From: an uncultured virus (IMG/VR IMGVR_UViG_3300025648_000526) | Taxonomy: Duplodnaviria; Heunggongvirae; Uroviricota; Caudoviricetes | Virus record (IMG/VR): IMGVR_UViG_3300025648_000526 | Coordinates: 1 to 64,000 of that record | Reading direction: 5' to 3' (one strand) | Length of the DNA: 64,000 nt | Shown here: piece by piece, positions 1 through 64,000 of the stretch | Numbering within the stretch: the first letter of the stretch is position 1 | Layout: every line of letters starts with the position of its first letter | Notes under the pieces: model-generated | The model's input: the letters and a program-made list of their open reading frames with translations, nothing else | Database searches by the model: none | Told to the model about the DNA's origin: nothing | Program-made: the position numbers and the translations under genes

Positions 1-1
1 A

Positions 2-811
2 GCTTCAATACCTGTCCAACAATATGCTGTTCAAAATATTGCTGGTACTCGTTTAGACTGTGTAGCATTTATTTCACCTCCATCTGCTAACGTAATTAAC
101 CAAGCAGGTAACGAAGTAACAAATATTACAAATTGGGTTAATGCATTATCAATTGCATCTCAATATAGTTCATATGCAGTTGCTGATTCTGGTTGGAAAT
201 ATATGTTTGACAAATACAACAATACATATCGTTGGGTTCCATTAAACGGTGATATTGCTGGTCTTTGTGTATATACAGATACAAATCGTGACTCATGGTG
301 GTCACCTGCTGGTCTAAACCGAGGTGGTCTCAAAAATGTAGTCAGATTAGCATGGAATCCAAATAAGACATACCGTGATGCACTTTATCAAATTAGTGTA
401 AATCCTGTTGTATCATTACCAGGACAAGGTACTGTATTATATGGTGATAAAACTTTCACACAAAAACCATCTGCATTTGACAGAATCAACGTCCGCAGAT
501 TGTTTATTACGTTAGAGAAAGCAATTGCTAAAGCTGCTAAATACTCACTATTCGAGTTCAATGATGATTTCACAAGAGCTCAATTTGTGTCTTTAGTGAC
601 TCCATATTTGCGTGATGTTCAAGGTCGCCGTGGTGTTACTGACTTCCGTGTTGTTTGTGATACTACAAATAATACACCGCAAGTCATTGATTCTAACCAG
701 TTTGTTGGTGACATTTATATTAAACCTGCTCGTTCAATTAACTTTATCCAGTTGAACTTTGTAGCAGTAAGGACTGGCGTAGACTTTACAGAAGTCATAG
801 GTAAGTTCTAA
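2..811 (+). CDS. gp18: Tail sheath protein gp18, C-terminal part (5' truncated by window)
   Basis: WWSPAGLNRG, FDRINVRRLF and YIKPARSINFIQLNFVA motifs; frame open from the window start; precedes the tail tube gene. Confidence 0.96.
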   Translation, partial: ASIPVQQYAVQNIAGTRLDCVAFISPPSANVINQAGNEVTNITNWVNALSIASQYSSYAVADSGWKYMFDKYNNTYRWVPLNGDIAGLCVYTDTNRDSWWSPAGLNRGGLKNVVRLAWNPNKTYRDALYQISVNPVVSLPGQGTVLYGDKTFTQKPSAFDRINVRRLFITLEKAIAKAAKYSLFEFNDDFTRAQFVSLVTPYLRDVQGRRGVTDFRVVCDTTNNTPQVIDSNQFVGDIYIKPARSINFIQLNFVAVRTGVDFTEVIGKF

Positions 812-841
812 TAAATAATACAACAGATATAGGAGAAAAAA

Positions 842-1387
842 ATGGCATTTAACGTAGCAGAATTTAGGTCACAGTTGATTGGTGACGGTGCCCGTCCTAA
901 TTTATTTTCAGTTTCTTTGAGCTTTCCGTTCATAGCTGCAAACTCTGGAGCTGCATCACAAAAAGTAACCTTTATGGCAAAAACAGCACAATTGCCTGGT
1001 TCTACTATTGGTACAGTTCCTTTGTTTTACTTTGGTCGTGAATTAAAGTTTGCTGGAAATAGAACATTTACGGATTGGACATTACAAGTTATCAATGATG
1101 AAGATTTCATTGTTCGTAATTCTTTAGAAAGTTGGATGAATAGTATCAATAGTCATCAAGGTAACCTTCGTAACCCAGCTGCTTTTAATCCAGCAGGTTA
1201 CAGTACCGATGCTGCTGTTACTCAATACGGTAAAACAGGTAACACTCTAAAAAATTACTTATTTGTAGGTTTATTTCCTGTTGATATCGCTCCAATTGAT
1301 TTAGATTGGGGTTCAAACGATGCTATTGAAGAGTATTCAGTAACATTTGCATATCAATATTGGACATCAGTACCAACAACAACTTAA
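842..1387 (+). CDS. gp19: Tail tube protein gp19
   Basis: GARPNLF, GRELKFAGNRTF.DW and IEEYSVTFAYQYW motifs; T4 gene order; AGGAG RBS. Confidence 0.95.
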   Translation: MAFNVAEFRSQLIGDGARPNLFSVSLSFPFIAANSGAASQKVTFMAKTAQLPGSTIGTVPLFYFGRELKFAGNRTFTDWTLQVINDEDFIVRNSLESWMNSINSHQGNLRNPAAFNPAGYSTDAAVTQYGKTGNTLKNYLFVGLFPVDIAPIDLDWGSNDAIEEYSVTFAYQYWTSVPTTT

Positions 1388-1400
1388 TGATATATATTAT

Positions 1401-1437
1401 ATGGGGAGAACTTCGGTTCTCCTCATTATGTTTTTTT
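1401..1437 (+). terminator. Stem-loop with UUCG tetraloop and downstream U-tract
   Basis: atggggagaac-TTCG-gttctcctcat, then ttttttt. Confidence 0.75.
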
Positions 1438-1548
1438 GAATTGAGGAAGATACTATGACAATAGCATATATAAACCACAACTCATCTACAATGATAGGTA
1501 TGACACCTATCAACCATATTTTATTTAATGTAAAAGGTGAATCAACAC

Positions 1549-3177
1549 ATGGCTAACAATAGCAAATTCAGTTTATTTGGTTTTACCATAGCTCGTGGTA
1601 AAACAGAAGACGAACAAAGAGTCCAACAATCCTTCACGCCTCAGACGAATGACGATGGCGCCTTAACGATTACTTCAGCCGCTTATTACGGTACATATGT
1701 AGACCTAGACGGCACAGCAAAGAATGAAGTAGAGTTAATCTCTCGATATCGTGAAATGGCTATGCAGCCTGAAATTGAATCAGCCATTGATGATGTTATT
1801 AACGAAGCTATCACACAAGATGATGATGGCAAGAATATCAAAATTGTTTTAGACGCTTTAAATCAACCAGAAAAAATTAAAGATGCCATTAAAGCAGAGT
1901 TTAATACAATCGTTAGATTATTAAACTACAATAATATGGCACAAGATATCTTCCGTAGATATTATATTGATGGTAGAATGTTTTACCACATTATTATCGA
2001 TAGAGAAAACCCTATTGCTGGTATCAAAGAATTAAGATATATTGATCCACGAAAAATTCGTAAAGTAAGAGAAATCAAAAAGAAAAAAGATGAACGCACA
2101 GGCGTTGATGTAATGAACGTGGTCAATGAATATTACATCTTTAATGATAAAGTAACATCTGGCTCTTCCTCTAATTTTGGACCAGTTGGTGTTCGTATTA
2201 CAACAGATTCTATTATATCAGTTGTTTCTGGTCTAATGGACTCTCGTAGAGCAGTGGTATTATCATACTTACATAAAGCTATCAAACCACTCAATCAATT
2301 AAGAATGATTGAAGACGCTACTGTTATTTACCGTATCTCAAGAGCACCTGAAAGACGTATATTCTATATTGACGTTGGTAATTTACCAAAATTAAAAGCA
2401 GAACAATACCTCCGTGACATTATGGTCAAGTATAAAAATAAACTTGTCTATGATGCTAACACAGGTGAAGTAAGAGATGACCGTAAGTTCCTTTCAATGA
2501 TGGAAGACTTTTGGTTACCTCGTAGAGAAGGTGGCAAAGGCACAGAGATTGCTACATTACCAGGTGGTCAAAATCTTGGTGAATTAGAAGATGTAAAATA
2601 CTTTGAAAAGAAATTATACAAAGCACTTAATGTTCCTATCTCACGATTAGACCCAAATCAATCTGGTTTCTCTTTAGGTAGAACATCAGAAGTTACTCGT
2701 GACGAATTGAAGTTTGCTAAATTTGTTGATAGATTAAGAAATAAGTTTGCTGACTTATTCGACCAAGCATTAAGAGTTCAATGTGTTCTTAAAGGTATTT
2801 GTACCAATGATGAATGGACAGAATTTAAAGAACATATCTTTTATGACTTCATTAAAGACAACAACTTCTCTGAATTAAAAGATGCTGAATTGGTAAGAGA
2901 AAGATTATCATTACTTTCTAATGTTGATCCATATACAGGTCGTTATTTCTCACAAGCGTGGATTCAAAGAAATGTATTACGCATGACTGATGATGAGATT
3001 AAAGAGATGACAAAAGAAATGGATGAAGAAAAAGAGTTGGGTCTTGGATTGCCTGTTGGTGTTACAAGTCAGGTAGCACAACAATCAATGTTGAATCAAT
3101 TACCAGATGCTGGTGAAGCAGATGATGATTCAACCAATGAACAACTTACAATACACAAGTTAAAAAAGATTTTATAA
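1549..3177 (+). CDS. gp20: Portal vertex protein gp20
   Basis: YLHKAIKPLNQLRMIEDA.VIYRISRAPERRIFYIDVGNLPK and EDFWLPRREGGKGTEI motifs; ATG 1549 chosen over GTG 1537. Confidence 0.97.
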   Translation: MANNSKFSLFGFTIARGKTEDEQRVQQSFTPQTNDDGALTITSAAYYGTYVDLDGTAKNEVELISRYREMAMQPEIESAIDDVINEAITQDDDGKNIKIVLDALNQPEKIKDAIKAEFNTIVRLLNYNNMAQDIFRRYYIDGRMFYHIIIDRENPIAGIKELRYIDPRKIRKVREIKKKKDERTGVDVMNVVNEYYIFNDKVTSGSSSNFGPVGVRITTDSIISVVSGLMDSRRAVVLSYLHKAIKPLNQLRMIEDATVIYRISRAPERRIFYIDVGNLPKLKAEQYLRDIMVKYKNKLVYDANTGEVRDDRKFLSMMEDFWLPRREGGKGTEIATLPGGQNLGELEDVKYFEKKLYKALNVPISRLDPNQSGFSLGRTSEVTRDELKFAKFVDRLRNKFADLFDQALRVQCVLKGICTNDEWTEFKEHIFYDFIKDNNFSELKDAELVRERLSLLSNVDPYTGRYFSQAWIQRNVLRMTDDEIKEMTKEMDEEKELGLGLPVGVTSQVAQQSMLNQLPDAGEADDDSTNEQLTIHKLKKIL

Positions 3178-3180
3178 ATA
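3173..3180 (+). promoter_or_regulatory. T4-type late (gp55) promoter TATAAATA
   Basis: Exact consensus upstream of the prohead core genes. Confidence 0.8.
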
Positions 3181-3211
3181 GAATAAGGTTTAATTTTTTG
3201 GAGACAATAAC

Positions 3212-3421
3212 ATGGACGATACAAGAAACATAATTGATTACGCAATGGACGAAAATGGTGTAGAGTTTAGAAATGCATTATATGCTTCTATTCACGACAA
3301 AGTTTCTGCACACATTGAAGCAAAAAAACAAGAAATTGCTCAAAATTTAATTGCGCAATCAAATGATGTAGATGTTGAAGACGTAGAACAAGAAGAGGAA
3401 ACTCCTGTTGAAGAATCTTAA
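3212..3421 (+). CDS. Small acidic prohead core protein (gp67-like)
   Basis: Directly after the portal gene; acidic tail; GGAG RBS. Confidence 0.6.
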   Translation: MDDTRNIIDYAMDENGVEFRNALYASIHDKVSAHIEAKKQEIAQNLIAQSNDVDVEDVEQEEETPVEES

Positions 3422-3953
3422 AGAATTCTTAGCAGAACAAACTCGACCAGAAGTGGTTGAAGATGTTGTATTGCCTGAAGAATTAGAGGCAACTGACGAA
3501 CCATTATATGAAGATGATGGCAAACAAAATTCTCATCATCCAATGGATCCTCCTGCCGTTCTAGTAATGCGTAGAAAGTGGATTAGACAGTTTCCTAATA
3601 ATCAACGAGTAGCGATGTATTACGTTGATAAGATTAATAAATATGTAACCGTGCCTTATACTGCTATGCAATGGACAAATGCAGGTGCAAATGAAGAGGC
3701 AGAGTATTCTGGTGAATATATCGAAGAAGATATTATTCATCATTTAAAAGGTATTGTTGATGGCCATACTGCAAAATCATATAAATTTGCCGATGGTAAA
3801 ACAATGAAAATTGACGCTCAAACAGCTAATGCTGTATTGAAAGTTCATGGCGCTTTAAATGATGAAAACAAGAAAAAAGTATCAGATATGGCACGTAAAA
3901 GTAAACAACACTTTGGTAAGGTCGTAGACTTTGCCTGGAAACATTTAAAATAG
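3408..3953 (+). CDS. Probable head-associated or internal protein with capsid-targeting-like N-terminus
   Basis: TTG start, (M)KNLKEFLAE; in the head gene cluster. Confidence 0.5.
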   Translation: MKNLKEFLAEQTRPEVVEDVVLPEELEATDEPLYEDDGKQNSHHPMDPPAVLVMRRKWIRQFPNNQRVAMYYVDKINKYVTVPYTAMQWTNAGANEEAEYSGEYIEEDIIHHLKGIVDGHTAKSYKFADGKTMKIDAQTANAVLKVHGALNDENKKKVSDMARKSKQHFGKVVDFAWKHLK

Positions 3954-3962
3954 GGATAAAAA

Positions 3963-4562
3963 ATGGCAAATAAGTATACAATTCAAACCTTACGAGATTC
4001 TACATCAGATGCTATCATCAAGATTACAGGTACATTTGACGGTACATCTAACGAATTAAATGTTTCTCGTATTTCTGCTAATTCACTTTACGGTGCTTTA
4101 GATGCAAATAATGTTCCTTTAAGAACATCTTTAAGTTCAAGTAATACTGCAAAACCATATTACGATTTACAATTAACTGGTGTTAGTTACTTCGTAAACA
4201 TGACACAAGGTTCTGGTGCAGTAGAAATATTTTGGTCTGGTTACGGTGCTACGGTAGCTGCTGCATATGCAAATTCATCAACTATTTTCCATCTTAACCA
4301 ACAAGGTGATTATGGTAACATAGCTGGTTCACAATTACCTGCTATTCCTAATAATGCACCAAACTTGCTAAATAACGTATCTATCACAGCTGCTAATACA
4401 GCACTTGGTGATATTGGTATTGCTACACAAGGTGTTGCAGCTAACTCTGCTTACACATTGATTCTTTCTTTACGCAAAAATAATGCTATGTATCAAAGAG
4501 GTCAATTTAATGATCCTGCTGCATTTAACTTTACTCCTTATAATCTCACTCCTAACCCATAA
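3963..4562 (+). CDS. Hypothetical virion structural protein
   Basis: Asn/Ala/Thr-rich, beta-type composition; in the head cluster. Confidence 0.5.
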   Translation: MANKYTIQTLRDSTSDAIIKITGTFDGTSNELNVSRISANSLYGALDANNVPLRTSLSSSNTAKPYYDLQLTGVSYFVNMTQGSGAVEIFWSGYGATVAAAYANSSTIFHLNQQGDYGNIAGSQLPAIPNNAPNLLNNVSITAANTALGDIGIATQGVAANSAYTLILSLRKNNAMYQRGQFNDPAAFNFTPYNLTPNP

Positions 4563-5005
4563 TGAAGGAGTTTATTAATAAGGCAATATCTAATAATGCC
4601 TTAGAGGCAAGAAAGATATTAGACGAAACGATTAAAAATCTGGTCAAAGAAAAAATTGACCAGATTAAACTTCGTCTTACTGCTGAGATGTATGAAGAAG
4701 TAGATTTAGAGGTAGATTTTGCTGATGAAGAATTAGATGAAGCAATAAGAAATGTTACCAAACAAGGTCGAACAAAAATAGTTAGAGTTCGTGTCCGTAA
4801 AGGTAAGATACAACGCCGTAAGAAATTATCGGCAGTTAAAGGTTATACTATTCGTGGCGGCAGATTAGTAAGAATGTCTGCTATGGAAAGACGCCATCGT
4901 AAAATGGCGGCTAGACGTGCTAAGTATAAACGTCGTGCTAAATTGTCACAGACGTTAAGAAAAAGAAGAATGTCTTTACGAAAAAGACGTTCATTAGGTC
5001 TATAA
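4562..5005 (+). CDS. Basic prohead core protein (gp68-like)
   Basis: Acidic middle and very Arg/Lys-rich C-terminus; directly upstream of gp21. Confidence 0.55.
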   Translation: MKEFINKAISNNALEARKILDETIKNLVKEKIDQIKLRLTAEMYEEVDLEVDFADEELDEAIRNVTKQGRTKIVRVRVRKGKIQRRKKLSAVKGYTIRGGRLVRMSAMERRHRKMAARRAKYKRRAKLSQTLRKRRMSLRKRRSLGL

Positions 5006-5017
5006 AGGAGAAATCAG

Positions 5018-5662
5018 GTGAAACTGATTAAAGAAATTACAGAAACGGTAAGTTATCTTACTGAAGACAAAAACGGCAAAAAAGAATTGTTTATCGAAGG
5101 TCCTTTCTTGGTGTCCGAGAAAAAGAACCGTAATGGCCGTTTATATGAATTCAACACGATGAAAAAAGAAGTTCATCGTTATACAGAAGAATATATTAAT
5201 AAACATCGTGCTTTTGGTGAATTAGGTCATCCTGATACACCGACAATTAATTTAGACCGAGTATCTCATATGATTGTGGGTTTGAGAGAAGATGGTACTC
5301 AATGGATTGGTAAAGCAAAAATTTTAGATACACCTATGGGTAATATTGCTCGCTCTCTTATTGAAGGTGGTGCACAGTTAGGAGTATCTTCACGAGGCAT
5401 GGGTTCATTGAAAAATGTGAATGGCGTAAATGTCGTTCAACCCGATTTTTATCTAGCCACAGCGGCAGATATTGTAGCAGACCCTTCCGCACCTGGAGCT
5501 TTTGTTCAAGGTATTATGGAAGGCAAAGAATGGATGTTAGTCAATGGCGTATGGACAGAATTCGACCATCAAGAAGCAATCAAAGAAATAAAACAAGCTT
5601 CAAGACAGGATATCGAGGCAGTAAGTCTACGCATATTTGAAAACTTCATGAAAAAACTTTAA
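5018..5662 (+). CDS. gp21: Prohead core protease gp21
   Basis: NRNGRLY, ALGELGHP-type, LGVSSRGMGSL and DIVADPSAPGAFV motifs. Confidence 0.97.
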   Translation: MKLIKEITETVSYLTEDKNGKKELFIEGPFLVSEKKNRNGRLYEFNTMKKEVHRYTEEYINKHRAFGELGHPDTPTINLDRVSHMIVGLREDGTQWIGKAKILDTPMGNIARSLIEGGAQLGVSSRGMGSLKNVNGVNVVQPDFYLATAADIVADPSAPGAFVQGIMEGKEWMLVNGVWTEFDHQEAIKEIKQASRQDIEAVSLRIFENFMKKL

Positions 5663-5663
5663 T

Positions 5664-5671
5664 TATAAATA
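5664..5671 (+). promoter_or_regulatory. T4-type late promoter TATAAATA
   Basis: Exact consensus upstream of gp22/gp23. Confidence 0.8.
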
Positions 5672-5700
5672 CCAATATATAAATCAAGGAGATTTTTAAA

Positions 5701-6939
5701 ATGGCAAAATACAATCTATCAGACGCCGCTAAGCAAATTTTAGTTAATGAAGGATCTAAAGAAACATTAGATTCTATCGTTAAATCTAAAATGGCACAAC
5801 GTGGTTCAGATAAACACCCAGACGGTGAAGTTGGTTCAGACCGTGTAGATTCAAAAACAGCATATGGTACTAACGATGCTGGCGAAATTGGCCAATCACC
5901 AGAAAGAGCATTAACAGATGCTTTACCTAATTACACAAAAGGTACACCAACAGCAACTCCACCAGGCGCAACACCACCTGTTGGTTCAGAAAAAGATGGC
6001 GTAGGTATTACTAAAGCAACAGGTCCACAAGATTCAATGGGTCGTTCTGATGTTGCTGAACCTACAAAATTTGATGCTACATCATACGAAAACATTCGTG
6101 ACCGTATTGCTGCTAAATTACCATCAAATACTTTTGGTGCTAACCACAGCGCTACATTCCAACATTATGATGGTACACACACTGCTGGTACACAATCATA
6201 TGGTTACAATGAAGATATCGAAGCATTAATGCAAGGTGAAAATCTTTCAGAAGAATTTAAAGAAAAAGCAACAACAATTTTTGAAGCTGCAGTTCTTTCT
6301 CGTGTAGAAGCAGTTGCTGCTGAAGTTGAAGCTAATTTAACAGAACAATTTGAAGTTGCTGTTGAAGAAATTAAAGAAGATTTGGCACAAAAAGTTGATG
6401 ATTACCTCAACTATATGGTAGAAGAATGGATCAAAGAGAATGAAATCGCAATTGAAAAAGGCTTACGTGCTGAAATCGTTGAAGATTTTATTACAGAATT
6501 AAGAGATGTTTTTGTTAAACACTATATTGACATTCCTACAGACAAGGTTGATGTGGTTGAAGAGTTAGCTGCTAAGTTAGAAGAAGCAGAAGACGCTCTC
6601 AATGAAGAAATCAAACGTGGTGTCGAATTAACAAAAGAATTAAATGAACAAAAAAAGGTTGAAGCTATCTACACAGCGTGTGAAGGCTTAACGCAGACTC
6701 AAGTAGAAAAATTAAAATCACTTGCAGAAGGTGTGGAATTTACTACTGAAGAAGATTTTGCATCTAAATTAGACACATTGAAAGAATCATATTTCAAGTC
6801 TGATATTAAAGTTGCAGATAACTCTGCTTTAGACGAAGAAGTAATTATTGAAGAAGAAAAGAAGCCAGCTAAAACGGCATCTTATGATCCTTCAATTGAA
6901 CAATATGCAAAAACAATTTCACAAACATTGGTAAAATAA
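5701..6939 (+). CDS. gp22: Prohead scaffold protein gp22
   Basis: LSEEFKEKATTIFEAAV and VDDYLNYMVEEW motifs; acidic coiled coil; between gp21 and gp23. Confidence 0.93.
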   Translation: MAKYNLSDAAKQILVNEGSKETLDSIVKSKMAQRGSDKHPDGEVGSDRVDSKTAYGTNDAGEIGQSPERALTDALPNYTKGTPTATPPGATPPVGSEKDGVGITKATGPQDSMGRSDVAEPTKFDATSYENIRDRIAAKLPSNTFGANHSATFQHYDGTHTAGTQSYGYNEDIEALMQGENLSEEFKEKATTIFEAAVLSRVEAVAAEVEANLTEQFEVAVEEIKEDLAQKVDDYLNYMVEEWIKENEIAIEKGLRAEIVEDFITELRDVFVKHYIDIPTDKVDVVEELAAKLEEAEDALNEEIKRGVELTKELNEQKKVEAIYTACEGLTQTQVEKLKSLAEGVEFTTEEDFASKLDTLKESYFKSDIKVADNSALDEEVIIEEEKKPAKTASYDPSIEQYAKTISQTLVK

Positions 6940-6966
6940 TACCAATACTAACGAAGGGAAAACAAA

Positions 6967-8295
6967 ATGTATTTAACAGAAGAATTACAAAAAAAATGGG
7001 AGCCAGTTCTAGAACATCCAGAACTAGAAGCCATTAAAGACCCATACAAGAAAGCAGTTACTGCTCTTGTATTGGAAAATCAACAACAAGCAATGCGTCA
7101 AGACGCAATGCAATTGAACGAATTAGCTGACTCTGGTCCAACCAACGTTGCTGGTGGTGTTCAAAACTTTGACCCAATCTTAATCAGCTTGGTTCGCCGT
7201 TCTTTACCTAACCTTATTGCTTACGATGTTGCTGGTGTTCAACCAATGACTGGCCCAACAGGCTTAATCTTCGCAATGAGAGCTCGTTATACTGGTCAAG
7301 CAAATACAAATGCAGAAGCATTCTACAATGAGGCTAATACAGTATTTTCAGGTAACACATCTGCTGCTAACCCTTACGGTTTCCAAGGTACATTAGCAAC
7401 TGATATTGCAAATACTTTCCAAAACGTAACATCAGGTGCTACAACATCTGGTATTGGTATCCCAACAGCGCAAGCTGAATTATTAGGTGCTGATAACAAT
7501 GCTGCATTCCAACAAATGGCATTCTCAATTGAGAAAGTTACTGTAACTGCTCAATCACGTGCTCTTAAAGCTGAATACTCTCTAGAATTAGCACAAGACT
7601 TAAAAGCAATTCATGGTCTTGACGCTGAAACAGAATTATCAAACATTCTTTCTACAGAAATTCTTGCAGAAATTAACCGTGAAGTTATTCGTACCATCTA
7701 CACAACTGCTGTAGCAGGTGCACAATACGGTACAACAACTGCTGGTTACTTCGACCTTGATACTGACTCAAATGGTCGTTGGTCTGTTGAACGCTTTAAA
7801 GGTTTAATTTTCCAAATCGAAAGAGATGCTAACGTAATCGCAAAACAAACTCGTAGAGGTAAAGGTAATGTATTGATTGTTTCTTCTGACGTTGCTTCAG
7901 CAATGGCAATGGCAGGCGTTCTTTCATACACACCAGCTTTACAATCTGACTTACAAGTAGATGATACAGGTAATACATTTGCTGGTCTATTACATGGCCG
8001 CATCAAAGTGTATATCGATCCATACTTTGGTGGTTATACTGCTAACCAAGAATTAGTAACAATTGGTTACAAAGGTTCATCACCATATGACGCAGGTCTC
8101 TTCTATTGCCCATACGTTCCTCTCCAAATGGTTCGTGCTGTTGACCAATTTACATTCCAACCAAAAATTGGATTTAAAACTCGTTACGGCATGGTAGCAA
8201 ACCCATTTGCACAAGGTTTAACACAAGGCAATGGTCAATTAAACGCTCGTTCAAATGTCTACTACAGACTATTTGGCGTTAAAAACTTAATGTAA
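6967..8295 (+). CDS. gp23: Major capsid protein gp23
   Basis: GVQPMTGPTGLIFAMR, SRALKAEYSLELAQDLKAIHGLDAE and FQPKIGFKTRYG motifs. Confidence 0.98.
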   Translation: MYLTEELQKKWEPVLEHPELEAIKDPYKKAVTALVLENQQQAMRQDAMQLNELADSGPTNVAGGVQNFDPILISLVRRSLPNLIAYDVAGVQPMTGPTGLIFAMRARYTGQANTNAEAFYNEANTVFSGNTSAANPYGFQGTLATDIANTFQNVTSGATTSGIGIPTAQAELLGADNNAAFQQMAFSIEKVTVTAQSRALKAEYSLELAQDLKAIHGLDAETELSNILSTEILAEINREVIRTIYTTAVAGAQYGTTTAGYFDLDTDSNGRWSVERFKGLIFQIERDANVIAKQTRRGKGNVLIVSSDVASAMAMAGVLSYTPALQSDLQVDDTGNTFAGLLHGRIKVYIDPYFGGYTANQELVTIGYKGSSPYDAGLFYCPYVPLQMVRAVDQFTFQPKIGFKTRYGMVANPFAQGLTQGNGQLNARSNVYYRLFGVKNLM

Positions 8296-8321
8296 TATTA
8301 GTTAAGTTTAGTTGTAATCCT

Positions 8322-8352
8322 AAAAGACCACCTTCGGGTGGTCTTTTTTTTG
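8322..8352 (+). terminator. Rho-independent terminator after gp23
   Basis: aaaagaccacc-TTCG-ggtggtctttt plus U-run. Confidence 0.92.
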
Positions 8353-8368
8353 GTGACTAAATAAGAGT

Positions 8369-8908
8369 ATGGCAGCTACTAAAAGAACCCCACAAAATAC
8401 CAATTACTTACAAGCCAGTAAGTTTATACTTACGTTTGATAGGATTGGTTCAACTCAATTCTTCTTACAACAAGTTAATATACCTGGTGTAAATTTAGGT
8501 CAAGCATCTAGACAAACTCCTTTTCTAGATATCAATTCACCTGGTAATAAAATGACATATAATCCATTTTCTATCAGATTTAATGTTGATGAAAAGATGG
8601 ATGCATGGCAACAATTACATTCATGGTTTCGTTCAATAGCTTCACCAGAAGGATTTGATGAAAGAAAAAGACTAACAGGTTTACAAAATCAATTCAAGTC
8701 TTCAACAAATCCAAACGTAGTGAATTATTCAGATGCTATGCTTACGGTATACTCAGCATTAAATAATCCACTATTTCGTGTTCAATTTCTTAATGTGTTT
8801 CCTATAACACTTTCTGATATCAACTTTGATACCACACAATCAGCAGATACCATACTTACCGCTGATGCTGTTTTTAACTTCGATTATTTCAATTTTATTC
8901 CTGCTTAA
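8369..8908 (+). CDS. gp3: Tail completion / sheath stabilizer gp3-like
   Basis: NYLQASKF, NIPGVNLG and FPITLSDINFD motifs; position after gp23; ACTAAATA late-like promoter upstream. Confidence 0.8.
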   Translation: MAATKRTPQNTNYLQASKFILTFDRIGSTQFFLQQVNIPGVNLGQASRQTPFLDINSPGNKMTYNPFSIRFNVDEKMDAWQQLHSWFRSIASPEGFDERKRLTGLQNQFKSSTNPNVVNYSDAMLTVYSALNNPLFRVQFLNVFPITLSDINFDTTQSADTILTADAVFNFDYFNFIPA

Positions 8909-8911
8909 CGC

Positions 8912-8940
8912 TTGACAAATAACATTGGTTGTAGTACCAT
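8912..8940 (+). promoter_or_regulatory. Sigma70-type promoter upstream of uvsY
   Basis: TTGACA-17 nt-TACCAT. Confidence 0.65.
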
Positions 8941-8965
8941 ATTATTTTAATAATGGATTTATATT

Positions 8966-9400
8966 ATGGAAAATTTAGAACAAGTCTTAAAATTATGGGA
9001 AAAAGATGCAGAGATTGACCAGACAGAACCTGGTAAAGAACTCATCAAGATACCTATTCTTCACAACAAATATCTTTCTATTCTCACTAAACACCGTATT
9101 GCATCTAAAAAGGCAAACTTTGATTACTTGCGTATGCGTAAACTGAAATGGGAATACTATACAGGTAAAACATCACAAGAAGAATTAGAAGAGCGTGGAT
9201 GGGAACCATTTAAATTCACACTCAAATCTGATGTGTCTACATACCTAGAATCTGATACTGATTTAATTAAACTTCTTGAAAAGAAAGTATATCATGAAGA
9301 ATGTGTTTCAGTTATAGAATCTATTATGAATGAATTGAAACAAAGAACATGGCAGTTAAGAGATTATATTTCTTGGGAAAAGTTTGTTGGTGGCCAATAA
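8966..9400 (+). CDS. uvsY: Recombination mediator UvsY
   Basis: LHNKYL, KWEYYTGK and YLESD.DL motifs; upstream of uvsW. Confidence 0.88.
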   Translation: MENLEQVLKLWEKDAEIDQTEPGKELIKIPILHNKYLSILTKHRIASKKANFDYLRMRKLKWEYYTGKTSQEELEERGWEPFKFTLKSDVSTYLESDTDLIKLLEKKVYHEECVSVIESIMNELKQRTWQLRDYISWEKFVGGQ

Positions 9401-9860
9401 ATCTAATATTGCTAAAGGTAGAAATAGTTATGATGCTAATGTATCTAATAGCCTCGTGGCCTTTTTTAATAAAAATATTTCACCTTATCCAACAGAAGTT
9501 GGTAGTCCAAAGTTTGATTTAATACCAATTGAGAAACAAAAAGATGTAATGGTTAATGTTGCTCGTATGCATGCTCGTCAAGAGTATGATAGAATTATGA
9601 GCGTGGTTAAAATATTACAACAACAAGCATTAGAAATTAAACAAAGATTAGATGTTACCGATATGGTTCATGGTGCAGTTTATGAATTCCAAATATCTCA
9701 CGGACAAACTTATTGGTTATTGTTTGATTCTAAAATTCAAAAAACAAGATTGTGTATTCAAGGACCTGATGATTGGACATCTGGTAAACCAGAAAGTTAC
9801 GAATACATATGTCAAGTCAAATGGTTAGGTGATTACACTTGGATAGAAGTTGATGAGTGA
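9384..9860 (+). CDS. Hypothetical protein (DUF2452-like)
   Basis: PYPTEVGSPKF, QEYDRIM and GQTYWL...LGDYTW pattern; start uncertain. Confidence 0.55.
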   Translation: MLVANKSNIAKGRNSYDANVSNSLVAFFNKNISPYPTEVGSPKFDLIPIEKQKDVMVNVARMHARQEYDRIMSVVKILQQQALEIKQRLDVTDMVHGAVYEFQISHGQTYWLLFDSKIQKTRLCIQGPDDWTSGKPESYEYICQVKWLGDYTWIEVDE

Positions 9861-11364
9861 TTTAATAATATCTAAAAAAGATGAAGTATATGCTAAGATA
9901 ACTTGTGAGAAACATTTAGCTCAAGAGTTATCGGAGTTTTTCACATTCTTTGTTCCTGGTTATCAATTTGTTCCTGCTTACCGTAATCGAATTTGGGATG
10001 GAAAGATAAGGATTTTCAATCTACAATCATACACACTATATCTTGGTTTGCTTTATTATATTGAAGAGTTTTGTGCATCACGAGGTTATACATTTGAATA
10101 TGATGATACCAGACCTGATGTTGAAGATGAATTTTCATTGTATCATGCAAAGAAATTTGCTGAAGAATTAAACCTACATTCAAGAGGACAAAAGATTGAA
10201 ATAAGAGAACATCAATTGGATGCTTTCTGTCAATCAATGCAAAAGCGTAGAGCGTTATTGGTATCACCAACTGCTTCTGGTAAATCTCTTATCATCTATC
10301 TTTTATTCAGACAACTTTTAGATTATCAAAATCTCAAAGGTCTTATTATTGTTCCAACCACATCTCTTGTTGAACAATTATATTCTGACTTTACCGACTA
10401 CTCATCTGAAAATGGATTTATTGTAGGTGAAAATGTTCACCGTATCTATCAAGGCAAAGATAAAGATGTTGATATGCCATTAACAATATCTACATGGCAA
10501 TCTCTTTATAAAATGCCTAAAGAATTCTTTCATCAATATGATTACATTATTGGTGATGAAGCACACTTATTTAAAGCACAATCTCTCACCACAATATTAA
10601 CTTCTTGTATCAATACCAAATACCGAGTAGGACTTACAGGAACTTTAGATGGTACAAAAACACATAAACTAGTATTAGAAGGTTTATTTGGTCCTGTTAA
10701 ACAAGTCACTACTACCAAAAAACTTATTGACAACAAGCAACTAGCAGAATTTCAAATTAAATGTTTAGTATTAAAGCATGATGAAGCTATTTGTAAATTA
10801 ATCAAGAATGCTGCCACTTATCAGAATGAATTAGAATATTTAATCTCATCTGAAGCAAGAAACAAATTCATCAAGAACCTTGCTGTGTCTTTGAATACAA
10901 ACACATTAGTTTTATTCCAAATGGTTGACAAACACGGCAAAATATTGTATAATATGATTAAAGATACGAAAAAGATTGGTGATAGAAAAGTATTTTTTGT
11001 TCATGGAGGAACTGACACAGATGACCGAGAAAATATTAGAAAAATTATGGAATCAGAATCTAATGCCATTGTTGTTGCATCTTTTGGCACTTTTTCTACT
11101 GGCATTAACATACGCAATCTTCACAATATTATTTTTGCTTCTCCTTCCAAAAGTCGCATACGAAACTTACAATCGATTGGTCGAGGATTACGCCAAGCGG
11201 AAGGCAAAGAAATAGCAACACTATATGATATTGCTGATGACTTACGAGTAGGCAAACATATGAACTTTACTCTCAAACATTTTGTTGAAAGAGTAAAAAT
11301 ATATACAGAAGAGAAATTTCCTTTTAAAATTTATAAAATAGGTTTAAAGAATGAATCAAATTAA
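9853..11364 (+). CDS. uvsW: SF2 DNA helicase UvsW
   Basis: WDGKIR, SPTASGKS (Walker A), GDEAH, GLTGT and QSIGRGLR motifs. Confidence 0.96.
   Translation: MSDLIISKKDEVYAKITCEKHLAQELSEFFTFFVPGYQFVPAYRNRIWDGKIRIFNLQSYTLYLGLLYYIEEFCASRGYTFEYDDTRPDVEDEFSLYHAKKFAEELNLHSRGQKIEIREHQLDAFCQSMQKRRALLVSPTASGKSLIIYLLFRQLLDYQNLKGLIIVPTTSLVEQLYSDFTDYSSENGFIVGENVHRIYQGKDKDVDMPLTISTWQSLYKMPKEFFHQYDYIIGDEAHLFKAQSLTTILTSCINTKYRVGLTGTLDGTKTHKLVLEGLFGPVKQVTTTKKLIDNKQLAEFQIKCLVLKHDEAICKLIKNAATYQNELEYLISSEARNKFIKNLAVSLNTNTLVLFQMVDKHGKILYNMIKDTKKIGDRKVFFVHGGTDTDDRENIRKIMESESNAIVVASFGTFSTGINIRNLHNIIFASPSKSRIRNLQSIGRGLRQAEGKEIATLYDIADDLRVGKHMNFTLKHFVERVKIYTEEKFPFKIYKIGLKNESN
10925..10953 (+). promoter_or_regulatory. 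Consensus sigma70 promoter inside uvsW, upstream of gp55
   Basis: TTGACA-17 nt-TATAAT. Confidence 0.7.
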
Positions 11365-11728
11365 AATATTAAGACTACAATCTGGTTTAGATGTTGTAGC
11401 CAATGTTTGCATTGATTTAAATGGATATAATTTAAAAGACCCAATGGTCGTTGATATTGACCATTCTGGTCCACGTGCTGGTTTGGTTATGCAACATTAT
11501 TTGCCGGTTCAAATCATTAAAAAGAATACAATCTCCGTGGCAAATAATAATATTCTCTGTGAAATAGAACCTTCTTTGGAATTTTCTGAATATTATGAAA
11601 ATACGGTATCTAAAATTGCTGAACTTCTCCGTGCTAAGTCCGTCATTGAAGAATTGTCTAAAGACGATTATAGTGATGTTATGGATGCTTTTGAAGATAT
11701 ATCATATGGAGATAAGGTAATACATTAA
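11351..11728 (+). CDS. Conserved hypothetical protein (possible Sm-like fold)
   Basis: IKILRLQSGLDVVA N-terminus; sits between uvsW and gp55. Confidence 0.55.
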   Translation: MNQIKILRLQSGLDVVANVCIDLNGYNLKDPMVVDIDHSGPRAGLVMQHYLPVQIIKKNTISVANNNILCEIEPSLEFSEYYENTVSKIAELLRAKSVIEELSKDDYSDVMDAFEDISYGDKVIH

Positions 11729-11817
11729 TATAATATATCAAAGGGGGACATACAGAACTATACATGATGTCAACCTATTTGTCAATAACTTATGTGGTAA
11801 ACTTGAAAGATAATAAA

Positions 11818-12387
11818 ATGACTGAAATCAAAAAAAAGAAAAAAGAATATGTAAACAATGCTGACTTCCTTGAGGCACTTATCAAGTATAAAGAAGGTTG
11901 TAGAGATGCTCAAGAAAAAGGAACTAAAGAACCTCCTATACCAAATTACATTGGTGAATGCTTCATGAAGATTGCCGAAGGATTATCACATAAAGCAAAC
12001 TTTATCAATTACACATATAGAGATGAAATGATTTCTGATGGTATTGAAAACTGTTTAATGTATTTTAATAATTTTGATCCAGATAAATCTAAAAATCCAT
12101 TTGCTTATTTTACACAGATTATTTACTTTGCTTTTCTACGAAGAATCCAAAAAGAAAAGAAACAGCAATATGTTAAGTATAAAGCAACAGAACAATTTGG
12201 TATATTAGATGAATTTGAAATGATGGAACTTGAAGATGGTACCATGAGGCAATTTGAAATGTATGATAATCTTTCAGAATTCATTGAGAACTTTGAAGAA
12301 ACTAAACGAAAGAAAAAAGAATTAAAAAAACCAAAAGGTATTGAGAAATTTCTAGATGAAGAACCCATTGAACCAGATACCGTATAA
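11818..12387 (+). CDS. gp55: Late transcription sigma factor gp55
   Basis: YVNNADFL, NFINYTYRDEMISDGIENC and NPFAYFTQIIYFAFLRRIQKEKKQ motifs. Confidence 0.96.
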   Translation: MTEIKKKKKEYVNNADFLEALIKYKEGCRDAQEKGTKEPPIPNYIGECFMKIAEGLSHKANFINYTYRDEMISDGIENCLMYFNNFDPDKSKNPFAYFTQIIYFAFLRRIQKEKKQQYVKYKATEQFGILDEFEMMELEDGTMRQFEMYDNLSEFIENFEETKRKKKELKKPKGIEKFLDEEPIEPDTV

Positions 12388-12781
12388 CGAAGAAAATCTG
12401 GCCAAGATATCAGAGATAATCAAAAAGAATTTAACGATTGATTTGATACCAAAGAAATGGCAAGCACGAAACATATCTAATCCTATGTTTGGTCATTGTC
12501 ATAATGTGGCTGGTTGTTTATATAAAGTTTTTGGTTCATCTGCTGTAAAGATGTATCGTGGCTTAGATGATGAAGGCATTTATCATTGGTGGGTTGTAGA
12601 TTTAAACGATAAGATTATTGATTTGACAGTTGAACAATATACAAGTCAAGGTAGAAATGCGCCATACGATAAAGGCGAAAAATCAGGACTACTTGGATTT
12701 CAATATAAGCAACGAGTTTTGAGATTAACAGAAAGGGTTATGGCAGAATATGAAAATAGGATTCACTTGTTCCGCATTTGA
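12356..12781 (+). CDS. Hypothetical protein with transglutaminase/YunG-like Cys-His-Asp pattern
   Basis: GHC...HWWVV...IIDLT.EQY spacing. Confidence 0.45.
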   Translation: MKNPLNQIPYNEENLAKISEIIKKNLTIDLIPKKWQARNISNPMFGHCHNVAGCLYKVFGSSAVKMYRGLDDEGIYHWWVVDLNDKIIDLTVEQYTSQGRNAPYDKGEKSGLLGFQYKQRVLRLTERVMAEYENRIHLFRI

Positions 12782-13151
12782 TTTGTTCCACGCAGGTCAT
12801 ATCATGATGCTAAAAGAGGCAAAAACACATTGTGATTATCTCATTGTAGGACTTCAAACAGACCCCACACTTGATAGGCCAGAAAAGAATAAGCCTGTTC
12901 AATCGGTATTTGAGCGATTTATCCAACTACAAGCTTGTAAGTATATTGATGAAATTATTCCATATTCTACCGAAAAAGATTTGATGGACATCTTGCTTTC
13001 CATCAAAATTGATGTTAGGATAGTCGGTCGTGAATATGAATTTAAAGATTTTACCGGTAAAAAGATACCTGGTATTAAAATCATTTATAATAATAGAAAG
13101 CATTCTTTCTCAACAACTGAACTCCGACAAAGAGTTAAAGATTTATCATAA
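12750..13151 (+). CDS. Glycerol-3-phosphate cytidylyltransferase-like protein (TagD family)
   Basis: FDLFHAGH (HxGH), LIVGLQTD and R.HSFSTTELR motifs. Confidence 0.88.
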   Translation: MKIGFTCSAFDLFHAGHIMMLKEAKTHCDYLIVGLQTDPTLDRPEKNKPVQSVFERFIQLQACKYIDEIIPYSTEKDLMDILLSIKIDVRIVGREYEFKDFTGKKIPGIKIIYNNRKHSFSTTELRQRVKDLS

Positions 13152-14221
13152 TGAAAATAGCAATTATAACAGACCAACATTTTGGTGCTAGAAACGATTC
13201 AACACAATTTCTAGATTTTTACGAGAAGTTTTATCGTGATACATTCTTTCCAAAATTAGTTGAAAATAATATCACAACACTCCTTATCCTTGGAGATACT
13301 TTTGATAGAAGAAAGTATGTGAATTTCAATACACTCAAACGAACTAAAGAAATGTTCTTTGATAAATTGGTTGAATTGAATATCAAAATCCATATGATTG
13401 CAGGTAATCATGATACTTATTTCAAAAATACCAATGATGTTAATTCTGTTGATTTATTATTAGCAGAATATAACAACATTGAAATTCTTGATACACCAAC
13501 TGACATATATCTTGATGAAACTGCAATCTGCATGATACCATGGATAGCACCAGATAATTATGCTCAAGCTATGCAACATATTCAAGAATCTGATGCTATT
13601 GTTTGTATGGGACATTTTGAGATTGCTGGGTTTGCTATGCAACGAGGTTTTCCAAGTCAAGAAGGTTTAGATAGAAATATATTCAAACGATTTGATATGG
13701 TATTCTCTGGTCATTATCATCACAGGCATCATCAAGATAATATTTACTATCTTGGTAATCCATACGAATTAACATGGGGTGACTATGATGACACTCGTGG
13801 TTTCCATTTATTTGATACAGAAAAACTTGAACTTGAATTTGTTGCTAATCCAAATACAATGTTCCACAAGTTACCTTATAACGATAAAGAAAACTCCATT
13901 ACAGAAATCAATAATATGGATTTAAGTAAGTATACCAACACATATGTTAAAGTTGTTGTTATCAATAAAACTAATCCATTCTTGTTTGACAAGTTTATGG
14001 CAAATCTATATTCAGTTAATCCTGCTGATGTTACCGTGGCAGAAGATTTTACAGACTTGACAGAAGGCGTGGAAGATGATATGGTGGACCAGGCTGAAGA
14101 CACAATGTCAATTATTGAAAAGTTTGTGGATGGAATTAAAGAAGAAAATATTGATAACATTAGACTTAAAACTGTGATGCGTAACCTTTACGTTGAAGCA
14201 CTTAATATAGAGAACGAATGA
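13151..14221 (+). CDS. gp47: Recombination endonuclease gp47 (Mre11-like)
   Basis: TDQHFG, LGDTFDRR, GNHD and FSGHYH metallophosphoesterase motifs. Confidence 0.96.
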   Translation: MKIAIITDQHFGARNDSTQFLDFYEKFYRDTFFPKLVENNITTLLILGDTFDRRKYVNFNTLKRTKEMFFDKLVELNIKIHMIAGNHDTYFKNTNDVNSVDLLLAEYNNIEILDTPTDIYLDETAICMIPWIAPDNYAQAMQHIQESDAIVCMGHFEIAGFAMQRGFPSQEGLDRNIFKRFDMVFSGHYHHRHHQDNIYYLGNPYELTWGDYDDTRGFHLFDTEKLELEFVANPNTMFHKLPYNDKENSITEINNMDLSKYTNTYVKVVVINKTNPFLFDKFMANLYSVNPADVTVAEDFTDLTEGVEDDMVDQAEDTMSIIEKFVDGIKEENIDNIRLKTVMRNLYVEALNIENE

Positions 14222-15933
14222 TTATATTTCAAAAATTACGATGGAAGAATATTCTTTCCACACCTAACGTCTTTACTGAAATTAATTTAGTAAGGTCACC
14301 TAATACTCTAATCATAGGCAAAAATGGTGCAGGTAAATCCACTATTCTTGATGCGCTATGTTTTGGTTTATTTGGTAAACCATTTCGTAAAATACCTAAA
14401 GCATCTTTACTTAATTCTATCAATCAAGCAGAAGGCATTGTTGAAGTAGAATTTTCTATTGGCCAAAAACAATATAAAGTTATTCGTGGTATTAAACCTA
14501 ATACATTTGAAGTTTATCTTAACGGCAAGTTAGTAGACCAAGATGCTAAATCAGTAGACTATCAAGAGCAATTAGAAAAGCATATTCTTAAACTCAATTA
14601 TAAATCATTCACACAAGTGGTTATATTGGGTTCTGCTTCATTTGTTCCGTTCATGCAATTATCACCAGGTGATAGAAGAGCAATCATTGAAGACTTATTA
14701 GATATTCAAATATTCTCAACAATGAATTCTGTTGTTAAAGATAAGATGTCCATTATTAAAGATAGTTATACCAAAAACAAATATGATATGGACTTAACTG
14801 CTGAAAAAATTAAACTTCAGAAAGAGGCCATTGAAGAGCATAAGAAACACAATGATTCAGAAATAGAAAAAAAGAAAAACGAAATAGAAACATCAGAGCA
14901 ACAAATAGCACAATTACTTGAAGACTGTGTTTTAGTCCAAAAGCACATTGATGTATTACAAAGTAAGATTAATGATAAACTTAGCATTGAAACGAAATCT
15001 AGAAAACTTCTACAACTTGAAGCTAAATTAGAATCTAATGTTAAAAAAATTGAAAAGGATATAACATTTTATGAAGAAAACGACAACTGCCCAACCTGTA
15101 AACAGAATATCGAGGAGTCTTTTAGAACAGAGCAAGTTGATACTCGAAGGACAAAACTTGGTGAAATCACAACAGGACTCCAAGGACTCGCATCCCAAAT
15201 TGAATCAGCTAATAGAAGAATTATTGAAATCCAAGGAATAATTAAACATATTCAAGAACACAATAATGAGATTGTTAAACACAACTCTACAATATCTGCT
15301 GTTCAAACATATATTAGTAAATTACAAACAGAAATACAAGACCTAACATCTCATAAAGATAACCTTGAAGATGAGAATGCTAAATTAAAAGAACTTAAAG
15401 AAGCTCTTGCTGAATTGATTGCAAAACAGGAAGAATTATCTGTTGAAAAACAATATCTAGAAATTGCTTCATCATTATTAAAAGATACAGGTATCAAAAC
15501 AAAGATTATTCGCCAATACTTACCTATCATGAATAAATTGATTAATAAGTATTTGGCTGCAATGGATTTCTTCGTGAATTTTAATATCAATGAGAATTTT
15601 GAAGAAACAATTAAATCTAGACACCGAGATGAATTTAGTTATGCTAATTTTTCAGAAGGCGAAAAGATGAGAATTGATTTGGCACTATTATTTACATGGC
15701 GCCAAATTGCTAAACTAAAGAATTCTACAAATACCAATCTATTAATATTAGACGAAGTGTTTGATTCTTCTTTAGACGGTGTAGGTACGGAAGAGTTTTT
15801 AAAACTAATACACGATATGCGAACTGATACGAATGTATTTGTCATCTCTCACAAAGGTGACCAATTGTTTGATAAGTTCCGTTCAATAATCAAATTTGAG
15901 AAAATTAATAACTTTAGTCAGGTGGCAAAATGA
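14218..15933 (+). CDS. gp46: Recombination ATPase gp46 (Rad50-like)
   Basis: GKNGAGKS, CPTC zinc hook, FSEGEKMRIDL and LILDEVFD motifs. Confidence 0.97.
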   Translation: MIIFQKLRWKNILSTPNVFTEINLVRSPNTLIIGKNGAGKSTILDALCFGLFGKPFRKIPKASLLNSINQAEGIVEVEFSIGQKQYKVIRGIKPNTFEVYLNGKLVDQDAKSVDYQEQLEKHILKLNYKSFTQVVILGSASFVPFMQLSPGDRRAIIEDLLDIQIFSTMNSVVKDKMSIIKDSYTKNKYDMDLTAEKIKLQKEAIEEHKKHNDSEIEKKKNEIETSEQQIAQLLEDCVLVQKHIDVLQSKINDKLSIETKSRKLLQLEAKLESNVKKIEKDITFYEENDNCPTCKQNIEESFRTEQVDTRRTKLGEITTGLQGLASQIESANRRIIEIQGIIKHIQEHNNEIVKHNSTISAVQTYISKLQTEIQDLTSHKDNLEDENAKLKELKEALAELIAKQEELSVEKQYLEIASSLLKDTGIKTKIIRQYLPIMNKLINKYLAAMDFFVNFNINENFEETIKSRHRDEFSYANFSEGEKMRIDLALLFTWRQIAKLKNSTNTNLLILDEVFDSSLDGVGTEEFLKLIHDMRTDTNVFVISHKGDQLFDKFRSIIKFEKINNFSQVAK

Positions 15934-16499
15934 GTGATGAAATAAAATTTAATACGGAAGAATTAGCAAAACCAACCTTAACAAAGGTACCAGTTGAAAC
16001 ATTTCAATTGGTTCCTGAAACACATCCCTTACTTAAACAGGTTTTACCAGAGTTTGATTTCTCTAAACCTCCTGTTGATCCAAATAAATTCGCTTCTACA
16101 TTGGTAGAAACTTGTAAGGCAAATCACGGTATTGGTTTATCAGCCAATCAATGTGGATTTAATCATAGAGTTTTTGTTATGGGTGCTAATGATGATTATG
16201 TGGCATTTTATAATCCAAAGATTACCAAATTTGAAGGCGAAGCACATATGATTGAAGGATGCTTATCTTTTCCTTTCTTGGCATTACGAATCACTAGACC
16301 TGAAACGATTGAGGTTGAATACCAAGATTTCAATGGTGAAAAGAAAACTGCCAAATTTAGTGGATTATCTGCTCGTTGTTTCCAACATGAATTGGATCAC
16401 ATGAACGGCCTTGTATACACATCAAAAGCAAAACCACTAGCTTTGAAAATGGGTATGGATAAAAGAAATAAAATTTTGAAGAAAATAGGATTAAAATAA
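15930..16499 (+). CDS. def: Peptide deformylase
   Basis: GIGLSANQ, EGCLS and QHELDH motifs. Confidence 0.95.
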   Translation: MSDEIKFNTEELAKPTLTKVPVETFQLVPETHPLLKQVLPEFDFSKPPVDPNKFASTLVETCKANHGIGLSANQCGFNHRVFVMGANDDYVAFYNPKITKFEGEAHMIEGCLSFPFLALRITRPETIEVEYQDFNGEKKTAKFSGLSARCFQHELDHMNGLVYTSKAKPLALKMGMDKRNKILKKIGLK

Positions 16500-17764
16500 T
16501 GGCAACACCAATTGAATTTGTAGAGAAACAATGGTCAGAATGGCAAGAGGCCAATCCTCCATCATCTATTGAACATATTGACGAAGCAGAGCTCAAAGAA
16601 AAACTTATTTCTGATTTGACTTATGCATCTCAAATGGATGTTAAAGAATATACTCTCTATCAAAAATGGTGTGAAGTGAAAGAAAGATATCCAACTCAAA
16701 TGGTGTCTACACTATTTGGTGAAGAACTTCAAATGGTTAATCCAGAACAAGAAAAGATTATTAAAGATGTTAAAACAAACTTTTGGATGCCAGATAATCC
16801 AGATGATTATGAAAAGTTACAACCTATATTAGAATTATCTAATGGAGATTTGGCAGAAAGATGGAATGCTATTAGAACATTCTCATCAACAATGAAAAAT
16901 AATTCAAATATTGGCAGAAATCTATTCTATACAGTAAAAGATGAACCTACTGGCAAATATCTTGGTGTGATTTGTATCTCATCTGACTTTCTTGATTTGA
17001 CACCAAGAGATAAAGCAATTGGTTGGTCTAGAGATGTTAAAACACAACAAGGCATGATTAATCATACAGCAATTGGTTCAACAATTGTTCCATTACAACC
17101 GCTTGGTTATAATTACATGGGTGGTAAGTTGCTTGCTTTATTATGTTTAGATGATAGAATTCAGAAAGATTGGAAAGAAAGATATGGTGATACTCTTGTG
17201 GCAGTTACCACAACATCACTATATGGTAAAGCAAAAGCTGGTGGGTTATCTCAATATGATGGTCTAGAACATTGGAACGCTATGGGATTCTCATCTGGTT
17301 CTGTTGCCTTTGAACCTAAACGCACAACCTCAAAGATGATATATGATTGGATTAAAGAGAATTATCCACGCAAATACTTTGAATGGTGGGATGCCAAAAA
17401 TACTCAAGGTCTTCCACTTAAGCGTGACCATAAGAACCGTTCATTAAACTTTGCTTATCCAAAACTTGGTATACCTAAGCAACTTATTAGAACAGAGCAT
17501 CAACGTGGTATTTACTTTGCACCACTCTATAACAATACAAACGAATATTTAAGAAAAGAAATTACTGACGACCAGTTGGTTAAATCATTTGATACTTCTA
17601 CTAAAGCACTTACTGATATTTGGAAAACCAAATATGCTAAAGGTAGAATATCAATGCTCAAGAAGAAAGATAAGGTATCTAAAGAATCCTTATTCTATGA
17701 TGACTTAATTTACCTCACTTGGGAAGAAACAAAAGAAAAATATCTTGTTCAAGTTGGTAGATAG
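16499..17764 (+). CDS. DUF4338/DruA-like, Mom-like GNAT-fold protein (paralog 1)
   Basis: GRNLFYTVKD..TGKYLGVI, IVPLQPLGYNYMGGKLLA, TTSLYG and SQYDGL motifs. Confidence 0.6.
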   Translation: MATPIEFVEKQWSEWQEANPPSSIEHIDEAELKEKLISDLTYASQMDVKEYTLYQKWCEVKERYPTQMVSTLFGEELQMVNPEQEKIIKDVKTNFWMPDNPDDYEKLQPILELSNGDLAERWNAIRTFSSTMKNNSNIGRNLFYTVKDEPTGKYLGVICISSDFLDLTPRDKAIGWSRDVKTQQGMINHTAIGSTIVPLQPLGYNYMGGKLLALLCLDDRIQKDWKERYGDTLVAVTTTSLYGKAKAGGLSQYDGLEHWNAMGFSSGSVAFEPKRTTSKMIYDWIKENYPRKYFEWWDAKNTQGLPLKRDHKNRSLNFAYPKLGIPKQLIRTEHQRGIYFAPLYNNTNEYLRKEITDDQLVKSFDTSTKALTDIWKTKYAKGRISMLKKKDKVSKESLFYDDLIYLTWEETKEKYLVQVGR

Positions 17765-17842
17765 TAGTAAGGATATTAATTCAGTAGAATTAGTATCTGG
17801 TAGTATTATTTTAGATGTTCTAATTTAATTAAGGAGAATTAT

Positions 17843-18895
17843 ATGAAAGCACTATTTGATGTGCAAAAATCTTTAGAAATGTGTCCTCCAAAATATCCAA
17901 AAGGAGTTAGCCACATTAAAAGAGTAGTTTTAAAAAGAGGCGTGGATGTTACTTATCCAAAAGATAAAAATCCAAGATTACTTAAAGTGGTAGTAGAAAG
18001 AATTCCAGAATTAAGAGATTCATTTCTTGTTAATGGATTTATTAATACTTGTTCGCCACCTACAGTAAAAGTTGATCCAAATAATAAAAATAGATTTATT
18101 GGATTATCTGGTTACCATAGAGATGCAGCTGCAGAACAAGCTAAATGGGATACAATGATATATGATGTATTAGAATTTGATTCTCCAAAAGATGAAAGAA
18201 TTCATAGAGTAACAACTAATCATCATTTAACGCCAGTTATACCAAATACACTGGATGATATTGTTAAGCAAGTTGTTGAATCTATATCTAGTAAAGAAAT
18301 ACCTAATGATGATAATGATGTAAAAGAACTTATATCAGTATTAGCAGCAGATAAAACTCCAAATAACCAAAAAACAATTTTTGAGAGAGTTAGAAGGCAA
18401 GTATCTTTTTCTGATACTTTGTTATGTTATCATGCCGGTACAGGTTCAAATTCAACCAAAACATTTGCTGAAAAAAATAATCTCCCATTTCAAGGAGAAG
18501 CAAGATATGGTAAAACAAATAGATTGGGTTATATCACAAGTCAAAAAACTCCAAAAACAACATTATATGAATCTAAAAATTTATATAAAGATTATAATGG
18601 ACAACAAATTGAATATTTTGCTTGGATCTCTAAACCAGAACCTGCTCCTAAATTATACAAACAAAGAAAACAATACAAACAAGCTTTTGATAATTTTATC
18701 CGACTTGATTGTGAAGCAGAAGTTTTCCGTATGCAAAAACTAGGTTTAAAAGTAAAATTAGAAGATATTATTGCTAGCCATCCAATAAAATTTATTGGAT
18801 TTTTAGCACAAGATATTACACCTGATCCATTCAATAACGGCAAACCAAAAGAAAGTGGTGTTGTTGATATTAATGGAAAAGCGGTAGTAATTTAA
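17843..18895 (+). CDS. Hypothetical protein with ParB/Srx-like N-terminal motif
   Basis: LRDSFLVNGF...PPTV...LSGYHRDAAA (GxHR); AGGAG RBS. Confidence 0.5.
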   Translation: MKALFDVQKSLEMCPPKYPKGVSHIKRVVLKRGVDVTYPKDKNPRLLKVVVERIPELRDSFLVNGFINTCSPPTVKVDPNNKNRFIGLSGYHRDAAAEQAKWDTMIYDVLEFDSPKDERIHRVTTNHHLTPVIPNTLDDIVKQVVESISSKEIPNDDNDVKELISVLAADKTPNNQKTIFERVRRQVSFSDTLLCYHAGTGSNSTKTFAEKNNLPFQGEARYGKTNRLGYITSQKTPKTTLYESKNLYKDYNGQQIEYFAWISKPEPAPKLYKQRKQYKQAFDNFIRLDCEAEVFRMQKLGLKVKLEDIIASHPIKFIGFLAQDITPDPFNNGKPKESGVVDINGKAVVI

Positions 18896-18912
18896 ATATG
18901 CCACAAAATGTA

Positions 18913-18942
18913 TTGACTTATGTCATACATATATGATATGAT
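18913..18942 (+). promoter_or_regulatory. Sigma70-type promoter with extended -10
   Basis: TTGACT-18 nt-TATGAT, with TG preceding the -10. Confidence 0.55.
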
Positions 18943-18995
18943 GTTATTTCTCGTTGTGATACGAGGTTTTTTATTAAATTATGAAGGAGTTATAT

Positions 18996-19262
18996 ATGAA
19001 GTTATCAGCAAAAGAAAAAATGTTAGCAGCCTTAAAACAAGAATCTGGCTACAACACATTCACAGTTAAGCAAGCACAACGCCGTTTTGGTATCAAAAAT
19101 GTGTCTGCTCGTATTGACGAATTACGTCAAGAAGGTAATGTTATCTACACTAACACAAAGTTAGATGCTAATGGTAACAAAGTAAAATACTATCGCTTAG
19201 GCACTCCATCTAAAGCACTTGTTCAAGCTGCTTTACGTGCTGGCTATTCTTTCACTGCTTAA
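18996..19262 (+). CDS. Small winged-helix DNA-binding protein
   Basis: FTVKQAQRRFGIKNVSARIDELRQEGNVI...YRLG; own promoter, RBS and terminator. Confidence 0.7.
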   Translation: MKLSAKEKMLAALKQESGYNTFTVKQAQRRFGIKNVSARIDELRQEGNVIYTNTKLDANGNKVKYYRLGTPSKALVQAALRAGYSFTA

Positions 19263-19281
19263 TCAATAAGCAGATTCAAAG

Positions 19282-19315
19282 AGGAGTTAGCCGCAATGAC
19301 TAACTCCTTTTTTTT
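19282..19315 (+). terminator. Rho-independent terminator
   Basis: aggagttag...ctaactcct followed by U-run. Confidence 0.85.
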
Positions 19316-19332
19316 ATTATTACGGAGAGCAT

Positions 19333-20151
19333 ATGGAAATTTCAATTAAAAAAGAACAGTTACAGACAAAAAGATTATTTGTAGCAACACCAATGTATGG
19401 TGGCATGAACCATGGTTTATACATGAAGTCATGTTTAGATTTACAAGCTATTTGTATGCAATATGGCATTCAAAGTAAATTCTCATTCCTATTCAATGAA
19501 TCATTAATTACACGAGCAAGAAATTATCTTGTTGATGAGTTTATCCATCGTTCAGATGCTACTCATTTACTATTCATCGACTCTGACATCAATTTCAATC
19601 CACAAGATGTTATTGCTATGTTAGCATTAGATAAAGATGTTATTGGTGGTCCTTATCCTAAAAAGGCAATTAAGTGGCGTTCAGCAGCTACAGCACTTAA
19701 AAAGAATCCAACTATGAACCCACAAGATTTAGAAAAAGTTGTTGGTGATTTCGTATTCAATCCAGTTAAAGGCACGGCTCAATTTAATGTATCAGAACCA
19801 TTAGATGTATTAGAAATTGGTACAGGTTTCATGATGGTAAAACGAGAAGTGTTTGCTAAAATGGAAAAACAATATCCAGAAATTAGATATAAACCAGACC
19901 ATGTTGGTCAAGCACACTTTGACGGTTCAAGATACATTCACGCTTTCTTTGATACCGTTATCGATACAAAAGATAGTATCACAGGTGGCGGCTCTGACAG
20001 ATACCTTTCAGAAGACTATATGTTCTGTCAAATGTGGCGTAAAATGGGTGGACAAATCTACTTATGTCCATGGATGAGAACTGCACACATTGGTACCTAT
20101 CACTTCCACGGTGATATGCCTGCTGTTGCTAATTTTGTTGGAGAAATGTAA
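19333..20151 (+). CDS. GT-A fold glycosyltransferase-like protein
   Basis: VATPMYGG, ESLITRARN, LLFIDSDI (DxD), GTGFMMV and LSEDYMFC motifs. Confidence 0.75.
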   Translation: MEISIKKEQLQTKRLFVATPMYGGMNHGLYMKSCLDLQAICMQYGIQSKFSFLFNESLITRARNYLVDEFIHRSDATHLLFIDSDINFNPQDVIAMLALDKDVIGGPYPKKAIKWRSAATALKKNPTMNPQDLEKVVGDFVFNPVKGTAQFNVSEPLDVLEIGTGFMMVKREVFAKMEKQYPEIRYKPDHVGQAHFDGSRYIHAFFDTVIDTKDSITGGGSDRYLSEDYMFCQMWRKMGGQIYLCPWMRTAHIGTYHFHGDMPAVANFVGEM

Positions 20152-20260
20152 TGTCTAATATTGATAAAATTAGAGATTTGTTATCTAAAATTGAATACAG
20201 ACCAATTGAAGCTAACACCTCCAATATCCAACAAATTCAATCATTATACCAAAAACGTAA

Positions 20261-20929
20261 ATGATTATCGGGTTTGTAGGCTTCATGGGGTCAGGTAAAG
20301 GGACTGCCGGTGAGATTCTAAAAGATATGAACTTTCATCAAGAGAGTTTCGCCAATGGCGTTAAAGATGTCGCCTCCGTCATGTTTGGATGGCCTAGGCA
20401 TCTTTTAGAAGGTGATACTGATGAATCCCGTCAGTTTAGAGAAACACCAGATAAATTTTGGTCTGATAAGATGAGCAGAGATTTTACCCCTCGTGAAGCA
20501 CTACAAAAAGTTGGTACTGAAGCAGGTCGTGATACATTCCATAAAGATTTTTGGGTGTTGTCATTAGAGAATAGGATTAAATTTGCTACGGATTATGTTA
20601 TTACTGATGTTCGTTTTCCAAATGAAATAGATTGGATACACGAAAAAGGTGGTATTGTAATCGAACTCAAAAGAGGACAAAATCCTATTTGGTATGAAGA
20701 TATGGCCAACGATAATGACATGGAATTTAAAATAGAATTAATGAAAAAATTTGGTGTCCATGAATCAGAATGGGCATGGGTAGGAAGTCATACCGATGCC
20801 ACAGTTTGTAACAATGGCACAAAGGCAGAATTACAGGTCAATCTAATCAAAGTATTGACAAGTAAGTTAGGAAGCAGTATAATGAATAAACTACTATATC
20901 ATGGAGAAGAATTATATGAAGTTATCTAA
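20261..20929 (+). CDS. Deoxynucleoside monophosphate kinase (gp1-like)
   Basis: GFMGSGKGT, TPREALQKVGTEAGR, VITDVRFPNE and HESE motifs. Confidence 0.92.
   Translation: MIIGFVGFMGSGKGTAGEILKDMNFHQESFANGVKDVASVMFGWPRHLLEGDTDESRQFRETPDKFWSDKMSRDFTPREALQKVGTEAGRDTFHKDFWVLSLENRIKFATDYVITDVRFPNEIDWIHEKGGIVIELKRGQNPIWYEDMANDNDMEFKIELMKKFGVHESEWAWVGSHTDATVCNNGTKAELQVNLIKVLTSKLGSSIMNKLLYHGEELYEVI
20855..20883 (+). promoter_or_regulatory. Consensus sigma70 promoter for the gp45 operon (inside the dNMP kinase gene)
   Basis: TTGACA-17 nt-TATAAT. Confidence 0.75.
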
Positions 20930-21590
20930 TGAAACATTAAGCGTATTGAAGAATTTCTCTTCAATCAACCAAGGCATTCAGTTTAAGAAAGGCACTAAAC
21001 TAACAACAGTTTCAGCAAGTAAGACTGTGTTAGCACAAGCTATTCTTAAAGACGATTTCCCACAAGATTTTTGTATTTACGATTTGAATCAATTCTTATC
21101 AGTCCATTCTTTATTTAAAGATTCAGCTGAACTAGATTTTGACTCAACAAATATCGTATTCAAAAGCGGTAAACGTAAAACAAGTTATCGTATGACCGCT
21201 AAAGAAATGATTGTAACACCACCAGAAAAAGAATTAACTCTTCCATCTGTTGATTGTTCATTCACATTATCATCCGAAGATTTAGATTGGGCTTTAAAAA
21301 CAGCATCTGTTTTATCATCACCTCATATCGGAATTAAATCTGACGGAGATAAAATCGAAGTAATTACTTTTGATGCCGCAGACAACTCAGCACACACAAA
21401 CGCAATTGAAGTCGGCACAGGTAACGGTAAACAATACAACATTGTATTTAAAACCGAAAATATTAAACTAATACCAGGAAGTTATGATGTTCAAATTTCT
21501 TTCAAAGGTATTGGTCATTTTAAAAACACCAAAGATGATATTCAATATTGGATCGCATTTGAGGCTAAAGAATCTAAATTAGGAGCATAA
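20916..21590 (+). CDS. gp45: Sliding clamp gp45
   Basis: MKLSNETLSVLKNFSSINQ, IYDLNQFL and YWIAFE motifs. Confidence 0.95.
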   Translation: MKLSNETLSVLKNFSSINQGIQFKKGTKLTTVSASKTVLAQAILKDDFPQDFCIYDLNQFLSVHSLFKDSAELDFDSTNIVFKSGKRKTSYRMTAKEMIVTPPEKELTLPSVDCSFTLSSEDLDWALKTASVLSSPHIGIKSDGDKIEVITFDAADNSAHTNAIEVGTGNGKQYNIVFKTENIKLIPGSYDVQISFKGIGHFKNTKDDIQYWIAFEAKESKLGA

Positions 21591-21591
21591 T

Positions 21592-21783
21592 ATGTTATTA
21601 TCATTTACAGAAGCCGATTCAGGCAAACCAATCTCAATTAACCCAGCGCATGTTGTATTAGTATTTACAGCAAAACCTGAAGATAAAGAAGAACGCACAC
21701 TTATCAATATGTTGAACGGTAATGTTGCAGTTGCTGAACCATATCTTGATGTTGTTGGCGCTATTCAAGCAGAAATTAAATAA
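21592..21783 (+). CDS. Small hypothetical protein (FlbD-like pattern)
   Basis: ISINPAHVV...TLINMLNG...VAE; AGGAG RBS. Confidence 0.45.
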   Translation: MLLSFTEADSGKPISINPAHVVLVFTAKPEDKEERTLINMLNGNVAVAEPYLDVVGAIQAEIK

Positions 21784-22058
21784 TGGCTACAATTCAAACA
21801 CTATTTGGCACCTTTAATGATGAGCAATTAAAGACACTTAAAGGTGCTGTTGATGAAATGGTTCTTGTCATGCACAAGGCCGACACACTTAAAGGTGATA
21901 TGAAAGATATTGTGGATTCTACACATGACCTCTTAAAAGTTCCTAAAAAGATTATTAAGAAAATGGCTAAAGTGCAGTATAAACAATCCTTTCAAACCGA
22001 AGTTGCAGAGTCAAAAGAGTTTGAAGCATTATTTGAAGGCATTTCAGAAGTTAAATAA
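21783..22058 (+). CDS. Small dsDNA-binding protein (T4 DsbA-like)
   Basis: KDIVD....KVPKKIIKKMAKVQYKQSF...E.LFE pattern. Confidence 0.55.
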   Translation: MATIQTLFGTFNDEQLKTLKGAVDEMVLVMHKADTLKGDMKDIVDSTHDLLKVPKKIIKKMAKVQYKQSFQTEVAESKEFEALFEGISEVK

Positions 22059-22669
22059 TGCAACCAATTATAATAGACAATTTTATTCCTGAAGTATATC
22101 AGGATTCTATTCTTTATCTATTAACTGGTTCAGAATTTGGCTGGACATTAAATGACGATTCAGCTGGTTACGGTGACGAGCCAGCTGATAAGTATTTTCA
22201 TGTAAATATTCCAACTAAAGACCATATCCAGTTTAGACACACTTTCGTCAAAGAGAATGAATTAAAAAGTGATTTTTTAAAATATATTGGCGTATTAGTT
22301 GCTGAATTTGAAAATACAATGAAAGCAAGAGTCAAATATACAAAAAGAATCAAATCTAATTTGTTGGTAAGTAATCAAGTTGGTCCATGGATACAACCAC
22401 CTCATGTTGATGGAATGAATTTAAAAGATGGCGTTGTTGATGCTATTGGTAAATATTCACTATTATATTATGTAAATAATTCAGATGGTGATACTACACT
22501 ATATAATGAATACTTTACTGGAGAGTCTGTTGGTGAATTAACCGTTCAACAAAAGATTTTGCCTGTAAAAGGTCGAGCAGTTATATTTGATTCTAATCAG
22601 ATACATTCTGCTAGTTGTCCTAAAGTTAATGATACTCGTATTGTCATTAATTGTATTTTTGAGATTTAA
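22058..22669 (+). CDS. 2OG-Fe(II) oxygenase
   Basis: PHVD (HxD), LYYVNNSDGDT, GRAVIFD...H and RIVIN motifs. Confidence 0.88.
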   Translation: MQPIIIDNFIPEVYQDSILYLLTGSEFGWTLNDDSAGYGDEPADKYFHVNIPTKDHIQFRHTFVKENELKSDFLKYIGVLVAEFENTMKARVKYTKRIKSNLLVSNQVGPWIQPPHVDGMNLKDGVVDAIGKYSLLYYVNNSDGDTTLYNEYFTGESVGELTVQQKILPVKGRAVIFDSNQIHSASCPKVNDTRIVINCIFEI

Positions 22670-22689
22670 TTTTATTATGGGAGTTTTGA

Positions 22690-23619
22690 ATGCAAGAATT
22701 ATTATGGGTAGAGAAGTATCGTCCTAAAAAAGTAGAAGATTGTATTTTACCTGATACAATCAAAACTACATTCCAAGAGTTTGTAAATCGTAAAGAAATA
22801 CCAAATCTATTACTATCTGGTTCAGCAGGCGTAGGCAAAACTACTATTGCTAAAGCATTGTGTGAAGAAGTTGGTTGTGATTATCTAGTTATCAATGGTT
22901 CAGATGACAGAGGTATCGCAACGATGCAAACCACAGTCAAGAACTATGCTACTTCAATCAGTCTATCTGGTGGTAGAAAAGTTATCATCCTAGACGAAGC
23001 AGATAATATTACACCAGATGCACAAAAGGCATTAAGAGGCATGATGGAGGCAGTATCTATCAATTGCTCATTCATCTTTACTTGTAATTTCAAAAACAGA
23101 ATTATTGATGCTATTCATTCAAGATGTTCAGTTATCGATTTCAAAATCAACGGCTCTAAAGCTAAAATGGCAGCATCTTTCTTTAAGAGAGTTGAATGGA
23201 TTCTCGAACAAGAAAATATCACATATGATAAAGAAGTTGTTGCTTCAATTATCACAAAACACTTTCCAGACAATCGTAGAATATTAAATGAACTTCAAAG
23301 ATATTCTGTAACAGGCACTATTGATAAAGGCATTCTATCAAACGTATCTGATATTCAAATTGAAGCCCTAGTCAAATCACTTAAAGATAAAGACTTTTCT
23401 GCTTGTCGTAAATGGGTTACAAACAATCTAGACAATGACCCAGCTAAACTGTTCCGTAAGTTATATGATGCATTATTTGAATCACTAAAACCAAATGGTA
23501 TTGCACAGTTGGTAATCATTCTTGCTAGGTATCAATATCAATCTGCTTTTGTTGCTGACCAAGAAATCAATACTATTGCTTGTTTAACAGAAATTATGGT
23601 AGATTGTGAATTTAAATAA
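22690..23619 (+). CDS. gp44: Clamp loader large subunit gp44
   Basis: LWVEKYRP, GSAGVGKTT, IILDEAD and SRC motifs. Confidence 0.97.
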   Translation: MQELLWVEKYRPKKVEDCILPDTIKTTFQEFVNRKEIPNLLLSGSAGVGKTTIAKALCEEVGCDYLVINGSDDRGIATMQTTVKNYATSISLSGGRKVIILDEADNITPDAQKALRGMMEAVSINCSFIFTCNFKNRIIDAIHSRCSVIDFKINGSKAKMAASFFKRVEWILEQENITYDKEVVASIITKHFPDNRRILNELQRYSVTGTIDKGILSNVSDIQIEALVKSLKDKDFSACRKWVTNNLDNDPAKLFRKLYDALFESLKPNGIAQLVIILARYQYQSAFVADQEINTIACLTEIMVDCEFK

Positions 23620-24008
23620 TGGCAGACTTATTTAAAGAAGTTATTCCGTCAATATTACAGACAAAAAAGTCAGTCTTACATGATGATGTGGATGTAAAAA
23701 AATACGATGCTTTTATTGTCAACCGAGCGTTGTCCTATCACATGGATTGTGTTCTCCACGCTAATGAGATAAATAAGAATCCTAGCTTAGATAATGATAT
23801 GCAATACCAATATTATCTAAATAATATAAGACCTATGAAACGGAAATTTCAACCGTGGCAGAAATCAGAGGTCATAAAAGACATAGATTCAATCAGGCGA
23901 TATTTTGGTTACTCCAATGAGAAGGCCAAAGAAGCATTAAGAATTTTGACTGACGAACAAATCGCTGAAATAAAAATAAAAACCGATAAAGGCGGGATAA
24001 ACAAATAA
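23619..24008 (+). CDS. gp62: Clamp loader small subunit gp62
   Basis: FIVNRALSY and YFGYSNEKAKEAL motifs; follows gp44. Confidence 0.93.
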   Translation: MADLFKEVIPSILQTKKSVLHDDVDVKKYDAFIVNRALSYHMDCVLHANEINKNPSLDNDMQYQYYLNNIRPMKRKFQPWQKSEVIKDIDSIRRYFGYSNEKAKEALRILTDEQIAEIKIKTDKGGINK

Positions 24009-24415
24009 TGATTTCAATTACAAGTTTAGTTGAAGTTACACTAGCAGAAAAAGACGACTTCTTAAAGGTTCGTGAAACCTTAACTCGCATTGGTGTTGCT
24101 TCAAAGAAAGATAGAACATTGTATCAATCGTGCCATATATTACATAAACAAGGCAGATACTATATTGTTCACTTTAAAGAATTATTTGCATTAGACGGTA
24201 AACCTACAGATATCACAGAGAATGATTTATCTCGTAGAAATGCTATTGCTAAACTATTACAAGATTGGGAATTAGTAAAAATTGTAGATAAAAAATCTAT
24301 TGAAACACCAGAACCAATCTTTTTATCTCAAGTAAAAATCATCTCACATAAAGAAAGAGATGAGTGGAATTTAGTACCAAAATATAACATTGGTAAAAAA
24401 GCACAAAGCTATTGA
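24008..24415 (+). CDS. regA: Translational repressor RegA
   Basis: DDFLKVRETLTRIGVAS and LYQSCHILHKQGRYYIVHFKELFALDG motifs. Confidence 0.97.
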   Translation: MISITSLVEVTLAEKDDFLKVRETLTRIGVASKKDRTLYQSCHILHKQGRYYIVHFKELFALDGKPTDITENDLSRRNAIAKLLQDWELVKIVDKKSIETPEPIFLSQVKIISHKERDEWNLVPKYNIGKKAQSY

Positions 24416-24442
24416 CATTGTAATTGAGGTGTGATATAAATA
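24412..24442 (+). promoter_or_regulatory. Overlapping sigma70 and T4 late promoter upstream of hsp20
   Basis: TTGACA-17 nt-TATAAA, where the -10 is part of TATAAATA. Confidence 0.65.
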
Positions 24443-24445
24443 TAA

Positions 24446-24506
24446 GTGTAAGGTGCCTTCGGGGTCTTACATTTTTTTAACTCGCTTAATAGGAGATTTT
24501 AACATG
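24446..24506 (+). promoter_or_regulatory. Structured hsp20 5' UTR, candidate ROSE-like RNA thermometer
   Basis: UUCG hairpin, then CTCGCT-taat-AGGAG able to pair over the Shine-Dalgarno sequence. Confidence 0.55.
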
Positions 24507-24917
24507 ACAGCTTTACAAGGCTATCGGCATTTATTGCCTCAAACAGTAGGATTTGACCATTTATTTTCAACACTTGATGAAATGGTGGATTTAAAGACTA
24601 CTTCATACCCACCCTACAATATCAAAAAAATTGACGAAACAAACTATAGTATAGATGTTGCGATTGCAGGCTTCAATAAAGATGAAGTCGAAATCCGTGT
24701 AGAAGGTGACAAACTTACCGTAATAGGTGAAACTATCAATGAAGACACTTCAACCTACTTACACAAGGGAATTGCTAATAGAAACTTTACACTAAACTTT
24801 ACATTATCAGATACAGTTGTTGTTGGTGATGCAGAGTTTAATAATGGTATATTATCTATTGGTTTAGAGAACGTAATACCAGATTCTAAAAAACCAAGAA
24901 CAATTACTATTAAATAA
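24504..24917 (+). CDS. Small heat-shock protein (Hsp20/IbpA family)
   Basis: VGFD, YPPYNI, AIAGF, YLHKGIANRNF and NGILSI motifs. Confidence 0.95.
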   Translation: MTALQGYRHLLPQTVGFDHLFSTLDEMVDLKTTSYPPYNIKKIDETNYSIDVAIAGFNKDEVEIRVEGDKLTVIGETINEDTSTYLHKGIANRNFTLNFTLSDTVVVGDAEFNNGILSIGLENVIPDSKKPRTITIK

Positions 24918-24922
24918 GTTTT

Positions 24923-24996
24923 TACCCTGTAGTGTAACGGTAGCATAAGAGCCTCCAAATCTCTCGGTCGCAGTTCAAATCTGTGCAGGGTAGCCA
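24923..24996 (+). tRNA. tRNA-Trp(CCA)
   Basis: Acceptor taccctg/cagggta, G discriminator and encoded CCA; D arm; anticodon loop CTCCAAA; T arm cgcag-TTCAAAT-ctgtg. Confidence 0.9.
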
Positions 24997-25022
24997 ATTA
25001 ACTAAAAGAAAGAAGGTAAAAA

Positions 25023-25379
25023 ATGGACTCTTGGGGTTATCACTTAATTTTGGATGTAAGAGGTTGTGATATTGAAAAAGCAACTAATCCAGATTATATT
25101 CGTGATTTTACTAAAGAATTAGTTAAACGAATAGATATGAAACCTTATGGAGAACCCCAAGTGGTTCATTTTGCTGATAATACTGATTTAGCAGGTTGGA
25201 CAGTATTACAACTAATTCATACCTCTAATATTACTGCTCATTTCTGTGATATTAATGGTGACTTGTATTTAGATGTGTTTTCATGTAAGGAATTCGATGG
25301 AGATGTCGTGGTTCAGTTCCTAAACGATTCTTTTAAACCATTGAGAATAACCTCTAGATATCTTTACAGAACAGCGTAG
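25023..25379 (+). CDS. speD: S-adenosylmethionine decarboxylase proenzyme
   Basis: WGYHLILD, I.TSNITAHF and YLDVFSCK motifs. Confidence 0.88.
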   Translation: MDSWGYHLILDVRGCDIEKATNPDYIRDFTKELVKRIDMKPYGEPQVVHFADNTDLAGWTVLQLIHTSNITAHFCDINGDLYLDVFSCKEFDGDVVVQFLNDSFKPLRITSRYLYRTA

Positions 25380-25435
25380 ACCTAAATAATGCTGTGTGGG
25401 ATACCTAAAGATTATGCTATTAGTTGGAAATCTAA

Positions 25436-25966
25436 ATGCAAATCAGAATATCCAAATGTCCAGACAGTAAGAATTTCAGACCATATGTTAAAAGGGCTGT
25501 GGAATTCTATGGACAAGAGCTTATTAAAAATAAAAGACTATATAACAACATCTATGTTGATATTAAGTTTGACTCTAAAATAGATGCGTTTGGATATGCA
25601 TCCATTGAAGGATACAATACTTTAGGTAAACCTAGAGAGTTTCTTATAGAGGTTCATCCTGGTATTAGTGCTAAAGACATATTGTCTACATTAGCACATG
25701 AAATGGTTCATGTTCATCAGTATGCTACAGGGCTATTAACTGATGTAGAAAAAGACATAACTAGATGGTGTGGTAAAAAGATTGATCCAGATAAACTAGA
25801 CTATTATAGTCATCCATGGGAAATAGAAGCACATGGAAAAGAAATAGGTTTGCTTGCCAAATTTGTAGTAAAAGAACAGTTATGGAATATATTCGATAAA
25901 GTGAATGATCCATCTGCTCCAATCACAGATAAACCATTAGGTTGGAAAAATTTGGTAAACAAATAA
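25436..25966 (+). CDS. Zincin-like metallopeptidase-domain protein
   Basis: TLAHEMVHVHQY (HExxH) and PWEIEA motifs. Confidence 0.75.
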   Translation: MQIRISKCPDSKNFRPYVKRAVEFYGQELIKNKRLYNNIYVDIKFDSKIDAFGYASIEGYNTLGKPREFLIEVHPGISAKDILSTLAHEMVHVHQYATGLLTDVEKDITRWCGKKIDPDKLDYYSHPWEIEAHGKEIGLLAKFVVKEQLWNIFDKVNDPSAPITDKPLGWKNLVNK

Positions 25967-25973
25967 CTTATGC

Positions 25974-26002
25974 TTGACATTATGTGTGAGTTATGAGATA
26001 AT
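25974..26002 (+). promoter_or_regulatory. Sigma70 promoter upstream of the tRNA-Gly-like gene
   Basis: TTGACA-17 nt-GATAAT. Confidence 0.7.
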
Positions 26003-26029
26003 AATAAAACTGAAAGATTAAATGATTAT

Positions 26030-26097
26030 GCGGTGGGTTGTAGAACAAGCATTTCTTCCCGTTATGTTGCTTTGTGCAAGTCAAAGACACCGCTCCA
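26030..26097 (+). tRNA. Non-canonical tRNA-Gly(TCC)-like RNA
   Basis: GCGGTG/CACCGC acceptor with T discriminator and CCA; mini D arm ttgt-aga-acaa; loop CTTCCCG; T arm ctttg-TGCAAGT-caaag. Confidence 0.72.
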
Positions 26098-26103
26098 AAT
26101 TCG

Positions 26104-26307
26104 ATGGCAGCTAAAAACGATATCACCGGCGATTCAATCTCAACTAAAGTAAATTCAAAAGAATATACTGATAATTGGGATTTGATTTGGGGTAAAAAGA
26201 AAAAAGAAAGTCGTATGGATATTATAGGCCAAAACGGTAATGACGGTTCACATTATGAGGAGATAGAAAATGGCAACAGCAGCGAGAGTCCATCCGGGCA
26301 AACGTAA
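26104..26307 (+). CDS. Small hypothetical protein
   Basis: MAAKNDITGDSI..K...Y.DNWD.IW pattern; ATG 26104 avoids overlap with the tRNA-like gene. Confidence 0.55.
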   Translation: MAAKNDITGDSISTKVNSKEYTDNWDLIWGKKKKESRMDIIGQNGNDGSHYEEIENGNSSESPSGQT

Positions 26308-26512
26308 AGCAGACCCAATGAAACATAAAACGGGCAAACCTAGATTAGGTCCACTAAATCTAAAACAATTAACAGACTTAATAGAAAAAACTCAAGTCAA
26401 AAAAATCAAAGCAAAATTTCAAAGAGAATTGGAACGAAGAAATATTTTGGCAGTAAAGAAACAAGGTTTTAAAGTAAAGAAAAATCAAGTATCAATTAAT
26501 GAAAATCACTAG
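26270..26512 (+). CDS. Small basic hypothetical protein
   Basis: GAGGAG RBS; Lys/Arg-rich. Confidence 0.55.
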   Translation: MATAARVHPGKRKADPMKHKTGKPRLGPLNLKQLTDLIEKTQVKKIKAKFQRELERRNILAVKKQGFKVKKNQVSINENH

Positions 26513-26533
26513 TAACATTTAAGTAATAAATCC

Positions 26534-26562
26534 TTTACTTTTCGTTACATTCCTTATATAAT
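26534..26562 (+). promoter_or_regulatory. Sigma70 promoter for pqqA
   Basis: TTTACT-17 nt-TATAAT. Confidence 0.7.
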
Positions 26563-26611
26563 AATGGTGTTAGAGTAGAAATTCTAACATAACCTTTAAA
26601 GGAGATATACC

Positions 26612-26683
26612 ATGTGGACATCACCAGCTGCAACTGAAATGCGTTTTGGCTTCGAAGTTACTATGTATGTAATGAACAAGTAA
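26612..26683 (+). CDS. pqqA: Pyrroloquinoline quinone precursor peptide PqqA (23 aa, MWTSPAATEMRFGFEVTMYVMNK)
   Basis: Hand translation; MW..P and RFGFEVTMY with the E-x-x-x-Y core; AAGGAG RBS; own promoter and terminator. Confidence 0.95.
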   Translation: MWTSPAATEMRFGFEVTMYVMNK

Positions 26684-26705
26684 TTAACGATTCAGTTTAC
26701 TAAAT

Positions 26706-26737
26706 AAAACGAGAGCCTAAAAACTCTCGTTTTTTTA
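26706..26737 (+). terminator. Rho-independent terminator after pqqA
   Basis: aaaacgagag-cctaaaaa-ctctcgtttt plus U-run. Confidence 0.85.
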
Positions 26738-26757
26738 TTTCCAAAAAGGACATCATC

Positions 26758-27054
26758 ATGAAATACCTTTTGATTGTTTTACTTTTAATATTATCAACAG
26801 TAGCAATGTCAGAAGAATATTTGGTGATGTATTATAATCCTCATGTTAGGATTGTTTTATCAAAAGATACTTGTTTATTTAAAGAATTAGATGGTAAGAG
26901 AGCGGCTGCTCAGAGGTCTGACGGACAGGTTCTTCAAGGTTGTTGGAATCCATCAAAAGACGGAAAACAAATCACAATTAAATGGCACAATCCAGCAGTG
27001 CCTGATGATTCATCAACATTTGAAACAGAAAGATTTATTCCTACAACAGAATAA
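26758..27054 (+). CDS. Small secreted hypothetical protein
   Basis: Signal peptide MKYLLIVLLLILSTVAMS; two Cys; AGGA RBS. Confidence 0.65.
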   Translation: MKYLLIVLLLILSTVAMSEEYLVMYYNPHVRIVLSKDTCLFKELDGKRAAAQRSDGQVLQGCWNPSKDGKQITIKWHNPAVPDDSSTFETERFIPTTE

Positions 27055-29112
27055 TTATTTTGAGGTGGCACGATAAGTGCCGTCCCAATTTGCAGGTAAT
27101 CCTTCTTCCATTCTTTCTATCATTTTAGAATAGTATTCTTTTATGGTAACATCATCATTGTTTAACATTTTTCTAGCCCAATCAATTGCTTTATCCCAAT
27201 TACCACGATAATATTCTTTTAGATATTCATTGTGCATGTAAGCAATAGTTTTGCCTACTGTATAAATTTTGACACCTTCTGTTTTACCTTTAACTGCTAT
27301 GTTGTCTAATTCAACAACGCTATAATTATCTTTAACTAATTCAGCAGTTAATGGACCAAGAATAATCTTAACGCCATAGGGTTTAGATTGTCCTTCAAGT
27401 CTACTTGATAGGTTGACTGCATCTCCGAGGCAAGTGTAATCAAAACGATAGCGGCTACCCATATTACCAACAACAACACTACCAGTATTGAGCCCAATCC
27501 CCATTCCGAACGGCGGTATGCCTTCTTTTTCAATTTCTTTATTAAATTCATCTAAATCTCCTAACATTTCTAAAGCTGTTTTTACGGCATTGATGGCATG
27601 GTCTTTATCATCAAGAGGTGCATTCCAAAAAGCCATCTGAGCATCACCAATATACTTATCTAGCGTTCCATTATTATCTAAAATCTTTTGTGTCATAGCA
27701 GTCATATATCGGTTCATGATAGAAGTTAAACCTTGAACGTCTTTACCATAGTGTTCTGATATTGTGGTGAATCCACGAACATCAGTAAACATAATAGTTA
27801 AATCTTTTGTTTCACCACCGAGTTTTAATAATTCTGGATTCTTTTGTAATTTTTCAACAAGTGCTGGTGATAGGTACGTTCCAAATTGTTTTTTGATTTG
27901 TAATTTTTGATTTAACTCACTTATAAATTTAACAGTATACGCATGAGCATAAACAAGACAAAGAGTAAGAATAGGAAAGATACAGTCCACCAAATAATTG
28001 TAATGATTAAAGGTATAATGAGAACCATAATATAAAGAAACAATAATAGTAACAATAAAGATAATAGCATATTTCCACCTCGATAATAAAATTAATAATA
28101 TAGACATCATAATTGTGAATAAAAGTTCGGCACCAGTAGCCCAATCAGGTCGTTCTATATTGACATTATTAGCTAAGGTGCCGATTACAGCAGCCTGCAC
28201 ATCTTGAGGCCATACTGAACCTATACTTGTAGGTAAAGGATTGCCTAATCCTGAAGCAGTTACTCCAACAATAACTATTCCTTTGTTAAAGTTTTTTGGT
28301 AGATTTACTGCTGAAACAGAATTTGATTTTTGTGACCAATCAACCCATATACGACCAAGTGAGTCTGTTGCAATTGGTCTAAAACTTGGTATTCGCATCT
28401 TCTCAACTCCGTTCTCATTAAGTTTGACTTGAAATGTTGAGTCACCAGACATAACCCTTAACACTTCTAAAGATACACTTGGGTAAATATTACCATTATA
28501 TCCAACGAACAAAGGTATTCTACGATTAACACCGTCTATTTCAGGTAATGTGTTTGTTATTCCAACTCCAGCAGCCGAAGATTCTAATGACGGAATGTTA
28601 GCAATAATACCTGGATAATTTAAAATAGTATTGATGTTTTCTGAACCAATAATAACAGAACCAGGTTTCTTTGCTGTATTTTTATTTGATTGTGAAGGAG
28701 AGTTTACTAAAATTACAGGATGGTCTTTGATTGTATCTTCTAATGCTTTGTCACCACCTAATCGGTCGGCTTCAGGCATCATTATATTCCATACAACTAA
28801 ACCGGCATTATGAGCATACAACTGAGCAATTAAATTGGCATATTGGTCACGTTTAAATGGCCATTGACCATAACGGTCTAAAGTGTTTTCATCAATATTA
28901 ACCGTATAGATATTATTAACGGTTTGAGTTTTGCCTGAAATGAGAGTGTCAAAATATCGTAATCGGATTGATTCGATAAAGTTAGAATTGGAAACAGCAA
29001 TCACTAACGCTAAGGTTAGTAATGCTGTCCATGGTGATAATAGATATTTCTTAAACAAGTGATAATAAAGTTTGTGTTGCTGTAACCAACCATCTATAGG
29101 CAGTTTCATCAT
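27055..29112 (-). CDS. CHASE2-domain membrane adenylate cyclase (class III)
   Basis: CHASE2 motifs IDE.TL..YGQWPF.R and DGVNRRIPL; TM helices; FTDVRGFT, LDKYIGDA and GDAVNLSSRLE catalytic motifs; start uncertain (possibly TTG 29058). Confidence 0.93.
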   Translation of the reverse strand: MMKLPIDGWLQQHKLYYHLFKKYLLSPWTALLTLALVIAVSNSNFIESIRLRYFDTLISGKTQTVNNIYTVNIDENTLDRYGQWPFKRDQYANLIAQLYAHNAGLVVWNIMMPEADRLGGDKALEDTIKDHPVILVNSPSQSNKNTAKKPGSVIIGSENINTILNYPGIIANIPSLESSAAGVGITNTLPEIDGVNRRIPLFVGYNGNIYPSVSLEVLRVMSGDSTFQVKLNENGVEKMRIPSFRPIATDSLGRIWVDWSQKSNSVSAVNLPKNFNKGIVIVGVTASGLGNPLPTSIGSVWPQDVQAAVIGTLANNVNIERPDWATGAELLFTIMMSILLILLSRWKYAIIFIVTIIVSLYYGSHYTFNHYNYLVDCIFPILTLCLVYAHAYTVKFISELNQKLQIKKQFGTYLSPALVEKLQKNPELLKLGGETKDLTIMFTDVRGFTTISEHYGKDVQGLTSIMNRYMTAMTQKILDNNGTLDKYIGDAQMAFWNAPLDDKDHAINAVKTALEMLGDLDEFNKEIEKEGIPPFGMGIGLNTGSVVVGNMGSRYRFDYTCLGDAVNLSSRLEGQSKPYGVKIILGPLTAELVKDNYSVVELDNIAVKGKTEGVKIYTVGKTIAYMHNEYLKEYYRGNWDKAIDWARKMLNNDDVTIKEYYSKMIERMEEGLPANWDGTYRATSK

Positions 29113-29299
29113 CTGCTAAAGCTTGTTGATTTTTTACATCTACGATTTCTTTAACAAGAAATGAATACTCTTCGTCAGATAAATCACCTGCTTGATGTTG
29201 CTCGGTAATTTTTACCAACTCAGCAGATAATTTACCAAGAACACCTGGATGTCCTGATTTTTCTCTTAATTCTTCTAATATTTTCATCTTTGTCTCCAT
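29051..29299 (-). CDS. Small hypothetical protein in the curli/cyclase operon
   Basis: ORF overlapping both neighbours in a tightly packed operon. Confidence 0.55.
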   Translation of the reverse strand: METKMKILEELREKSGHPGVLGKLSAELVKITEQHQAGDLSDEEYSFLVKEIVDVKNQQALADDETAYRWLVTATQTLLSLV

Positions 29300-29640
29300 G
29301 ATTCTGAAATAACTTCTACTCTAGATTGTGCAATTGTTAATGCTGATTGGCAAAATAACATACTCTTTGAATCTTTTGCTTTTGTCAGTTCTTCTTTTAA
29401 CTTATCAAAGCTTGGTGATTGTGGGTCATTTCTAAGCGCTGAATAAACTTTGATATGTTGTATTTTTGAAGAGAGGTCTGGCCAAGTTGATTTATTGGCA
29501 CAATCTAAATTGTCTACTACGATTTTAATATCTACCAATTGGTCAAACATAACAGGGTCATGTTTAAGTGGCATTATTGATGTAATAGTTGAACAAGCGG
29601 TTAATGTAAGTAATGCAATAAGTGATATAATTTTTTTCAT
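29284..29640 (-). CDS. Putative lipoprotein
   Basis: MKKIISLIALLTLTAC lipobox. Confidence 0.7.
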   Translation of the reverse strand: MKKIISLIALLTLTACSTITSIMPLKHDPVMFDQLVDIKIVVDNLDCANKSTWPDLSSKIQHIKVYSALRNDPQSPSFDKLKEELTKAKDSKSMLFCQSALTIAQSRVEVISESWRQR

Positions 29641-29647
29641 GATTTAT

Positions 29648-30712
29648 TTAGTTGCTCTGTTGTTTAATAGTTATACTATTGGTTGTTTGGTCTTGATTTT
29701 TCAAATTTACTGTAACACCATTTTGTATGATATTTATATTATATCCTTTGTCTTTATCTATTAATACTGTAGCACTATCTTTAACCGTTCTTTGTATCAT
29801 CCAATAAGTATTTTTATCAAAAATATACACTTGATTTAAAGAGTTATAACCTACCACAAAAGTTGCTAATATCATATTATCAAGAGCATTTGTTAAATAA
29901 TTTGTGTCTAACGGATTTACATCTAATTCATTAAACCCAGCATAAGGGTCTTTAAAAACTTTTGCATCTAAAGCGTTTTGTTCTAATCCCGTAAATTCTA
30001 AAGCAGAACCTGATTTATTGATTATTTCAGCTTGTATTCTTTCAATGATTTGTTTTGGTGGTTTAACAATAAGCATATTATCAATAGATGATTCAGATAA
30101 TGCTAACAAAACAGGTTTTAATGGTTTAATTTCGGATGATTTTGTTACTGTAGCTTGAAACGCTTGGTTTAAAACTACTTTACCCATGGCTGTGCTAACT
30201 TCAATTGAACCAACTGAACCATCTGGATTTGGTAACAGAATAATAAGAGATTGTCCTATCTCATCTACAGTCATTGTGAATGCTGTACCACGAACAGCAA
30301 CTGAAGCGGTCGGAGTATTGATTGCTACATTTTTATTATTTTCGTGTGCGATATTACCAGATGCATAACGAACAGTTCCCATTGTTACATTGAGAGCTAA
30401 TTTACCTGCACCTTTTTTATTGGGGTCATAGACAAATTCGTCTATAAGAAGTTTTGAATGTTCTGTGACTTTTACTTGAGTTTTATCTTCAAATGTAATG
30501 CCTACTATTCCATTGCCTGTTTGAACAATATCATTACTATCTATATTTGATTTAGGTTTAGCCTCTATTACATCTTTATTTCTAGTAATAGAGGCTGGAC
30601 CTTTTTGTTCAGTTATAGAACCAATTACCGCCCAACTAGTGTTGGATAACAGAAACAGAAGCGTTGTTACCAGTAAGATTAACAATCGCACTATTTGGGT
30701 TGGTCGTACCAT
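29648..30712 (-). CDS. FecR-domain periplasmic protein
   Basis: Signal peptide; D.VQTG.G..GITFED.T.V.V.EHS.L and INTPTASVAVRGT.F motifs. Confidence 0.88.
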   Translation of the reverse strand: MVRPTQIVRLLILLVTTLLFLLSNTSWAVIGSITEQKGPASITRNKDVIEAKPKSNIDSNDIVQTGNGIVGITFEDKTQVKVTEHSKLLIDEFVYDPNKKGAGKLALNVTMGTVRYASGNIAHENNKNVAINTPTASVAVRGTAFTMTVDEIGQSLIILLPNPDGSVGSIEVSTAMGKVVLNQAFQATVTKSSEIKPLKPVLLALSESSIDNMLIVKPPKQIIERIQAEIINKSGSALEFTGLEQNALDAKVFKDPYAGFNELDVNPLDTNYLTNALDNMILATFVVGYNSLNQVYIFDKNTYWMIQRTVKDSATVLIDKDKGYNINIIQNGVTVNLKNQDQTTNSITIKQQSN

Positions 30713-31343
30713 CTTGAGTCACACTTATATTATTTGAATTACCAATATTGTTGATACTAATACTATTACCTTTGCCTGCACCTGTACCATTAGCACCTGT
30801 TTGACTTGTGTTAATAGAGTTACTATTGCCTGCAATCGATATAGTATCTGTAACATTTTTACTGTTTATTTTACTTGTGATAGAGTTATTATTTCCTACA
30901 GCAGTAATACTATAGTTATAACTTCCTGAATCTCTCAATGTACCAATATCTAATATAGAATTATTATTGCTACCTGAAAATGATAAATTTAAATTACCAT
31001 TGTCGGTACCAAAGTTTCCATAATTCAATACAACACCGTTACTATTACCATCTTGAGATATTACTCCTGTAGAACCACCACCAACAAAATTACCTGTGAT
31101 AGAGTTGTTCATACCGTTTTGTGTGATACCTAAATTAATACTGTTACCATCAATCACAAATGATGGACTACCAACATTAGTAGGATCTCCTACCGTGTTG
31201 TTAGAACCTGTTTGTGTAATTGATACTGTAGAATTATCAGCGTTAGTTTGGTCAATATAAACACTATTACCTCCACTATCGACTGCCAAAGCACTAAATG
31301 CTAATAACAAACCCATCACAAAAGTGATAAGCTTACTTTTCAT
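30636..31343 (-). CDS. Secreted curlin-repeat (CsgA/CsgB-like) protein
   Basis: Signal peptide; repeated I.Q.G.NN/SN units (SITQTGSNN, GITQNGMNN, VISQDGNSN, SVTQDG); AAGGAG RBS; directly downstream of csgG. Confidence 0.72.
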   Translation of the reverse strand: MKSKLITFVMGLLLAFSALAVDSGGNSVYIDQTNADNSTVSITQTGSNNTVGDPTNVGSPSFVIDGNSINLGITQNGMNNSITGNFVGGGSTGVISQDGNSNGVVLNYGNFGTDNGNLNLSFSGSNNNSILDIGTLRDSGSYNYSITAVGNNNSITSKINSKNVTDTISIAGNSNSINTSQTGANGTGAGKGNSISINNIGNSNNISVTQDGTTNPNSAIVNLTGNNASVSVIQH

Positions 31344-32115
31344 TCTTTTTCTCCTTAAATTGCCACATACCTTTTTTTTCACCTTGAATAATCAATTGCT
31401 CTACCGCCAGGTCTGTAGCTGCTTTTATGGCGTGTATAGAAGCCTCTGTTTGAGATATTCCTATCTCTTGTTCAAAATTTTGTGTTCCATTATCAAAAAA
31501 CTTAAATATAGCTACACCTGCTGTATAACTCAATATGGTTTTTTGAGCGTTTACTGTTAATAGCACTTCACCTGTTTGTGTGCTAATTGCTCTAATACTT
31601 ACAGTCACCACATCTTCTTGATATTGTGTGTCTGGTCCAATTCCTAACCAACGAACACCAATACCACCTGTTCTTATATTTGTATCATAACTTATAATTC
31701 CGCCTTCAATAATCATACCTGCATACAACATAGGTCTGATTCCAGAAGGATCTCTTGCTTCATCTCTTGCTGAACGAATTAGTTGTCTTTCTTTTAATAA
31801 GTTGTCTATACCAACTCGTTCTACTATTCTAAACCATTTTCCATCACCAGCATCTTCTAATGATTTTAATAATACTGTTTCACCGCCTTGTGTTACAGCT
31901 GATGATAATTTAGCAATTGTAGCAGAATCTTTTCTTTGACCAGTTTTATCAGCAAAACTATAAACAGCTACAACTACTTTACCTTTAGCAGGTTCAGGTA
32001 ATGGAGCTCTAGCCCATTTCATTGGCATAATTTCTGGTTCTTTTTTAATAACATTCATTGGCGGTGTGCAGCCAATTATTGTTATACACATAAGTGCTAT
32101 TAATATTTTTTTCAT
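31333..32115 (-). CDS. csgG: Curli secretion pore lipoprotein CsgG
   Basis: Lipobox IIGC; VAVYSFADKTGQRK, SSAVTQG, WFRIVER.GIDNLLKERQLIR and EGGIISYD motifs. Confidence 0.93.
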   Translation of the reverse strand: MKKILIALMCITIIGCTPPMNVIKKEPEIMPMKWARAPLPEPAKGKVVVAVYSFADKTGQRKDSATIAKLSSAVTQGGETVLLKSLEDAGDGKWFRIVERVGIDNLLKERQLIRSARDEARDPSGIRPMLYAGMIIEGGIISYDTNIRTGGIGVRWLGIGPDTQYQEDVVTVSIRAISTQTGEVLLTVNAQKTILSYTAGVAIFKFFDNGTQNFEQEIGISQTEASIHAIKAATDLAVEQLIIQGEKKGMWQFKEKKNEK

Positions 32116-32116
32116 A

Positions 32117-32557
32117 TTAGAAACTTAAAGTTCCAATAGGAATACTAACTTGTGTTACATTACCATTTTGATCCTTAACAGTCATGTTAATCATGTCAGC
32201 TGTTTTAGTGTATGTAATAGTATTGCCTTCAATGGTAACAGTTCCACTATTTTGTGGATTTTCACCAAACAGATTATTAATTAATTGTGTAGATAGTTGA
32301 GCATAGACTCTGCTCTCAAAGTTAGTCAAGAACTTGGCTAATATAGTATTACCTGCAGCTGTAGCAGCATCAATTGCAGCTTGTTTTTTGGCCGCATAAA
32401 TTGCTTGTTTACGAGTGTATTCAGTATTCTCTATTGTTTGAACGTGAGAAGAGTATCCTATACCTGAAAAAGAAGGAGATTTAAATTGAAACGTCTGTTC
32501 TGCATATGCGCTACTTGACAGTATCGTCAGTATGAGAATTCTTATTGTTTTCTTCAT
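32117..32557 (-). CDS. csgF: Curli assembly protein CsgF-like
   Basis: Signal peptide, then FQFKSPSFSG; F..NFESRVYAQLS; C-terminal T.VSIP; adjacent to csgG. Confidence 0.82.
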   Translation of the reverse strand: MKKTIRILILTILSSSAYAEQTFQFKSPSFSGIGYSSHVQTIENTEYTRKQAIYAAKKQAAIDAATAAGNTILAKFLTNFESRVYAQLSTQLINNLFGENPQNSGTVTIEGNTITYTKTADMINMTVKDQNGNVTQVSIPIGTLSF

Positions 32558-32792
32558 CTTTAATTTCTCGCATCATTAATACTACATTAAGTTTTTGATT
32601 TAATCTAATCAAATCATTATCTAGCATTCTAATACGGTCAATCAAAGCAATCACTATCTTTTCAGTTTCATTTAATACTGGTTCTGTTTCTTCTGTTGCC
32701 CACTTCCAAACATAAAAAATAAGATAACCCATACCGCAAGCAGCGATAATAGGAAATCCATATTTACTAATTAAATCTGCTAATTCTTCCAT
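32511..32792 (-). CDS. Small single-TM plus coiled-coil protein (paralog B)
   Basis: LISKYGFPIIAACGMGY...IALIDRIRMLDNDLIR. Confidence 0.7.
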   Translation of the reverse strand: MEELADLISKYGFPIIAACGMGYLIFYVWKWATEETEPVLNETEKIVIALIDRIRMLDNDLIRLNQKLNVVLMMREIKDEENNKNSHTDDTVK

Positions 32793-33577
32793 TAAATTTT
32801 ATCCTGTGGATGCTCAACACCTTGAGACCAATCATATAGATTTAAAACATAATGACCTATAGCATGGTTATCAAGTAAACTGAATTTTTTATTTTTAACA
32901 CCTCTGATAAAGCCACGCCATACATCTTTAGTCAATTGCCATCCACTAAAACTTCTCAAATTGCCCCAATGGTTCATGTAATACATTCCACCAAAATGTT
33001 TATAAGGCCAAACAGGAACACGAGGAACCATATCTGTATTGTTTACAAATCTAAAATGTAATACACCTGTGTTTGTAATGCCTTCAATATACTCATGTGT
33101 TCCAACTCTTGGACTTCCATAAGTAAATAATGCTTGAGCACTTGGTAAATTTTCATCTCTTTGTAGTTTATAAGCTACAATAGTTGCCATCGCTGCACCT
33201 AAACTATGACCGGTACACCAGATGGTTCTTTTCTTACCTAATTCTTTTAACATTGGTTCTAATGTTGGCCAAATATTATCTACACTATGTTTAAAACCAT
33301 AATGAACTAAACCTTTGCCTGTTGAACTTGGAACAGGATTAGCTTCTAAATCTGCCGCTAAATCTCTCCAATCAGTTGGTTGTGTGCCTCGGCAAACAAC
33401 GATTGCATCTTCATCATTAGTCAATAAATAAGCTTGACTTCCATTGCAATCAAAGAACTCACTTCTAAAACCTAACTCATCAAATTTGGGTTTTGAATCG
33501 AATGGATCCGAATATGCTAAATTGCTTAATACAGCAAATAAATGAGCTTGTTTTGGAAAAGGCATTACTTTAATCAT
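32792..33577 (-). CDS. Class 3 lipase
   Basis: VVCRGT, VHYGF, TGHSLGAAMA (GxSxG), YGSPRVG and D.VPRVP motifs; AGAAAGGA RBS supports start at 33577. Confidence 0.92.
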   Translation of the reverse strand: MIKVMPFPKQAHLFAVLSNLAYSDPFDSKPKFDELGFRSEFFDCNGSQAYLLTNDEDAIVVCRGTQPTDWRDLAADLEANPVPSSTGKGLVHYGFKHSVDNIWPTLEPMLKELGKKRTIWCTGHSLGAAMATIVAYKLQRDENLPSAQALFTYGSPRVGTHEYIEGITNTGVLHFRFVNNTDMVPRVPVWPYKHFGGMYYMNHWGNLRSFSGWQLTKDVWRGFIRGVKNKKFSLLDNHAIGHYVLNLYDWSQGVEHPQDKI

Positions 33578-33578
33578 T

Positions 33579-33857
33579 TTAATCCTTTCTAGCGTCGTTT
33601 TTGCCATCTGCTCTAGCAATACGATCCAAATCAGGACGAACTTTTAAAGCGTTAGACATTAAAGTATCAATTCTAATAATATCATGATTCATGGTTTTAA
33701 CTCTATTGTCCAAAGCTATAATTATACCATTTAAGCCCTTGACTCTTGAGAGAACTCCTGCGAGGATAAACTTTACAGTTAAAAAGATGAAATAACCACC
33801 AGCACAAGCAGCGGCTATTGGAAAACCCAAATCGGCAATTAACTTAAATATATCCAT
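33579..33857 (-). CDS. Small single-TM plus coiled-coil protein (paralog A)
   Basis: LIADLGFPIAAACAGGY...IALDNRVKTMNHDIIR. Confidence 0.7.
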   Translation of the reverse strand: MDIFKLIADLGFPIAAACAGGYFIFLTVKFILAGVLSRVKGLNGIIIALDNRVKTMNHDIIRIDTLMSNALKVRPDLDRIARADGKNDARKD

Positions 33858-33863
33858 ATTAAC

Positions 33864-33892
33864 TTGACATTCATGAATGATTATTGTATAAT
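33864..33892 (+). promoter_or_regulatory. Consensus sigma70 promoter for the DNA polymerase operon
   Basis: TTGACA-17 nt-TATAAT. Confidence 0.8.
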
Positions 33893-33902
33893 CCTTGATA
33901 AG

Positions 33903-33910
33903 TATTTATA
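33903..33910 (-). promoter_or_regulatory. T4-type late promoter for the reverse-strand curli/cyclase operon
   Basis: tatttata on + strand = TATAAATA on - strand, 46 nt upstream of the first ATG. Confidence 0.72.
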
Positions 33911-33926
33911 TAACTAGGAGAGTCAA

Positions 33927-34238
33927 ATGGAAGTAATTGCATTCAAATTAATCACAGGTGAAGACGTTTTAGGCGAAGTAGAAAGTCAGTCTGAAACAGA
34001 ATTCGTTGTTTTAAATCCAGTAGGTATTTCAATTGTTCGAGGACAAGATGGTAAACCAAACGTAGGTTTTTCGCCTTTTCCACTCCATGCAGAACAAAAG
34101 AAAGATGCCACAGTCATTTTAAGTAAAAGAAACGTAGTATATAACTATGTTCCAGCAGAAGACTTTATCACAAACTATAAACAAATATTTGGGGCAGGTT
34201 TAGTTGTTCCACCACAAAAGAAAATCATCACAGGATAA
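33927..34238 (+). CDS. Conserved hypothetical protein upstream of gp43 (possible Sm-like fold)
   Basis: FKLITGEDVLG...NP...Y.QIFG.GLVVP pattern; GGAG RBS. Confidence 0.65.
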   Translation: MEVIAFKLITGEDVLGEVESQSETEFVVLNPVGISIVRGQDGKPNVGFSPFPLHAEQKKDATVILSKRNVVYNYVPAEDFITNYKQIFGAGLVVPPQKKIITG

Positions 34239-36769
34239 TGAGTAACTTTTACACTAATGTTCAAAGTTTTGGCAATAACATTCTCTATCGAGGTGTTATG
34301 GATGGCAAAAGAGTAAAACAGAGAATTGAATATTCTCCATCTCTTTTTGTTCCATCCAAACGTATAACAAACTTCACAACACTTGAAGGTGATTACCTCG
34401 ACCAAAAAGTATTTGGTACCATGAAAGACGCTAGAGATTATATCAAACAATTCGATGGTGTGTCAAATGGTCCTAAAATATATGGTAATACAAAATATGA
34501 GTATGCGTTTATTGCCGACCAACACAAAGGTATGGTTGAATGGGACCAAGATAAGATATCAATTGCAGTAATCGATATTGAAGTTGGTTCTGAAAATGGT
34601 TTCCCAGACCCATACGAAGCAAATGAACCTATTATTGCTATTGCTGTTAAGTATCTCAATGGCGAAATGTATGTCTTTGGTCTTGGTGCATATGAAACTC
34701 AAGGTAAAGAAATCTATGTTAAATGCCGTGATGAATATACATTGTGTAAAAGATTTATGGAACTATGGACAAGAAAATGTCCAGATATCGTAACTGGATG
34801 GAATACAAAATTCTTTGATATACCATACATCATCAATCGATTTAGAAGAATACTTGGTGAAGATGAGGCAAAGAAACTTTCTCCATGGAATTATATTGGT
34901 GAAAGAAAAACTGTTGTGAACAATCGTCAGATGATTGCCTATGATATTCTTGGTGTTTCTTCTTTAGACTACATTGAACTATACAGATGGTATGCTCCTG
35001 GTGGCAAGTCACAAGAATCCTATAAACTTAATTCTATTGCATCAGTTGAACTTGGTGAAGAAAAGATATCATATGATGAATATGATTCTCTACATGATTT
35101 ATACAAAATGAACCATCAAAAGTTTATTGAATATAATATCAAAGACGTAGAACTTATTGTTTCATTGGAAGACAAATTAAAACTCATTGAACTTGGTTTA
35201 ACTTTGGCATATGATACAAAATCAAACTATGATGATATCTTTGCACAAACTAGAATGTGGGATTCATTAACATATTCTTATTTGCTTGAAAAGAACATCA
35301 TTGTTCCACCTAAAGTTGTTAAAGATAAAGATTCAGCATTTGAAGGCGCATATGTAAAAGACCCACAAGTAGGCAAGCATGATTATATCGCCAGCTTTGA
35401 CCTAAATTCACTCTACCCCCACCTCATGATGCAATTCAATATCTCACCTGAAACACTTATTGATCCAGAAGATTATACAGATGAGATGAGAGAAGTGTTA
35501 TCTCAAGGTGTTAATGTTGATAAGTTATTATATAAAAAGATTGATACATCAAAACTCCAAAACGCAACACTTACTCCAAATGGTCAATTCTTTAGAACTG
35601 ATATGATGGGTTTCTTACCAAAGATGATGGAAGAAATGTATGAAGATAGAAAGAAATTTAAAAAATTAATGTTAAAGGCGAAACAAGATTATGAAGACGA
35701 AACAGATGACACGAAAAAGTATGAAATTGAAAAACGAATTGCAAGATACGATAATCTTCAACTTGCTAAGAAAGTTTCTCTTAATAGTGCTTACGGTGCT
35801 CTTGGTAGTCAGTATTTTAGATTCTACGATTTACGCATGGCTTTGGGAGTAACAACATCTGGTCAATTAGCAATTCGTTGGATTGAAAACAAACTCAATG
35901 ACTATATGAACAAGTTATTACAAACTGAAACAGATTATGTTATTGCTTCAGATACAGATTCAATTTATCTTAAACTTGGTCCTATCGTTGATAAATTCTG
36001 TAAAGATAAGTCGATTGAACAAACTATTCAATTCATGGATAAAATCTGTGAAGATAAGATTCAGCCATACATTGATAAGTCTTATGGCGAACTAGCAGAT
36101 TATCTCAAGGCATATTCCCAAAAGATGCAAATGAAACGAGAAGCGTTGGCTAACAAAGGTATTTGGACTGCTAAGAAACGATACATTCTCAATGTGTTTA
36201 ATAACGAAGGTGTTGCTTATAAAGAACCAAAGATGAAAGTCATGGGTCTTGAGATGATTAAGTCATCAACACCATCTGCCATTAGAACAAAGATGGCAGA
36301 AGCAATTAAACTTATGATGATTGGCTCTGAAAACGATATACATGAGTTTATTAAAAAGTTTAAAGAAGATTTCAAAAAGTTACCACCAGAAGAGATTTCT
36401 TTTCCTCGTGGCATCAATGGTTTAAATAAATACTCTGATGCTGTGACTTTATATAAATCAGGAACACCGATTCATGTAAAGGGAGCAATCTTATATAATA
36501 ACTTTATTAAACAAAATAAACTAACAAAAAAATACAATCTCATACAAGAAGGCGAAAAGATAAAGTTTGCTTATTTGAAAATGCCTAATCACTTTAAGGA
36601 TACTGTTATATCCTATCCTAGCAGATTACCTAAAGAATTAAATTTACATGATTATATTGATTATGATATGCAATTTGAAAAAGCATTCATAGAGCCAATT
36701 AAAATCATTCTTGATTGTATGGGTTGGACAACAGAAAAGATTAACACTTTGGAGGATTTCTTCTCATGA
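34238..36769 (+). CDS. gp43: Family B DNA polymerase gp43
   Basis: DIEV exonuclease, SFDLNSLYPH, KKVSLNSAYGALG and ASDTDSIY motifs. Confidence 0.98.
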   Translation: MSNFYTNVQSFGNNILYRGVMDGKRVKQRIEYSPSLFVPSKRITNFTTLEGDYLDQKVFGTMKDARDYIKQFDGVSNGPKIYGNTKYEYAFIADQHKGMVEWDQDKISIAVIDIEVGSENGFPDPYEANEPIIAIAVKYLNGEMYVFGLGAYETQGKEIYVKCRDEYTLCKRFMELWTRKCPDIVTGWNTKFFDIPYIINRFRRILGEDEAKKLSPWNYIGERKTVVNNRQMIAYDILGVSSLDYIELYRWYAPGGKSQESYKLNSIASVELGEEKISYDEYDSLHDLYKMNHQKFIEYNIKDVELIVSLEDKLKLIELGLTLAYDTKSNYDDIFAQTRMWDSLTYSYLLEKNIIVPPKVVKDKDSAFEGAYVKDPQVGKHDYIASFDLNSLYPHLMMQFNISPETLIDPEDYTDEMREVLSQGVNVDKLLYKKIDTSKLQNATLTPNGQFFRTDMMGFLPKMMEEMYEDRKKFKKLMLKAKQDYEDETDDTKKYEIEKRIARYDNLQLAKKVSLNSAYGALGSQYFRFYDLRMALGVTTSGQLAIRWIENKLNDYMNKLLQTETDYVIASDTDSIYLKLGPIVDKFCKDKSIEQTIQFMDKICEDKIQPYIDKSYGELADYLKAYSQKMQMKREALANKGIWTAKKRYILNVFNNEGVAYKEPKMKVMGLEMIKSSTPSAIRTKMAEAIKLMMIGSENDIHEFIKKFKEDFKKLPPEEISFPRGINGLNKYSDAVTLYKSGTPIHVKGAILYNNFIKQNKLTKKYNLIQEGEKIKFAYLKMPNHFKDTVISYPSRLPKELNLHDYIDYDMQFEKAFIEPIKIILDCMGWTTEKINTLEDFFS

Positions 36770-37752
36770 TATTTTTCACATTTTTAGCTGCATTCTTATT
36801 ATCAAGTATAGCAGCTTATTATTCAGTCATAGGTTTAGCAAAGATATTCGTTGGTGCTTTTTGGCCAATCGTATTCATGGGTTCAGTTTTAGAATTTGCT
36901 AAATTAGTAACCGCTTCATGGTTATATCGTAATTGGAAAACAGCACCAGTATTATTAAGAACATATTTAACTATTGCTGTTTTAATTCTAATGCTAATCA
37001 CATCAATGGGTATTTTTGGTTTCTTAGCAAAAGCACATATTGATTCTACAATTTCAACTGGTGAAAATACTGTTGAATTAAGAACATTAAACCAACAAGA
37101 AAAGATTACACATGATAGATTAGACTATCTTCTTGCTCGTGCTAAAGACCCATCAACAGCAAGTAATAAACTTGATAGACAAATTCAAGAAACACAAAAA
37201 GAATTATCATCAATCAATAAACAAAGATTGCCATTATTAAGTCAAGAGAATAAACAACTTGCCGATATTGGTCCAATCAAATATGTTTCCGAATTAATTT
37301 ACGGTACAGATGATATAAATGGTGTAGATAAGGCTGTCCGCTTGGTAATCATGATAATAATGGTTGTATTTGACCCCTTAGCTGTGTTATTATTGGTAGC
37401 TGCTAATATGGGAATAGCGGCAAAGAAAGAAGAAGAAAAGCCAGAAGGTTGGAAACAAGTTTGGCAACCGGTAAGTGAAGACCCATGGCATGATGAACCT
37501 AAAGAACAAGTAAAAGAACCGGAAGTAGAGAAACAAAACGATACAATTGAAGTTGAAAAAAAGAATGTAGCAAAAATAGATACACCTGAGCCGTCTATTG
37601 TAATAGATGGTGCTTCAGGTGAAACTATTCCGCCATTATACGAAACAAGAATGGTTCATAATGGCCACGGAAGATTTGAAGAGCAATCAGTTCCAATTCA
37701 AACATATGATGAGAAAGTTGAATTGGCTTTTAAGGAAAAAAAGGAGAAGTAA
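36766..37752 (+). CDS. Membrane protein with coiled coil
   Basis: AAYYSVIGL, LEFAKLV, ITSMGIFGFL and VFDPLAVLLL TM segments. Confidence 0.7.
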   Translation: MIFFTFLAAFLLSSIAAYYSVIGLAKIFVGAFWPIVFMGSVLEFAKLVTASWLYRNWKTAPVLLRTYLTIAVLILMLITSMGIFGFLAKAHIDSTISTGENTVELRTLNQQEKITHDRLDYLLARAKDPSTASNKLDRQIQETQKELSSINKQRLPLLSQENKQLADIGPIKYVSELIYGTDDINGVDKAVRLVIMIIMVVFDPLAVLLLVAANMGIAAKKEEEKPEGWKQVWQPVSEDPWHDEPKEQVKEPEVEKQNDTIEVEKKNVAKIDTPEPSIVIDGASGETIPPLYETRMVHNGHGRFEEQSVPIQTYDEKVELAFKEKKEK

Positions 37753-37753
37753 A

Positions 37754-38086
37754 ATGAAGAAGTTGTTGATTGGTTTATTATTAGTGTCAAGCACAGCAAT
37801 GGCACATGAACACGGTGGTTTCCGTGGTGGTTATGGCGGATATCATGGTGGTTATCATGGAGGTTATCATAATGGCGGTATGGGTTGGGTTGGACCAGCA
37901 TTAATTGGTGGAGTAATTGGTTATGAATTAGCACAACCAAGATATTATGCACCTCCGGTAGTTATAGCACCATCTACACCATCTGTAGCGTGTCCATATC
38001 CATACCAAGCGATATATAATACAGTAATACAATATGATGCTTACGGAAGAAGTTATACAACACAACAATTCGTAGGATGTAGATAA
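37754..38086 (+). CDS. Secreted Gly/Tyr/His-rich small protein
   Basis: Signal peptide, GGYH repeats, Pro-rich segment; AAGGAG RBS. Confidence 0.7.
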   Translation: MKKLLIGLLLVSSTAMAHEHGGFRGGYGGYHGGYHGGYHNGGMGWVGPALIGGVIGYELAQPRYYAPPVVIAPSTPSVACPYPYQAIYNTVIQYDAYGRSYTTQQFVGCR

Positions 38087-38109
38087 TAATTAAATTTGAA
38101 AGGTAGATT

Positions 38110-39192
38110 ATGAGTATTCTTGACAAGATTAAGAAAAATAGTAGTATCAAAGAAGCCGCCATTTTATCAAAGTCTAAATTTTTTACAGACAAAGATATGA
38201 TACCAACTTCGGTGCCGATTATCAATGTGGCACTATCTGGTAAATTAGATGGCGGTTTAACACCAGGTCTTACAATGTGGGCAGGCCCATCAAAACACTT
38301 TAAGACCGCATTTTCACTTTTGATGGCTAAATCTTACTTGGACAAATATCCTGATGCTGCCTTATTATTCTATGATTCAGAGTTCGGTTCCCCACAATCT
38401 TATTTCGAGTCCTTCGGCATTGATCCAAATCGTGTGCTTCATACTCCTCTTACAGATATTGAGGAATTAAAATTTGACATTATGCAACAATTATCTAATC
38501 TTGAAAGAGATGATAGATTAATTATTGTTATTGATTCTATTGGTAATCTTGCTTCAAAGAAAGAAGTTGAAGATGCACTAGAACAAAAATCTGTTGCTGA
38601 TATGTCAAGAGCAAAACAAGTTAAATCATTATTCAGAATGGTTACACCACATTTAAATCTTAAAAATATTCCAATGATTGTTGTCAATCACACATATAAA
38701 GAAATTGGTATGTTCCCTAAAGATATCGTTGGTGGTGGAACAGGTTCATATTATTCTGCTGATAATATCTTTATTCTAGGTCGTCAGCAAGAAAAAGAAG
38801 GCACGGAAGTGATTGGTTATAACTTTATTATTAATGTGGAGAAATCAAGATATGTTAAAGAAAAAAGTAAGATACCTGTTACCGTTTCGTTTGAAGGTGG
38901 CGTTAGCCGTTGGTCAGGTTTACTTGACCTTGCGCTTGAAGGCAACTTCGTTGTTAAACCTTCAAATGGTTGGTATTCGCAGGTTGATACGGAAACCGGT
39001 GTTGTGGAAGAGAAGAAATACCGTATAAAAGAAACTGACACTAAAGAATTTTGGATGCCAATTTTAACAAATAAGAAGTTCCGTGAATTTGTTGAAAACA
39101 AATATAGAGTGGCATCAGCAGAAATTATGCAAGGTGGTCATGAAAATCTTTTTGCTGAAATTAAAACAACTAACGGAGCAGATGATGATTGA
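38110..39192 (+). CDS. uvsX: RecA-like recombinase UvsX
   Basis: AGPSKHFKT, YDSEFG, IDSIGNLASKKE and DMSRAK motifs. Confidence 0.96.
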   Translation: MSILDKIKKNSSIKEAAILSKSKFFTDKDMIPTSVPIINVALSGKLDGGLTPGLTMWAGPSKHFKTAFSLLMAKSYLDKYPDAALLFYDSEFGSPQSYFESFGIDPNRVLHTPLTDIEELKFDIMQQLSNLERDDRLIIVIDSIGNLASKKEVEDALEQKSVADMSRAKQVKSLFRMVTPHLNLKNIPMIVVNHTYKEIGMFPKDIVGGGTGSYYSADNIFILGRQQEKEGTEVIGYNFIINVEKSRYVKEKSKIPVTVSFEGGVSRWSGLLDLALEGNFVVKPSNGWYSQVDTETGVVEEKKYRIKETDTKEFWMPILTNKKFREFVENKYRVASAEIMQGGHENLFAEIKTTNGADDD

Positions 39193-39508
39193 AGGCGTTG
39201 ATTACTGCTTCATCTACCCAAAAGAAGATGAAAAGTCGGTACATATAAAGTTTCTAGACGGTCCTTATAAAGATACCTTATTCAAATATGGTAAGGTTAA
39301 ATTTGAGGAAAAGAATGAGCAAATGTATTTACTTTTTGGCTACGATGTGTTAGAATCCAAGGTAGATAAACCTAGGAAGTTAGAAAAAGATGAAACATTT
39401 AAAAACTATATTGGTGATTTGCTTGTTGAAATCATGTCATCAAACATTGAGCAGGATATAACTGATGAAACTGGAACAAACGATATTAAAGAATCTGATT
39501 TACAATGA
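39182..39508 (+). CDS. Hypothetical protein between uvsX and gp41
   Basis: Overlaps both neighbours; YGKVKF and F.NYIGDLL pattern. Confidence 0.6.
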   Translation: MMIEGVDYCFIYPKEDEKSVHIKFLDGPYKDTLFKYGKVKFEEKNEQMYLLFGYDVLESKVDKPRKLEKDETFKNYIGDLLVEIMSSNIEQDITDETGTNDIKESDLQ

Positions 39509-40832
39509 AGACTACTTACGAAAAGTATTACCATTTCTAAAGGCGGAATATTTTGCTGACAAATCAGAAAAGATTCTTTTTGAAGAAACGGAAAAATTTA
39601 CTACCTCGTATAATGCCGCACCGACTATCGAGGCGCTTTCAATCGCTGTTAAGGAGAAATCAGCACTCACAGCTGAAGAAGTTGAGAAATCTGAAAATCT
39701 TCTCAGCGAGATTCGCAAAGATAGCCAAGATAAAACGGAGATACAATGGCTAATTGATAAGACTGAAAAGTTTTGTCAAGAGAAAGCCGTCTATAATGCC
39801 GTTCTAAATTCAATTACTATTCTTGACGGCAAAGATAAAACTCACGATAAAGGCGCAATACCTCAAATTCTTGCTGATGCACTATCAGTATCTTTCGACA
39901 GAAATGTTGGTCATGATTATTTGGAGAACTCCGATGAACGATTTGAATTCTATCATAGAAAAGAAGAAAGAATTCCATTTGATTTGGAATACTTTAACAA
40001 AATTACGAATGGCGGTCTACCGTCAAAGACACTCAATATTGCTTTGGCTGGAACAGGAGTCGGTAAGAGCTTGTTTATGTGCCATGTTGCTGCTTCTTGC
40101 ATGGTTCAAGGTAAGAATGTTCTTTATATCACTTTAGAAATGGCGGAAGAAAAGATTGCTGAACGAATTGATGCTAATCTTCTCAACGTAACACTAGATG
40201 ATTTGAAAGAATTACCTAAAGACATCTATGATAAGAAAGTATCCAAAGTCAGAGATATGACTACAGGCAAACTTATCATTAAAGAATATCCGACCGCTTC
40301 AGCATCTGCTATTCATTTCAGGACATTATTAAATGAACTCAATCTTAAAAGGAATTTTATTCCTGATATTATCTTTATTGATTATCTTAATATTTGTTGT
40401 TCCGCTAGAATCAAACCTGGCGCCTCAATCAACTCTTACACATATGTTAAAGCCATTGCTGAAGAATTACGTGGTCTTGCCGTAGAAACTAATGTGCCGA
40501 TTGTTTCAGCAACTCAAACGACAAGAAGTGGTTATACAAGTTCCGATCCAGGCCTTGAAGATACTTCCGAATCATTTGGTTTACCAGCAACTGCCGATTT
40601 GATGTTTGCTTTGATTGCTTCAGAAGAACTTGATGAACTTGGCCAAATTATGGTTAAACAATTAAAAAATCGATATGCTGATCCAACACATTATAAGAGA
40701 TTTACAGTTGGTATTGACCGTGCTAAAATGAAACTCTATGATATTGAACAATCTGCTCAAACAGGTCTTGCTGATGCTGGTCATGGTCATCAAAAACCAC
40801 AAACGAAGAAATTTGAAGGCTTTAAAGTATGA
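39465..40832 (+). CDS. gp41: Replicative helicase gp41
   Basis: AGTGVGKSL, ITLEMAEE, IDYLNIC, SATQTTR and QLKNRY motifs. Confidence 0.97.
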   Translation: MKLEQTILKNLIYNEDYLRKVLPFLKAEYFADKSEKILFEETEKFTTSYNAAPTIEALSIAVKEKSALTAEEVEKSENLLSEIRKDSQDKTEIQWLIDKTEKFCQEKAVYNAVLNSITILDGKDKTHDKGAIPQILADALSVSFDRNVGHDYLENSDERFEFYHRKEERIPFDLEYFNKITNGGLPSKTLNIALAGTGVGKSLFMCHVAASCMVQGKNVLYITLEMAEEKIAERIDANLLNVTLDDLKELPKDIYDKKVSKVRDMTTGKLIIKEYPTASASAIHFRTLLNELNLKRNFIPDIIFIDYLNICCSARIKPGASINSYTYVKAIAEELRGLAVETNVPIVSATQTTRSGYTSSDPGLEDTSESFGLPATADLMFALIASEELDELGQIMVKQLKNRYADPTHYKRFTVGIDRAKMKLYDIEQSAQTGLADAGHGHQKPQTKKFEGFKV

Positions 40833-41941
40833 TAAGTTTACATAGAGAAGATGCTTTACATTGTTCTAAAGTGTTCCAAGATTACTTCGATAATTTTGAG
40901 AATATAGAACAATACATGAGAGATGAAAAACTAAAGCATGTAGAAAGTATTCCATCATCTTTATTTCCGCCAGAAGATGATTTGTTTTCAGACTTTTCTA
41001 TGCATCCAAATGATATGGATATCGAAGTTTGTGAATTACCAAATGAAACATGGGAAACACTTTTGGCAATAACATCATCTCATGTTAATAAAGCACCAGT
41101 TGGCAGAAATATACAATTGGCAGTTAGAGAGAAAAACACAGGAAAGATACTAGGATTCATTCGTTTAGGTTCTCCAGTCATTTATATGAGACCAAGAAAT
41201 GAAATGCTAGGACAAGTGTTCTCGCAAACAACGGAGGGTGCTAAACTCTTTAATGACAGCAGTATTATGGGTTTTGTGATTGTTCCATCTCAACCATTTG
41301 GTTTCAATTATCTAGGTGGTAAATTACTAGCTGCCATTTGCACATCACATACCGTTAGAGAGATATGTAATAAAAAATATGGTATGAATCTGTGTCTATT
41401 TGAAACTACCAGTCTTTATGGTAGTAGTAAAGCGGTATCTCAATATGACGGTATGAAACCATTCATTCGATTTAAAGGTTTAACTGATTCGGATGTTGTA
41501 CCAATGATGCACGGTGAAAGATATAATGACTTAAAGACTTTTGTTGAAAGCAAAGTTGGTGACATATTAGAAGGTGAAGAATCATCTACTAGTAGAAAGT
41601 TAAGAACATTTACCAAGATTATTGCTATGACTAAAGCTGCATTAAAAGGAACACCAGAAGGTGATACATTCTTGAAGACGATTGAGAATGCTAAAAGTCT
41701 AACAGAAAAGAAAAGATATTTTGTTTCAGACTATGGTTTTAAGAATATGGTTGATTTTGTCAATGGCAAAGCAGATACATTAATACCTGGTGAAAACTAC
41801 GAAAAGCATGAATTAAACAATATTATTGCTTGGTGGAAGAATAAGGCATCTAATCGTTATGATACATTGAAAGCGGAAGGTCGATTAAGAACAGAACTCG
41901 AAGTTTGGACATCTGGTAAAGACATACAAATTATTAGATAA
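40829..41941 (+). CDS. DUF4338/DruA-like, Mom-like GNAT-fold protein (paralog 2)
   Basis: GRNIQLAVREKNTGKILGFI, IVPSQPFGFNYLGGKLLA, TTSLYG and SQYDGM motifs. Confidence 0.6.
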   Translation: MISLHREDALHCSKVFQDYFDNFENIEQYMRDEKLKHVESIPSSLFPPEDDLFSDFSMHPNDMDIEVCELPNETWETLLAITSSHVNKAPVGRNIQLAVREKNTGKILGFIRLGSPVIYMRPRNEMLGQVFSQTTEGAKLFNDSSIMGFVIVPSQPFGFNYLGGKLLAAICTSHTVREICNKKYGMNLCLFETTSLYGSSKAVSQYDGMKPFIRFKGLTDSDVVPMMHGERYNDLKTFVESKVGDILEGEESSTSRKLRTFTKIIAMTKAALKGTPEGDTFLKTIENAKSLTEKKRYFVSDYGFKNMVDFVNGKADTLIPGENYEKHELNNIIAWWKNKASNRYDTLKAEGRLRTELEVWTSGKDIQIIR

Positions 41942-41950
41942 ATAAGGCTT

Positions 41951-43201
41951 ATGGCAGATAAAACCACACTATCGGAATCATCTCAAGCACTCTTTTGTGC
42001 TTTGGCAGATTATGTCTTATTGACTAGCGGTAAAAAAGGTGTATCTGATTTATTTAATATTGATTTATATAAGTCATATGAGGTGTTTGCTAAATATTGG
42101 GACAGTTTATACAAAACTAAATCAATAGAATCTATTTTTCACTCGCATGTAGAATCACCTGCTATATCATATAAAGATATAGTTAAGTTTTTAAAAGAAA
42201 ATCCTGATTGGTTTATTTCTTCTGTTCTCATAGCAAAAAAACTTATAGAAGATATTGATAAAGTTATTACAAATTTTAAAGGTATAAAAAAACCTAAAGC
42301 AGCAGAAATATGGTTTGTTCGTGGTGATAAACCAGTAATGAAAAATATTGAAGAGCTTTTTAAGAAAGCTAATGAAACACAAAAAGAATTTAATAAAACA
42401 AAAGGTGCTAAAAAAGGCGCTGTCTTTGCAAACCTTAACAAATGGTCACCTGCTGATATTTACTTTGCTTCAGATTTAGCAAGAGATAATATTGAAGAGG
42501 CTGTAAAAAATAATTCTGGTAAAGATAAAAAAGGATATAGTTTTGCTGATTTAAATGTATTGATTAGTGATTTGATTGATGGTGGGCAATTACTTCCATT
42601 ATCACTAAAAAAACAAACTAAACAAGTTGTATTACAAAAAGTTAATTTTGATAGAAAACAAGAGTTAGATGAAATTAAAAAATTCTCATTTAATGGAACA
42701 AATAACTTTAAAAAGTATACACCAAAATCACCTCAACCTAGATATTTGAGTATCTATCTAGATAAAACTGATAAGAAAAAAACTATTATTATGAGGCATG
42801 ATCCATCATCAAATGCTTTCAAAGCTGAATTTGTGGTATCTGGTGGAGAAGCGAGAGGAGGCTCAGTAAGTTCATCCGATGTATTTTATTCACTATTTGC
42901 TTTAATAGATGAGCAATTTGCTAGTAAATTTTATTCAACGCTTGAAAAAGTTAAAAAAGAATTTAACAAAAAAGTTAAAGATATGGGAGAAAATCCTGGC
43001 AAATCAAACAAAAAGTTAAAAGAAGCATACGATAATATTAGAGAAGAATATAGTGCTTTAATTGTAACCAATGTTCTTATACCAGAGATAGTTAGTTTTT
43101 TAGATAAAGATAAAAATAGAAGTGACAAATTTGTTCGATTGATGTACCAATATGTCACATCTAGAACAGAAGAATCCAGTAAATTTGTAATAGCAAAATA
43201 A
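41951..43201 (+). CDS. Hypothetical protein, possible PD-(D/E)xK-like nuclease fold
   Basis: ESSQAL, KWSPADIYF and LLPLSLKK motifs; GATAAATA late-like promoter upstream. Confidence 0.45.
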   Translation: MADKTTLSESSQALFCALADYVLLTSGKKGVSDLFNIDLYKSYEVFAKYWDSLYKTKSIESIFHSHVESPAISYKDIVKFLKENPDWFISSVLIAKKLIEDIDKVITNFKGIKKPKAAEIWFVRGDKPVMKNIEELFKKANETQKEFNKTKGAKKGAVFANLNKWSPADIYFASDLARDNIEEAVKNNSGKDKKGYSFADLNVLISDLIDGGQLLPLSLKKQTKQVVLQKVNFDRKQELDEIKKFSFNGTNNFKKYTPKSPQPRYLSIYLDKTDKKKTIIMRHDPSSNAFKAEFVVSGGEARGGSVSSSDVFYSLFALIDEQFASKFYSTLEKVKKEFNKKVKDMGENPGKSNKKLKEAYDNIREEYSALIVTNVLIPEIVSFLDKDKNRSDKFVRLMYQYVTSRTEESSKFVIAK

Positions 43202-43202
43202 T

Positions 43203-43655
43203 ATGACACTAGACGATATACAACATTCAGTTTACCATGGCCAAAAAGGCGTAGAACAGGCATTTAAAATTGTCGAGGCTTATATCGAAAAGAAAAAAGA
43301 AGATTTGCCTGATGTTAGTCGAGCATTAAGAATTGCTAAAAAGAAATTAGAAGACATTCCGCCTGGCGTTATCAATCAAATTTCTGTTACAGAAAGATAT
43401 AGAGATTACTTTAAAAAGATTTTACCTGAAGGTAAGATAAATGACACTAAGGCTGAAGGCGTAAAGTTGTTAGATAGAATTAGAGAAGATTTAAATCATA
43501 GAATACTTGATGCTAAAGAACCATCAACAAAAAGAAATCGTGAATATGAAAAGAATGAGATTACTAAATTCTTCCGTAATAACTTTAGTTCCATCGTGGA
43601 TTTATTAGACCTATATAATTTACTACATGATATTAAAATAGAGATAAACAAATAA
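43203..43655 (+). CDS. Internally deleted relative of the ligase-like protein at 51711
   Basis: N- and C-terminal resemblance to 51711..52892 with no KxDG core. Confidence 0.45.
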   Translation: MTLDDIQHSVYHGQKGVEQAFKIVEAYIEKKKEDLPDVSRALRIAKKKLEDIPPGVINQISVTERYRDYFKKILPEGKINDTKAEGVKLLDRIREDLNHRILDAKEPSTKRNREYEKNEITKFFRNNFSSIVDLLDLYNLLHDIKIEINK

Positions 43656-43933
43656 TGGCATTAATTGATTTTGATAAGTTAGCAAAACAATATGAATCTG
43701 ATAATGATTATGGATTTTCAGCAGTATCAGAAGAAGAATATAATTCTGTCATAAAGAATACAGCACAAACAGCAGATGATTATAAAGCAAGATTGAATGA
43801 AGTTGAAAAAATTATTATTCCTTTCCTTACAAAACTCCATTCTACAGGCGATAAAGAATACATATATTGGCCTAACAGAACACCTATCATAGAGAAACAA
43901 ATAGAACGAATTTTAAAACTAACTAGAGATTAA
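43655..43933 (+). CDS. Conserved small hypothetical protein
   Basis: DYGFSAVSEEE, IIPFL..L and YIYWPNR pattern. Confidence 0.65.
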   Translation: MALIDFDKLAKQYESDNDYGFSAVSEEEYNSVIKNTAQTADDYKARLNEVEKIIIPFLTKLHSTGDKEYIYWPNRTPIIEKQIERILKLTRD

Positions 43934-43935
43934 TT

Positions 43936-44652
43936 ATGAGTGCTACCGTGATTATACCTATAACAGGTAATCCTGTTTGTAGGAATGCTATTGAATCTGC
44001 TTTAAATCAAACTTACCCAACAACAGTTTATGTTGTAATTGATGGTCAAGAATTTAAAGGTCCATCTAGTGTTATTGTAAGTGATTATCTTGGTAACAAA
44101 AATCTAAAAGTTTGTTATTTACCAATCAATGTTGGTGCCAATGGTTTCTATGGCCATCGAGTCTATGCTGCATTCAGTCATCTAATAGATACAGAATATG
44201 TATTATATCTTGACCAAGATGTATCATTAAAACCTAATCACGTTAAATCTTGTATCGATACTATTAAAGAAAAAGACCTAGACTGGTCATACTCATTACG
44301 AGAAATCTATGACAAAGATGGAAATTATTCATGTCGAGATGATTGTGAATCACTAGGTAAATGGCCTGTTTTTAGTGGAGATTATAATCACATAGATACT
44401 AATTGTTATTGTATCAAAACAAGTGTAGCAACAAAAATAGCATCAGCATGGCATGGCGGTTGGGGTCAAGATAGAATATTCTTTCAAGCTATGGCACAAC
44501 ACTTTCCTAAATTTGATTGCACAGGTGAGTATACAGTAAAATATCAAGTTGATGGTAATGCAGGTTCAGTAAAGAAAGAATTCTTTGAATACGGTAATAA
44601 TATTATGACAAACAAATATAATGGAGATTTCCCATGGCGCAAAAAGATTTAA
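43936..44652 (+). CDS. GT2-like glycosyltransferase
   Basis: TVIIP, AIESALNQTY, YLDQD and IDTNCY motifs. Confidence 0.85.
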   Translation: MSATVIIPITGNPVCRNAIESALNQTYPTTVYVVIDGQEFKGPSSVIVSDYLGNKNLKVCYLPINVGANGFYGHRVYAAFSHLIDTEYVLYLDQDVSLKPNHVKSCIDTIKEKDLDWSYSLREIYDKDGNYSCRDDCESLGKWPVFSGDYNHIDTNCYCIKTSVATKIASAWHGGWGQDRIFFQAMAQHFPKFDCTGEYTVKYQVDGNAGSVKKEFFEYGNNIMTNKYNGDFPWRKKI

Positions 44653-45476
44653 TCATTGGTGCATTTACAAACTATAACTACAATCAATTAAAACCTTGGT
44701 GTGAATCAATTGATAAGTGTGGTTTTACAGGCGATAAAATTTTAGTTGTTGGTAAAACTGATAATAATACAATAATAGAATTAGAAAAAAGAAACTTTAT
44801 ATTAATCCCTATGCCGGATTTAGATAATGTTCCTATTCATGTAGCAAGATTTTTAGCCATCTATGATTATCTACAAGCAACATGGACGAATTATAGATAT
44901 GTCGTAACAACAGATGTCAAAGATGTTTACTTTCAAACAAACCCAATTGATTTTATTGAAAGTGGAAACCATAAACTTGTTATTGCTTCAGAAGGATTAA
45001 AATATGAAGATGAATCTTGGGGTGATGAAAATCTCAAACAAGCATACGGTCCATATGTTTATGAATTATTCAAAGATAAAGAAATCTTTAATGTTGGAAC
45101 ATTTGGTGGTCAAGCAGAATATGTAAAAGATATGGTGTTTCATATTTTCACCAACGGAGTTAATAGACCTATTCCAATTGTCGACCAAGCAGTATTCAAT
45201 GTGTTAATCAATACACAACCATTTAAAGATATAGTTTTTAAGACAGTCGATTGGGCTTGTGAAGCCGGCACAGTTGCTGACCCTTCAAAGATTAACAGAT
45301 TTAGACCAAATTTATTATGTGATGAACCAACAGTAAAAGATGGTATCGTGTATTACAAAGATAAACCATTTGCTATTGTTCATCAATATGATAGAGTTCC
45401 ACAATGGAAAGAGTTTGTTCGTGTAACATATGGACAAGATGATGAATCACAGATGTTTGTTTACAGGACTGCATAA
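44634..45476 (+). CDS. Glycosyltransferase-like protein
   Basis: TDVKDVYFQ.NP, NVGTFGG, DQAVFN and IVHQYDR motifs. Confidence 0.7.
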   Translation: MAQKDLIIGAFTNYNYNQLKPWCESIDKCGFTGDKILVVGKTDNNTIIELEKRNFILIPMPDLDNVPIHVARFLAIYDYLQATWTNYRYVVTTDVKDVYFQTNPIDFIESGNHKLVIASEGLKYEDESWGDENLKQAYGPYVYELFKDKEIFNVGTFGGQAEYVKDMVFHIFTNGVNRPIPIVDQAVFNVLINTQPFKDIVFKTVDWACEAGTVADPSKINRFRPNLLCDEPTVKDGIVYYKDKPFAIVHQYDRVPQWKEFVRVTYGQDDESQMFVYRTA

Positions 45477-46291
45477 TGAGTAAAATTTCAATAGTAACGG
45501 CTTTCTTTGATATTGGTCGTGGTGAATGGACACCAGATAAAGGACTACCGCATTATTTGCATAGAACAACTGATACTTATCTAGAAAGATTTAGTAATCT
45601 ATGCAAATTGGAAAATGACATTACTGTTTTCACGTCAGATGATTTAAAACATAAGGTAATTGATATATGTAAAGACCGTTTAGACACAACAAAAATTATT
45701 CCAATTGATGTGAATAGTCATTTTTCTAATATGAGAGATTTAATCATTAATGTTCAAAAAGATCCTGAATTCCAAAAGAAAGTTAATCCTCAACAAGTAA
45801 GAAATCCAGAATATTGGAATCCTGATTATGTTCTTGTGACTAATCTGAAAGCATACTTTGCAAATATGGCTGTCAAATATAATTATACACAAAATGATAT
45901 GGTTGCATGGATTGATTTTGGTTATTGCCGTAGTGAAAATAATATTCCTGCTAGTAAAATATGGGAATATGATTTTGATGAAACAAAAATTCACCTATTC
46001 AATTACAAACCATATGATGATAAACCAATAGACCACGCTGTTCTTAATAATGATGTTTATATCTTGGGTGCAAAAGTGGTGGCTCATAAAGATATGTGGC
46101 AAAAAATGTCCGACCTAATGACACAATCTTTTGTTGATTTACAAGAAAAAGGTTTAGTTGATGATGACCAAGGTCTATGGCTACAGTCATATATAAATGA
46201 ACCTAAGGTATTTGAATTGCATCAGATTCCTGACCATCAGCTTGGTCACGATCCATTTGTATTGTTTAATAAATTTAATAATAAAGTTTAA
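45476..46291 (+). CDS. HtrL/YibB (WlaTC)-family glycosyltransferase-like protein
   Basis: IVTAFFDIGR, YLERF..L, AWIDFGY and DDDQ motifs. Confidence 0.8.
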   Translation: MSKISIVTAFFDIGRGEWTPDKGLPHYLHRTTDTYLERFSNLCKLENDITVFTSDDLKHKVIDICKDRLDTTKIIPIDVNSHFSNMRDLIINVQKDPEFQKKVNPQQVRNPEYWNPDYVLVTNLKAYFANMAVKYNYTQNDMVAWIDFGYCRSENNIPASKIWEYDFDETKIHLFNYKPYDDKPIDHAVLNNDVYILGAKVVAHKDMWQKMSDLMTQSFVDLQEKGLVDDDQGLWLQSYINEPKVFELHQIPDHQLGHDPFVLFNKFNNKV

Positions 46292-46292
46292 T

Positions 46293-46916
46293 ATGATTGA
46301 TAATTATGAATTGATAGAACCTGGACATTGGTTTCAAAGTAAACCTACCGGTGAAATTATGAAGTATGATACTAACTATATGCAGTATTATACTAAAATG
46401 GACTTTAGTATGTCCAAATTACGTTTTGATTTACTTTCAAAATATGTTAAGTTTGATTCTATATGTGACTTTGGTTATGGTGATGGAGCATTTCTGAAGT
46501 ATGCTCACATGAATGGTAAGAAATGTTTTGGACATGATATATCAAACTATCCTCTCCCAAATGATGTGGAGTTTGTGGCTAATGTCAAAGATGTTGAAGT
46601 TGATGTCATTACATTCTTTGATTCTATTGAACATATTCCTTCTCCAAATATCCATGAGTTTCTCGGTTCAATTAACACAAAATATGTTATGATATCATTA
46701 CCATGGATGCACGAAAGAATGGGTGCTGAATGGTTTAGAACATGGAAACACCGTAAAGAAAATGAACACTTCCATCATTTTGATTCTCATGGATTAATTA
46801 CATTGATAGACAAAGCAGGATTCATACCAATGTATATCTGTAATCATGAGGATGAAATTCGTAAACCGGTTTCATACCTTCCAAACATTTTAACTATTAT
46901 TGCAAAAAAGAGATAA
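46293..46916 (+). CDS. Class I SAM-dependent methyltransferase
   Basis: DFGYGDGAFL and FFDSIEH motifs. Confidence 0.82.
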   Translation: MIDNYELIEPGHWFQSKPTGEIMKYDTNYMQYYTKMDFSMSKLRFDLLSKYVKFDSICDFGYGDGAFLKYAHMNGKKCFGHDISNYPLPNDVEFVANVKDVEVDVITFFDSIEHIPSPNIHEFLGSINTKYVMISLPWMHERMGAEWFRTWKHRKENEHFHHFDSHGLITLIDKAGFIPMYICNHEDEIRKPVSYLPNILTIIAKKR

Positions 46917-46918
46917 TC

Positions 46919-47662
46919 ATGCAAGTATATCTTAGCTCAACTGCCAACTTAGGTGATTTTTTAAATGGCTTTCCTGTTTTGTCTGGTCTTTATAAACAAT
47001 ATGGAAAATTTGACCTCATTGTTAAAAGAGATTTGAATAAATTTAAAGGTATCAAAGAGTTTTTGAATTATCAAGATATCTTTTCTTCAGTTGAGTTTGA
47101 TAGTGATGTTTTTGTGTATGGCAGTATCATTAACCTCAGTTCTTGGACTAGAGAAGAACAAAGTAATCCAAATCGACCAATTGAAACTTGTCGTTATGAA
47201 AACTGGTTGAGAGATAACTATCCTAATTTAGAATTTGAAGTTGATGATGATGTAGAAATTAAAGTACCTGAATTAGATATTGAAATTGAAGATGCTTATT
47301 ACTGTGGTGACCGATGGGATGCACCAGGCACAGATGATAGAAGAGCAACTGCTGTTCTATCTCATTTAAAAGATTTTAAATTCTTATCGTATGAAAATTC
47401 ATTATTGACTAACGCATACATCATTAAAAATCTAAAGAAACCTTTCATTACTAATTTTACTGGTGTGGCCGTTCTTGCAGACTTATTAAATGTTTCCTCT
47501 TATGTTGTATGGAAAGCAGAAGATTGGAATCCTGAATTCAGAAAAGGTGATAATTGTTATTGGGATAATGGTAAAGATATTAATCAAGTATTTAAAAAAC
47601 ATTTCTATTTGGACCGTAAATCTAAACTAGTGCATAATAATGAATTAGAAAGTTTATTGTGA
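46919..47662 (+). CDS. GT-B (GT9-like) glycosyltransferase-like protein
   Basis: NLGDFLN..PVL N-terminus; FITNFTGVAVLA. Confidence 0.5.
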   Translation: MQVYLSSTANLGDFLNGFPVLSGLYKQYGKFDLIVKRDLNKFKGIKEFLNYQDIFSSVEFDSDVFVYGSIINLSSWTREEQSNPNRPIETCRYENWLRDNYPNLEFEVDDDVEIKVPELDIEIEDAYYCGDRWDAPGTDDRRATAVLSHLKDFKFLSYENSLLTNAYIIKNLKKPFITNFTGVAVLADLLNVSSYVVWKAEDWNPEFRKGDNCYWDNGKDINQVFKKHFYLDRKSKLVHNNELESLL

Positions 47663-48369
47663 TTATCAATATTATTGAAGGAGTGTTTGGTGGTCCACTT
47701 CGTAATGGTGATTTAATTGGTGTTGCAAATGTTATAGCACATTTAAGAAAACAAACACCAGAAATTAAGTTTCATATGAAACAAGGCTCAGTTAATTCTG
47801 CCGATTATGTGCAGAAGTTTTACCAGTTTATGTTAAAGAATACAGATTATTTTTCTACTGAACCTGGTGATAAAGAATTAGCGTGGCGAAGAGTCAATCT
47901 TTGGGATTTCCGTGATATCATTGGTGACAATGTTATTATACCAAATAATGAACCTATGCAAAAGAAGATTGTAGTTTGTCCAATCTTTGATGCTCCATAT
48001 AATGTATATCGTAATTGGCCTCGCCACGTCTTTGAGGAAATTATTGCAAAGTATTCAACGAATGAATATAAGGATTATGAAAAGGTAATTTGTGTGCATG
48101 ACCATTTTGCCAAAGCCTGTGAGTTTGAAGGCTGGAGATACTCTACCAATTTTGACCAAAATTTATACCACATTATGACTGCCGAAACATTCATTGGTGG
48201 TGACACAGGTACTAGCCATTTTGCTTGGTCGCTTGACAGAGCACCAGCAAATCTGTTATACTATAATTCTGGTCGGGGTTTAATGCATTGTTTACCATTC
48301 TATCTTTTAGAAGGCAAAGGTAAAATAGTTAAGTATTGGCTAGATTTAGAAGGAACAACATGGCAGTAA
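47659..48369 (+). CDS. GT9/heptosyltransferase-like protein
   Basis: RNGDLI, RNWP and FIGGDTGTSHFA motifs. Confidence 0.6.
   Translation: MIINIIEGVFGGPLRNGDLIGVANVIAHLRKQTPEIKFHMKQGSVNSADYVQKFYQFMLKNTDYFSTEPGDKELAWRRVNLWDFRDIIGDNVIIPNNEPMQKKIVVCPIFDAPYNVYRNWPRHVFEEIIAKYSTNEYKDYEKVICVHDHFAKACEFEGWRYSTNFDQNLYHIMTAETFIGGDTGTSHFAWSLDRAPANLLYYNSGRGLMHCLPFYLLEGKGKIVKYWLDLEGTTWQ
48233..48262 (+). promoter_or_regulatory. Internal sigma70-type promoter
   Basis: TTGACA-18 nt-TATACT with extended TG. Confidence 0.5.
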
Positions 48370-49739
48370 AGTTAGTTATATTTGACCTTGATGGTGTTTT
48401 AATGGACAGTAGAGAGCTACATTATGAAGCTCTCAATCGTGCTATACATACAGTAACCGATTCATACAACTATATTATTACCCGTGAAGAACATTTATCA
48501 AAATATGACGGACTAAACACTACAAAAAAATTACAGATGCTTACTCAAGAAAAAGGTTTGCATATTGATTGGTATGATGAAATTTGGAAAGAAAAACAAA
48601 AACAAACATTTGATTTAATTCATACAGCACCAAAGAATCCTGATATTCTTAAAATAATGCATAATCTGAATTCTAAAGGATGGAAGATTGCAGTAGCGTC
48701 CAACAGTATTCGTGAAACAGTAAAGACATCTTTATTATGTATGGATATTTTAAATTATGTTGATTATTATGTAAGCAACGAAGATGTGTTTAATCCAAAA
48801 CCATTTCCTGAAATGTATTGGAAATGTATGACAATGATGAAAGCTCTACCTAAAGATACTATCATTGTGGAAGATTCACATATTGGCCGTGAAGGCGCAT
48901 TTAACTCTGGTGCACATTTGTATCCAGTAAAAGATGCTTATGATTTGAATGTGGAAGATTTTTTAAGCTATATTGAAGAATTTGAAGATAGTGGTCGTAT
49001 AAAATCCATACCTTGGAGAAATAAGAAGATGAATGTATTGATTCCTATGGCAGGTGCCGGTAGTAGATTTGCTTCAGCAGGTTATACTTTCCCTAAACCA
49101 TTGATTGAAGTCAAAGGTAAACCAATGATTCAAGTTGTAGTGGATAATCTAAATGTAGATGCACATTTTATTTTTATTTGCCAAAAAGAACATTACGAGA
49201 AATATAATTTACAATCAGTTTTAAATTTGATTGCGCCCGGTTGTGATATTATACAAGTTGATGGTTTGACCGAAGGCGCTGCATGTACCACGTTACTAGC
49301 TAAAGAATTAATTAATAGTGACGAACCTCTATTGATGGCAAACTCTGACCAGTTTGTTGAATGGAATTCAAATGAATGTTTATATGCCTTTACTGCTGAT
49401 TCTATCGATGGAGGCATTATTACTTTTGAAGCCACTCATCCTAAATGGTCTTATGCTAAGTTAGGTGAAGATGGTTTTGTATCTGAAGTTGCAGAGAAGA
49501 AACCTATTTCTAATATGGCAACAGTTGGTATCTATTATTGGAAAAAAGGTTCTGACTATGTTAAGTATGCAGAACAGATGATTGAAAAGAATATTCGCAC
49601 TAATAATGAATTTTATGTTTGTCCTGTATTCAATGAAGCTATTGGTGATGGCAAAAAGATTCGTGTTAAAAATATTAAGAAAATGTGGGGTATTGGTACT
49701 CCAGAAGATTTAAATTACTTTTTGGAGCATTACAAATGA
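48360..49739 (+). CDS. HAD phosphatase fused to a sugar nucleotidyltransferase-like domain
   Basis: FDLDGVL, KPFP and VEDS HAD motifs; IPMAGAGSRF...PKPLI and GIGTPEDL NTP-transferase motifs. Confidence 0.88.
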   Translation: MAVKLVIFDLDGVLMDSRELHYEALNRAIHTVTDSYNYIITREEHLSKYDGLNTTKKLQMLTQEKGLHIDWYDEIWKEKQKQTFDLIHTAPKNPDILKIMHNLNSKGWKIAVASNSIRETVKTSLLCMDILNYVDYYVSNEDVFNPKPFPEMYWKCMTMMKALPKDTIIVEDSHIGREGAFNSGAHLYPVKDAYDLNVEDFLSYIEEFEDSGRIKSIPWRNKKMNVLIPMAGAGSRFASAGYTFPKPLIEVKGKPMIQVVVDNLNVDAHFIFICQKEHYEKYNLQSVLNLIAPGCDIIQVDGLTEGAACTTLLAKELINSDEPLLMANSDQFVEWNSNECLYAFTADSIDGGIITFEATHPKWSYAKLGEDGFVSEVAEKKPISNMATVGIYYWKKGSDYVKYAEQMIEKNIRTNNEFYVCPVFNEAIGDGKKIRVKNIKKMWGIGTPEDLNYFLEHYK

Positions 49740-50449
49740 AAACAGCGGTAATGATTGTTGGAAATTATAGAACTTGGAACGAAACAAAGCCAAGTTTTCT
49801 AAAACAATTTGGAGATATTGATACATTTATTTGTTCATACGATTTACGATATGGATATCATCCTAGAGGATGGGGTGTGACTGATACACAAGATGAACTT
49901 ATTACCGAACAGACATGGATTGAAGGATTATCTGACGTAAATGTTAAATTGGCAAACATTGAACAATTTTCTCAAGTAGACGAAATAATTAAGAATGAAC
50001 TGCGAGAAATTAAATTGAACATACCAGAAAATGCTTATCAGTCGTATGGTCAATATCGTAAGTTTAAAATTGCAACAGAAATGGTTCAACATTACGAGAA
50101 CCAAAACAATTTTAAGTATGATATTTTAGTCCGCACTCGATTTGATTTGGTGTATCAAGACGAACCTATTATATTAGATATTCAAGAAAATGAAATGGGT
50201 TATCATCACGGTACTAGCCCAGCTGATGCTTTACCTGGTGACCAATTCTTTTTCACTTCAAGAGATAACATGATTAAGATGTCCGATTTTATGTTTAATG
50301 AGTTTTATAATCCTATCTACGAAGATAGTCATCTATGTCCTCCACATGGCATATTACAAAACGCACTTAAACATAATAATATAACCAAATTGGTCCGTAA
50401 TTCAATTAAACATCTATTAAGAAAGAATGGAACAGAACTAGTGCTATGA
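49736..50449 (+). CDS. Glycan-biosynthesis-associated hypothetical protein
   Basis: AVMIVGNYRT, YDILVRTRFD and DQFF motifs. Confidence 0.55.
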   Translation: MKTAVMIVGNYRTWNETKPSFLKQFGDIDTFICSYDLRYGYHPRGWGVTDTQDELITEQTWIEGLSDVNVKLANIEQFSQVDEIIKNELREIKLNIPENAYQSYGQYRKFKIATEMVQHYENQNNFKYDILVRTRFDLVYQDEPIILDIQENEMGYHHGTSPADALPGDQFFFTSRDNMIKMSDFMFNEFYNPIYEDSHLCPPHGILQNALKHNNITKLVRNSIKHLLRKNGTELVL

Positions 50450-51147
50450 CAAATCTATACAACGACAATTCCGATATCCAAAAAAATCAAAATATGTATG
50501 ACAGTTACAATAACTTTATGTTTAGTAATGATAGAGTTGTGTTTAATAAGTTATACAGTAAAATGTATTTCTATGAAATGACAAAACATCTACCTGGCGA
50601 TATTGTTGAGTGTGGAGTTTTCAAAGGTTCAGGAATCTTGGCATGGTTAAAAATATTGGCCATGAACGAACCTAATAGTATCAAGAAAGTAATGGGTTAT
50701 GATTTTTTTGATCCAAGTTTTGTTGATGATATGAAAACTGGTGTAGATAAAGATACAATGAAGCAAGTTTTTACAAGAGATAAAAATTTAATTGTAGATG
50801 ATGTTTCGTATGAAGGAATTCAAAATAAAATTATTAATGCTGGTTTTGATTCATCAAAGTTTGAGTTGATTAAAGGTGATATCATTGAAACCTCACAAAA
50901 TACAGTAGAAGAAAAACCAGGTTTAAGAATCAGTATATTGTATTTGGATATGGACCTAGATAAACCAACATATGCAGCACTCAAAACATTTTGGAATAAT
51001 ATTGTAACTGGCGGAGTAATTGTATTTGATGAATATGCTTATCATAGTTGGAGTGAATCGAATGGTGCAGATGATTTTATTAAAGAAATGGGTCTAACAT
51101 TACATACAACCGGTATTAAAGCGCCAACCGCTTATATTATAAAATGA
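50446..51147 (+). CDS. TylF/MycF-family methyltransferase
   Basis: GDIVECGVFKG, G.D.F, LIKGD, LDMD and GGVIVFDEY motifs. Confidence 0.85.
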   Translation: MTNLYNDNSDIQKNQNMYDSYNNFMFSNDRVVFNKLYSKMYFYEMTKHLPGDIVECGVFKGSGILAWLKILAMNEPNSIKKVMGYDFFDPSFVDDMKTGVDKDTMKQVFTRDKNLIVDDVSYEGIQNKIINAGFDSSKFELIKGDIIETSQNTVEEKPGLRISILYLDMDLDKPTYAALKTFWNNIVTGGVIVFDEYAYHSWSESNGADDFIKEMGLTLHTTGIKAPTAYIIK

Positions 51148-51614
51148 AATATATTGCACATCGTGGTCTTTTTGATGGTCCAGATAAAGATAAAGAAAAT
51201 AGTCCTACTCAAATCAATCAAGCTTTAATTAAAGGATTTGATGTTGAAGTTGATGTTTGGTTTGTAGATAATCAATGGTATCTTGGCCATGATAGTCCAA
51301 CATACAAAGTTGAATATAGTTTTTTAGAAGATTCTAGATTTTGGATTCACGCAAAAAATTTAGATGCTCTATATGTATTGGGTGCCGATTCAAAATTAAA
51401 TTTCTTTTGGCATCAAGAAGATAACTTCACTTTAACTTCTAAAGGTTATATTTGGACTTATCCAGATAAACCATTAACCAAGAATAGTATTTGTGTTTTA
51501 CCTGAATGGAACAATGATATCTCTAAAGGATATAATCCTGATTGTTATGGAATTTGTTCGGATTTTGTATCTATTATTACCAAAACTCAATTTTCCGATA
51601 TCTATATATCATAG
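51144..51614 (+). CDS. Glycerophosphodiester phosphodiesterase-like protein
   Basis: IAHRG, EN, DVEVDV, LGHD, WIHAKN and GICSD motifs. Confidence 0.8.
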   Translation: MKYIAHRGLFDGPDKDKENSPTQINQALIKGFDVEVDVWFVDNQWYLGHDSPTYKVEYSFLEDSRFWIHAKNLDALYVLGADSKLNFFWHQEDNFTLTSKGYIWTYPDKPLTKNSICVLPEWNNDISKGYNPDCYGICSDFVSIITKTQFSDIYIS

Positions 51615-51655
51615 CCAACAATTCTAGCGTTCCAAAAGCAAAAGCATCAAAGTTG

Positions 51656-51663
51656 TATAAATA
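51656..51663 (+). promoter_or_regulatory. T4-type late promoter TATAAATA
   Basis: Exact consensus in an intergenic gap upstream of the putative internal-protein cluster. Confidence 0.8.
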
Positions 51664-51710
51664 GGTAATCGTTACAGGCAACCATAGTGTGTTGCAGTCA
51701 GAAAGATTTA

Positions 51711-52892
51711 ATGATAACATTCAAGACGTTTTTAAAAGAAGAATACGAGCCATCACCAGAAGGCAAACTTAAGCACATTCATCATGCTGAAGACAGGCCT
51801 TTATTACATGGTGGCAAAGGTTTTACTCACGCCTTCAATGCATTAAATCAAGCGCACGAACACATAAAATCTGGCGGTCACAGTTCAGCATTAACAATGA
51901 AATATGATGGTTCGCCTGCTGTTGTTTTTGGTCATCATCCAGAAACAGGTAAATTCTTTGTAGCATCCAAATCAGCATTCAATAAAAATCCAAAGTTGAA
52001 TTATACCCATAAGGATATAGAAAAGAATCACGGCCATGCGCCTGGTCTTATGGACAAACTCCATGACGCTTTAAATCATCTCAAAAAAGTATCACCTAAA
52101 ACAGGCGTTTATCAAGGTGATATGATGTTTGGTTCAACTGATAAAAAAGAAACTAAAAACGGTGTTTCTTTCACTCCTAATACCATTACATATACAGGAA
52201 AAGGTGAAGAAGCAAATAAGATTAGAAAATCTAAAATGGGTGTTATTGTTCACACACAATATCATGGTGACAATATTGCTTCAATGAAAGCAGACCCACA
52301 TCCAGATTTACATAACTTCGCACAACATCCAGATGTATGGCACAAATCAGCCAATCACGATACTAAACAAGTCCATTATTCAGAAAATGACCAAAAAGAA
52401 TTTAATTCTCATATGGCCGCAGCAAAAGCAATACATGATGAACATAAATCAACAATGTATAAAGCTACACAACCACATCAAGGAGATGCTGGGCATTTAG
52501 CAACATATATAAATCATACAGTCAGAACAGGTGAAACTCCATCTGCTGAAGGACTTAAAAAGCATATAGCTAGTAAGTATAAAAAAGAGATTGATAAGTT
52601 AAAAACACCAGCAGCACAATCTCGTAAAGCAAGTGAAGCTAATAAGCATGCAGACCATATAGATAACAATAAAGAACACTATAATAATTTGTTGAAAATG
52701 CATCATCATTTACAGCAAGCAAAAGATATATTAGTTAATAATTTAAACCAACATGAGGGCGGTTTAGAACACCATATTGGTAAAAAGAGAACAAATCCAG
52801 AAGGGTTTGTTATCAATCATGCTGGTGAACCAACAAAATTAGTTAATAGAGCAGAATTTAGTAAAGCCAACCTTTTAAAAGTGAGAAAATGA
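51711..52892 (+). CDS. DUF6267-like protein with ligase-type nucleotidyltransferase motifs
   Basis: TMKYDGSPA (KxDG), YQGD, PEGFV and KLVNRAEFS motifs; N-terminus MITFKTFLKEE. Confidence 0.65.
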   Translation: MITFKTFLKEEYEPSPEGKLKHIHHAEDRPLLHGGKGFTHAFNALNQAHEHIKSGGHSSALTMKYDGSPAVVFGHHPETGKFFVASKSAFNKNPKLNYTHKDIEKNHGHAPGLMDKLHDALNHLKKVSPKTGVYQGDMMFGSTDKKETKNGVSFTPNTITYTGKGEEANKIRKSKMGVIVHTQYHGDNIASMKADPHPDLHNFAQHPDVWHKSANHDTKQVHYSENDQKEFNSHMAAAKAIHDEHKSTMYKATQPHQGDAGHLATYINHTVRTGETPSAEGLKKHIASKYKKEIDKLKTPAAQSRKASEANKHADHIDNNKEHYNNLLKMHHHLQQAKDILVNNLNQHEGGLEHHIGKKRTNPEGFVINHAGEPTKLVNRAEFSKANLLKVRK

Positions 52893-54805
52893 AGACCTTT
52901 TTAGAATTAGTAGAAGAAAAACAATCGACACATAAACCTGTGGTGGTAGGTTTTGGTCGTATGAATCCTCCTACATCAGGTCATCTAAAACTTATTGATA
53001 AGGTTAGAGAAATAGCAGATAAAAACAAAGCTAAACATAAAGTTATTGTTACTCATACACAAGATTCAAAAAGAAATCCATTATCAGGCCAACAAAAACT
53101 TAAACATTTAAAAAGATATTCACCTGGTACTAATTTTGAAACATCTTCAAAAGACCATCCAACTATATTACATCATGCTGCTAAATTGCATGCTCAAGGA
53201 CACGACCATTTGATTATGGTTGCTGGTTCTGATAGAGTTAAAGAATATCAGGACTTATTACACAAATACAATGGTAAAGAAGGACAACACGGTTACTTCA
53301 ATTTCAAAAAGATAGAAGTTAAGTCAGCAGGCCATCGTGATCCAGATTCGGAAGGTGCAGAAGGTATGTCTGGTACAAAGATGAGAGAACACGCTAAGAA
53401 CAATGATTTCTCATCATTTAGACAAGGTGTTCCATCTCATGTTCCTGACCATCACGCTAGAGAATTAATGAAAGATGTTCGTAGAGGCATGGGTCTTAAT
53501 GAACAATTCGATAGAGGTATGTTTAAAGCAATATTTGTGACTGGTGGTCCAGGTTCAGGTAAAGATATTGTTATTCGTGAAGCTATTGCTGAATCAAAGA
53601 TTACTGAATTAAACTTTACACAAGTGGTAGATATTCTTAACGATAAACAAAAACTTGCTATGAAATCAATGAATCCTAGAAATGAAGCAGTCAGAACAAG
53701 AGGTCCATTAATTATCAACGGTCCAGCTGATGATTTAGAAAAAATCAATCATATCAAAGAAGAATTAGAAGAACTTGGTTACGAAACCATGATGATTTTT
53801 GTCAATACAACTAACGAAGTATCTAAAGAAAGAAATACTTTACTATCCAGAATGATGGTTGAATCTATTAGACAGGATAAGTGGAGTAAATCTCAAGAAA
53901 ATACTAAATATTTCATTGAGGCATTTAACAACTTTGTTGCCTTTGATAATACAGGTTATATTGATACAAAAGAAGAAGATATCAATGACATCTATCAATC
54001 AACAAAGATATTTTTAGATGCTAAGGCGATAAACGAAACAGTTGATGATTGGTATTTGAGAAACATTAACTTGAATGAAAAAGTTAATGAATTATTCAAT
54101 GAAAAAGATGCCAAAGGTATTCAACTTAAAACTGTAGGTAAATATAATGCTTTCTATAAAGCAAAAGGTCCTGCAGATATTAAAAGAGATAATCGCACAA
54201 GTAGATTTAGTGTTACAAGTGACAATACACTAAAAGGTGACCAAATTAAAGGTAATGTATTACCTAGAAAAGACCCAAACGGTCAAGGTCATTCGGGTGG
54301 TTCTTGGTCTGGTGCTTATAATGAAGCAGCACCAACATTAACTTGGAATAAACCACCAAAAGAACCAAACTTTAATTATGACAATGATAAGAACAAGAAG
54401 TTAAAAAGAGGTAATAGTTCATTAAGTGCTGGTCGAGTGACTCAACCACCAGGCTTAGGAAGAACATACGATACAAGAGCAGGTGGTCAAGGTGCCGCAG
54501 CAGGTGCCGGACTTGGCGACCAAACATATAGCGAAGATAGAGAATATAGTAACGCAAGTCAGAACGGTACAGCAATGCTAGGTGCTAAATTAGAACCTAA
54601 TCCATTAGCAGAAAAGAAACCGTTTAATAAATTTAGAAAAAGCATTAAAGAGTTTAATGGCTTTCAAAATGATGTAGAATCTGGTGTTGGTGGTGTCTTG
54701 GGCGGTTCAGACAATAAAGAACGTATGGACAGTTATAAAGACCCTATTAGACATATACAAAATGACTATTCATTAAAGAAGAAGAAGAAAAATGCTAAAA
54801 TTTAA
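52889..54805 (+). CDS. Cytidylyltransferase-like (HxGH) plus P-loop kinase fusion with disordered tail
   Basis: FGRMNPPTSGH, AGSDR and MSGTKMR; second domain FVTGGPGSGKD...IINGP; N-terminus MKTFLELVEE. Confidence 0.75.
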   Translation: MKTFLELVEEKQSTHKPVVVGFGRMNPPTSGHLKLIDKVREIADKNKAKHKVIVTHTQDSKRNPLSGQQKLKHLKRYSPGTNFETSSKDHPTILHHAAKLHAQGHDHLIMVAGSDRVKEYQDLLHKYNGKEGQHGYFNFKKIEVKSAGHRDPDSEGAEGMSGTKMREHAKNNDFSSFRQGVPSHVPDHHARELMKDVRRGMGLNEQFDRGMFKAIFVTGGPGSGKDIVIREAIAESKITELNFTQVVDILNDKQKLAMKSMNPRNEAVRTRGPLIINGPADDLEKINHIKEELEELGYETMMIFVNTTNEVSKERNTLLSRMMVESIRQDKWSKSQENTKYFIEAFNNFVAFDNTGYIDTKEEDINDIYQSTKIFLDAKAINETVDDWYLRNINLNEKVNELFNEKDAKGIQLKTVGKYNAFYKAKGPADIKRDNRTSRFSVTSDNTLKGDQIKGNVLPRKDPNGQGHSGGSWSGAYNEAAPTLTWNKPPKEPNFNYDNDKNKKLKRGNSSLSAGRVTQPPGLGRTYDTRAGGQGAAAGAGLGDQTYSEDREYSNASQNGTAMLGAKLEPNPLAEKKPFNKFRKSIKEFNGFQNDVESGVGGVLGGSDNKERMDSYKDPIRHIQNDYSLKKKKKNAKI

Positions 54806-55487
54806 ACAATATCTTGACGAAGTTAAGAAACCTACAGGTGCCTTAAAAAAGGCTTGTTGGAAAGGTTATACAGCAATTGGTACTAAACAAAAGAATGGTA
54901 GAACAGTACCAAACTGTGTACCTGAAGAAGTAGAACAAGTAAATGAAATAGACAAAGAAACAGTTAAGAGATATTTGGATAAAGTTACAACAGACCAATT
55001 AAAAAAGACTGGCTATCAACCTGATATGTATGGTAAATTAGTACCAAAAAGACAAAAAGGTGTTGATAACGCATTTAAGAGATTACAAGTTAAGCCTACA
55101 ACAGAAGAACTTGAAGAATTGTTTGATATTTTAGAAGAAGTAGTTGATGGCATCGCAGAAGAAAGTAATATTGATCCAGATATTCTTTGGGAAAATCTTG
55201 AAGATGTTTCAGATGAAGAACTATACGAAACTGCCGCTTGGCGCAGAAAAGAAGGTAAAAGTCCTACAGGTGGTTTAAATGCAAAAGGAATTGCTTCTTA
55301 TCGTAGAGAGAATCCAGGATCTAAATTAAAAAAGGCCGTTACAGGCAAAGTAAAACCAGGAAGTAAAGCCGCTAAACGCAGAAAATCATTCTGTGCTAGA
55401 ATGGGTGGAATGCCTGGACCAATGAAAAAACCAGATGGTAAACCAACAAGAAAAGCACTCGCATTACGCAAGTGGAAATGCAGATAA
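54792..55487 (+). CDS. Modular basic protein (DUF6321-like C-terminus), probable internal head protein
   Basis: CWKGY...VPNCVP; GGLNAKG...RRKSFCARM...LRKWKC; N-terminus MLKFKQYLDE. Confidence 0.6.
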   Translation: MLKFKQYLDEVKKPTGALKKACWKGYTAIGTKQKNGRTVPNCVPEEVEQVNEIDKETVKRYLDKVTTDQLKKTGYQPDMYGKLVPKRQKGVDNAFKRLQVKPTTEELEELFDILEEVVDGIAEESNIDPDILWENLEDVSDEELYETAAWRRKEGKSPTGGLNAKGIASYRRENPGSKLKKAVTGKVKPGSKAAKRRKSFCARMGGMPGPMKKPDGKPTRKALALRKWKCR

Positions 55488-55500
55488 AGGAGAAATAAAA

Positions 55501-57522
55501 ATGTTTCAAAAAGATAAAGTAACCCAATCAATGATTGATGCCGTTAACCAAGTATTAGGAGAGGCTAAAGTTGAACCAGCTAAACCTGATCCAGAGGCTA
55601 TTGCTCGTAAAAAGAAACTAGACGCATTACGAGATAAACAAGATGCTGAAAAGGCAGAAAAAGGACATTCTCCATCTGCTACCCGTAAGGTTGCTGGTCA
55701 TGCTTACGGTGGTGCTAAACAAAAAGATGATGAAATGGATGAAGAAGTTAAATTAGATGAAGCTGAAATGGATGAATCTGGCTTACGCATGGCTGCACAT
55801 GCTGCTCACAAAGCAGGCCAATCACATTTTGAATTCAAAGGCAAAAAATATCCAGTTAAGGTTACAGAAGATGGTAAAGTTGATTGTGACTATGCTAAAG
55901 TTAAAGATATTGCTAGAAAAGAAGTTAAGGGTCATGAAAAATCAATGCATAAAGAAGAATTATCTTTTGCTAAGAAATTAAAATCAATGTTAGAAGCAAA
56001 AGGTCCTTTAGCAGGTGCTCCTGACGTATTCACCGATAACAATCTTGGTGAAGAAGAAATGTCTGATGCTCAAATGAAGAAAAGAGAAAAAATTGTAATG
56101 AGCATGAAAGATAAAACTGCTCAGTTTAAAGCAAAGTATGGTAAAAATTGGAAAAATGTAATGTATGCTACTGCTACTAAGCAAGCGATGAAAGAAGATG
56201 CAGACATTACTAAACCTAATACAGAAAATAAAGGTGAAACAAAAGAAAGACAAAAGATTACTACTAATCCAGGTCCTGTAGATATCAAAACAGATGACAA
56301 ATTAGGTAAACCTACTCCACAAGCTTATTTCACATCTAAAGAATTAGAGCAAGTAACACAAGAAGAAGTTATGGGTGAATTAAAACATTTACGCCATAAA
56401 GAAAAAGGAGAGCATAAAAAGAGAGTGTCTGATTTTAAAAAACATCACGACAAACATCAAGTAGATGATGGATGTGACCATTATCAAGAAGATATTGAAT
56501 TTGATTTAATCGATGAAGGTAAAGATGATGGTGATTATACTCATGTTGCTCACTACGAAGACAATGATGGTAACTGGATGGCTAAATTATTAATCGATGC
56601 TGAACATGACGGTCATGCTATTGAAACAGCAAACAAAGCTATGGGTAAAGGTCCATTTGCTGGTTTAAGAGTTCGTAAGATTGAACGAGTAATGAAAGTT
56701 CATGACGGTAGAATGCAAGAAGAAGTAGAACAACTTGATGAGTTGGATCCAAAAACTTTAGCATCATATGCTAAGAAAGCCTCTCATGATGCTCGTATTA
56801 AACAAACAGTAGCTAGAGATTTTCTTGCTAAATCTAATACAGCTAGAAGTCCAAGAAAAAAAGAAACATGGTCTAGTCTTTCTAAAAAGTACCAAAGTGG
56901 TGCATGGAAAAGAGAAAAAGGCCATGATTTAGCTATTGATAAGTTAGCTAAAGAAGATGTAGAATATATTGATGAAGGCAAGATGAAAGATATCTACACT
57001 TCAATGATGATGCATGCTGATAAAAAAGGTTATAAGAGCCATAAAGAATTTACACCAGCTGATTATACTGCTGTAGGTAAAGAACATGGTATTTCAGGTA
57101 AAGATTTAGCAGTAATTGCTGGTCATAAAACAGCATCACAAGTTGCTAAAGAAGAAACTGAAGTTGAAATCAATGAAGGCAAAATGAAAGATATCTACAC
57201 TTCAATGATGAACCATGCTGATAAAAAAGGATACAAAAGTCATAAAGAATTTACTTCAGCAGACTACAATGCAGTAGGCAAAGAACATGGCATTTCAGGT
57301 AAAGATTTAGCAGTTATTGCTGGTCATAAAACAGCATCACAAGTTGCTAAAGAAGAAGCAGAAGGTTCATGGCAAAAAGAATCACCATGGAAAAAATCAC
57401 CTGGTACTGTAACAGATAAGTCTGGTGCTAAACATACACCAATGTCTAGAGTTAAAGATATTGCTAAACAAGCACTAAAAAAAGTAAAACAAGAAACAAT
57501 GATGGGTAAAATTTCTAACTAA
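55501..57522 (+). CDS. Large modular charged protein with internal duplication, probable internal head polyprotein
   Basis: AAGGAG RBS before ATG 55501; many L/I-x-E linkers; 61-aa duplication. Confidence 0.6.
   Translation: MFQKDKVTQSMIDAVNQVLGEAKVEPAKPDPEAIARKKKLDALRDKQDAEKAEKGHSPSATRKVAGHAYGGAKQKDDEMDEEVKLDEAEMDESGLRMAAHAAHKAGQSHFEFKGKKYPVKVTEDGKVDCDYAKVKDIARKEVKGHEKSMHKEELSFAKKLKSMLEAKGPLAGAPDVFTDNNLGEEEMSDAQMKKREKIVMSMKDKTAQFKAKYGKNWKNVMYATATKQAMKEDADITKPNTENKGETKERQKITTNPGPVDIKTDDKLGKPTPQAYFTSKELEQVTQEEVMGELKHLRHKEKGEHKKRVSDFKKHHDKHQVDDGCDHYQEDIEFDLIDEGKDDGDYTHVAHYEDNDGNWMAKLLIDAEHDGHAIETANKAMGKGPFAGLRVRKIERVMKVHDGRMQEEVEQLDELDPKTLASYAKKASHDARIKQTVARDFLAKSNTARSPRKKETWSSLSKKYQSGAWKREKGHDLAIDKLAKEDVEYIDEGKMKDIYTSMMMHADKKGYKSHKEFTPADYTAVGKEHGISGKDLAVIAGHKTASQVAKEETEVEINEGKMKDIYTSMMNHADKKGYKSHKEFTSADYNAVGKEHGISGKDLAVIAGHKTASQVAKEEAEGSWQKESPWKKSPGTVTDKSGAKHTPMSRVKDIAKQALKKVKQETMMGKISN
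56974..57357 (+). repeat. Direct repeat, two copies of 183 nt (56974-57156 and 57175-57357)
   Basis: EGKMKDIYTSMM.HADKKGYKSHKEFT.ADY.AVGKEHGISGKDLAVIAGHKTASQVAKEE twice, period 201 nt. Confidence 0.95.
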
Positions 57523-57532
57523 AGAGAACAAC

Positions 57533-58732
57533 ATGGCTAAAACACTAAAAGATGTAATTAAAAAGAATATTGCACCAGCAAGCAGATTTGGAAAAAATCC
57601 ATCTGATCCTTGGTCAGTAAAATCTAATATCAATGAAACAGCTATGCTAGATAAATTCTTATCATCTAGAGGAATTAATCCTAAATTTGCTGCCGTTGAT
57701 ACAAAAGATGCTTATGCTAAATCTAATGAATTTAAGAAATGGTTAAGAGACCATCAATCAGGCACTCAAATGGAAGATATGACAACTAGCCGATATGCTG
57801 GTGATGCTCGTTCTAAAGATGTTCATTCACCTACAGCACAAAGAGAAAAAGATTTAGAAAAGGTTAGTAAACATCACGAAATTAAACCTGTTCATACAAA
57901 TTCATCAAAGGTTGTTACTATGAAAAAACCAACAAGTGAAGCAGCTCATCCTGATGAAAAGACCACAGATATGCTTCGTGGTCGTGTCAAAGGTGGTAAA
58001 CCAAACGAGTTTAAGAGTTATAAGATTAGAATTTCTAAAGAAGAAGTTGAATACACTACAGAAATAGCAGCTTCAGTAATGGCTTCAAAATTAAATAAAG
58101 ACGCAGATGAAAATCGCACTAGCATTGATGCTGAAGAATTGACTACAGACACTTTAGCTGGTAGAGTTAAAGGCGGTAAAGCTAATGCTGTATTATCATA
58201 TAAAATTAGATTATCTCATGCTAAAGGTGAAGATGCTGATACTTTAGATGTAACAAAAGAACCAGAAGATTCTAGTTTTCCACACAGAGAACAGTTTGAA
58301 ATACAAGAAGACTTAATAGGTGATACAAAATCAGCAACAATTTCACCAGCAGATGGAGCAAACGGTGGCGCAGAATCTGTTACAAAAAAATTATCTAGAA
58401 AAGCTCAATTAATTTTAGGTGTAGTTAAAAAAAGAGCTATGAAAGAAGATATGCATGATTGGGAAAAAGAAGATAAATCTGTAGCATCTTATGGTAAAAA
58501 ACCTAAATTTGAAAAGCAAGAAGATAAGAATGCAGAAAATAATAATGGTGAAAAGAAATCTGAAGCTGCAGGCACATTATCTGGCGGTACTACACTAACA
58601 GGTGAGAAAAGAGATACAGTAGAACTTGATCCATTGATGAGAAGTCGTCCTAATCAACCAGATCCAACAAAGAAGAAAGACGACAAAAAAGATGACAAGA
58701 AAGACAAGCCTAAAGAAGCACCAAGAGGCTAG
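57533..58732 (+). CDS. Charged hypothetical protein with internal repeat
   Basis: TTD.L.GRVKGGK.N...SYKIR.S twice; Lys/Asp-rich tail. Confidence 0.6.
   Translation: MAKTLKDVIKKNIAPASRFGKNPSDPWSVKSNINETAMLDKFLSSRGINPKFAAVDTKDAYAKSNEFKKWLRDHQSGTQMEDMTTSRYAGDARSKDVHSPTAQREKDLEKVSKHHEIKPVHTNSSKVVTMKKPTSEAAHPDEKTTDMLRGRVKGGKPNEFKSYKIRISKEEVEYTTEIAASVMASKLNKDADENRTSIDAEELTTDTLAGRVKGGKANAVLSYKIRLSHAKGEDADTLDVTKEPEDSSFPHREQFEIQEDLIGDTKSATISPADGANGGAESVTKKLSRKAQLILGVVKKRAMKEDMHDWEKEDKSVASYGKKPKFEKQEDKNAENNNGEKKSEAAGTLSGGTTLTGEKRDTVELDPLMRSRPNQPDPTKKKDDKKDDKKDKPKEAPRG
57962..58216 (+). repeat. Diverged direct repeat of about 25 codons (57962-58036 and 58142-58216)
   Basis: TTDMLRGRVKGGKPNEFKSYKIRIS vs TTDTLAGRVKGGKANAVLSYKIRLS, period 180 nt. 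Confidence 0.85.
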
Positions 58733-58782
58733 ATTAGATAAATACTTAACATAACTAACCCGAGGTTAAAAGGAGAAAAGAA

Positions 58783-59406
58783 ATGCCAACATGGGGAAAT
58801 ACCGATACTGGTAATCAAAAACCAAAGTTTGACTATTTACGTCAAACAAGAGAAGTTTTACAATTTATAGTTTCATCTGGTAATACAGCAGGAAATAACG
58901 TAATTAGAGTTAGTTACAACGATGGCGCACAAAACAATGTAGCCAATGCTGGTGTAACTTCAGGTCAATATGTTTATTTCATGGCAAACGGATTTGCACT
59001 ACCTGGCGGCACAGCAGGTAATGGTTATCCAGGTTTCTTTGCATCAAATACAACAGTAGCATCAGTTAGTGGTAACACAATTACATTAACACAAAACTTA
59101 TTCAATACAGTAAACGTAGGTTTTGGTGTTGAATTTGACAATGCTATCAATTATGGAACAACAGCAGGTGCAAATACTTATTTCCTAGATACTATTTTAG
59201 TTACAGCATCTCGCACAGCAAATGGTAATAACGCAATTGCAAACGTAGGTAATATGACTGCTGGTTGGGTTCATATTCAAAAGAAAGTGAACAGCGACGG
59301 TACAGTTCGTTACTTAAAAGAAACATTAGTTGCTTTAGCGAATGCTACTGCTTCAAATACAAGTTCAGGTAACACAAGCTTTGGTTCTATTGTAACTGGT
59401 TTATAA
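58783..59406 (+). CDS. Hypothetical virion structural protein
   Basis: MPTWGNTD, AGWV and R...ETLVA motifs; GATAAATA late-like promoter at 58737; AGGAG RBS. Confidence 0.6.
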   Translation: MPTWGNTDTGNQKPKFDYLRQTREVLQFIVSSGNTAGNNVIRVSYNDGAQNNVANAGVTSGQYVYFMANGFALPGGTAGNGYPGFFASNTTVASVSGNTITLTQNLFNTVNVGFGVEFDNAINYGTTAGANTYFLDTILVTASRTANGNNAIANVGNMTAGWVHIQKKVNSDGTVRYLKETLVALANATASNTSSGNTSFGSIVTGL

Positions 59407-59888
59407 TGATTAAGTTTCATGATTTCGTTGTTGAGGAATTAAATTTTCCTGTAATAACTCTTGATAAAGAGAAAGTAGACCTTGATAAGGAATCTACTCG
59501 CAACGAAATCAATAGAAACCTATCATCTGAATTAGTTACTAATTTTATTAATCCTTATGCTGGCTGGTTAAAAGTTGGAAAAGTATTAACACTCTATAAC
59601 ATTACATTACCTAAGGTAATATTTAAAAATGATATAGAAGGCGAAGAAGTTGTTGCTATAACACAATTTGGTGCAGACCTTTCGGGTAAGGAATCTGCAC
59701 CACAATTGCCTTATGAAGAAGAATATTATTTGTATTATAGTTATGAAGTTGTTGAATCTGGTTTATATGAAGCTTATGCTGTTATTGTAAACGGTGATGA
59801 ATTAGAAAATATGCTTGAAGCTGATGACGAAGATGATGATGACATTGACGTTTTAGGACCTAAAAGCGAATTAGATTATAGAAAATAG
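59406..59888 (+). CDS. Acidic hypothetical protein with capsid-targeting-like N-terminus
   Basis: MIKFHDFVVEE; coupled to the upstream gene by taatg. Confidence 0.55.
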   Translation: MIKFHDFVVEELNFPVITLDKEKVDLDKESTRNEINRNLSSELVTNFINPYAGWLKVGKVLTLYNITLPKVIFKNDIEGEEVVAITQFGADLSGKESAPQLPYEEEYYLYYSYEVVESGLYEAYAVIVNGDELENMLEADDEDDDDIDVLGPKSELDYRK

Positions 59889-59900
59889 TTAAATTATATT

Positions 59901-60287
59901 ATGATTGATAATTTGACAGAAGAAAACTTTTTGATATATGCTATGAAGTGCTATAATGCACCTAATTACATTATGTCAGAATTTGAAGGAGATATTAAGA
60001 GAACAAAATATCTTAAACGATTATTTCGTAGATATAAAACCAATAAATCTCTTAAAGAACGATTAATTCTAAATCATATTATTTTGTTGAATAATGTTTT
60101 TGGTCCAAAAGTGACCGCAAGAATATTATTCTACAAGATAGATGAACGAGATTATGATATATTGAAAACATTTTTATTGTATGTAAATATATTACCAGAC
60201 TTAATAGAAGGTATTAATGGCAAATCAATTAATACATCTGAAATACCTGTAGACATGACTGTTGCTGAAAAATTAAGGAATCTATGA
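59901..60287 (+). CDS. Conserved T4-like hypothetical protein
   Basis: LTEENFLIYAMKCY..P, KYLKRLF and ERLILNHII.L.NVFG motifs. Confidence 0.7.
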   Translation: MIDNLTEENFLIYAMKCYNAPNYIMSEFEGDIKRTKYLKRLFRRYKTNKSLKERLILNHIILLNNVFGPKVTARILFYKIDERDYDILKTFLLYVNILPDLIEGINGKSINTSEIPVDMTVAEKLRNL

Positions 60288-60475
60288 AATCATTTAAAGA
60301 ATATATCAAAGAAATGGGTGCAGGTGCTGTAGGTAGTGCTGGTCCAACTAATGTAGTTGGCGGTGGTGCAATTGCAGGTACAGGCGGTAAAGGCGGAGAA
60401 CCTGGCGTTGATTTAAGAAAAAGGAAAAGAAATACACATAATCCAGTTATGATGGGTATTGGTAGAAGGAAATAA
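60284..60475 (+). CDS. Small Gly-rich basic protein with capsid-targeting-like N-terminus
   Basis: MKSFKEYIKE, then PTNVVGGGAIAG and a basic tail. Confidence 0.65.
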   Translation: MKSFKEYIKEMGAGAVGSAGPTNVVGGGAIAGTGGKGGEPGVDLRKRKRNTHNPVMMGIGRRK

Positions 60476-60477
60476 TT

Positions 60478-61059
60478 ATGTTCTTTCCTGAGTTTCTATC
60501 ATATAATTGGATATTAGGTTACATACCTACTTGGGTTCCTATAGCAATTATTTGTTTTGGTGTCTTTCTAGCTATTCTAGAAATGACTTTTGAAATGTTG
60601 CAACTTATTCCTTACGGTTATAGGTTGCCTTTAAGAATAATCACTATTGTGATTCTTGCTCACGGTATCTATATAAAAGGACGCCAAGATGCAATTGTTC
60701 ATGCTGAAGAAGAATTGAAGAAAACTGTAGCTGAACAAAAAGATGTAACTAATAAGGTACAACAAGATTTTACTAGACAACTTAATGATGTGAGAGCTAA
60801 AAATGAAGCACTTAAAAAAACTATTAATACCAAAGACGATACTATGTGTGATTTGCCTAAGTCTTTTGTCGAGTTGCACGACAGCGCTGCTAAAGGCACC
60901 GTTCCCGACACCTCCAAAAGAATTGATGGTACCTCCTCCGGAGTTGCACTCTCTACAGCAGAACAAACAGTAGTAGAAAATTATAGTTTATATAATCAAA
61001 TAGCAGAACAATTAAAAGCTTTACAATATTGGGTAGATGAACAAAGGAAATTACACTAA
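60478..61059 (+). CDS. Inner-membrane spanin (Rz-like)
   Basis: N-terminal TM segments and coiled coil; C.LPKSFVELHDSAA; next to the endolysin; contains an embedded lipoprotein gene. Confidence 0.75.
   Translation: MFFPEFLSYNWILGYIPTWVPIAIICFGVFLAILEMTFEMLQLIPYGYRLPLRIITIVILAHGIYIKGRQDAIVHAEEELKKTVAEQKDVTNKVQQDFTRQLNDVRAKNEALKKTINTKDDTMCDLPKSFVELHDSAAKGTVPDTSKRIDGTSSGVALSTAEQTVVENYSLYNQIAEQLKALQYWVDEQRKLH
60803..60973 (+). CDS. Embedded outer-membrane spanin lipoprotein (Rz1-like, 56 aa)
   Basis: +1 frame inside Rz: MKHLKKLLIPKTILCVICLSLLSSC-TTALLKAPFPTPPKELMVPPPELHSLQQNKQ; lipobox LSSC; Pro-rich mature part. Confidence 0.8.
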   Translation: MKHLKKLLIPKTILCVICLSLLSSCTTALLKAPFPTPPKELMVPPPELHSLQQNKQ

Positions 61060-61667
61060 TGACACTTGAGCAATTAAAAAAAATACTAGTGGGAAATACT
61101 TCAGTTGATGGATGGTTTGAATCACTCAACAAATTTTTACCACAATACGGAATTAATACAAATAAAAGAATTGCAGCCTTTATTGGTGAATGTTCAGTTG
61201 AATCTGCTAATTTTACAAGAATTAAAGAGAATTTAAATTACAAAGCAGAATCATTAGTTAAAGTGTGGCCTTCACATTTTGCTACATTAGATATTGCTAA
61301 ACAATACGAACACAATCAAGAAAAGATTGCTAATCGTGCTTACGCTGGTCGTATGGGTAATGGTGACGAATCTAGTGGTGATGGTTGGAAATTTGCAGGT
61401 AAAGGTTTAATTCAAATTACAGGCAAAGTTAATTATGAAAAATTTGCTGAATCAATAGGTAAAGATATTGAAGAATTACCAGAATACTTATTGACATTTG
61501 ATGGTGCTACAGAATCGGCTTGCTGGTTTTGGAAGACACACAATTTAAATGCTTTAGCTGATACCGGTGACATTGATAAAATATCAAAAGTTATCAATGG
61601 TGGTACTTTAGGATTAGAAGAAAGACGAACAAACTATCAACATGCTTTGAATATATTAGGAGGTTAA
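61059..61667 (+). CDS. Glycoside hydrolase family 19 endolysin
   Basis: RIAAFIG...ES, ENLNY, IANRAY..RMGN, G.GLIQITGK.NY, SACWFW and INGG motifs. Confidence 0.9.
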   Translation: MTLEQLKKILVGNTSVDGWFESLNKFLPQYGINTNKRIAAFIGECSVESANFTRIKENLNYKAESLVKVWPSHFATLDIAKQYEHNQEKIANRAYAGRMGNGDESSGDGWKFAGKGLIQITGKVNYEKFAESIGKDIEELPEYLLTFDGATESACWFWKTHNLNALADTGDIDKISKVINGGTLGLEERRTNYQHALNILGG

Positions 61668-61668
61668 T

Positions 61669-61947
61669 ATGGCAATGCCAGATTTTATTACACATTTGGT
61701 TACAGGTAAAGACAATAAGACACACGATATTGCTCGTTGGTCTTGGTTATTAACAACATTGGTTGTTATTGTTGGTGCAGGTTATAACGCTTACACATCA
61801 AATCTATTTGGTCTAAAAGATTTTGCACAAGCAATCGGTATGTTAGCTGGTGCTCATGGTGCAGCTGTATGGGCGAAAAAAGATACTGAACCAGAAGCAC
61901 CAGAACCTGATGCAGTACCAGATGCAGAACCTGATCCAGAAAAATAA
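61669..61947 (+). CDS. Putative holin (two TM segments)
   Basis: Two hydrophobic helices and a charged Pro/Glu tail; in the lysis cassette. Confidence 0.5.
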   Translation: MAMPDFITHLVTGKDNKTHDIARWSWLLTTLVVIVGAGYNAYTSNLFGLKDFAQAIGMLAGAHGAAVWAKKDTEPEAPEPDAVPDAEPDPEK

Positions 61948-62366
61948 TGGATAACAACGATTTACTTGGTACTAAAATAGATGTAGGTGTGCTGAAAGAA
62001 CAAGTAAGCACACTTACTCAACTTTGTTCCAAGATGGATACCGTGATTTCGAGATTAAACGAACAACACGACAGACATATCGCAAAGGTTTATACCGACA
62101 TGGAACATAGAAGATTAGAAACAGAAGCCGATGTAAAAGAAATTCATGATAGAATTGATACTGTTCTTGATAAGGTACAAAATACAGAATTAAGAATCAT
62201 GGAAGAAATTAAAGGGCTTCGTAAATGTATTCAAGACCATCAATCTAAAGAAAAAGAACAATTAGACAAACTTCTACAATGGAAATGGATGATTGTTGGT
62301 GGTATCATTGTAGTATCATGGTTATTATCTCACGGATTAGAAATTCTATCACAAATTTCAAAATAA
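61947..62366 (+). CDS. Coiled-coil protein with C-terminal TM
   Basis: Heptad pattern; LLQWKWMIVGGIIVVSWLL. Confidence 0.6.
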   Translation: MDNNDLLGTKIDVGVLKEQVSTLTQLCSKMDTVISRLNEQHDRHIAKVYTDMEHRRLETEADVKEIHDRIDTVLDKVQNTELRIMEEIKGLRKCIQDHQSKEKEQLDKLLQWKWMIVGGIIVVSWLLSHGLEILSQISK

Positions 62367-62367
62367 C

Positions 62368-62396
62368 TTGACATCCAAGTAGTTTTATAGTATTAT
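62368..62396 (+). promoter_or_regulatory. Sigma70 promoter upstream of the primase
   Basis: TTGACA-17 nt-TATTAT. Confidence 0.7.
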
Positions 62397-62405
62397 CCTT
62401 ACATT

Positions 62406-63419
62406 ATGAGTATTTTTATTGACAGACAATTCCTGCTTCGTGCATCGCCAAAATTAATAAGGTTTACCAAAAAGAAGGACGACCTTTATAATTTCAGATG
62501 TCCTCTATGTGGCGATTCTACAAAAAACAAAACTAAATCTCGTGGCTATGTGTTTAGAAAGAAGAATGATTATTTCTATATGTGCCATAATTGTGGTGTT
62601 AGTACCACATTCTACAATTTTCTAAAGCAAGTTGATCCATCTCTTGTTGCTGAATACACAATGGAAAGATATAAAAATGGAGAAACAGGCAACAACAATT
62701 ATCCAAAACCACAATTTGAAGAATTCAAAACGGCAACACCAACATTTAAAAAATCAATCAATTTACCATCCATCGATTCATTACCAGATGAACATTTTGC
62801 CAAAAAATATGTTATTGGCAGACAAATACCAAAACACTTTCACACACAACTATATTATGCGGAAGACTTTAAATCATTTGTAAAAGATTTGGGTTTAGAA
62901 AAAGATTTAATTGATAATGATAAACGATTGGTCATTCCATTTTATGATAAAGATAAAAATCTAATTGCTTTCCAAGGAAGAGCATTAGGTGAATCTAAAT
63001 TAAGATATATTACTTGTAAACTTCAAGATAATAATAAAAAGGTGTATGGTCTTGATAGAGTAATTAATGATTTACTACCAATCTATGTTGTAGAAGGTCC
63101 AATTGATTCATTGTTTATAGACAACTGTGTAGCAACTGCGGATTCTAATCTGGAATCAATTTTGGACACATTTGACAAGAGTAAAGTCGTATTGATATAT
63201 GATAATGAACCAAGAAATAAAGAAATTGTAAAGAAGATGGAGAAATCAATTGACGAGCATTTCAATGTCGTTATTTGGCCAAAATATATAACAGAAAAAG
63301 ATGTTAATGATATTATCAAATCTGGATTTACACAAGATGAATTGCTAGATATTATTAAAGACAATACTTTCCAAAACCTACGAGCAAAAATGGAGTTTGT
63401 AAATTGGAAAAAGAACTAG
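62406..63419 (+). CDS. gp61: DNA primase gp61
   Basis: NFRCPLCGDS...CHNCG zinc finger; FQGR, VEGPIDSLF, DNEPRN and KDVND motifs. Confidence 0.96.
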   Translation: MSIFIDRQFLLRASPKLIRFTKKKDDLYNFRCPLCGDSTKNKTKSRGYVFRKKNDYFYMCHNCGVSTTFYNFLKQVDPSLVAEYTMERYKNGETGNNNYPKPQFEEFKTATPTFKKSINLPSIDSLPDEHFAKKYVIGRQIPKHFHTQLYYAEDFKSFVKDLGLEKDLIDNDKRLVIPFYDKDKNLIAFQGRALGESKLRYITCKLQDNNKKVYGLDRVINDLLPIYVVEGPIDSLFIDNCVATADSNLESILDTFDKSKVVLIYDNEPRNKEIVKKMEKSIDEHFNVVIWPKYITEKDVNDIIKSGFTQDELLDIIKDNTFQNLRAKMEFVNWKKN

Positions 63420-63889
63420 CTAATTGGATAAAAAGAATCTCCGAGAAAAGAGATGAACTTGGTGGATTTCAAATATGTCCATTTGCTAAAAAAGCATTTC
63501 AAGATAAAAAAGTTTTTGTAACCGAGTTTAATGAAGAACCGGAATCATATATACTCTCATACATAAAAACTTTTAATTCTATTTATGATTTTGAGCTAAT
63601 TATTTTTGTTAATACGATTAATAAATTCACGAATGATGAGCTATTAGATTTAATAAGTAAGCTACAGGCAAAAAGAGATGACTTAATCTTTTTAAAAGAC
63701 CATCCAGCAGATCCTGGTTTTATTAATGGAGTAAACACAGGTAATGGTCATTATCCAATAATACTTGCCCAATCAAGAGATAAATTATTAAGTGCTCGTG
63801 AGAGTTTAAAGAAAACAAAATATTACGATTACTGGTCAGAAGAATACAAAAACGAAATTTGGAAATACGGAGAAAAGGCGAATACATGA
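63404..63889 (+). CDS. Hypothetical protein
   Basis: ICPFAKKA, DHP and L..AR..L....YY..W pattern. Confidence 0.55.
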   Translation: MEKELANWIKRISEKRDELGGFQICPFAKKAFQDKKVFVTEFNEEPESYILSYIKTFNSIYDFELIIFVNTINKFTNDELLDLISKLQAKRDDLIFLKDHPADPGFINGVNTGNGHYPIILAQSRDKLLSARESLKKTKYYDYWSEEYKNEIWKYGEKANT

Positions 63890-64000
63890 ACTATCTAGGA
63901 ATTGAAATTGATTTACAACGAGATAAATTATTTGATGAGTTGGGAATAAAAAGATTAAAAGAATCATACATGAGAGAAGATGAAGAATCTCCACAACACA
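63886..64000 (+). CDS. nrdA: Ribonucleotide reductase alpha subunit, N-terminus (3' truncated by window)
   Basis: MNYLGIEIDLQRDKLFDELGIKRLKESYMREDEESPQ resembles N-termini of short phage class I NrdA; follows the primase. Confidence 0.7.
   Translation, partial: MNYLGIEIDLQRDKLFDELGIKRLKESYMREDEESPQH

What the first reader, a model, noticed from the sequence alone, without database searches (positions are those of the whole stretch)
26030..26097. Non-canonical tRNA-Gly(UCC) that looks built for glycyl donation rather than translation
Seen: a 68-nt cloverleaf 28 nt downstream of a TTGACA-17-GATAAT promoter. It keeps the bacterial GlyRS identity elements (G1-C72, C2-G71, G3-C70, U73, anticodon CC, encoded CCA). 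It loses ribosome-related features: the D loop is only 3 nt with no GG, the T loop reads G-TGC instead of G-TTC, position 37 is a pyrimidine (loop CTTCCCG), and the anticodon stem has U-U mismatches. Known (from memory, to verify): staphylococcal non-proteinogenic tRNA-Gly species, which feed FemXAB transferases, also lack the D-loop GG and carry GUGC in place of GTPsiC. Inference: the phage encodes a glycyl carrier reserved for a non-ribosomal aminoacyl transferase.
Basis: partly seen in the sequence, partly recalled or inferred. Interest (0 to 1): 0.85.

Follow-up and report, generated by a model that had tools for sequence, protein, structure and literature searches.

The report
Phage mini glycine-tRNA paralogue gene
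This freshwater T4-like phage carries a real, conserved gene for a shrunken 68-base glycine tRNA that keeps the marks read by the glycine-charging enzyme but breaks the rules of codon-reading tRNAs, much like the cell-wall glycine tRNAs of staphylococci, so it probably works off the ribosome in a role still unknown.

Summary
ARAGORN and the Rfam tRNA model miss it.

It is neither chance nor a pseudogene. Pattern scans and two covariance models place it in a family of 64-69-nt RNAs in at least 45 uncultured phage contigs, roughly nine sequence types. Covariation supports the fold: 95.6% of cells paired against 73.0% in shuffles (0 of 500), with 16 of 23 pairs changed on both sides.

It has a 3-bp D hairpin, an 8-pair anticodon helix closing a 5-nt loop, and a 1-2-nt variable region.

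All 18 distinct members keep G1-C72, C2-G71, G3-C70, G4-C69, U73, C35, C36 and CCA. Position 34 takes all four bases.

The loops CUUCCCG and UGCAAGU match staphylococcal non-proteogenic tRNA-Gly.

In relatives the RNA sits beside canonical tRNA-Gly. No Fem-type transferase turned up in five phage records.

Best reading: a GlyRS-charged, poorly decoding glycyl-tRNA with an unknown partner.

This scan noted the same kind before on other DNA (e1-6116360).

The parts
25974..26002 (+). Sigma-70-type promoter: -35 TTGACA (25974-25979), 17-nt spacer, extended -10 TG-n-GATAAT (-10 at 25997-26002)
   Evidence: 11 of 12 matches, the best of 16 sites in 24000-28000. Family lineages B and F also have TTGACA-17-TATAGT / TAGAAT directly upstream.
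26003..26029 (+). Short leader between the -10 hexamer and G1 of the RNA (about 20 nt of transcript, presumably removed by RNase P)
   Evidence: It has 1 change in 27 nt against the 90% lineage. Processing is inferred, not shown.
26030..26097 (+). Mini tRNA-Gly(UCC) paralogue, 68 nt. Acceptor 26030-26036 with 26087-26093 (G7.A66 unpaired). D hairpin 26037-26039 with 26044-26046, loop 26040-26043. Linker A 26047. Anticodon helix 26048-26054 with 26062-26068, plus C32-G38 (26055 with 26061). Loop 26056-26060, anticodon UCC 26057-26059, C37 at 26060. Variable G 26069. T stem 26070-26074 with 26082-26086, T loop 26075-26081. U73 at 26094. CCA 26095-26097.
Evidence: Model R2, built without this copy, scores it 68.8 bits, E 1e-16. 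Covariation.
26104..26307 (+). Downstream small ORF (67 aa, starts MAAKNDI), probably co-transcribed. It is not a conserved partner of the RNA.
   Evidence: 508 relatives in viral contigs. In 51 loci printed, only the 2 of the window's own clade have the element upstream. Other family lineages have different downstream genes.
24923..24996 (+). tRNA-Trp(CCA), the only canonical tRNA in the record. It shows that this phage clade has lost the large tRNA array of its relatives.
   Evidence: Relatives carry up to 14 tRNAs within the fetched loci.

Best explanation
The element is a functional gene for a compact tRNA-Gly paralogue and belongs to a conserved phage family.

Shown:
- The RNA family exists in many phage contigs.
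- Its fold is kept by compensatory changes: a 7-position acceptor stem, a 3-bp D hairpin joined directly to the acceptor stem, a 7-bp anticodon helix extended by a Watson-Crick 32-38 pair, a 1-2-nt variable region, a 5-bp T stem and an encoded CCA.
- Its invariant positions are exactly the known determinants of bacterial alpha2beta2 GlyRS.

Inferred:
- It is transcribed from its own promoter and trimmed by RNase P.
- It is glycylated by the host GlyRS. The 7+3 stacked pairs replace the usual 5+1+4 layers and so keep the L shape that this enzyme needs.
- The closed 5-nt loop, C37 (or G33, or a 6-nt loop, in other lineages), G55, the missing G18G19 and the missing U8 make it a poor substrate for ribosomal decoding. 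It therefore acts off the ribosome as a glycyl-tRNA.

What it feeds or binds is unknown. It could be a glycyl donor, or a decoy for proteins that read the tRNA-Gly acceptor end.
For: Family and fold:
- 41 of 43 loci from one 5'-half pattern hold a member, and 6 of them hold a second tandem copy.
- Further members sit in L009, L013, L017, L021, L175 and G001.
- 95.6% of cells are paired against 73.0% in shuffles (0 of 500). 16 of 23 pairs changed on both sides. Slid controls pair 34-50%.
- RNAalifold returns the same structure.

Glycine identity:
- G1-C72, C2-G71, G3-C70 and G4-C69 are each 18 of 18.
- U73, C35, C36 and CCA are 18 of 18, while position 34 is U 12, C 4, G 1, A 1 (read from the alignment).
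- These match the determinants in PMC10464925 (abstract and section 7 read). That paper also shows that GlyRS needs the L shape.

Against decoding:
- The 32-38 pair is always pairable, with 5 pair types.
- C37 occurs in 12 of 18, G33 in 4 of 18, and a 6-nt loop in 2 of 18.
- Among 150 distinct ARAGORN tRNAs of the same phage loci, U33 is 150/150, purine-37 148/150, 32-38 is never C-G, A-U or G-C, GG in the D region 147/150, and TGC T loop 1/150.
- Members coexist with canonical tRNA-Gly. The anticodon is the same UCC in L318 and G001; in L009/L013 and L017/L021 the neighbour is UCC but the member bears CCC or ACC.
- CCC-bearing members would read GGG, which is 1.4% of glycine codons in this phage.

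Other support:
- The loops are identical to those of staphylococcal non-proteogenic tRNA-Gly. PMC7826273 reports that those tRNAs bind EF-Tu and ribosomes poorly.
- This clade kept the gene, with a strong promoter, while losing the tRNA array.
Against: - No expression, charging, EF-Tu or ribosome data exist for any member.
- tRNAPyl and mitochondrial tRNA-Ser(UCN) show a similar compaction and still decode (PMC7609411, passages).
- The members lie in tRNA arrays. Their anticodon often differs from that of the neighbouring canonical tRNA-Gly (UCC+GCC, UCC+CCC, UCC+ACC), which would also fit a decoding role.
- Three lineages have A37 and U32-A38, as decoders do.
- The window's own copy is the only member with two mismatches (U.U) in the anticodon helix. 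Its MFE z-score is unremarkable at -0.91, so this copy could be slightly degenerate.
- Its identity to the 90% lineage (68 of 68) is not significant: overall identity is 91.3%, with 12 identical runs of 75 nt or more in 6.5 kb.
- The alignment used for pair counts was fitted to the model structure.
Confidence: 0.55

Rival explanations
1. It is a compact but fully working decoder: a tRNA-Gly with a tRNAPyl-like reduced core that supplies glycine codons during infection.
For: - The L-shape length is preserved (7+3 pairs).
- It sits inside tRNA arrays.
- Its anticodon is often complementary to the adjacent canonical tRNA-Gly.
- tRNAPyl (no or one linker nucleotide, 4-5-nt D loop, 6-bp anticodon stem, no G18G19 or T-Psi-C) decodes with the normal machinery (PMC7609411).
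Against: - Selection keeps 32-38 paired. C37, G33 or a 6-nt loop is present. None of these occurs in 150 canonical tRNAs of the same phages.
- In L318 and G001 it duplicates the neighbouring canonical UCC tRNA.
- CCC and A34 variants serve rare or unusual decoding needs.
- The phage's main glycine codon is GGT at 63%, which UCC does not serve.
Confidence: 0.25
2. One reading: a glycyl carrier reserved for a non-ribosomal aminoacyl transferase, phage- or host-encoded.
For: - The design is the same as the only tRNAs known to be specialised for glycyl donation (PMC7826273).
- Only the GlyRS determinants are invariant, and wobble position 34 drifts freely.
Against: - FemAB and Acetyltransf_6 are absent from 5 family-bearing records, including a complete 172-kb genome. 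The single 9.6-bit hit is a Rad50-like ATPase.
- No L/F-transferase, CDPS or aminoacyl-lipid synthase family appeared among 79 window ORFs.
- No gene is consistently adjacent to the RNA.
- The host is probably Gram-negative.
Confidence: 0.15
3. It is a decoy or sponge. It is an abundant early RNA that presents a tRNA-Gly acceptor end (and, once charged, glycyl-CCA). That end is offered to host defence toxins or other factors that read it, and so protects the translating tRNA-Gly pool.
For: - The acceptor pairs 1-4, U73 and the encoded CCA are invariant.
- Three lineages have a strong dedicated promoter.
- The gene was retained when the tRNA array was lost.
- The toxSAS FaRel2 selects tRNA-Gly through acceptor pairs 1, 2, 4 and 5 and is linked to anti-phage immunity. 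The same preprint's Discussion cites GNAT toxins (AtaT, TacT) as reading the acceptor stem in a similar bipartite way and notes that phages counter tRNA-targeting defences with their own tRNAs (bioRxiv 10.1101/2024.07.05.602228, passages).
Against: - This is purely inferential. No such toxin is known in the presumed hosts.
- Pair 5-68 here is U-A. In FaRel2's preferred substrates it is purine-pyrimidine.
- A decoy would not obviously need a conserved anticodon arm unless charging matters.
Confidence: 0.2
4. It is a relic of the lost tRNA array, or merely a structured 5' leader or processing signal for the downstream small ORF.
For: - The window's copy lies between a promoter and an ORF with no terminator in between.
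- It has two U.U mismatches.
- Standard detectors reject it.
Against: - The same RNA occurs in other contexts, with different downstream genes or inside tRNA arrays.
- Its stems covary.
- A model trained without this copy scores it at 68.8 bits.
Confidence: 0.05

Closest known systems
Non-proteogenic tRNA-Gly isoacceptors NP1-NP3 of Staphylococcus aureus / S. epidermidis (glycyl donors for FmhB, FemA, FemB; PMC7826273)
   Same: - UCC anticodon in a CUUCCCG loop, with a C32-G38 pair and C37.
- T loop UGCAAGU/UGCAAAU, with G in place of the U that becomes pseudouridine.
- No G18G19.
- GCGG...CCGC-U-CCA acceptor end.
- Coexistence with canonical tRNA-Gly.
   Different: - Staphylococcal NP tRNAs are full size (75 nt, 4-bp D stem, 8-nt D loop, U8, 5+1-bp anticodon stem). 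This RNA is 68 nt, with a 3-bp D hairpin and a 7+1-bp anticodon helix.
- The T-stem pairs differ from the weak A49-U65, U50-A64, A51-U63 set.
- No Fem enzymes are present, and the host is a different, probably Gram-negative, bacterium.
- Model R1 scores NP tRNAs (39-46 bits) little above canonical phage tRNA-Gly (22-40 bits). Common descent is therefore not shown, and convergence is likely.
tRNAPyl (M. barkeri, M. alvus) and mammalian mitochondrial tRNA-Ser(UCN): compact-core tRNAs (PMC7609411)
   Same: - No or one nucleotide between the acceptor and D stems.
- A 4-5-nt D loop.
- A lengthened anticodon stem and a very short variable region.
- In tRNAPyl, no G18G19 or T-Psi-C.
   Different: - Those tRNAs keep U33, purine 37 and an open 7-nt loop, and they decode.
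- This RNA has a 3-bp D stem, a 7-bp anticodon helix with 32-38 paired, glycine identity, and is phage-encoded.
Canonical phage tRNA-Gly(UCC/GCC) of the same T4-like phage arrays
   Same: Glycine acceptor end and NCC anticodon. Often lies 3-9 nt away in the same array.
   Different: The canonical copies have GG in the D loop, a TTCGATT T loop, a CUUCCAA-type loop, and are 72-74 nt long. ARAGORN calls them.
Phage tRNAs that counter tRNA-targeting defences (as cited in bioRxiv 10.1101/2024.07.05.602228 for PARIS and a retron system)
   Same: A phage-encoded tRNA species kept for a reason other than codon supply.
   Different: Those are working isoacceptors that escape a nuclease. Here decoding itself seems compromised, and no defence system is identified.

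Membership tests
Canonical bacterial elongator tRNA (Rfam RF00005 / ARAGORN) | Reaches the Rfam gathering score (29 bits) or is called by ARAGORN | tested here: not met
   No Rfam tRNA match even at E<=10. ARAGORN is silent at default, ps80 and ps60.
Canonical bacterial elongator tRNA (Rfam RF00005 / ARAGORN) | U8, G18G19, U33, purine 37, open 32-38, T54-Psi55-C56 | tested here: not met
   The window copy has G8, no GG, C37, a C32-G38 pair and G55. Of these marks only U33 and C56 are kept. Contrast with 150 canonical tRNAs of the same phages.
Phage mini tRNA-Gly family (defined here by models R1/R2; noted earlier in this scan as e1-6116360) | High score against a covariance model built from other lineages only | tested here: met
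   68.8 bits, E 1e-16 with R2, which was trained on lineages B, C and D only.
Phage mini tRNA-Gly family (defined here by models R1/R2; noted earlier in this scan as e1-6116360) | Family fold: 3-bp D hairpin, 7+1-bp anticodon helix, 1-2-nt variable region, UGC T loop, encoded CCA, NCC anticodon | tested here: met
   The window copy has 5 of 7 helix pairs plus C32-G38.
Staphylococcal non-proteogenic tRNA-Gly (NP1-NP3) | GlyRS identity set; UGC/UGU in the T loop; D loop without GG; CUUCCCG loop with the stem extended by 32-38 | tested here: met
   PMC7826273 passages.
Staphylococcal non-proteogenic tRNA-Gly (NP1-NP3) | Full-size cloverleaf (about 75 nt, 4-bp D stem with 8-nt loop) and the weak EF-Tu T-stem pairs A49-U65, U50-A64, A51-U63 | tested here: not met
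   The element is 68 nt with a mini D hairpin. Its T stem is C-G, U-A, U-A, U-A, G-C.
Staphylococcal non-proteogenic tRNA-Gly (NP1-NP3) | Occurs with Fem-family glycyl transferases in bacteria that build glycine cross-bridges | tested here: not met
   PF02388 and PF13480 are absent from 5 family-bearing phage records. The host genome could not be examined.
Staphylococcal non-proteogenic tRNA-Gly (NP1-NP3) | Glycylated but with poor EF-Tu and ribosome binding | not testable with these tools
   Needs biochemistry.
tRNA pseudogene / chance cloverleaf | No conservation or covariation beyond close relatives; features no better than shuffled sequence | tested here: not met
tmRNA tRNA-like domain (one- or two-piece) | Alanine identity (G3.U70, A73) and no anticodon arm; detected by ARAGORN or Rfam | tested here: not met
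   The element has G3-C70, U73 and an anticodon hairpin. No tmRNA call.

The most novel reading that the evidence does not exclude
Phages of streamlined aquatic Gram-negative bacteria have independently arrived at the same 'non-proteogenic' tRNA-Gly design as staphylococci, and have shrunk it further. This would point to a still unknown glycyl-tRNA-dependent process during infection. That process could be a new kind of glycyl transferase acting on a phage or host molecule, or a charged-tRNA decoy that disarms acceptor-end-reading defence toxins. Full-size relatives of this design appear to be widespread in other phage contigs.
Probability: 0.4. Interest if true: 0.9.

Novelty: new variant of a known kind. 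Interest (0 to 1): 0.78.

Why it matters
Dedicated non-translating glycyl-tRNAs are so far described as a staphylococcal peculiarity tied to cell-wall synthesis. PMC7826273 calls them a lineage present only in staphylococci.

A conserved phage family with the same loop signatures has four notable properties:
- It is missed by tRNA finders.
- It sits beside canonical tRNA-Gly.
- It is retained when the rest of the tRNA array is lost.
- It is driven by its own strong promoter.

Together these suggest that phages use aminoacyl-tRNA look-alikes for something other than codon supply.

The family also offers a natural minimal substrate for bacterial GlyRS. It also shows that phage tRNA counts based on standard tools miss a class of genes. 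In the cultured pelagiphage Mosig, a related non-canonical glycine tRNA-like gene is annotated as a hypothetical protein.

Tried and rejected
- Single-sequence folding: the cloverleaf is not the MFE and the z-score is -0.91. This was uninformative.
- Close relatives: only two lineages exist, at 100% and 90% identity, in viral and metagenome collections. They have identical elements, and the 75-nt identical run is not unusual (12 such runs in 6.5 kb). No covariation could be drawn from them.
- The upstream regions of 51 homologues of the downstream ORF lack the element outside the window's clade.
- My loose cloverleaf scan found no further copies in 85 relatives' loci. It later proved too strict, because model R1 found members in L009, L013, L017 and L021.
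- Similarity to relatives' tRNAs is best for Gly(UCC), but barely so: 12.5 against 12.0 for Cys and 11.5 for Gln. There is no synteny with the relatives' tRNA-Gly.
- BLAST against cultured phages found nothing.
- Model R1 gave no match in Melnitz or HTVC008M.
- Sequencing runs: no RNA holder listed. Laying 4 DNA runs showed only the 90% lineage's differences outside the element, plus one 885-nt contig (run X12, record 5) aligning to 26027-26101 with 10 substitutions and 5 gap letters. I take this to be another family member, but I could not read it.
- The metagenome records behind L120 and L121 are not held.
- The MAFFT alignment A2, and alignment A4 fitted to R1, placed a gap inside the anticodon helix. 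I replaced them with R2 and A6.
- The FemAB 9.6-bit hit in G005 is a Rad50-like ATPase.
- tmRNA and SAM-SAH readings are rejected.
- Literature searches found no description of such phage RNAs: 'non-proteinogenic tRNA' + phage, 0 papers; bacteriophage + tRNA + 'truncated D-arm', 0 papers; 'phage-encoded tRNA' + tRNAGly, 12 papers, none on this in the 10 listed, listing only. The Melnitz paper does not mention tRNA-Gly. Supplements were not read.

Full report
**Observation**

- It has six Watson-Crick acceptor pairs (G1-C72, C2-G71, G3-C70, G4-C69, U5-A68, G6-C67) and a G7.A66 mismatch.
- It has U73 and an encoded CCA.
- The T arm is 5 bp, closed by G53-C61, with loop UGCAAGU.
- The anticodon loop is CUUCCCG, and the D region has no GG.
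- The promoter TTGACA-17-GATAAT, with TG before the -10, lies at 25974-26002. It is the best of 16 consensus sites in 24000-28000.

Standard tools do not see the element.
- ARAGORN and Rfam report only tRNA-Trp at 24923-24996.
- Rfam's tRNA model gives nothing on 25700-26400 even at E<=10.
- Relaxed ARAGORN finds it only in mitochondrial mode at 80% threshold, among 7 calls in 351 nt.
- The single-sequence fold is unremarkable, with z = -0.91.

**Chance**

I scanned both strands of the window for a loosely defined cloverleaf.
- The criteria were: acceptor at least 6 of 7 pairs, a perfect 5-bp T stem with a 7-nt loop, any 3-4-bp D stem, at least 3 of 5 anticodon-stem pairs, and U33.
- Eight places passed. 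Only tRNA-Trp and this element also end in CCA and carry T54, C56, A58 and G53-C61.
- In 40 first-order Markov surrogates the loose pattern occurred 6.2 times on average, with CCA 0.05 times, with the T marks 0.025 times, and with both never.
- The criteria were chosen after seeing the element, but the margin is large. The element is tRNA-derived.

**Close relatives gave no test**
- The upstream gene (25436-25966, a weak metallopeptidase-like match) has 35 relatives in viral contigs and 50 in metagenome contigs.
- Only two lineages are close, at 99-100% and 90% identity. Both carry the identical 68 nt.
- The two genomes are 91.3% identical overall, with 12 identical runs of 75 nt or more in 6.5 kb. 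The identity therefore proves nothing.
- The ~50%-identity relatives carry arrays of up to 14 tRNAs downstream of the same gene, including canonical tRNA-Gly(UCC).
- The window's clade has lost that array.

**Finding the family**

Degenerate DNA patterns taken from the element were scanned over IMG/VR.
- The 5' pattern matched 48 stretches. Thirteen were the element: 3 of the window's lineage (A) and 10 of a diverged lineage (B).
- A pattern of the anticodon loop, the T loop and the 3' end, and two more 5' patterns, added lineages C, D, E and F.
- A covariance model (R1) then found tandem second copies in lineage F. It also found members next to canonical tRNA-Gly(UCC) in the ~50% relatives (L009, L013, L017, L021), in L175, and in a complete 172-kb genome, G001.
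- Of the 43 loci from the pattern, 41 hold a member and 6 hold two, giving 47 matches.
- Model R2 was trained on lineages B, C and D only. It scores the window's copy at 68.8 bits, E about 1e-16, and finds no second copy in the 72.6-kb record.

**Structure**

The counts below come from the 19-row alignment fitted to R2 (18 distinct rows).
- 95.6% of pair cells are standard pairs, against 73.0 +/- 1.4% when 3' partners are shuffled (0 of 500).
- 16 of 23 pairs show changes on both sides (89 cells against 23.3 in shuffles).
- Sliding the partners by 1-3 columns drops pairing to 34-50%.
- RNAalifold predicts the same fold on its own: 22 pairs, 15 with compensatory changes, covariation term -6.42.

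- The acceptor stem has 7 positions, and position 7-66 is unpaired in 13 of 18 rows.
- A 3-bp hairpin follows directly (G8-C17, U9-A16, U10-A15, 4-nt loop). It is the least tested helix, with compensatory changes only in L175.
- One linker A follows.
- Next is a 7-bp anticodon helix, extended by a 32-38 pair that is pairable in all 18 rows with five pair types (A-U 6, C-G 5, U-A 5, G-C 1, U.G 1).
- The helix closes a 5-nt loop, followed by a 1-2-nt variable region, a 5-bp T stem and CCA.
- The window copy is the only member with unpaired cells in the anticodon helix (two U.U).

The alignment was fitted to the structure, which favours it. The by-eye parses of the raw sequences agree with it.

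**What is conserved**
- G1-C72, C2-G71, G3-C70 and G4-C69 never vary.
- U73, CCA, C35 and C36 are present in 18 of 18 rows.
- Position 34 is U in 12, C in 4, G in 1 and A in 1, so all four glycine anticodons occur.
- This set equals the determinants reported for alpha2beta2 GlyRS: G1-C72, C2-G71, C35, C36, U73, and purine-4:pyrimidine-69 (PMC10464925, abstract).
- That paper also shows that the enzyme needs the L shape. A T-armless variant is not charged, and a D-armless variant is charged very poorly (section 7).
- Seven anticodon-helix pairs plus three D-hairpin pairs give the same number of stacked layers as the usual 5+1+4. I read this, by inference, as selection to keep the anticodon-to-CCA distance.

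**Departure from decoding rules**
- In the family, C37 occurs in 12 of 18 rows, G33 in 4, a 6-nt loop in 2, and U54-G55 in 18. GG is absent from the D region, and G8 is part of a helix.
- Among 150 distinct ARAGORN-called tRNAs from the same phage loci, U33 is 150/150 and purine 37 is 148/150.
- In the same control set 32-38 is C.A, U.A, C.C, U.C, U.U or U.G and never C-G, A-U or G-C. GG in the D region is 147/150, TTC in the T loop 139/150 and TGC 1/150.

**Context**
- In lineages C and D the RNA lies inside tRNA arrays. It sits 3-9 nt before a canonical tRNA-Gly(GCC), a truncated copy of one, or a non-canonical CAU tRNA.
- In L318 a canonical tRNA-Gly(UCC) lies 144 nt further on.
- In L009, L013, L017, L021 and G001 it follows a canonical tRNA-Gly(UCC) by 6-9 nt.
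- Lineages A, B and F have their own TTGACA-17-(G/T)A(T/G)(A/G)(A/G)T promoter 9-27 nt upstream.
- Upstream and downstream protein genes differ between lineages. The small ORF at 26104-26307 is therefore not a conserved partner.
- The window is a T4-like myovirus with portal, gp23, UvsW/X/Y, gp43, gp44/62 and RegA. Its major capsid protein is 65.7% identical to that of Methylophilales phage Melnitz and 63.7% to Pelagibacter phage Mosig.
- Curli-export genes and a pqqA gene point, by inference, to a Gram-negative and possibly methylotrophic host.

**Comparison with staphylococci**
- The pattern, run over one genome per prokaryotic species, matched 49 loci. Of these, 35 are Staphylococcus or Mammaliicoccus, often with 2-3 tandem copies.
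- These are the non-proteogenic tRNA-Gly. They share the CUUCCCG loop, the UGCAAGU/UGCAAAU T loop, a D loop without GG and the same acceptor end.
- PMC7826273 (abstract and passages) reports TGC/TGT in place of TTC, no pseudouridine, a six-pair anticodon stem with a five-base loop, and weak EF-Tu binding. It also reports no ribosome binding in older work, and preferential use by FmhB.
- The phage RNA shares the loop signatures but not the size, the D arm or the T-stem pairs.
- R1 scores NP tRNAs (39-46 bits) only a little above canonical phage tRNA-Gly (22-40 bits). I cannot show common descent, and convergence on one design seems more likely.

**Function**
- Shown: a conserved, structured, tRNA-Gly-derived RNA gene.
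- Inferred: charging by GlyRS and poor decoding.
- The donor idea lacks a partner. FemAB and the FemAB-like GNAT family are absent from five family-bearing records, one of them complete. None of the 79 window ORFs matched a known aminoacyl-tRNA transferase family. However, 56% of this genome is unseen and many ORFs are unassigned.
- Codon supply is a weak motive. Glycine codons in the record are GGT 63.1%, GGA 18.6%, GGC 16.9% and GGG 1.4% (89 ORFs of 100 aa or more, overlaps not removed).
- A decoy role is suggested by work showing that the anti-phage toxSAS FaRel2 picks tRNA-Gly by acceptor pairs 1, 2, 4 and 5. That preprint's Discussion also cites GNAT toxins (AtaT, TacT) as acceptor-stem readers (bioRxiv 10.1101/2024.07.05.602228, passages). 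This is speculation.
- A compact yet decoding tRNA, as tRNAPyl is (PMC7609411, passages), stays a serious rival.

**Novelty**
- My literature searches found no description of such phage RNAs (listings only beyond the papers named). The review of non-canonical tRNAs does not contain the word phage. The Melnitz paper does not mention tRNA-Gly.
- This scan recorded the same kind of RNA in another freshwater T4-like phage (e1-6116360). I saw that note after deriving the family, and it agrees with my reading.

**Limits**
- No expression data are available.
- Contigs from many samples may be the same phage populations, so lineages (about nine) count for more than contigs.
- EF-Tu affinity of the T stems was not evaluated.

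Noticed in passing
window 26612-26683 (+), promoter-like site 26534-26562, terminator-like hairpin 26706-26733: A 23-codon ORF with the look of the PQQ precursor peptide PqqA, as its own small transcription unit. Contigs of many other organisms pile up here in the laid runs (depth up to ~1900 at 26588-26675).
   Followed up: partly
window 27055-32557 (-): CHASE2 adenylate cyclase, FecR-domain protein, curlin-repeat protein, CsgG and CsgF in one block. Earlier notes of this scan call this the published 'viral curli' cassette.
   Followed up: partly
L330:1580-1653 and L322:292-365: An ARAGORN-called tRNA-Met(CAU) right after the mini tRNA-Gly. It also has a UGCAAAU T loop, a D loop without GG and a 1-72 mismatch, which makes it initiator-like. 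It is a second tRNA species with the alternative elbow in these phages.
   Followed up: no
L171-L196 (viral contigs from the pattern): Many full-size (73-79 nt) glycine-type tRNA-like genes in unrelated phage contigs. They have the GUGCAAGUC T arm, D loops without GG and odd anticodon loops (ACC, CCC, GCC or UCC anticodons; G33; 6-nt loops). At the match site in 15 loci examined, ARAGORN called 3 as tRNA-Gly, 2 as tRNA-???, and 10 not at all. Some are tandem pairs.
   Followed up: partly
Pelagibacter phage Mosig MT647606.1 7779-7852 (-), locus L389/L391: A 74-nt glycine-type tRNA-like gene (ACC anticodon, no GG in the D loop, no TTC in the T loop) in a cultured pelagiphage. It is annotated as hypothetical protein Mosig_000011 and lies between the small heat-shock protein and sliding clamp genes.
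   Followed up: partly
L268, L290, L273, L293, L301, L311, L313, L305 (= viral L261): tRNA-Gly genes with the CUUCCCG loop and UGCAA T loop outside staphylococci: Intestinimonas butyriciproducens, a Ruminococcaceae isolate, four Bacillota MAGs, a Chloroflexota MAG, and a mini-type copy in Bradyrhizobium sp. Tv2a-2 (probably a prophage). PMC7826273 describes the lineage as present only in staphylococci.
   Followed up: no
L257:27-94 and 99-169; L175:601-669: Further short (68-71 nt) glycine-type tRNA-like genes with reduced D regions, in other viral contigs. L257 has a tandem pair. L175 bears a GCC anticodon with C37 and a G32-C38 pair.
   Followed up: partly
L317:1573-1620: Directly after the mini tRNA-Gly lies what looks like only the 5' half of a canonical tRNA-Gly(GCC). 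This is an array in decay while the mini gene stays intact.
   Followed up: no
window 15930-16496, 16499-17761 and 40829-41938 (+): A phage peptide deformylase and two ORFs with a DruA (Druantia) domain match.
   Followed up: no
run X12, record 5 (885-nt contig) on window 26027-26101: A contig from another context aligns to just the element, with 10 substitutions and 5 gap letters, all indels in the D/anticodon region. It is probably one more family lineage. Its sequence could not be read.
   Followed up: no
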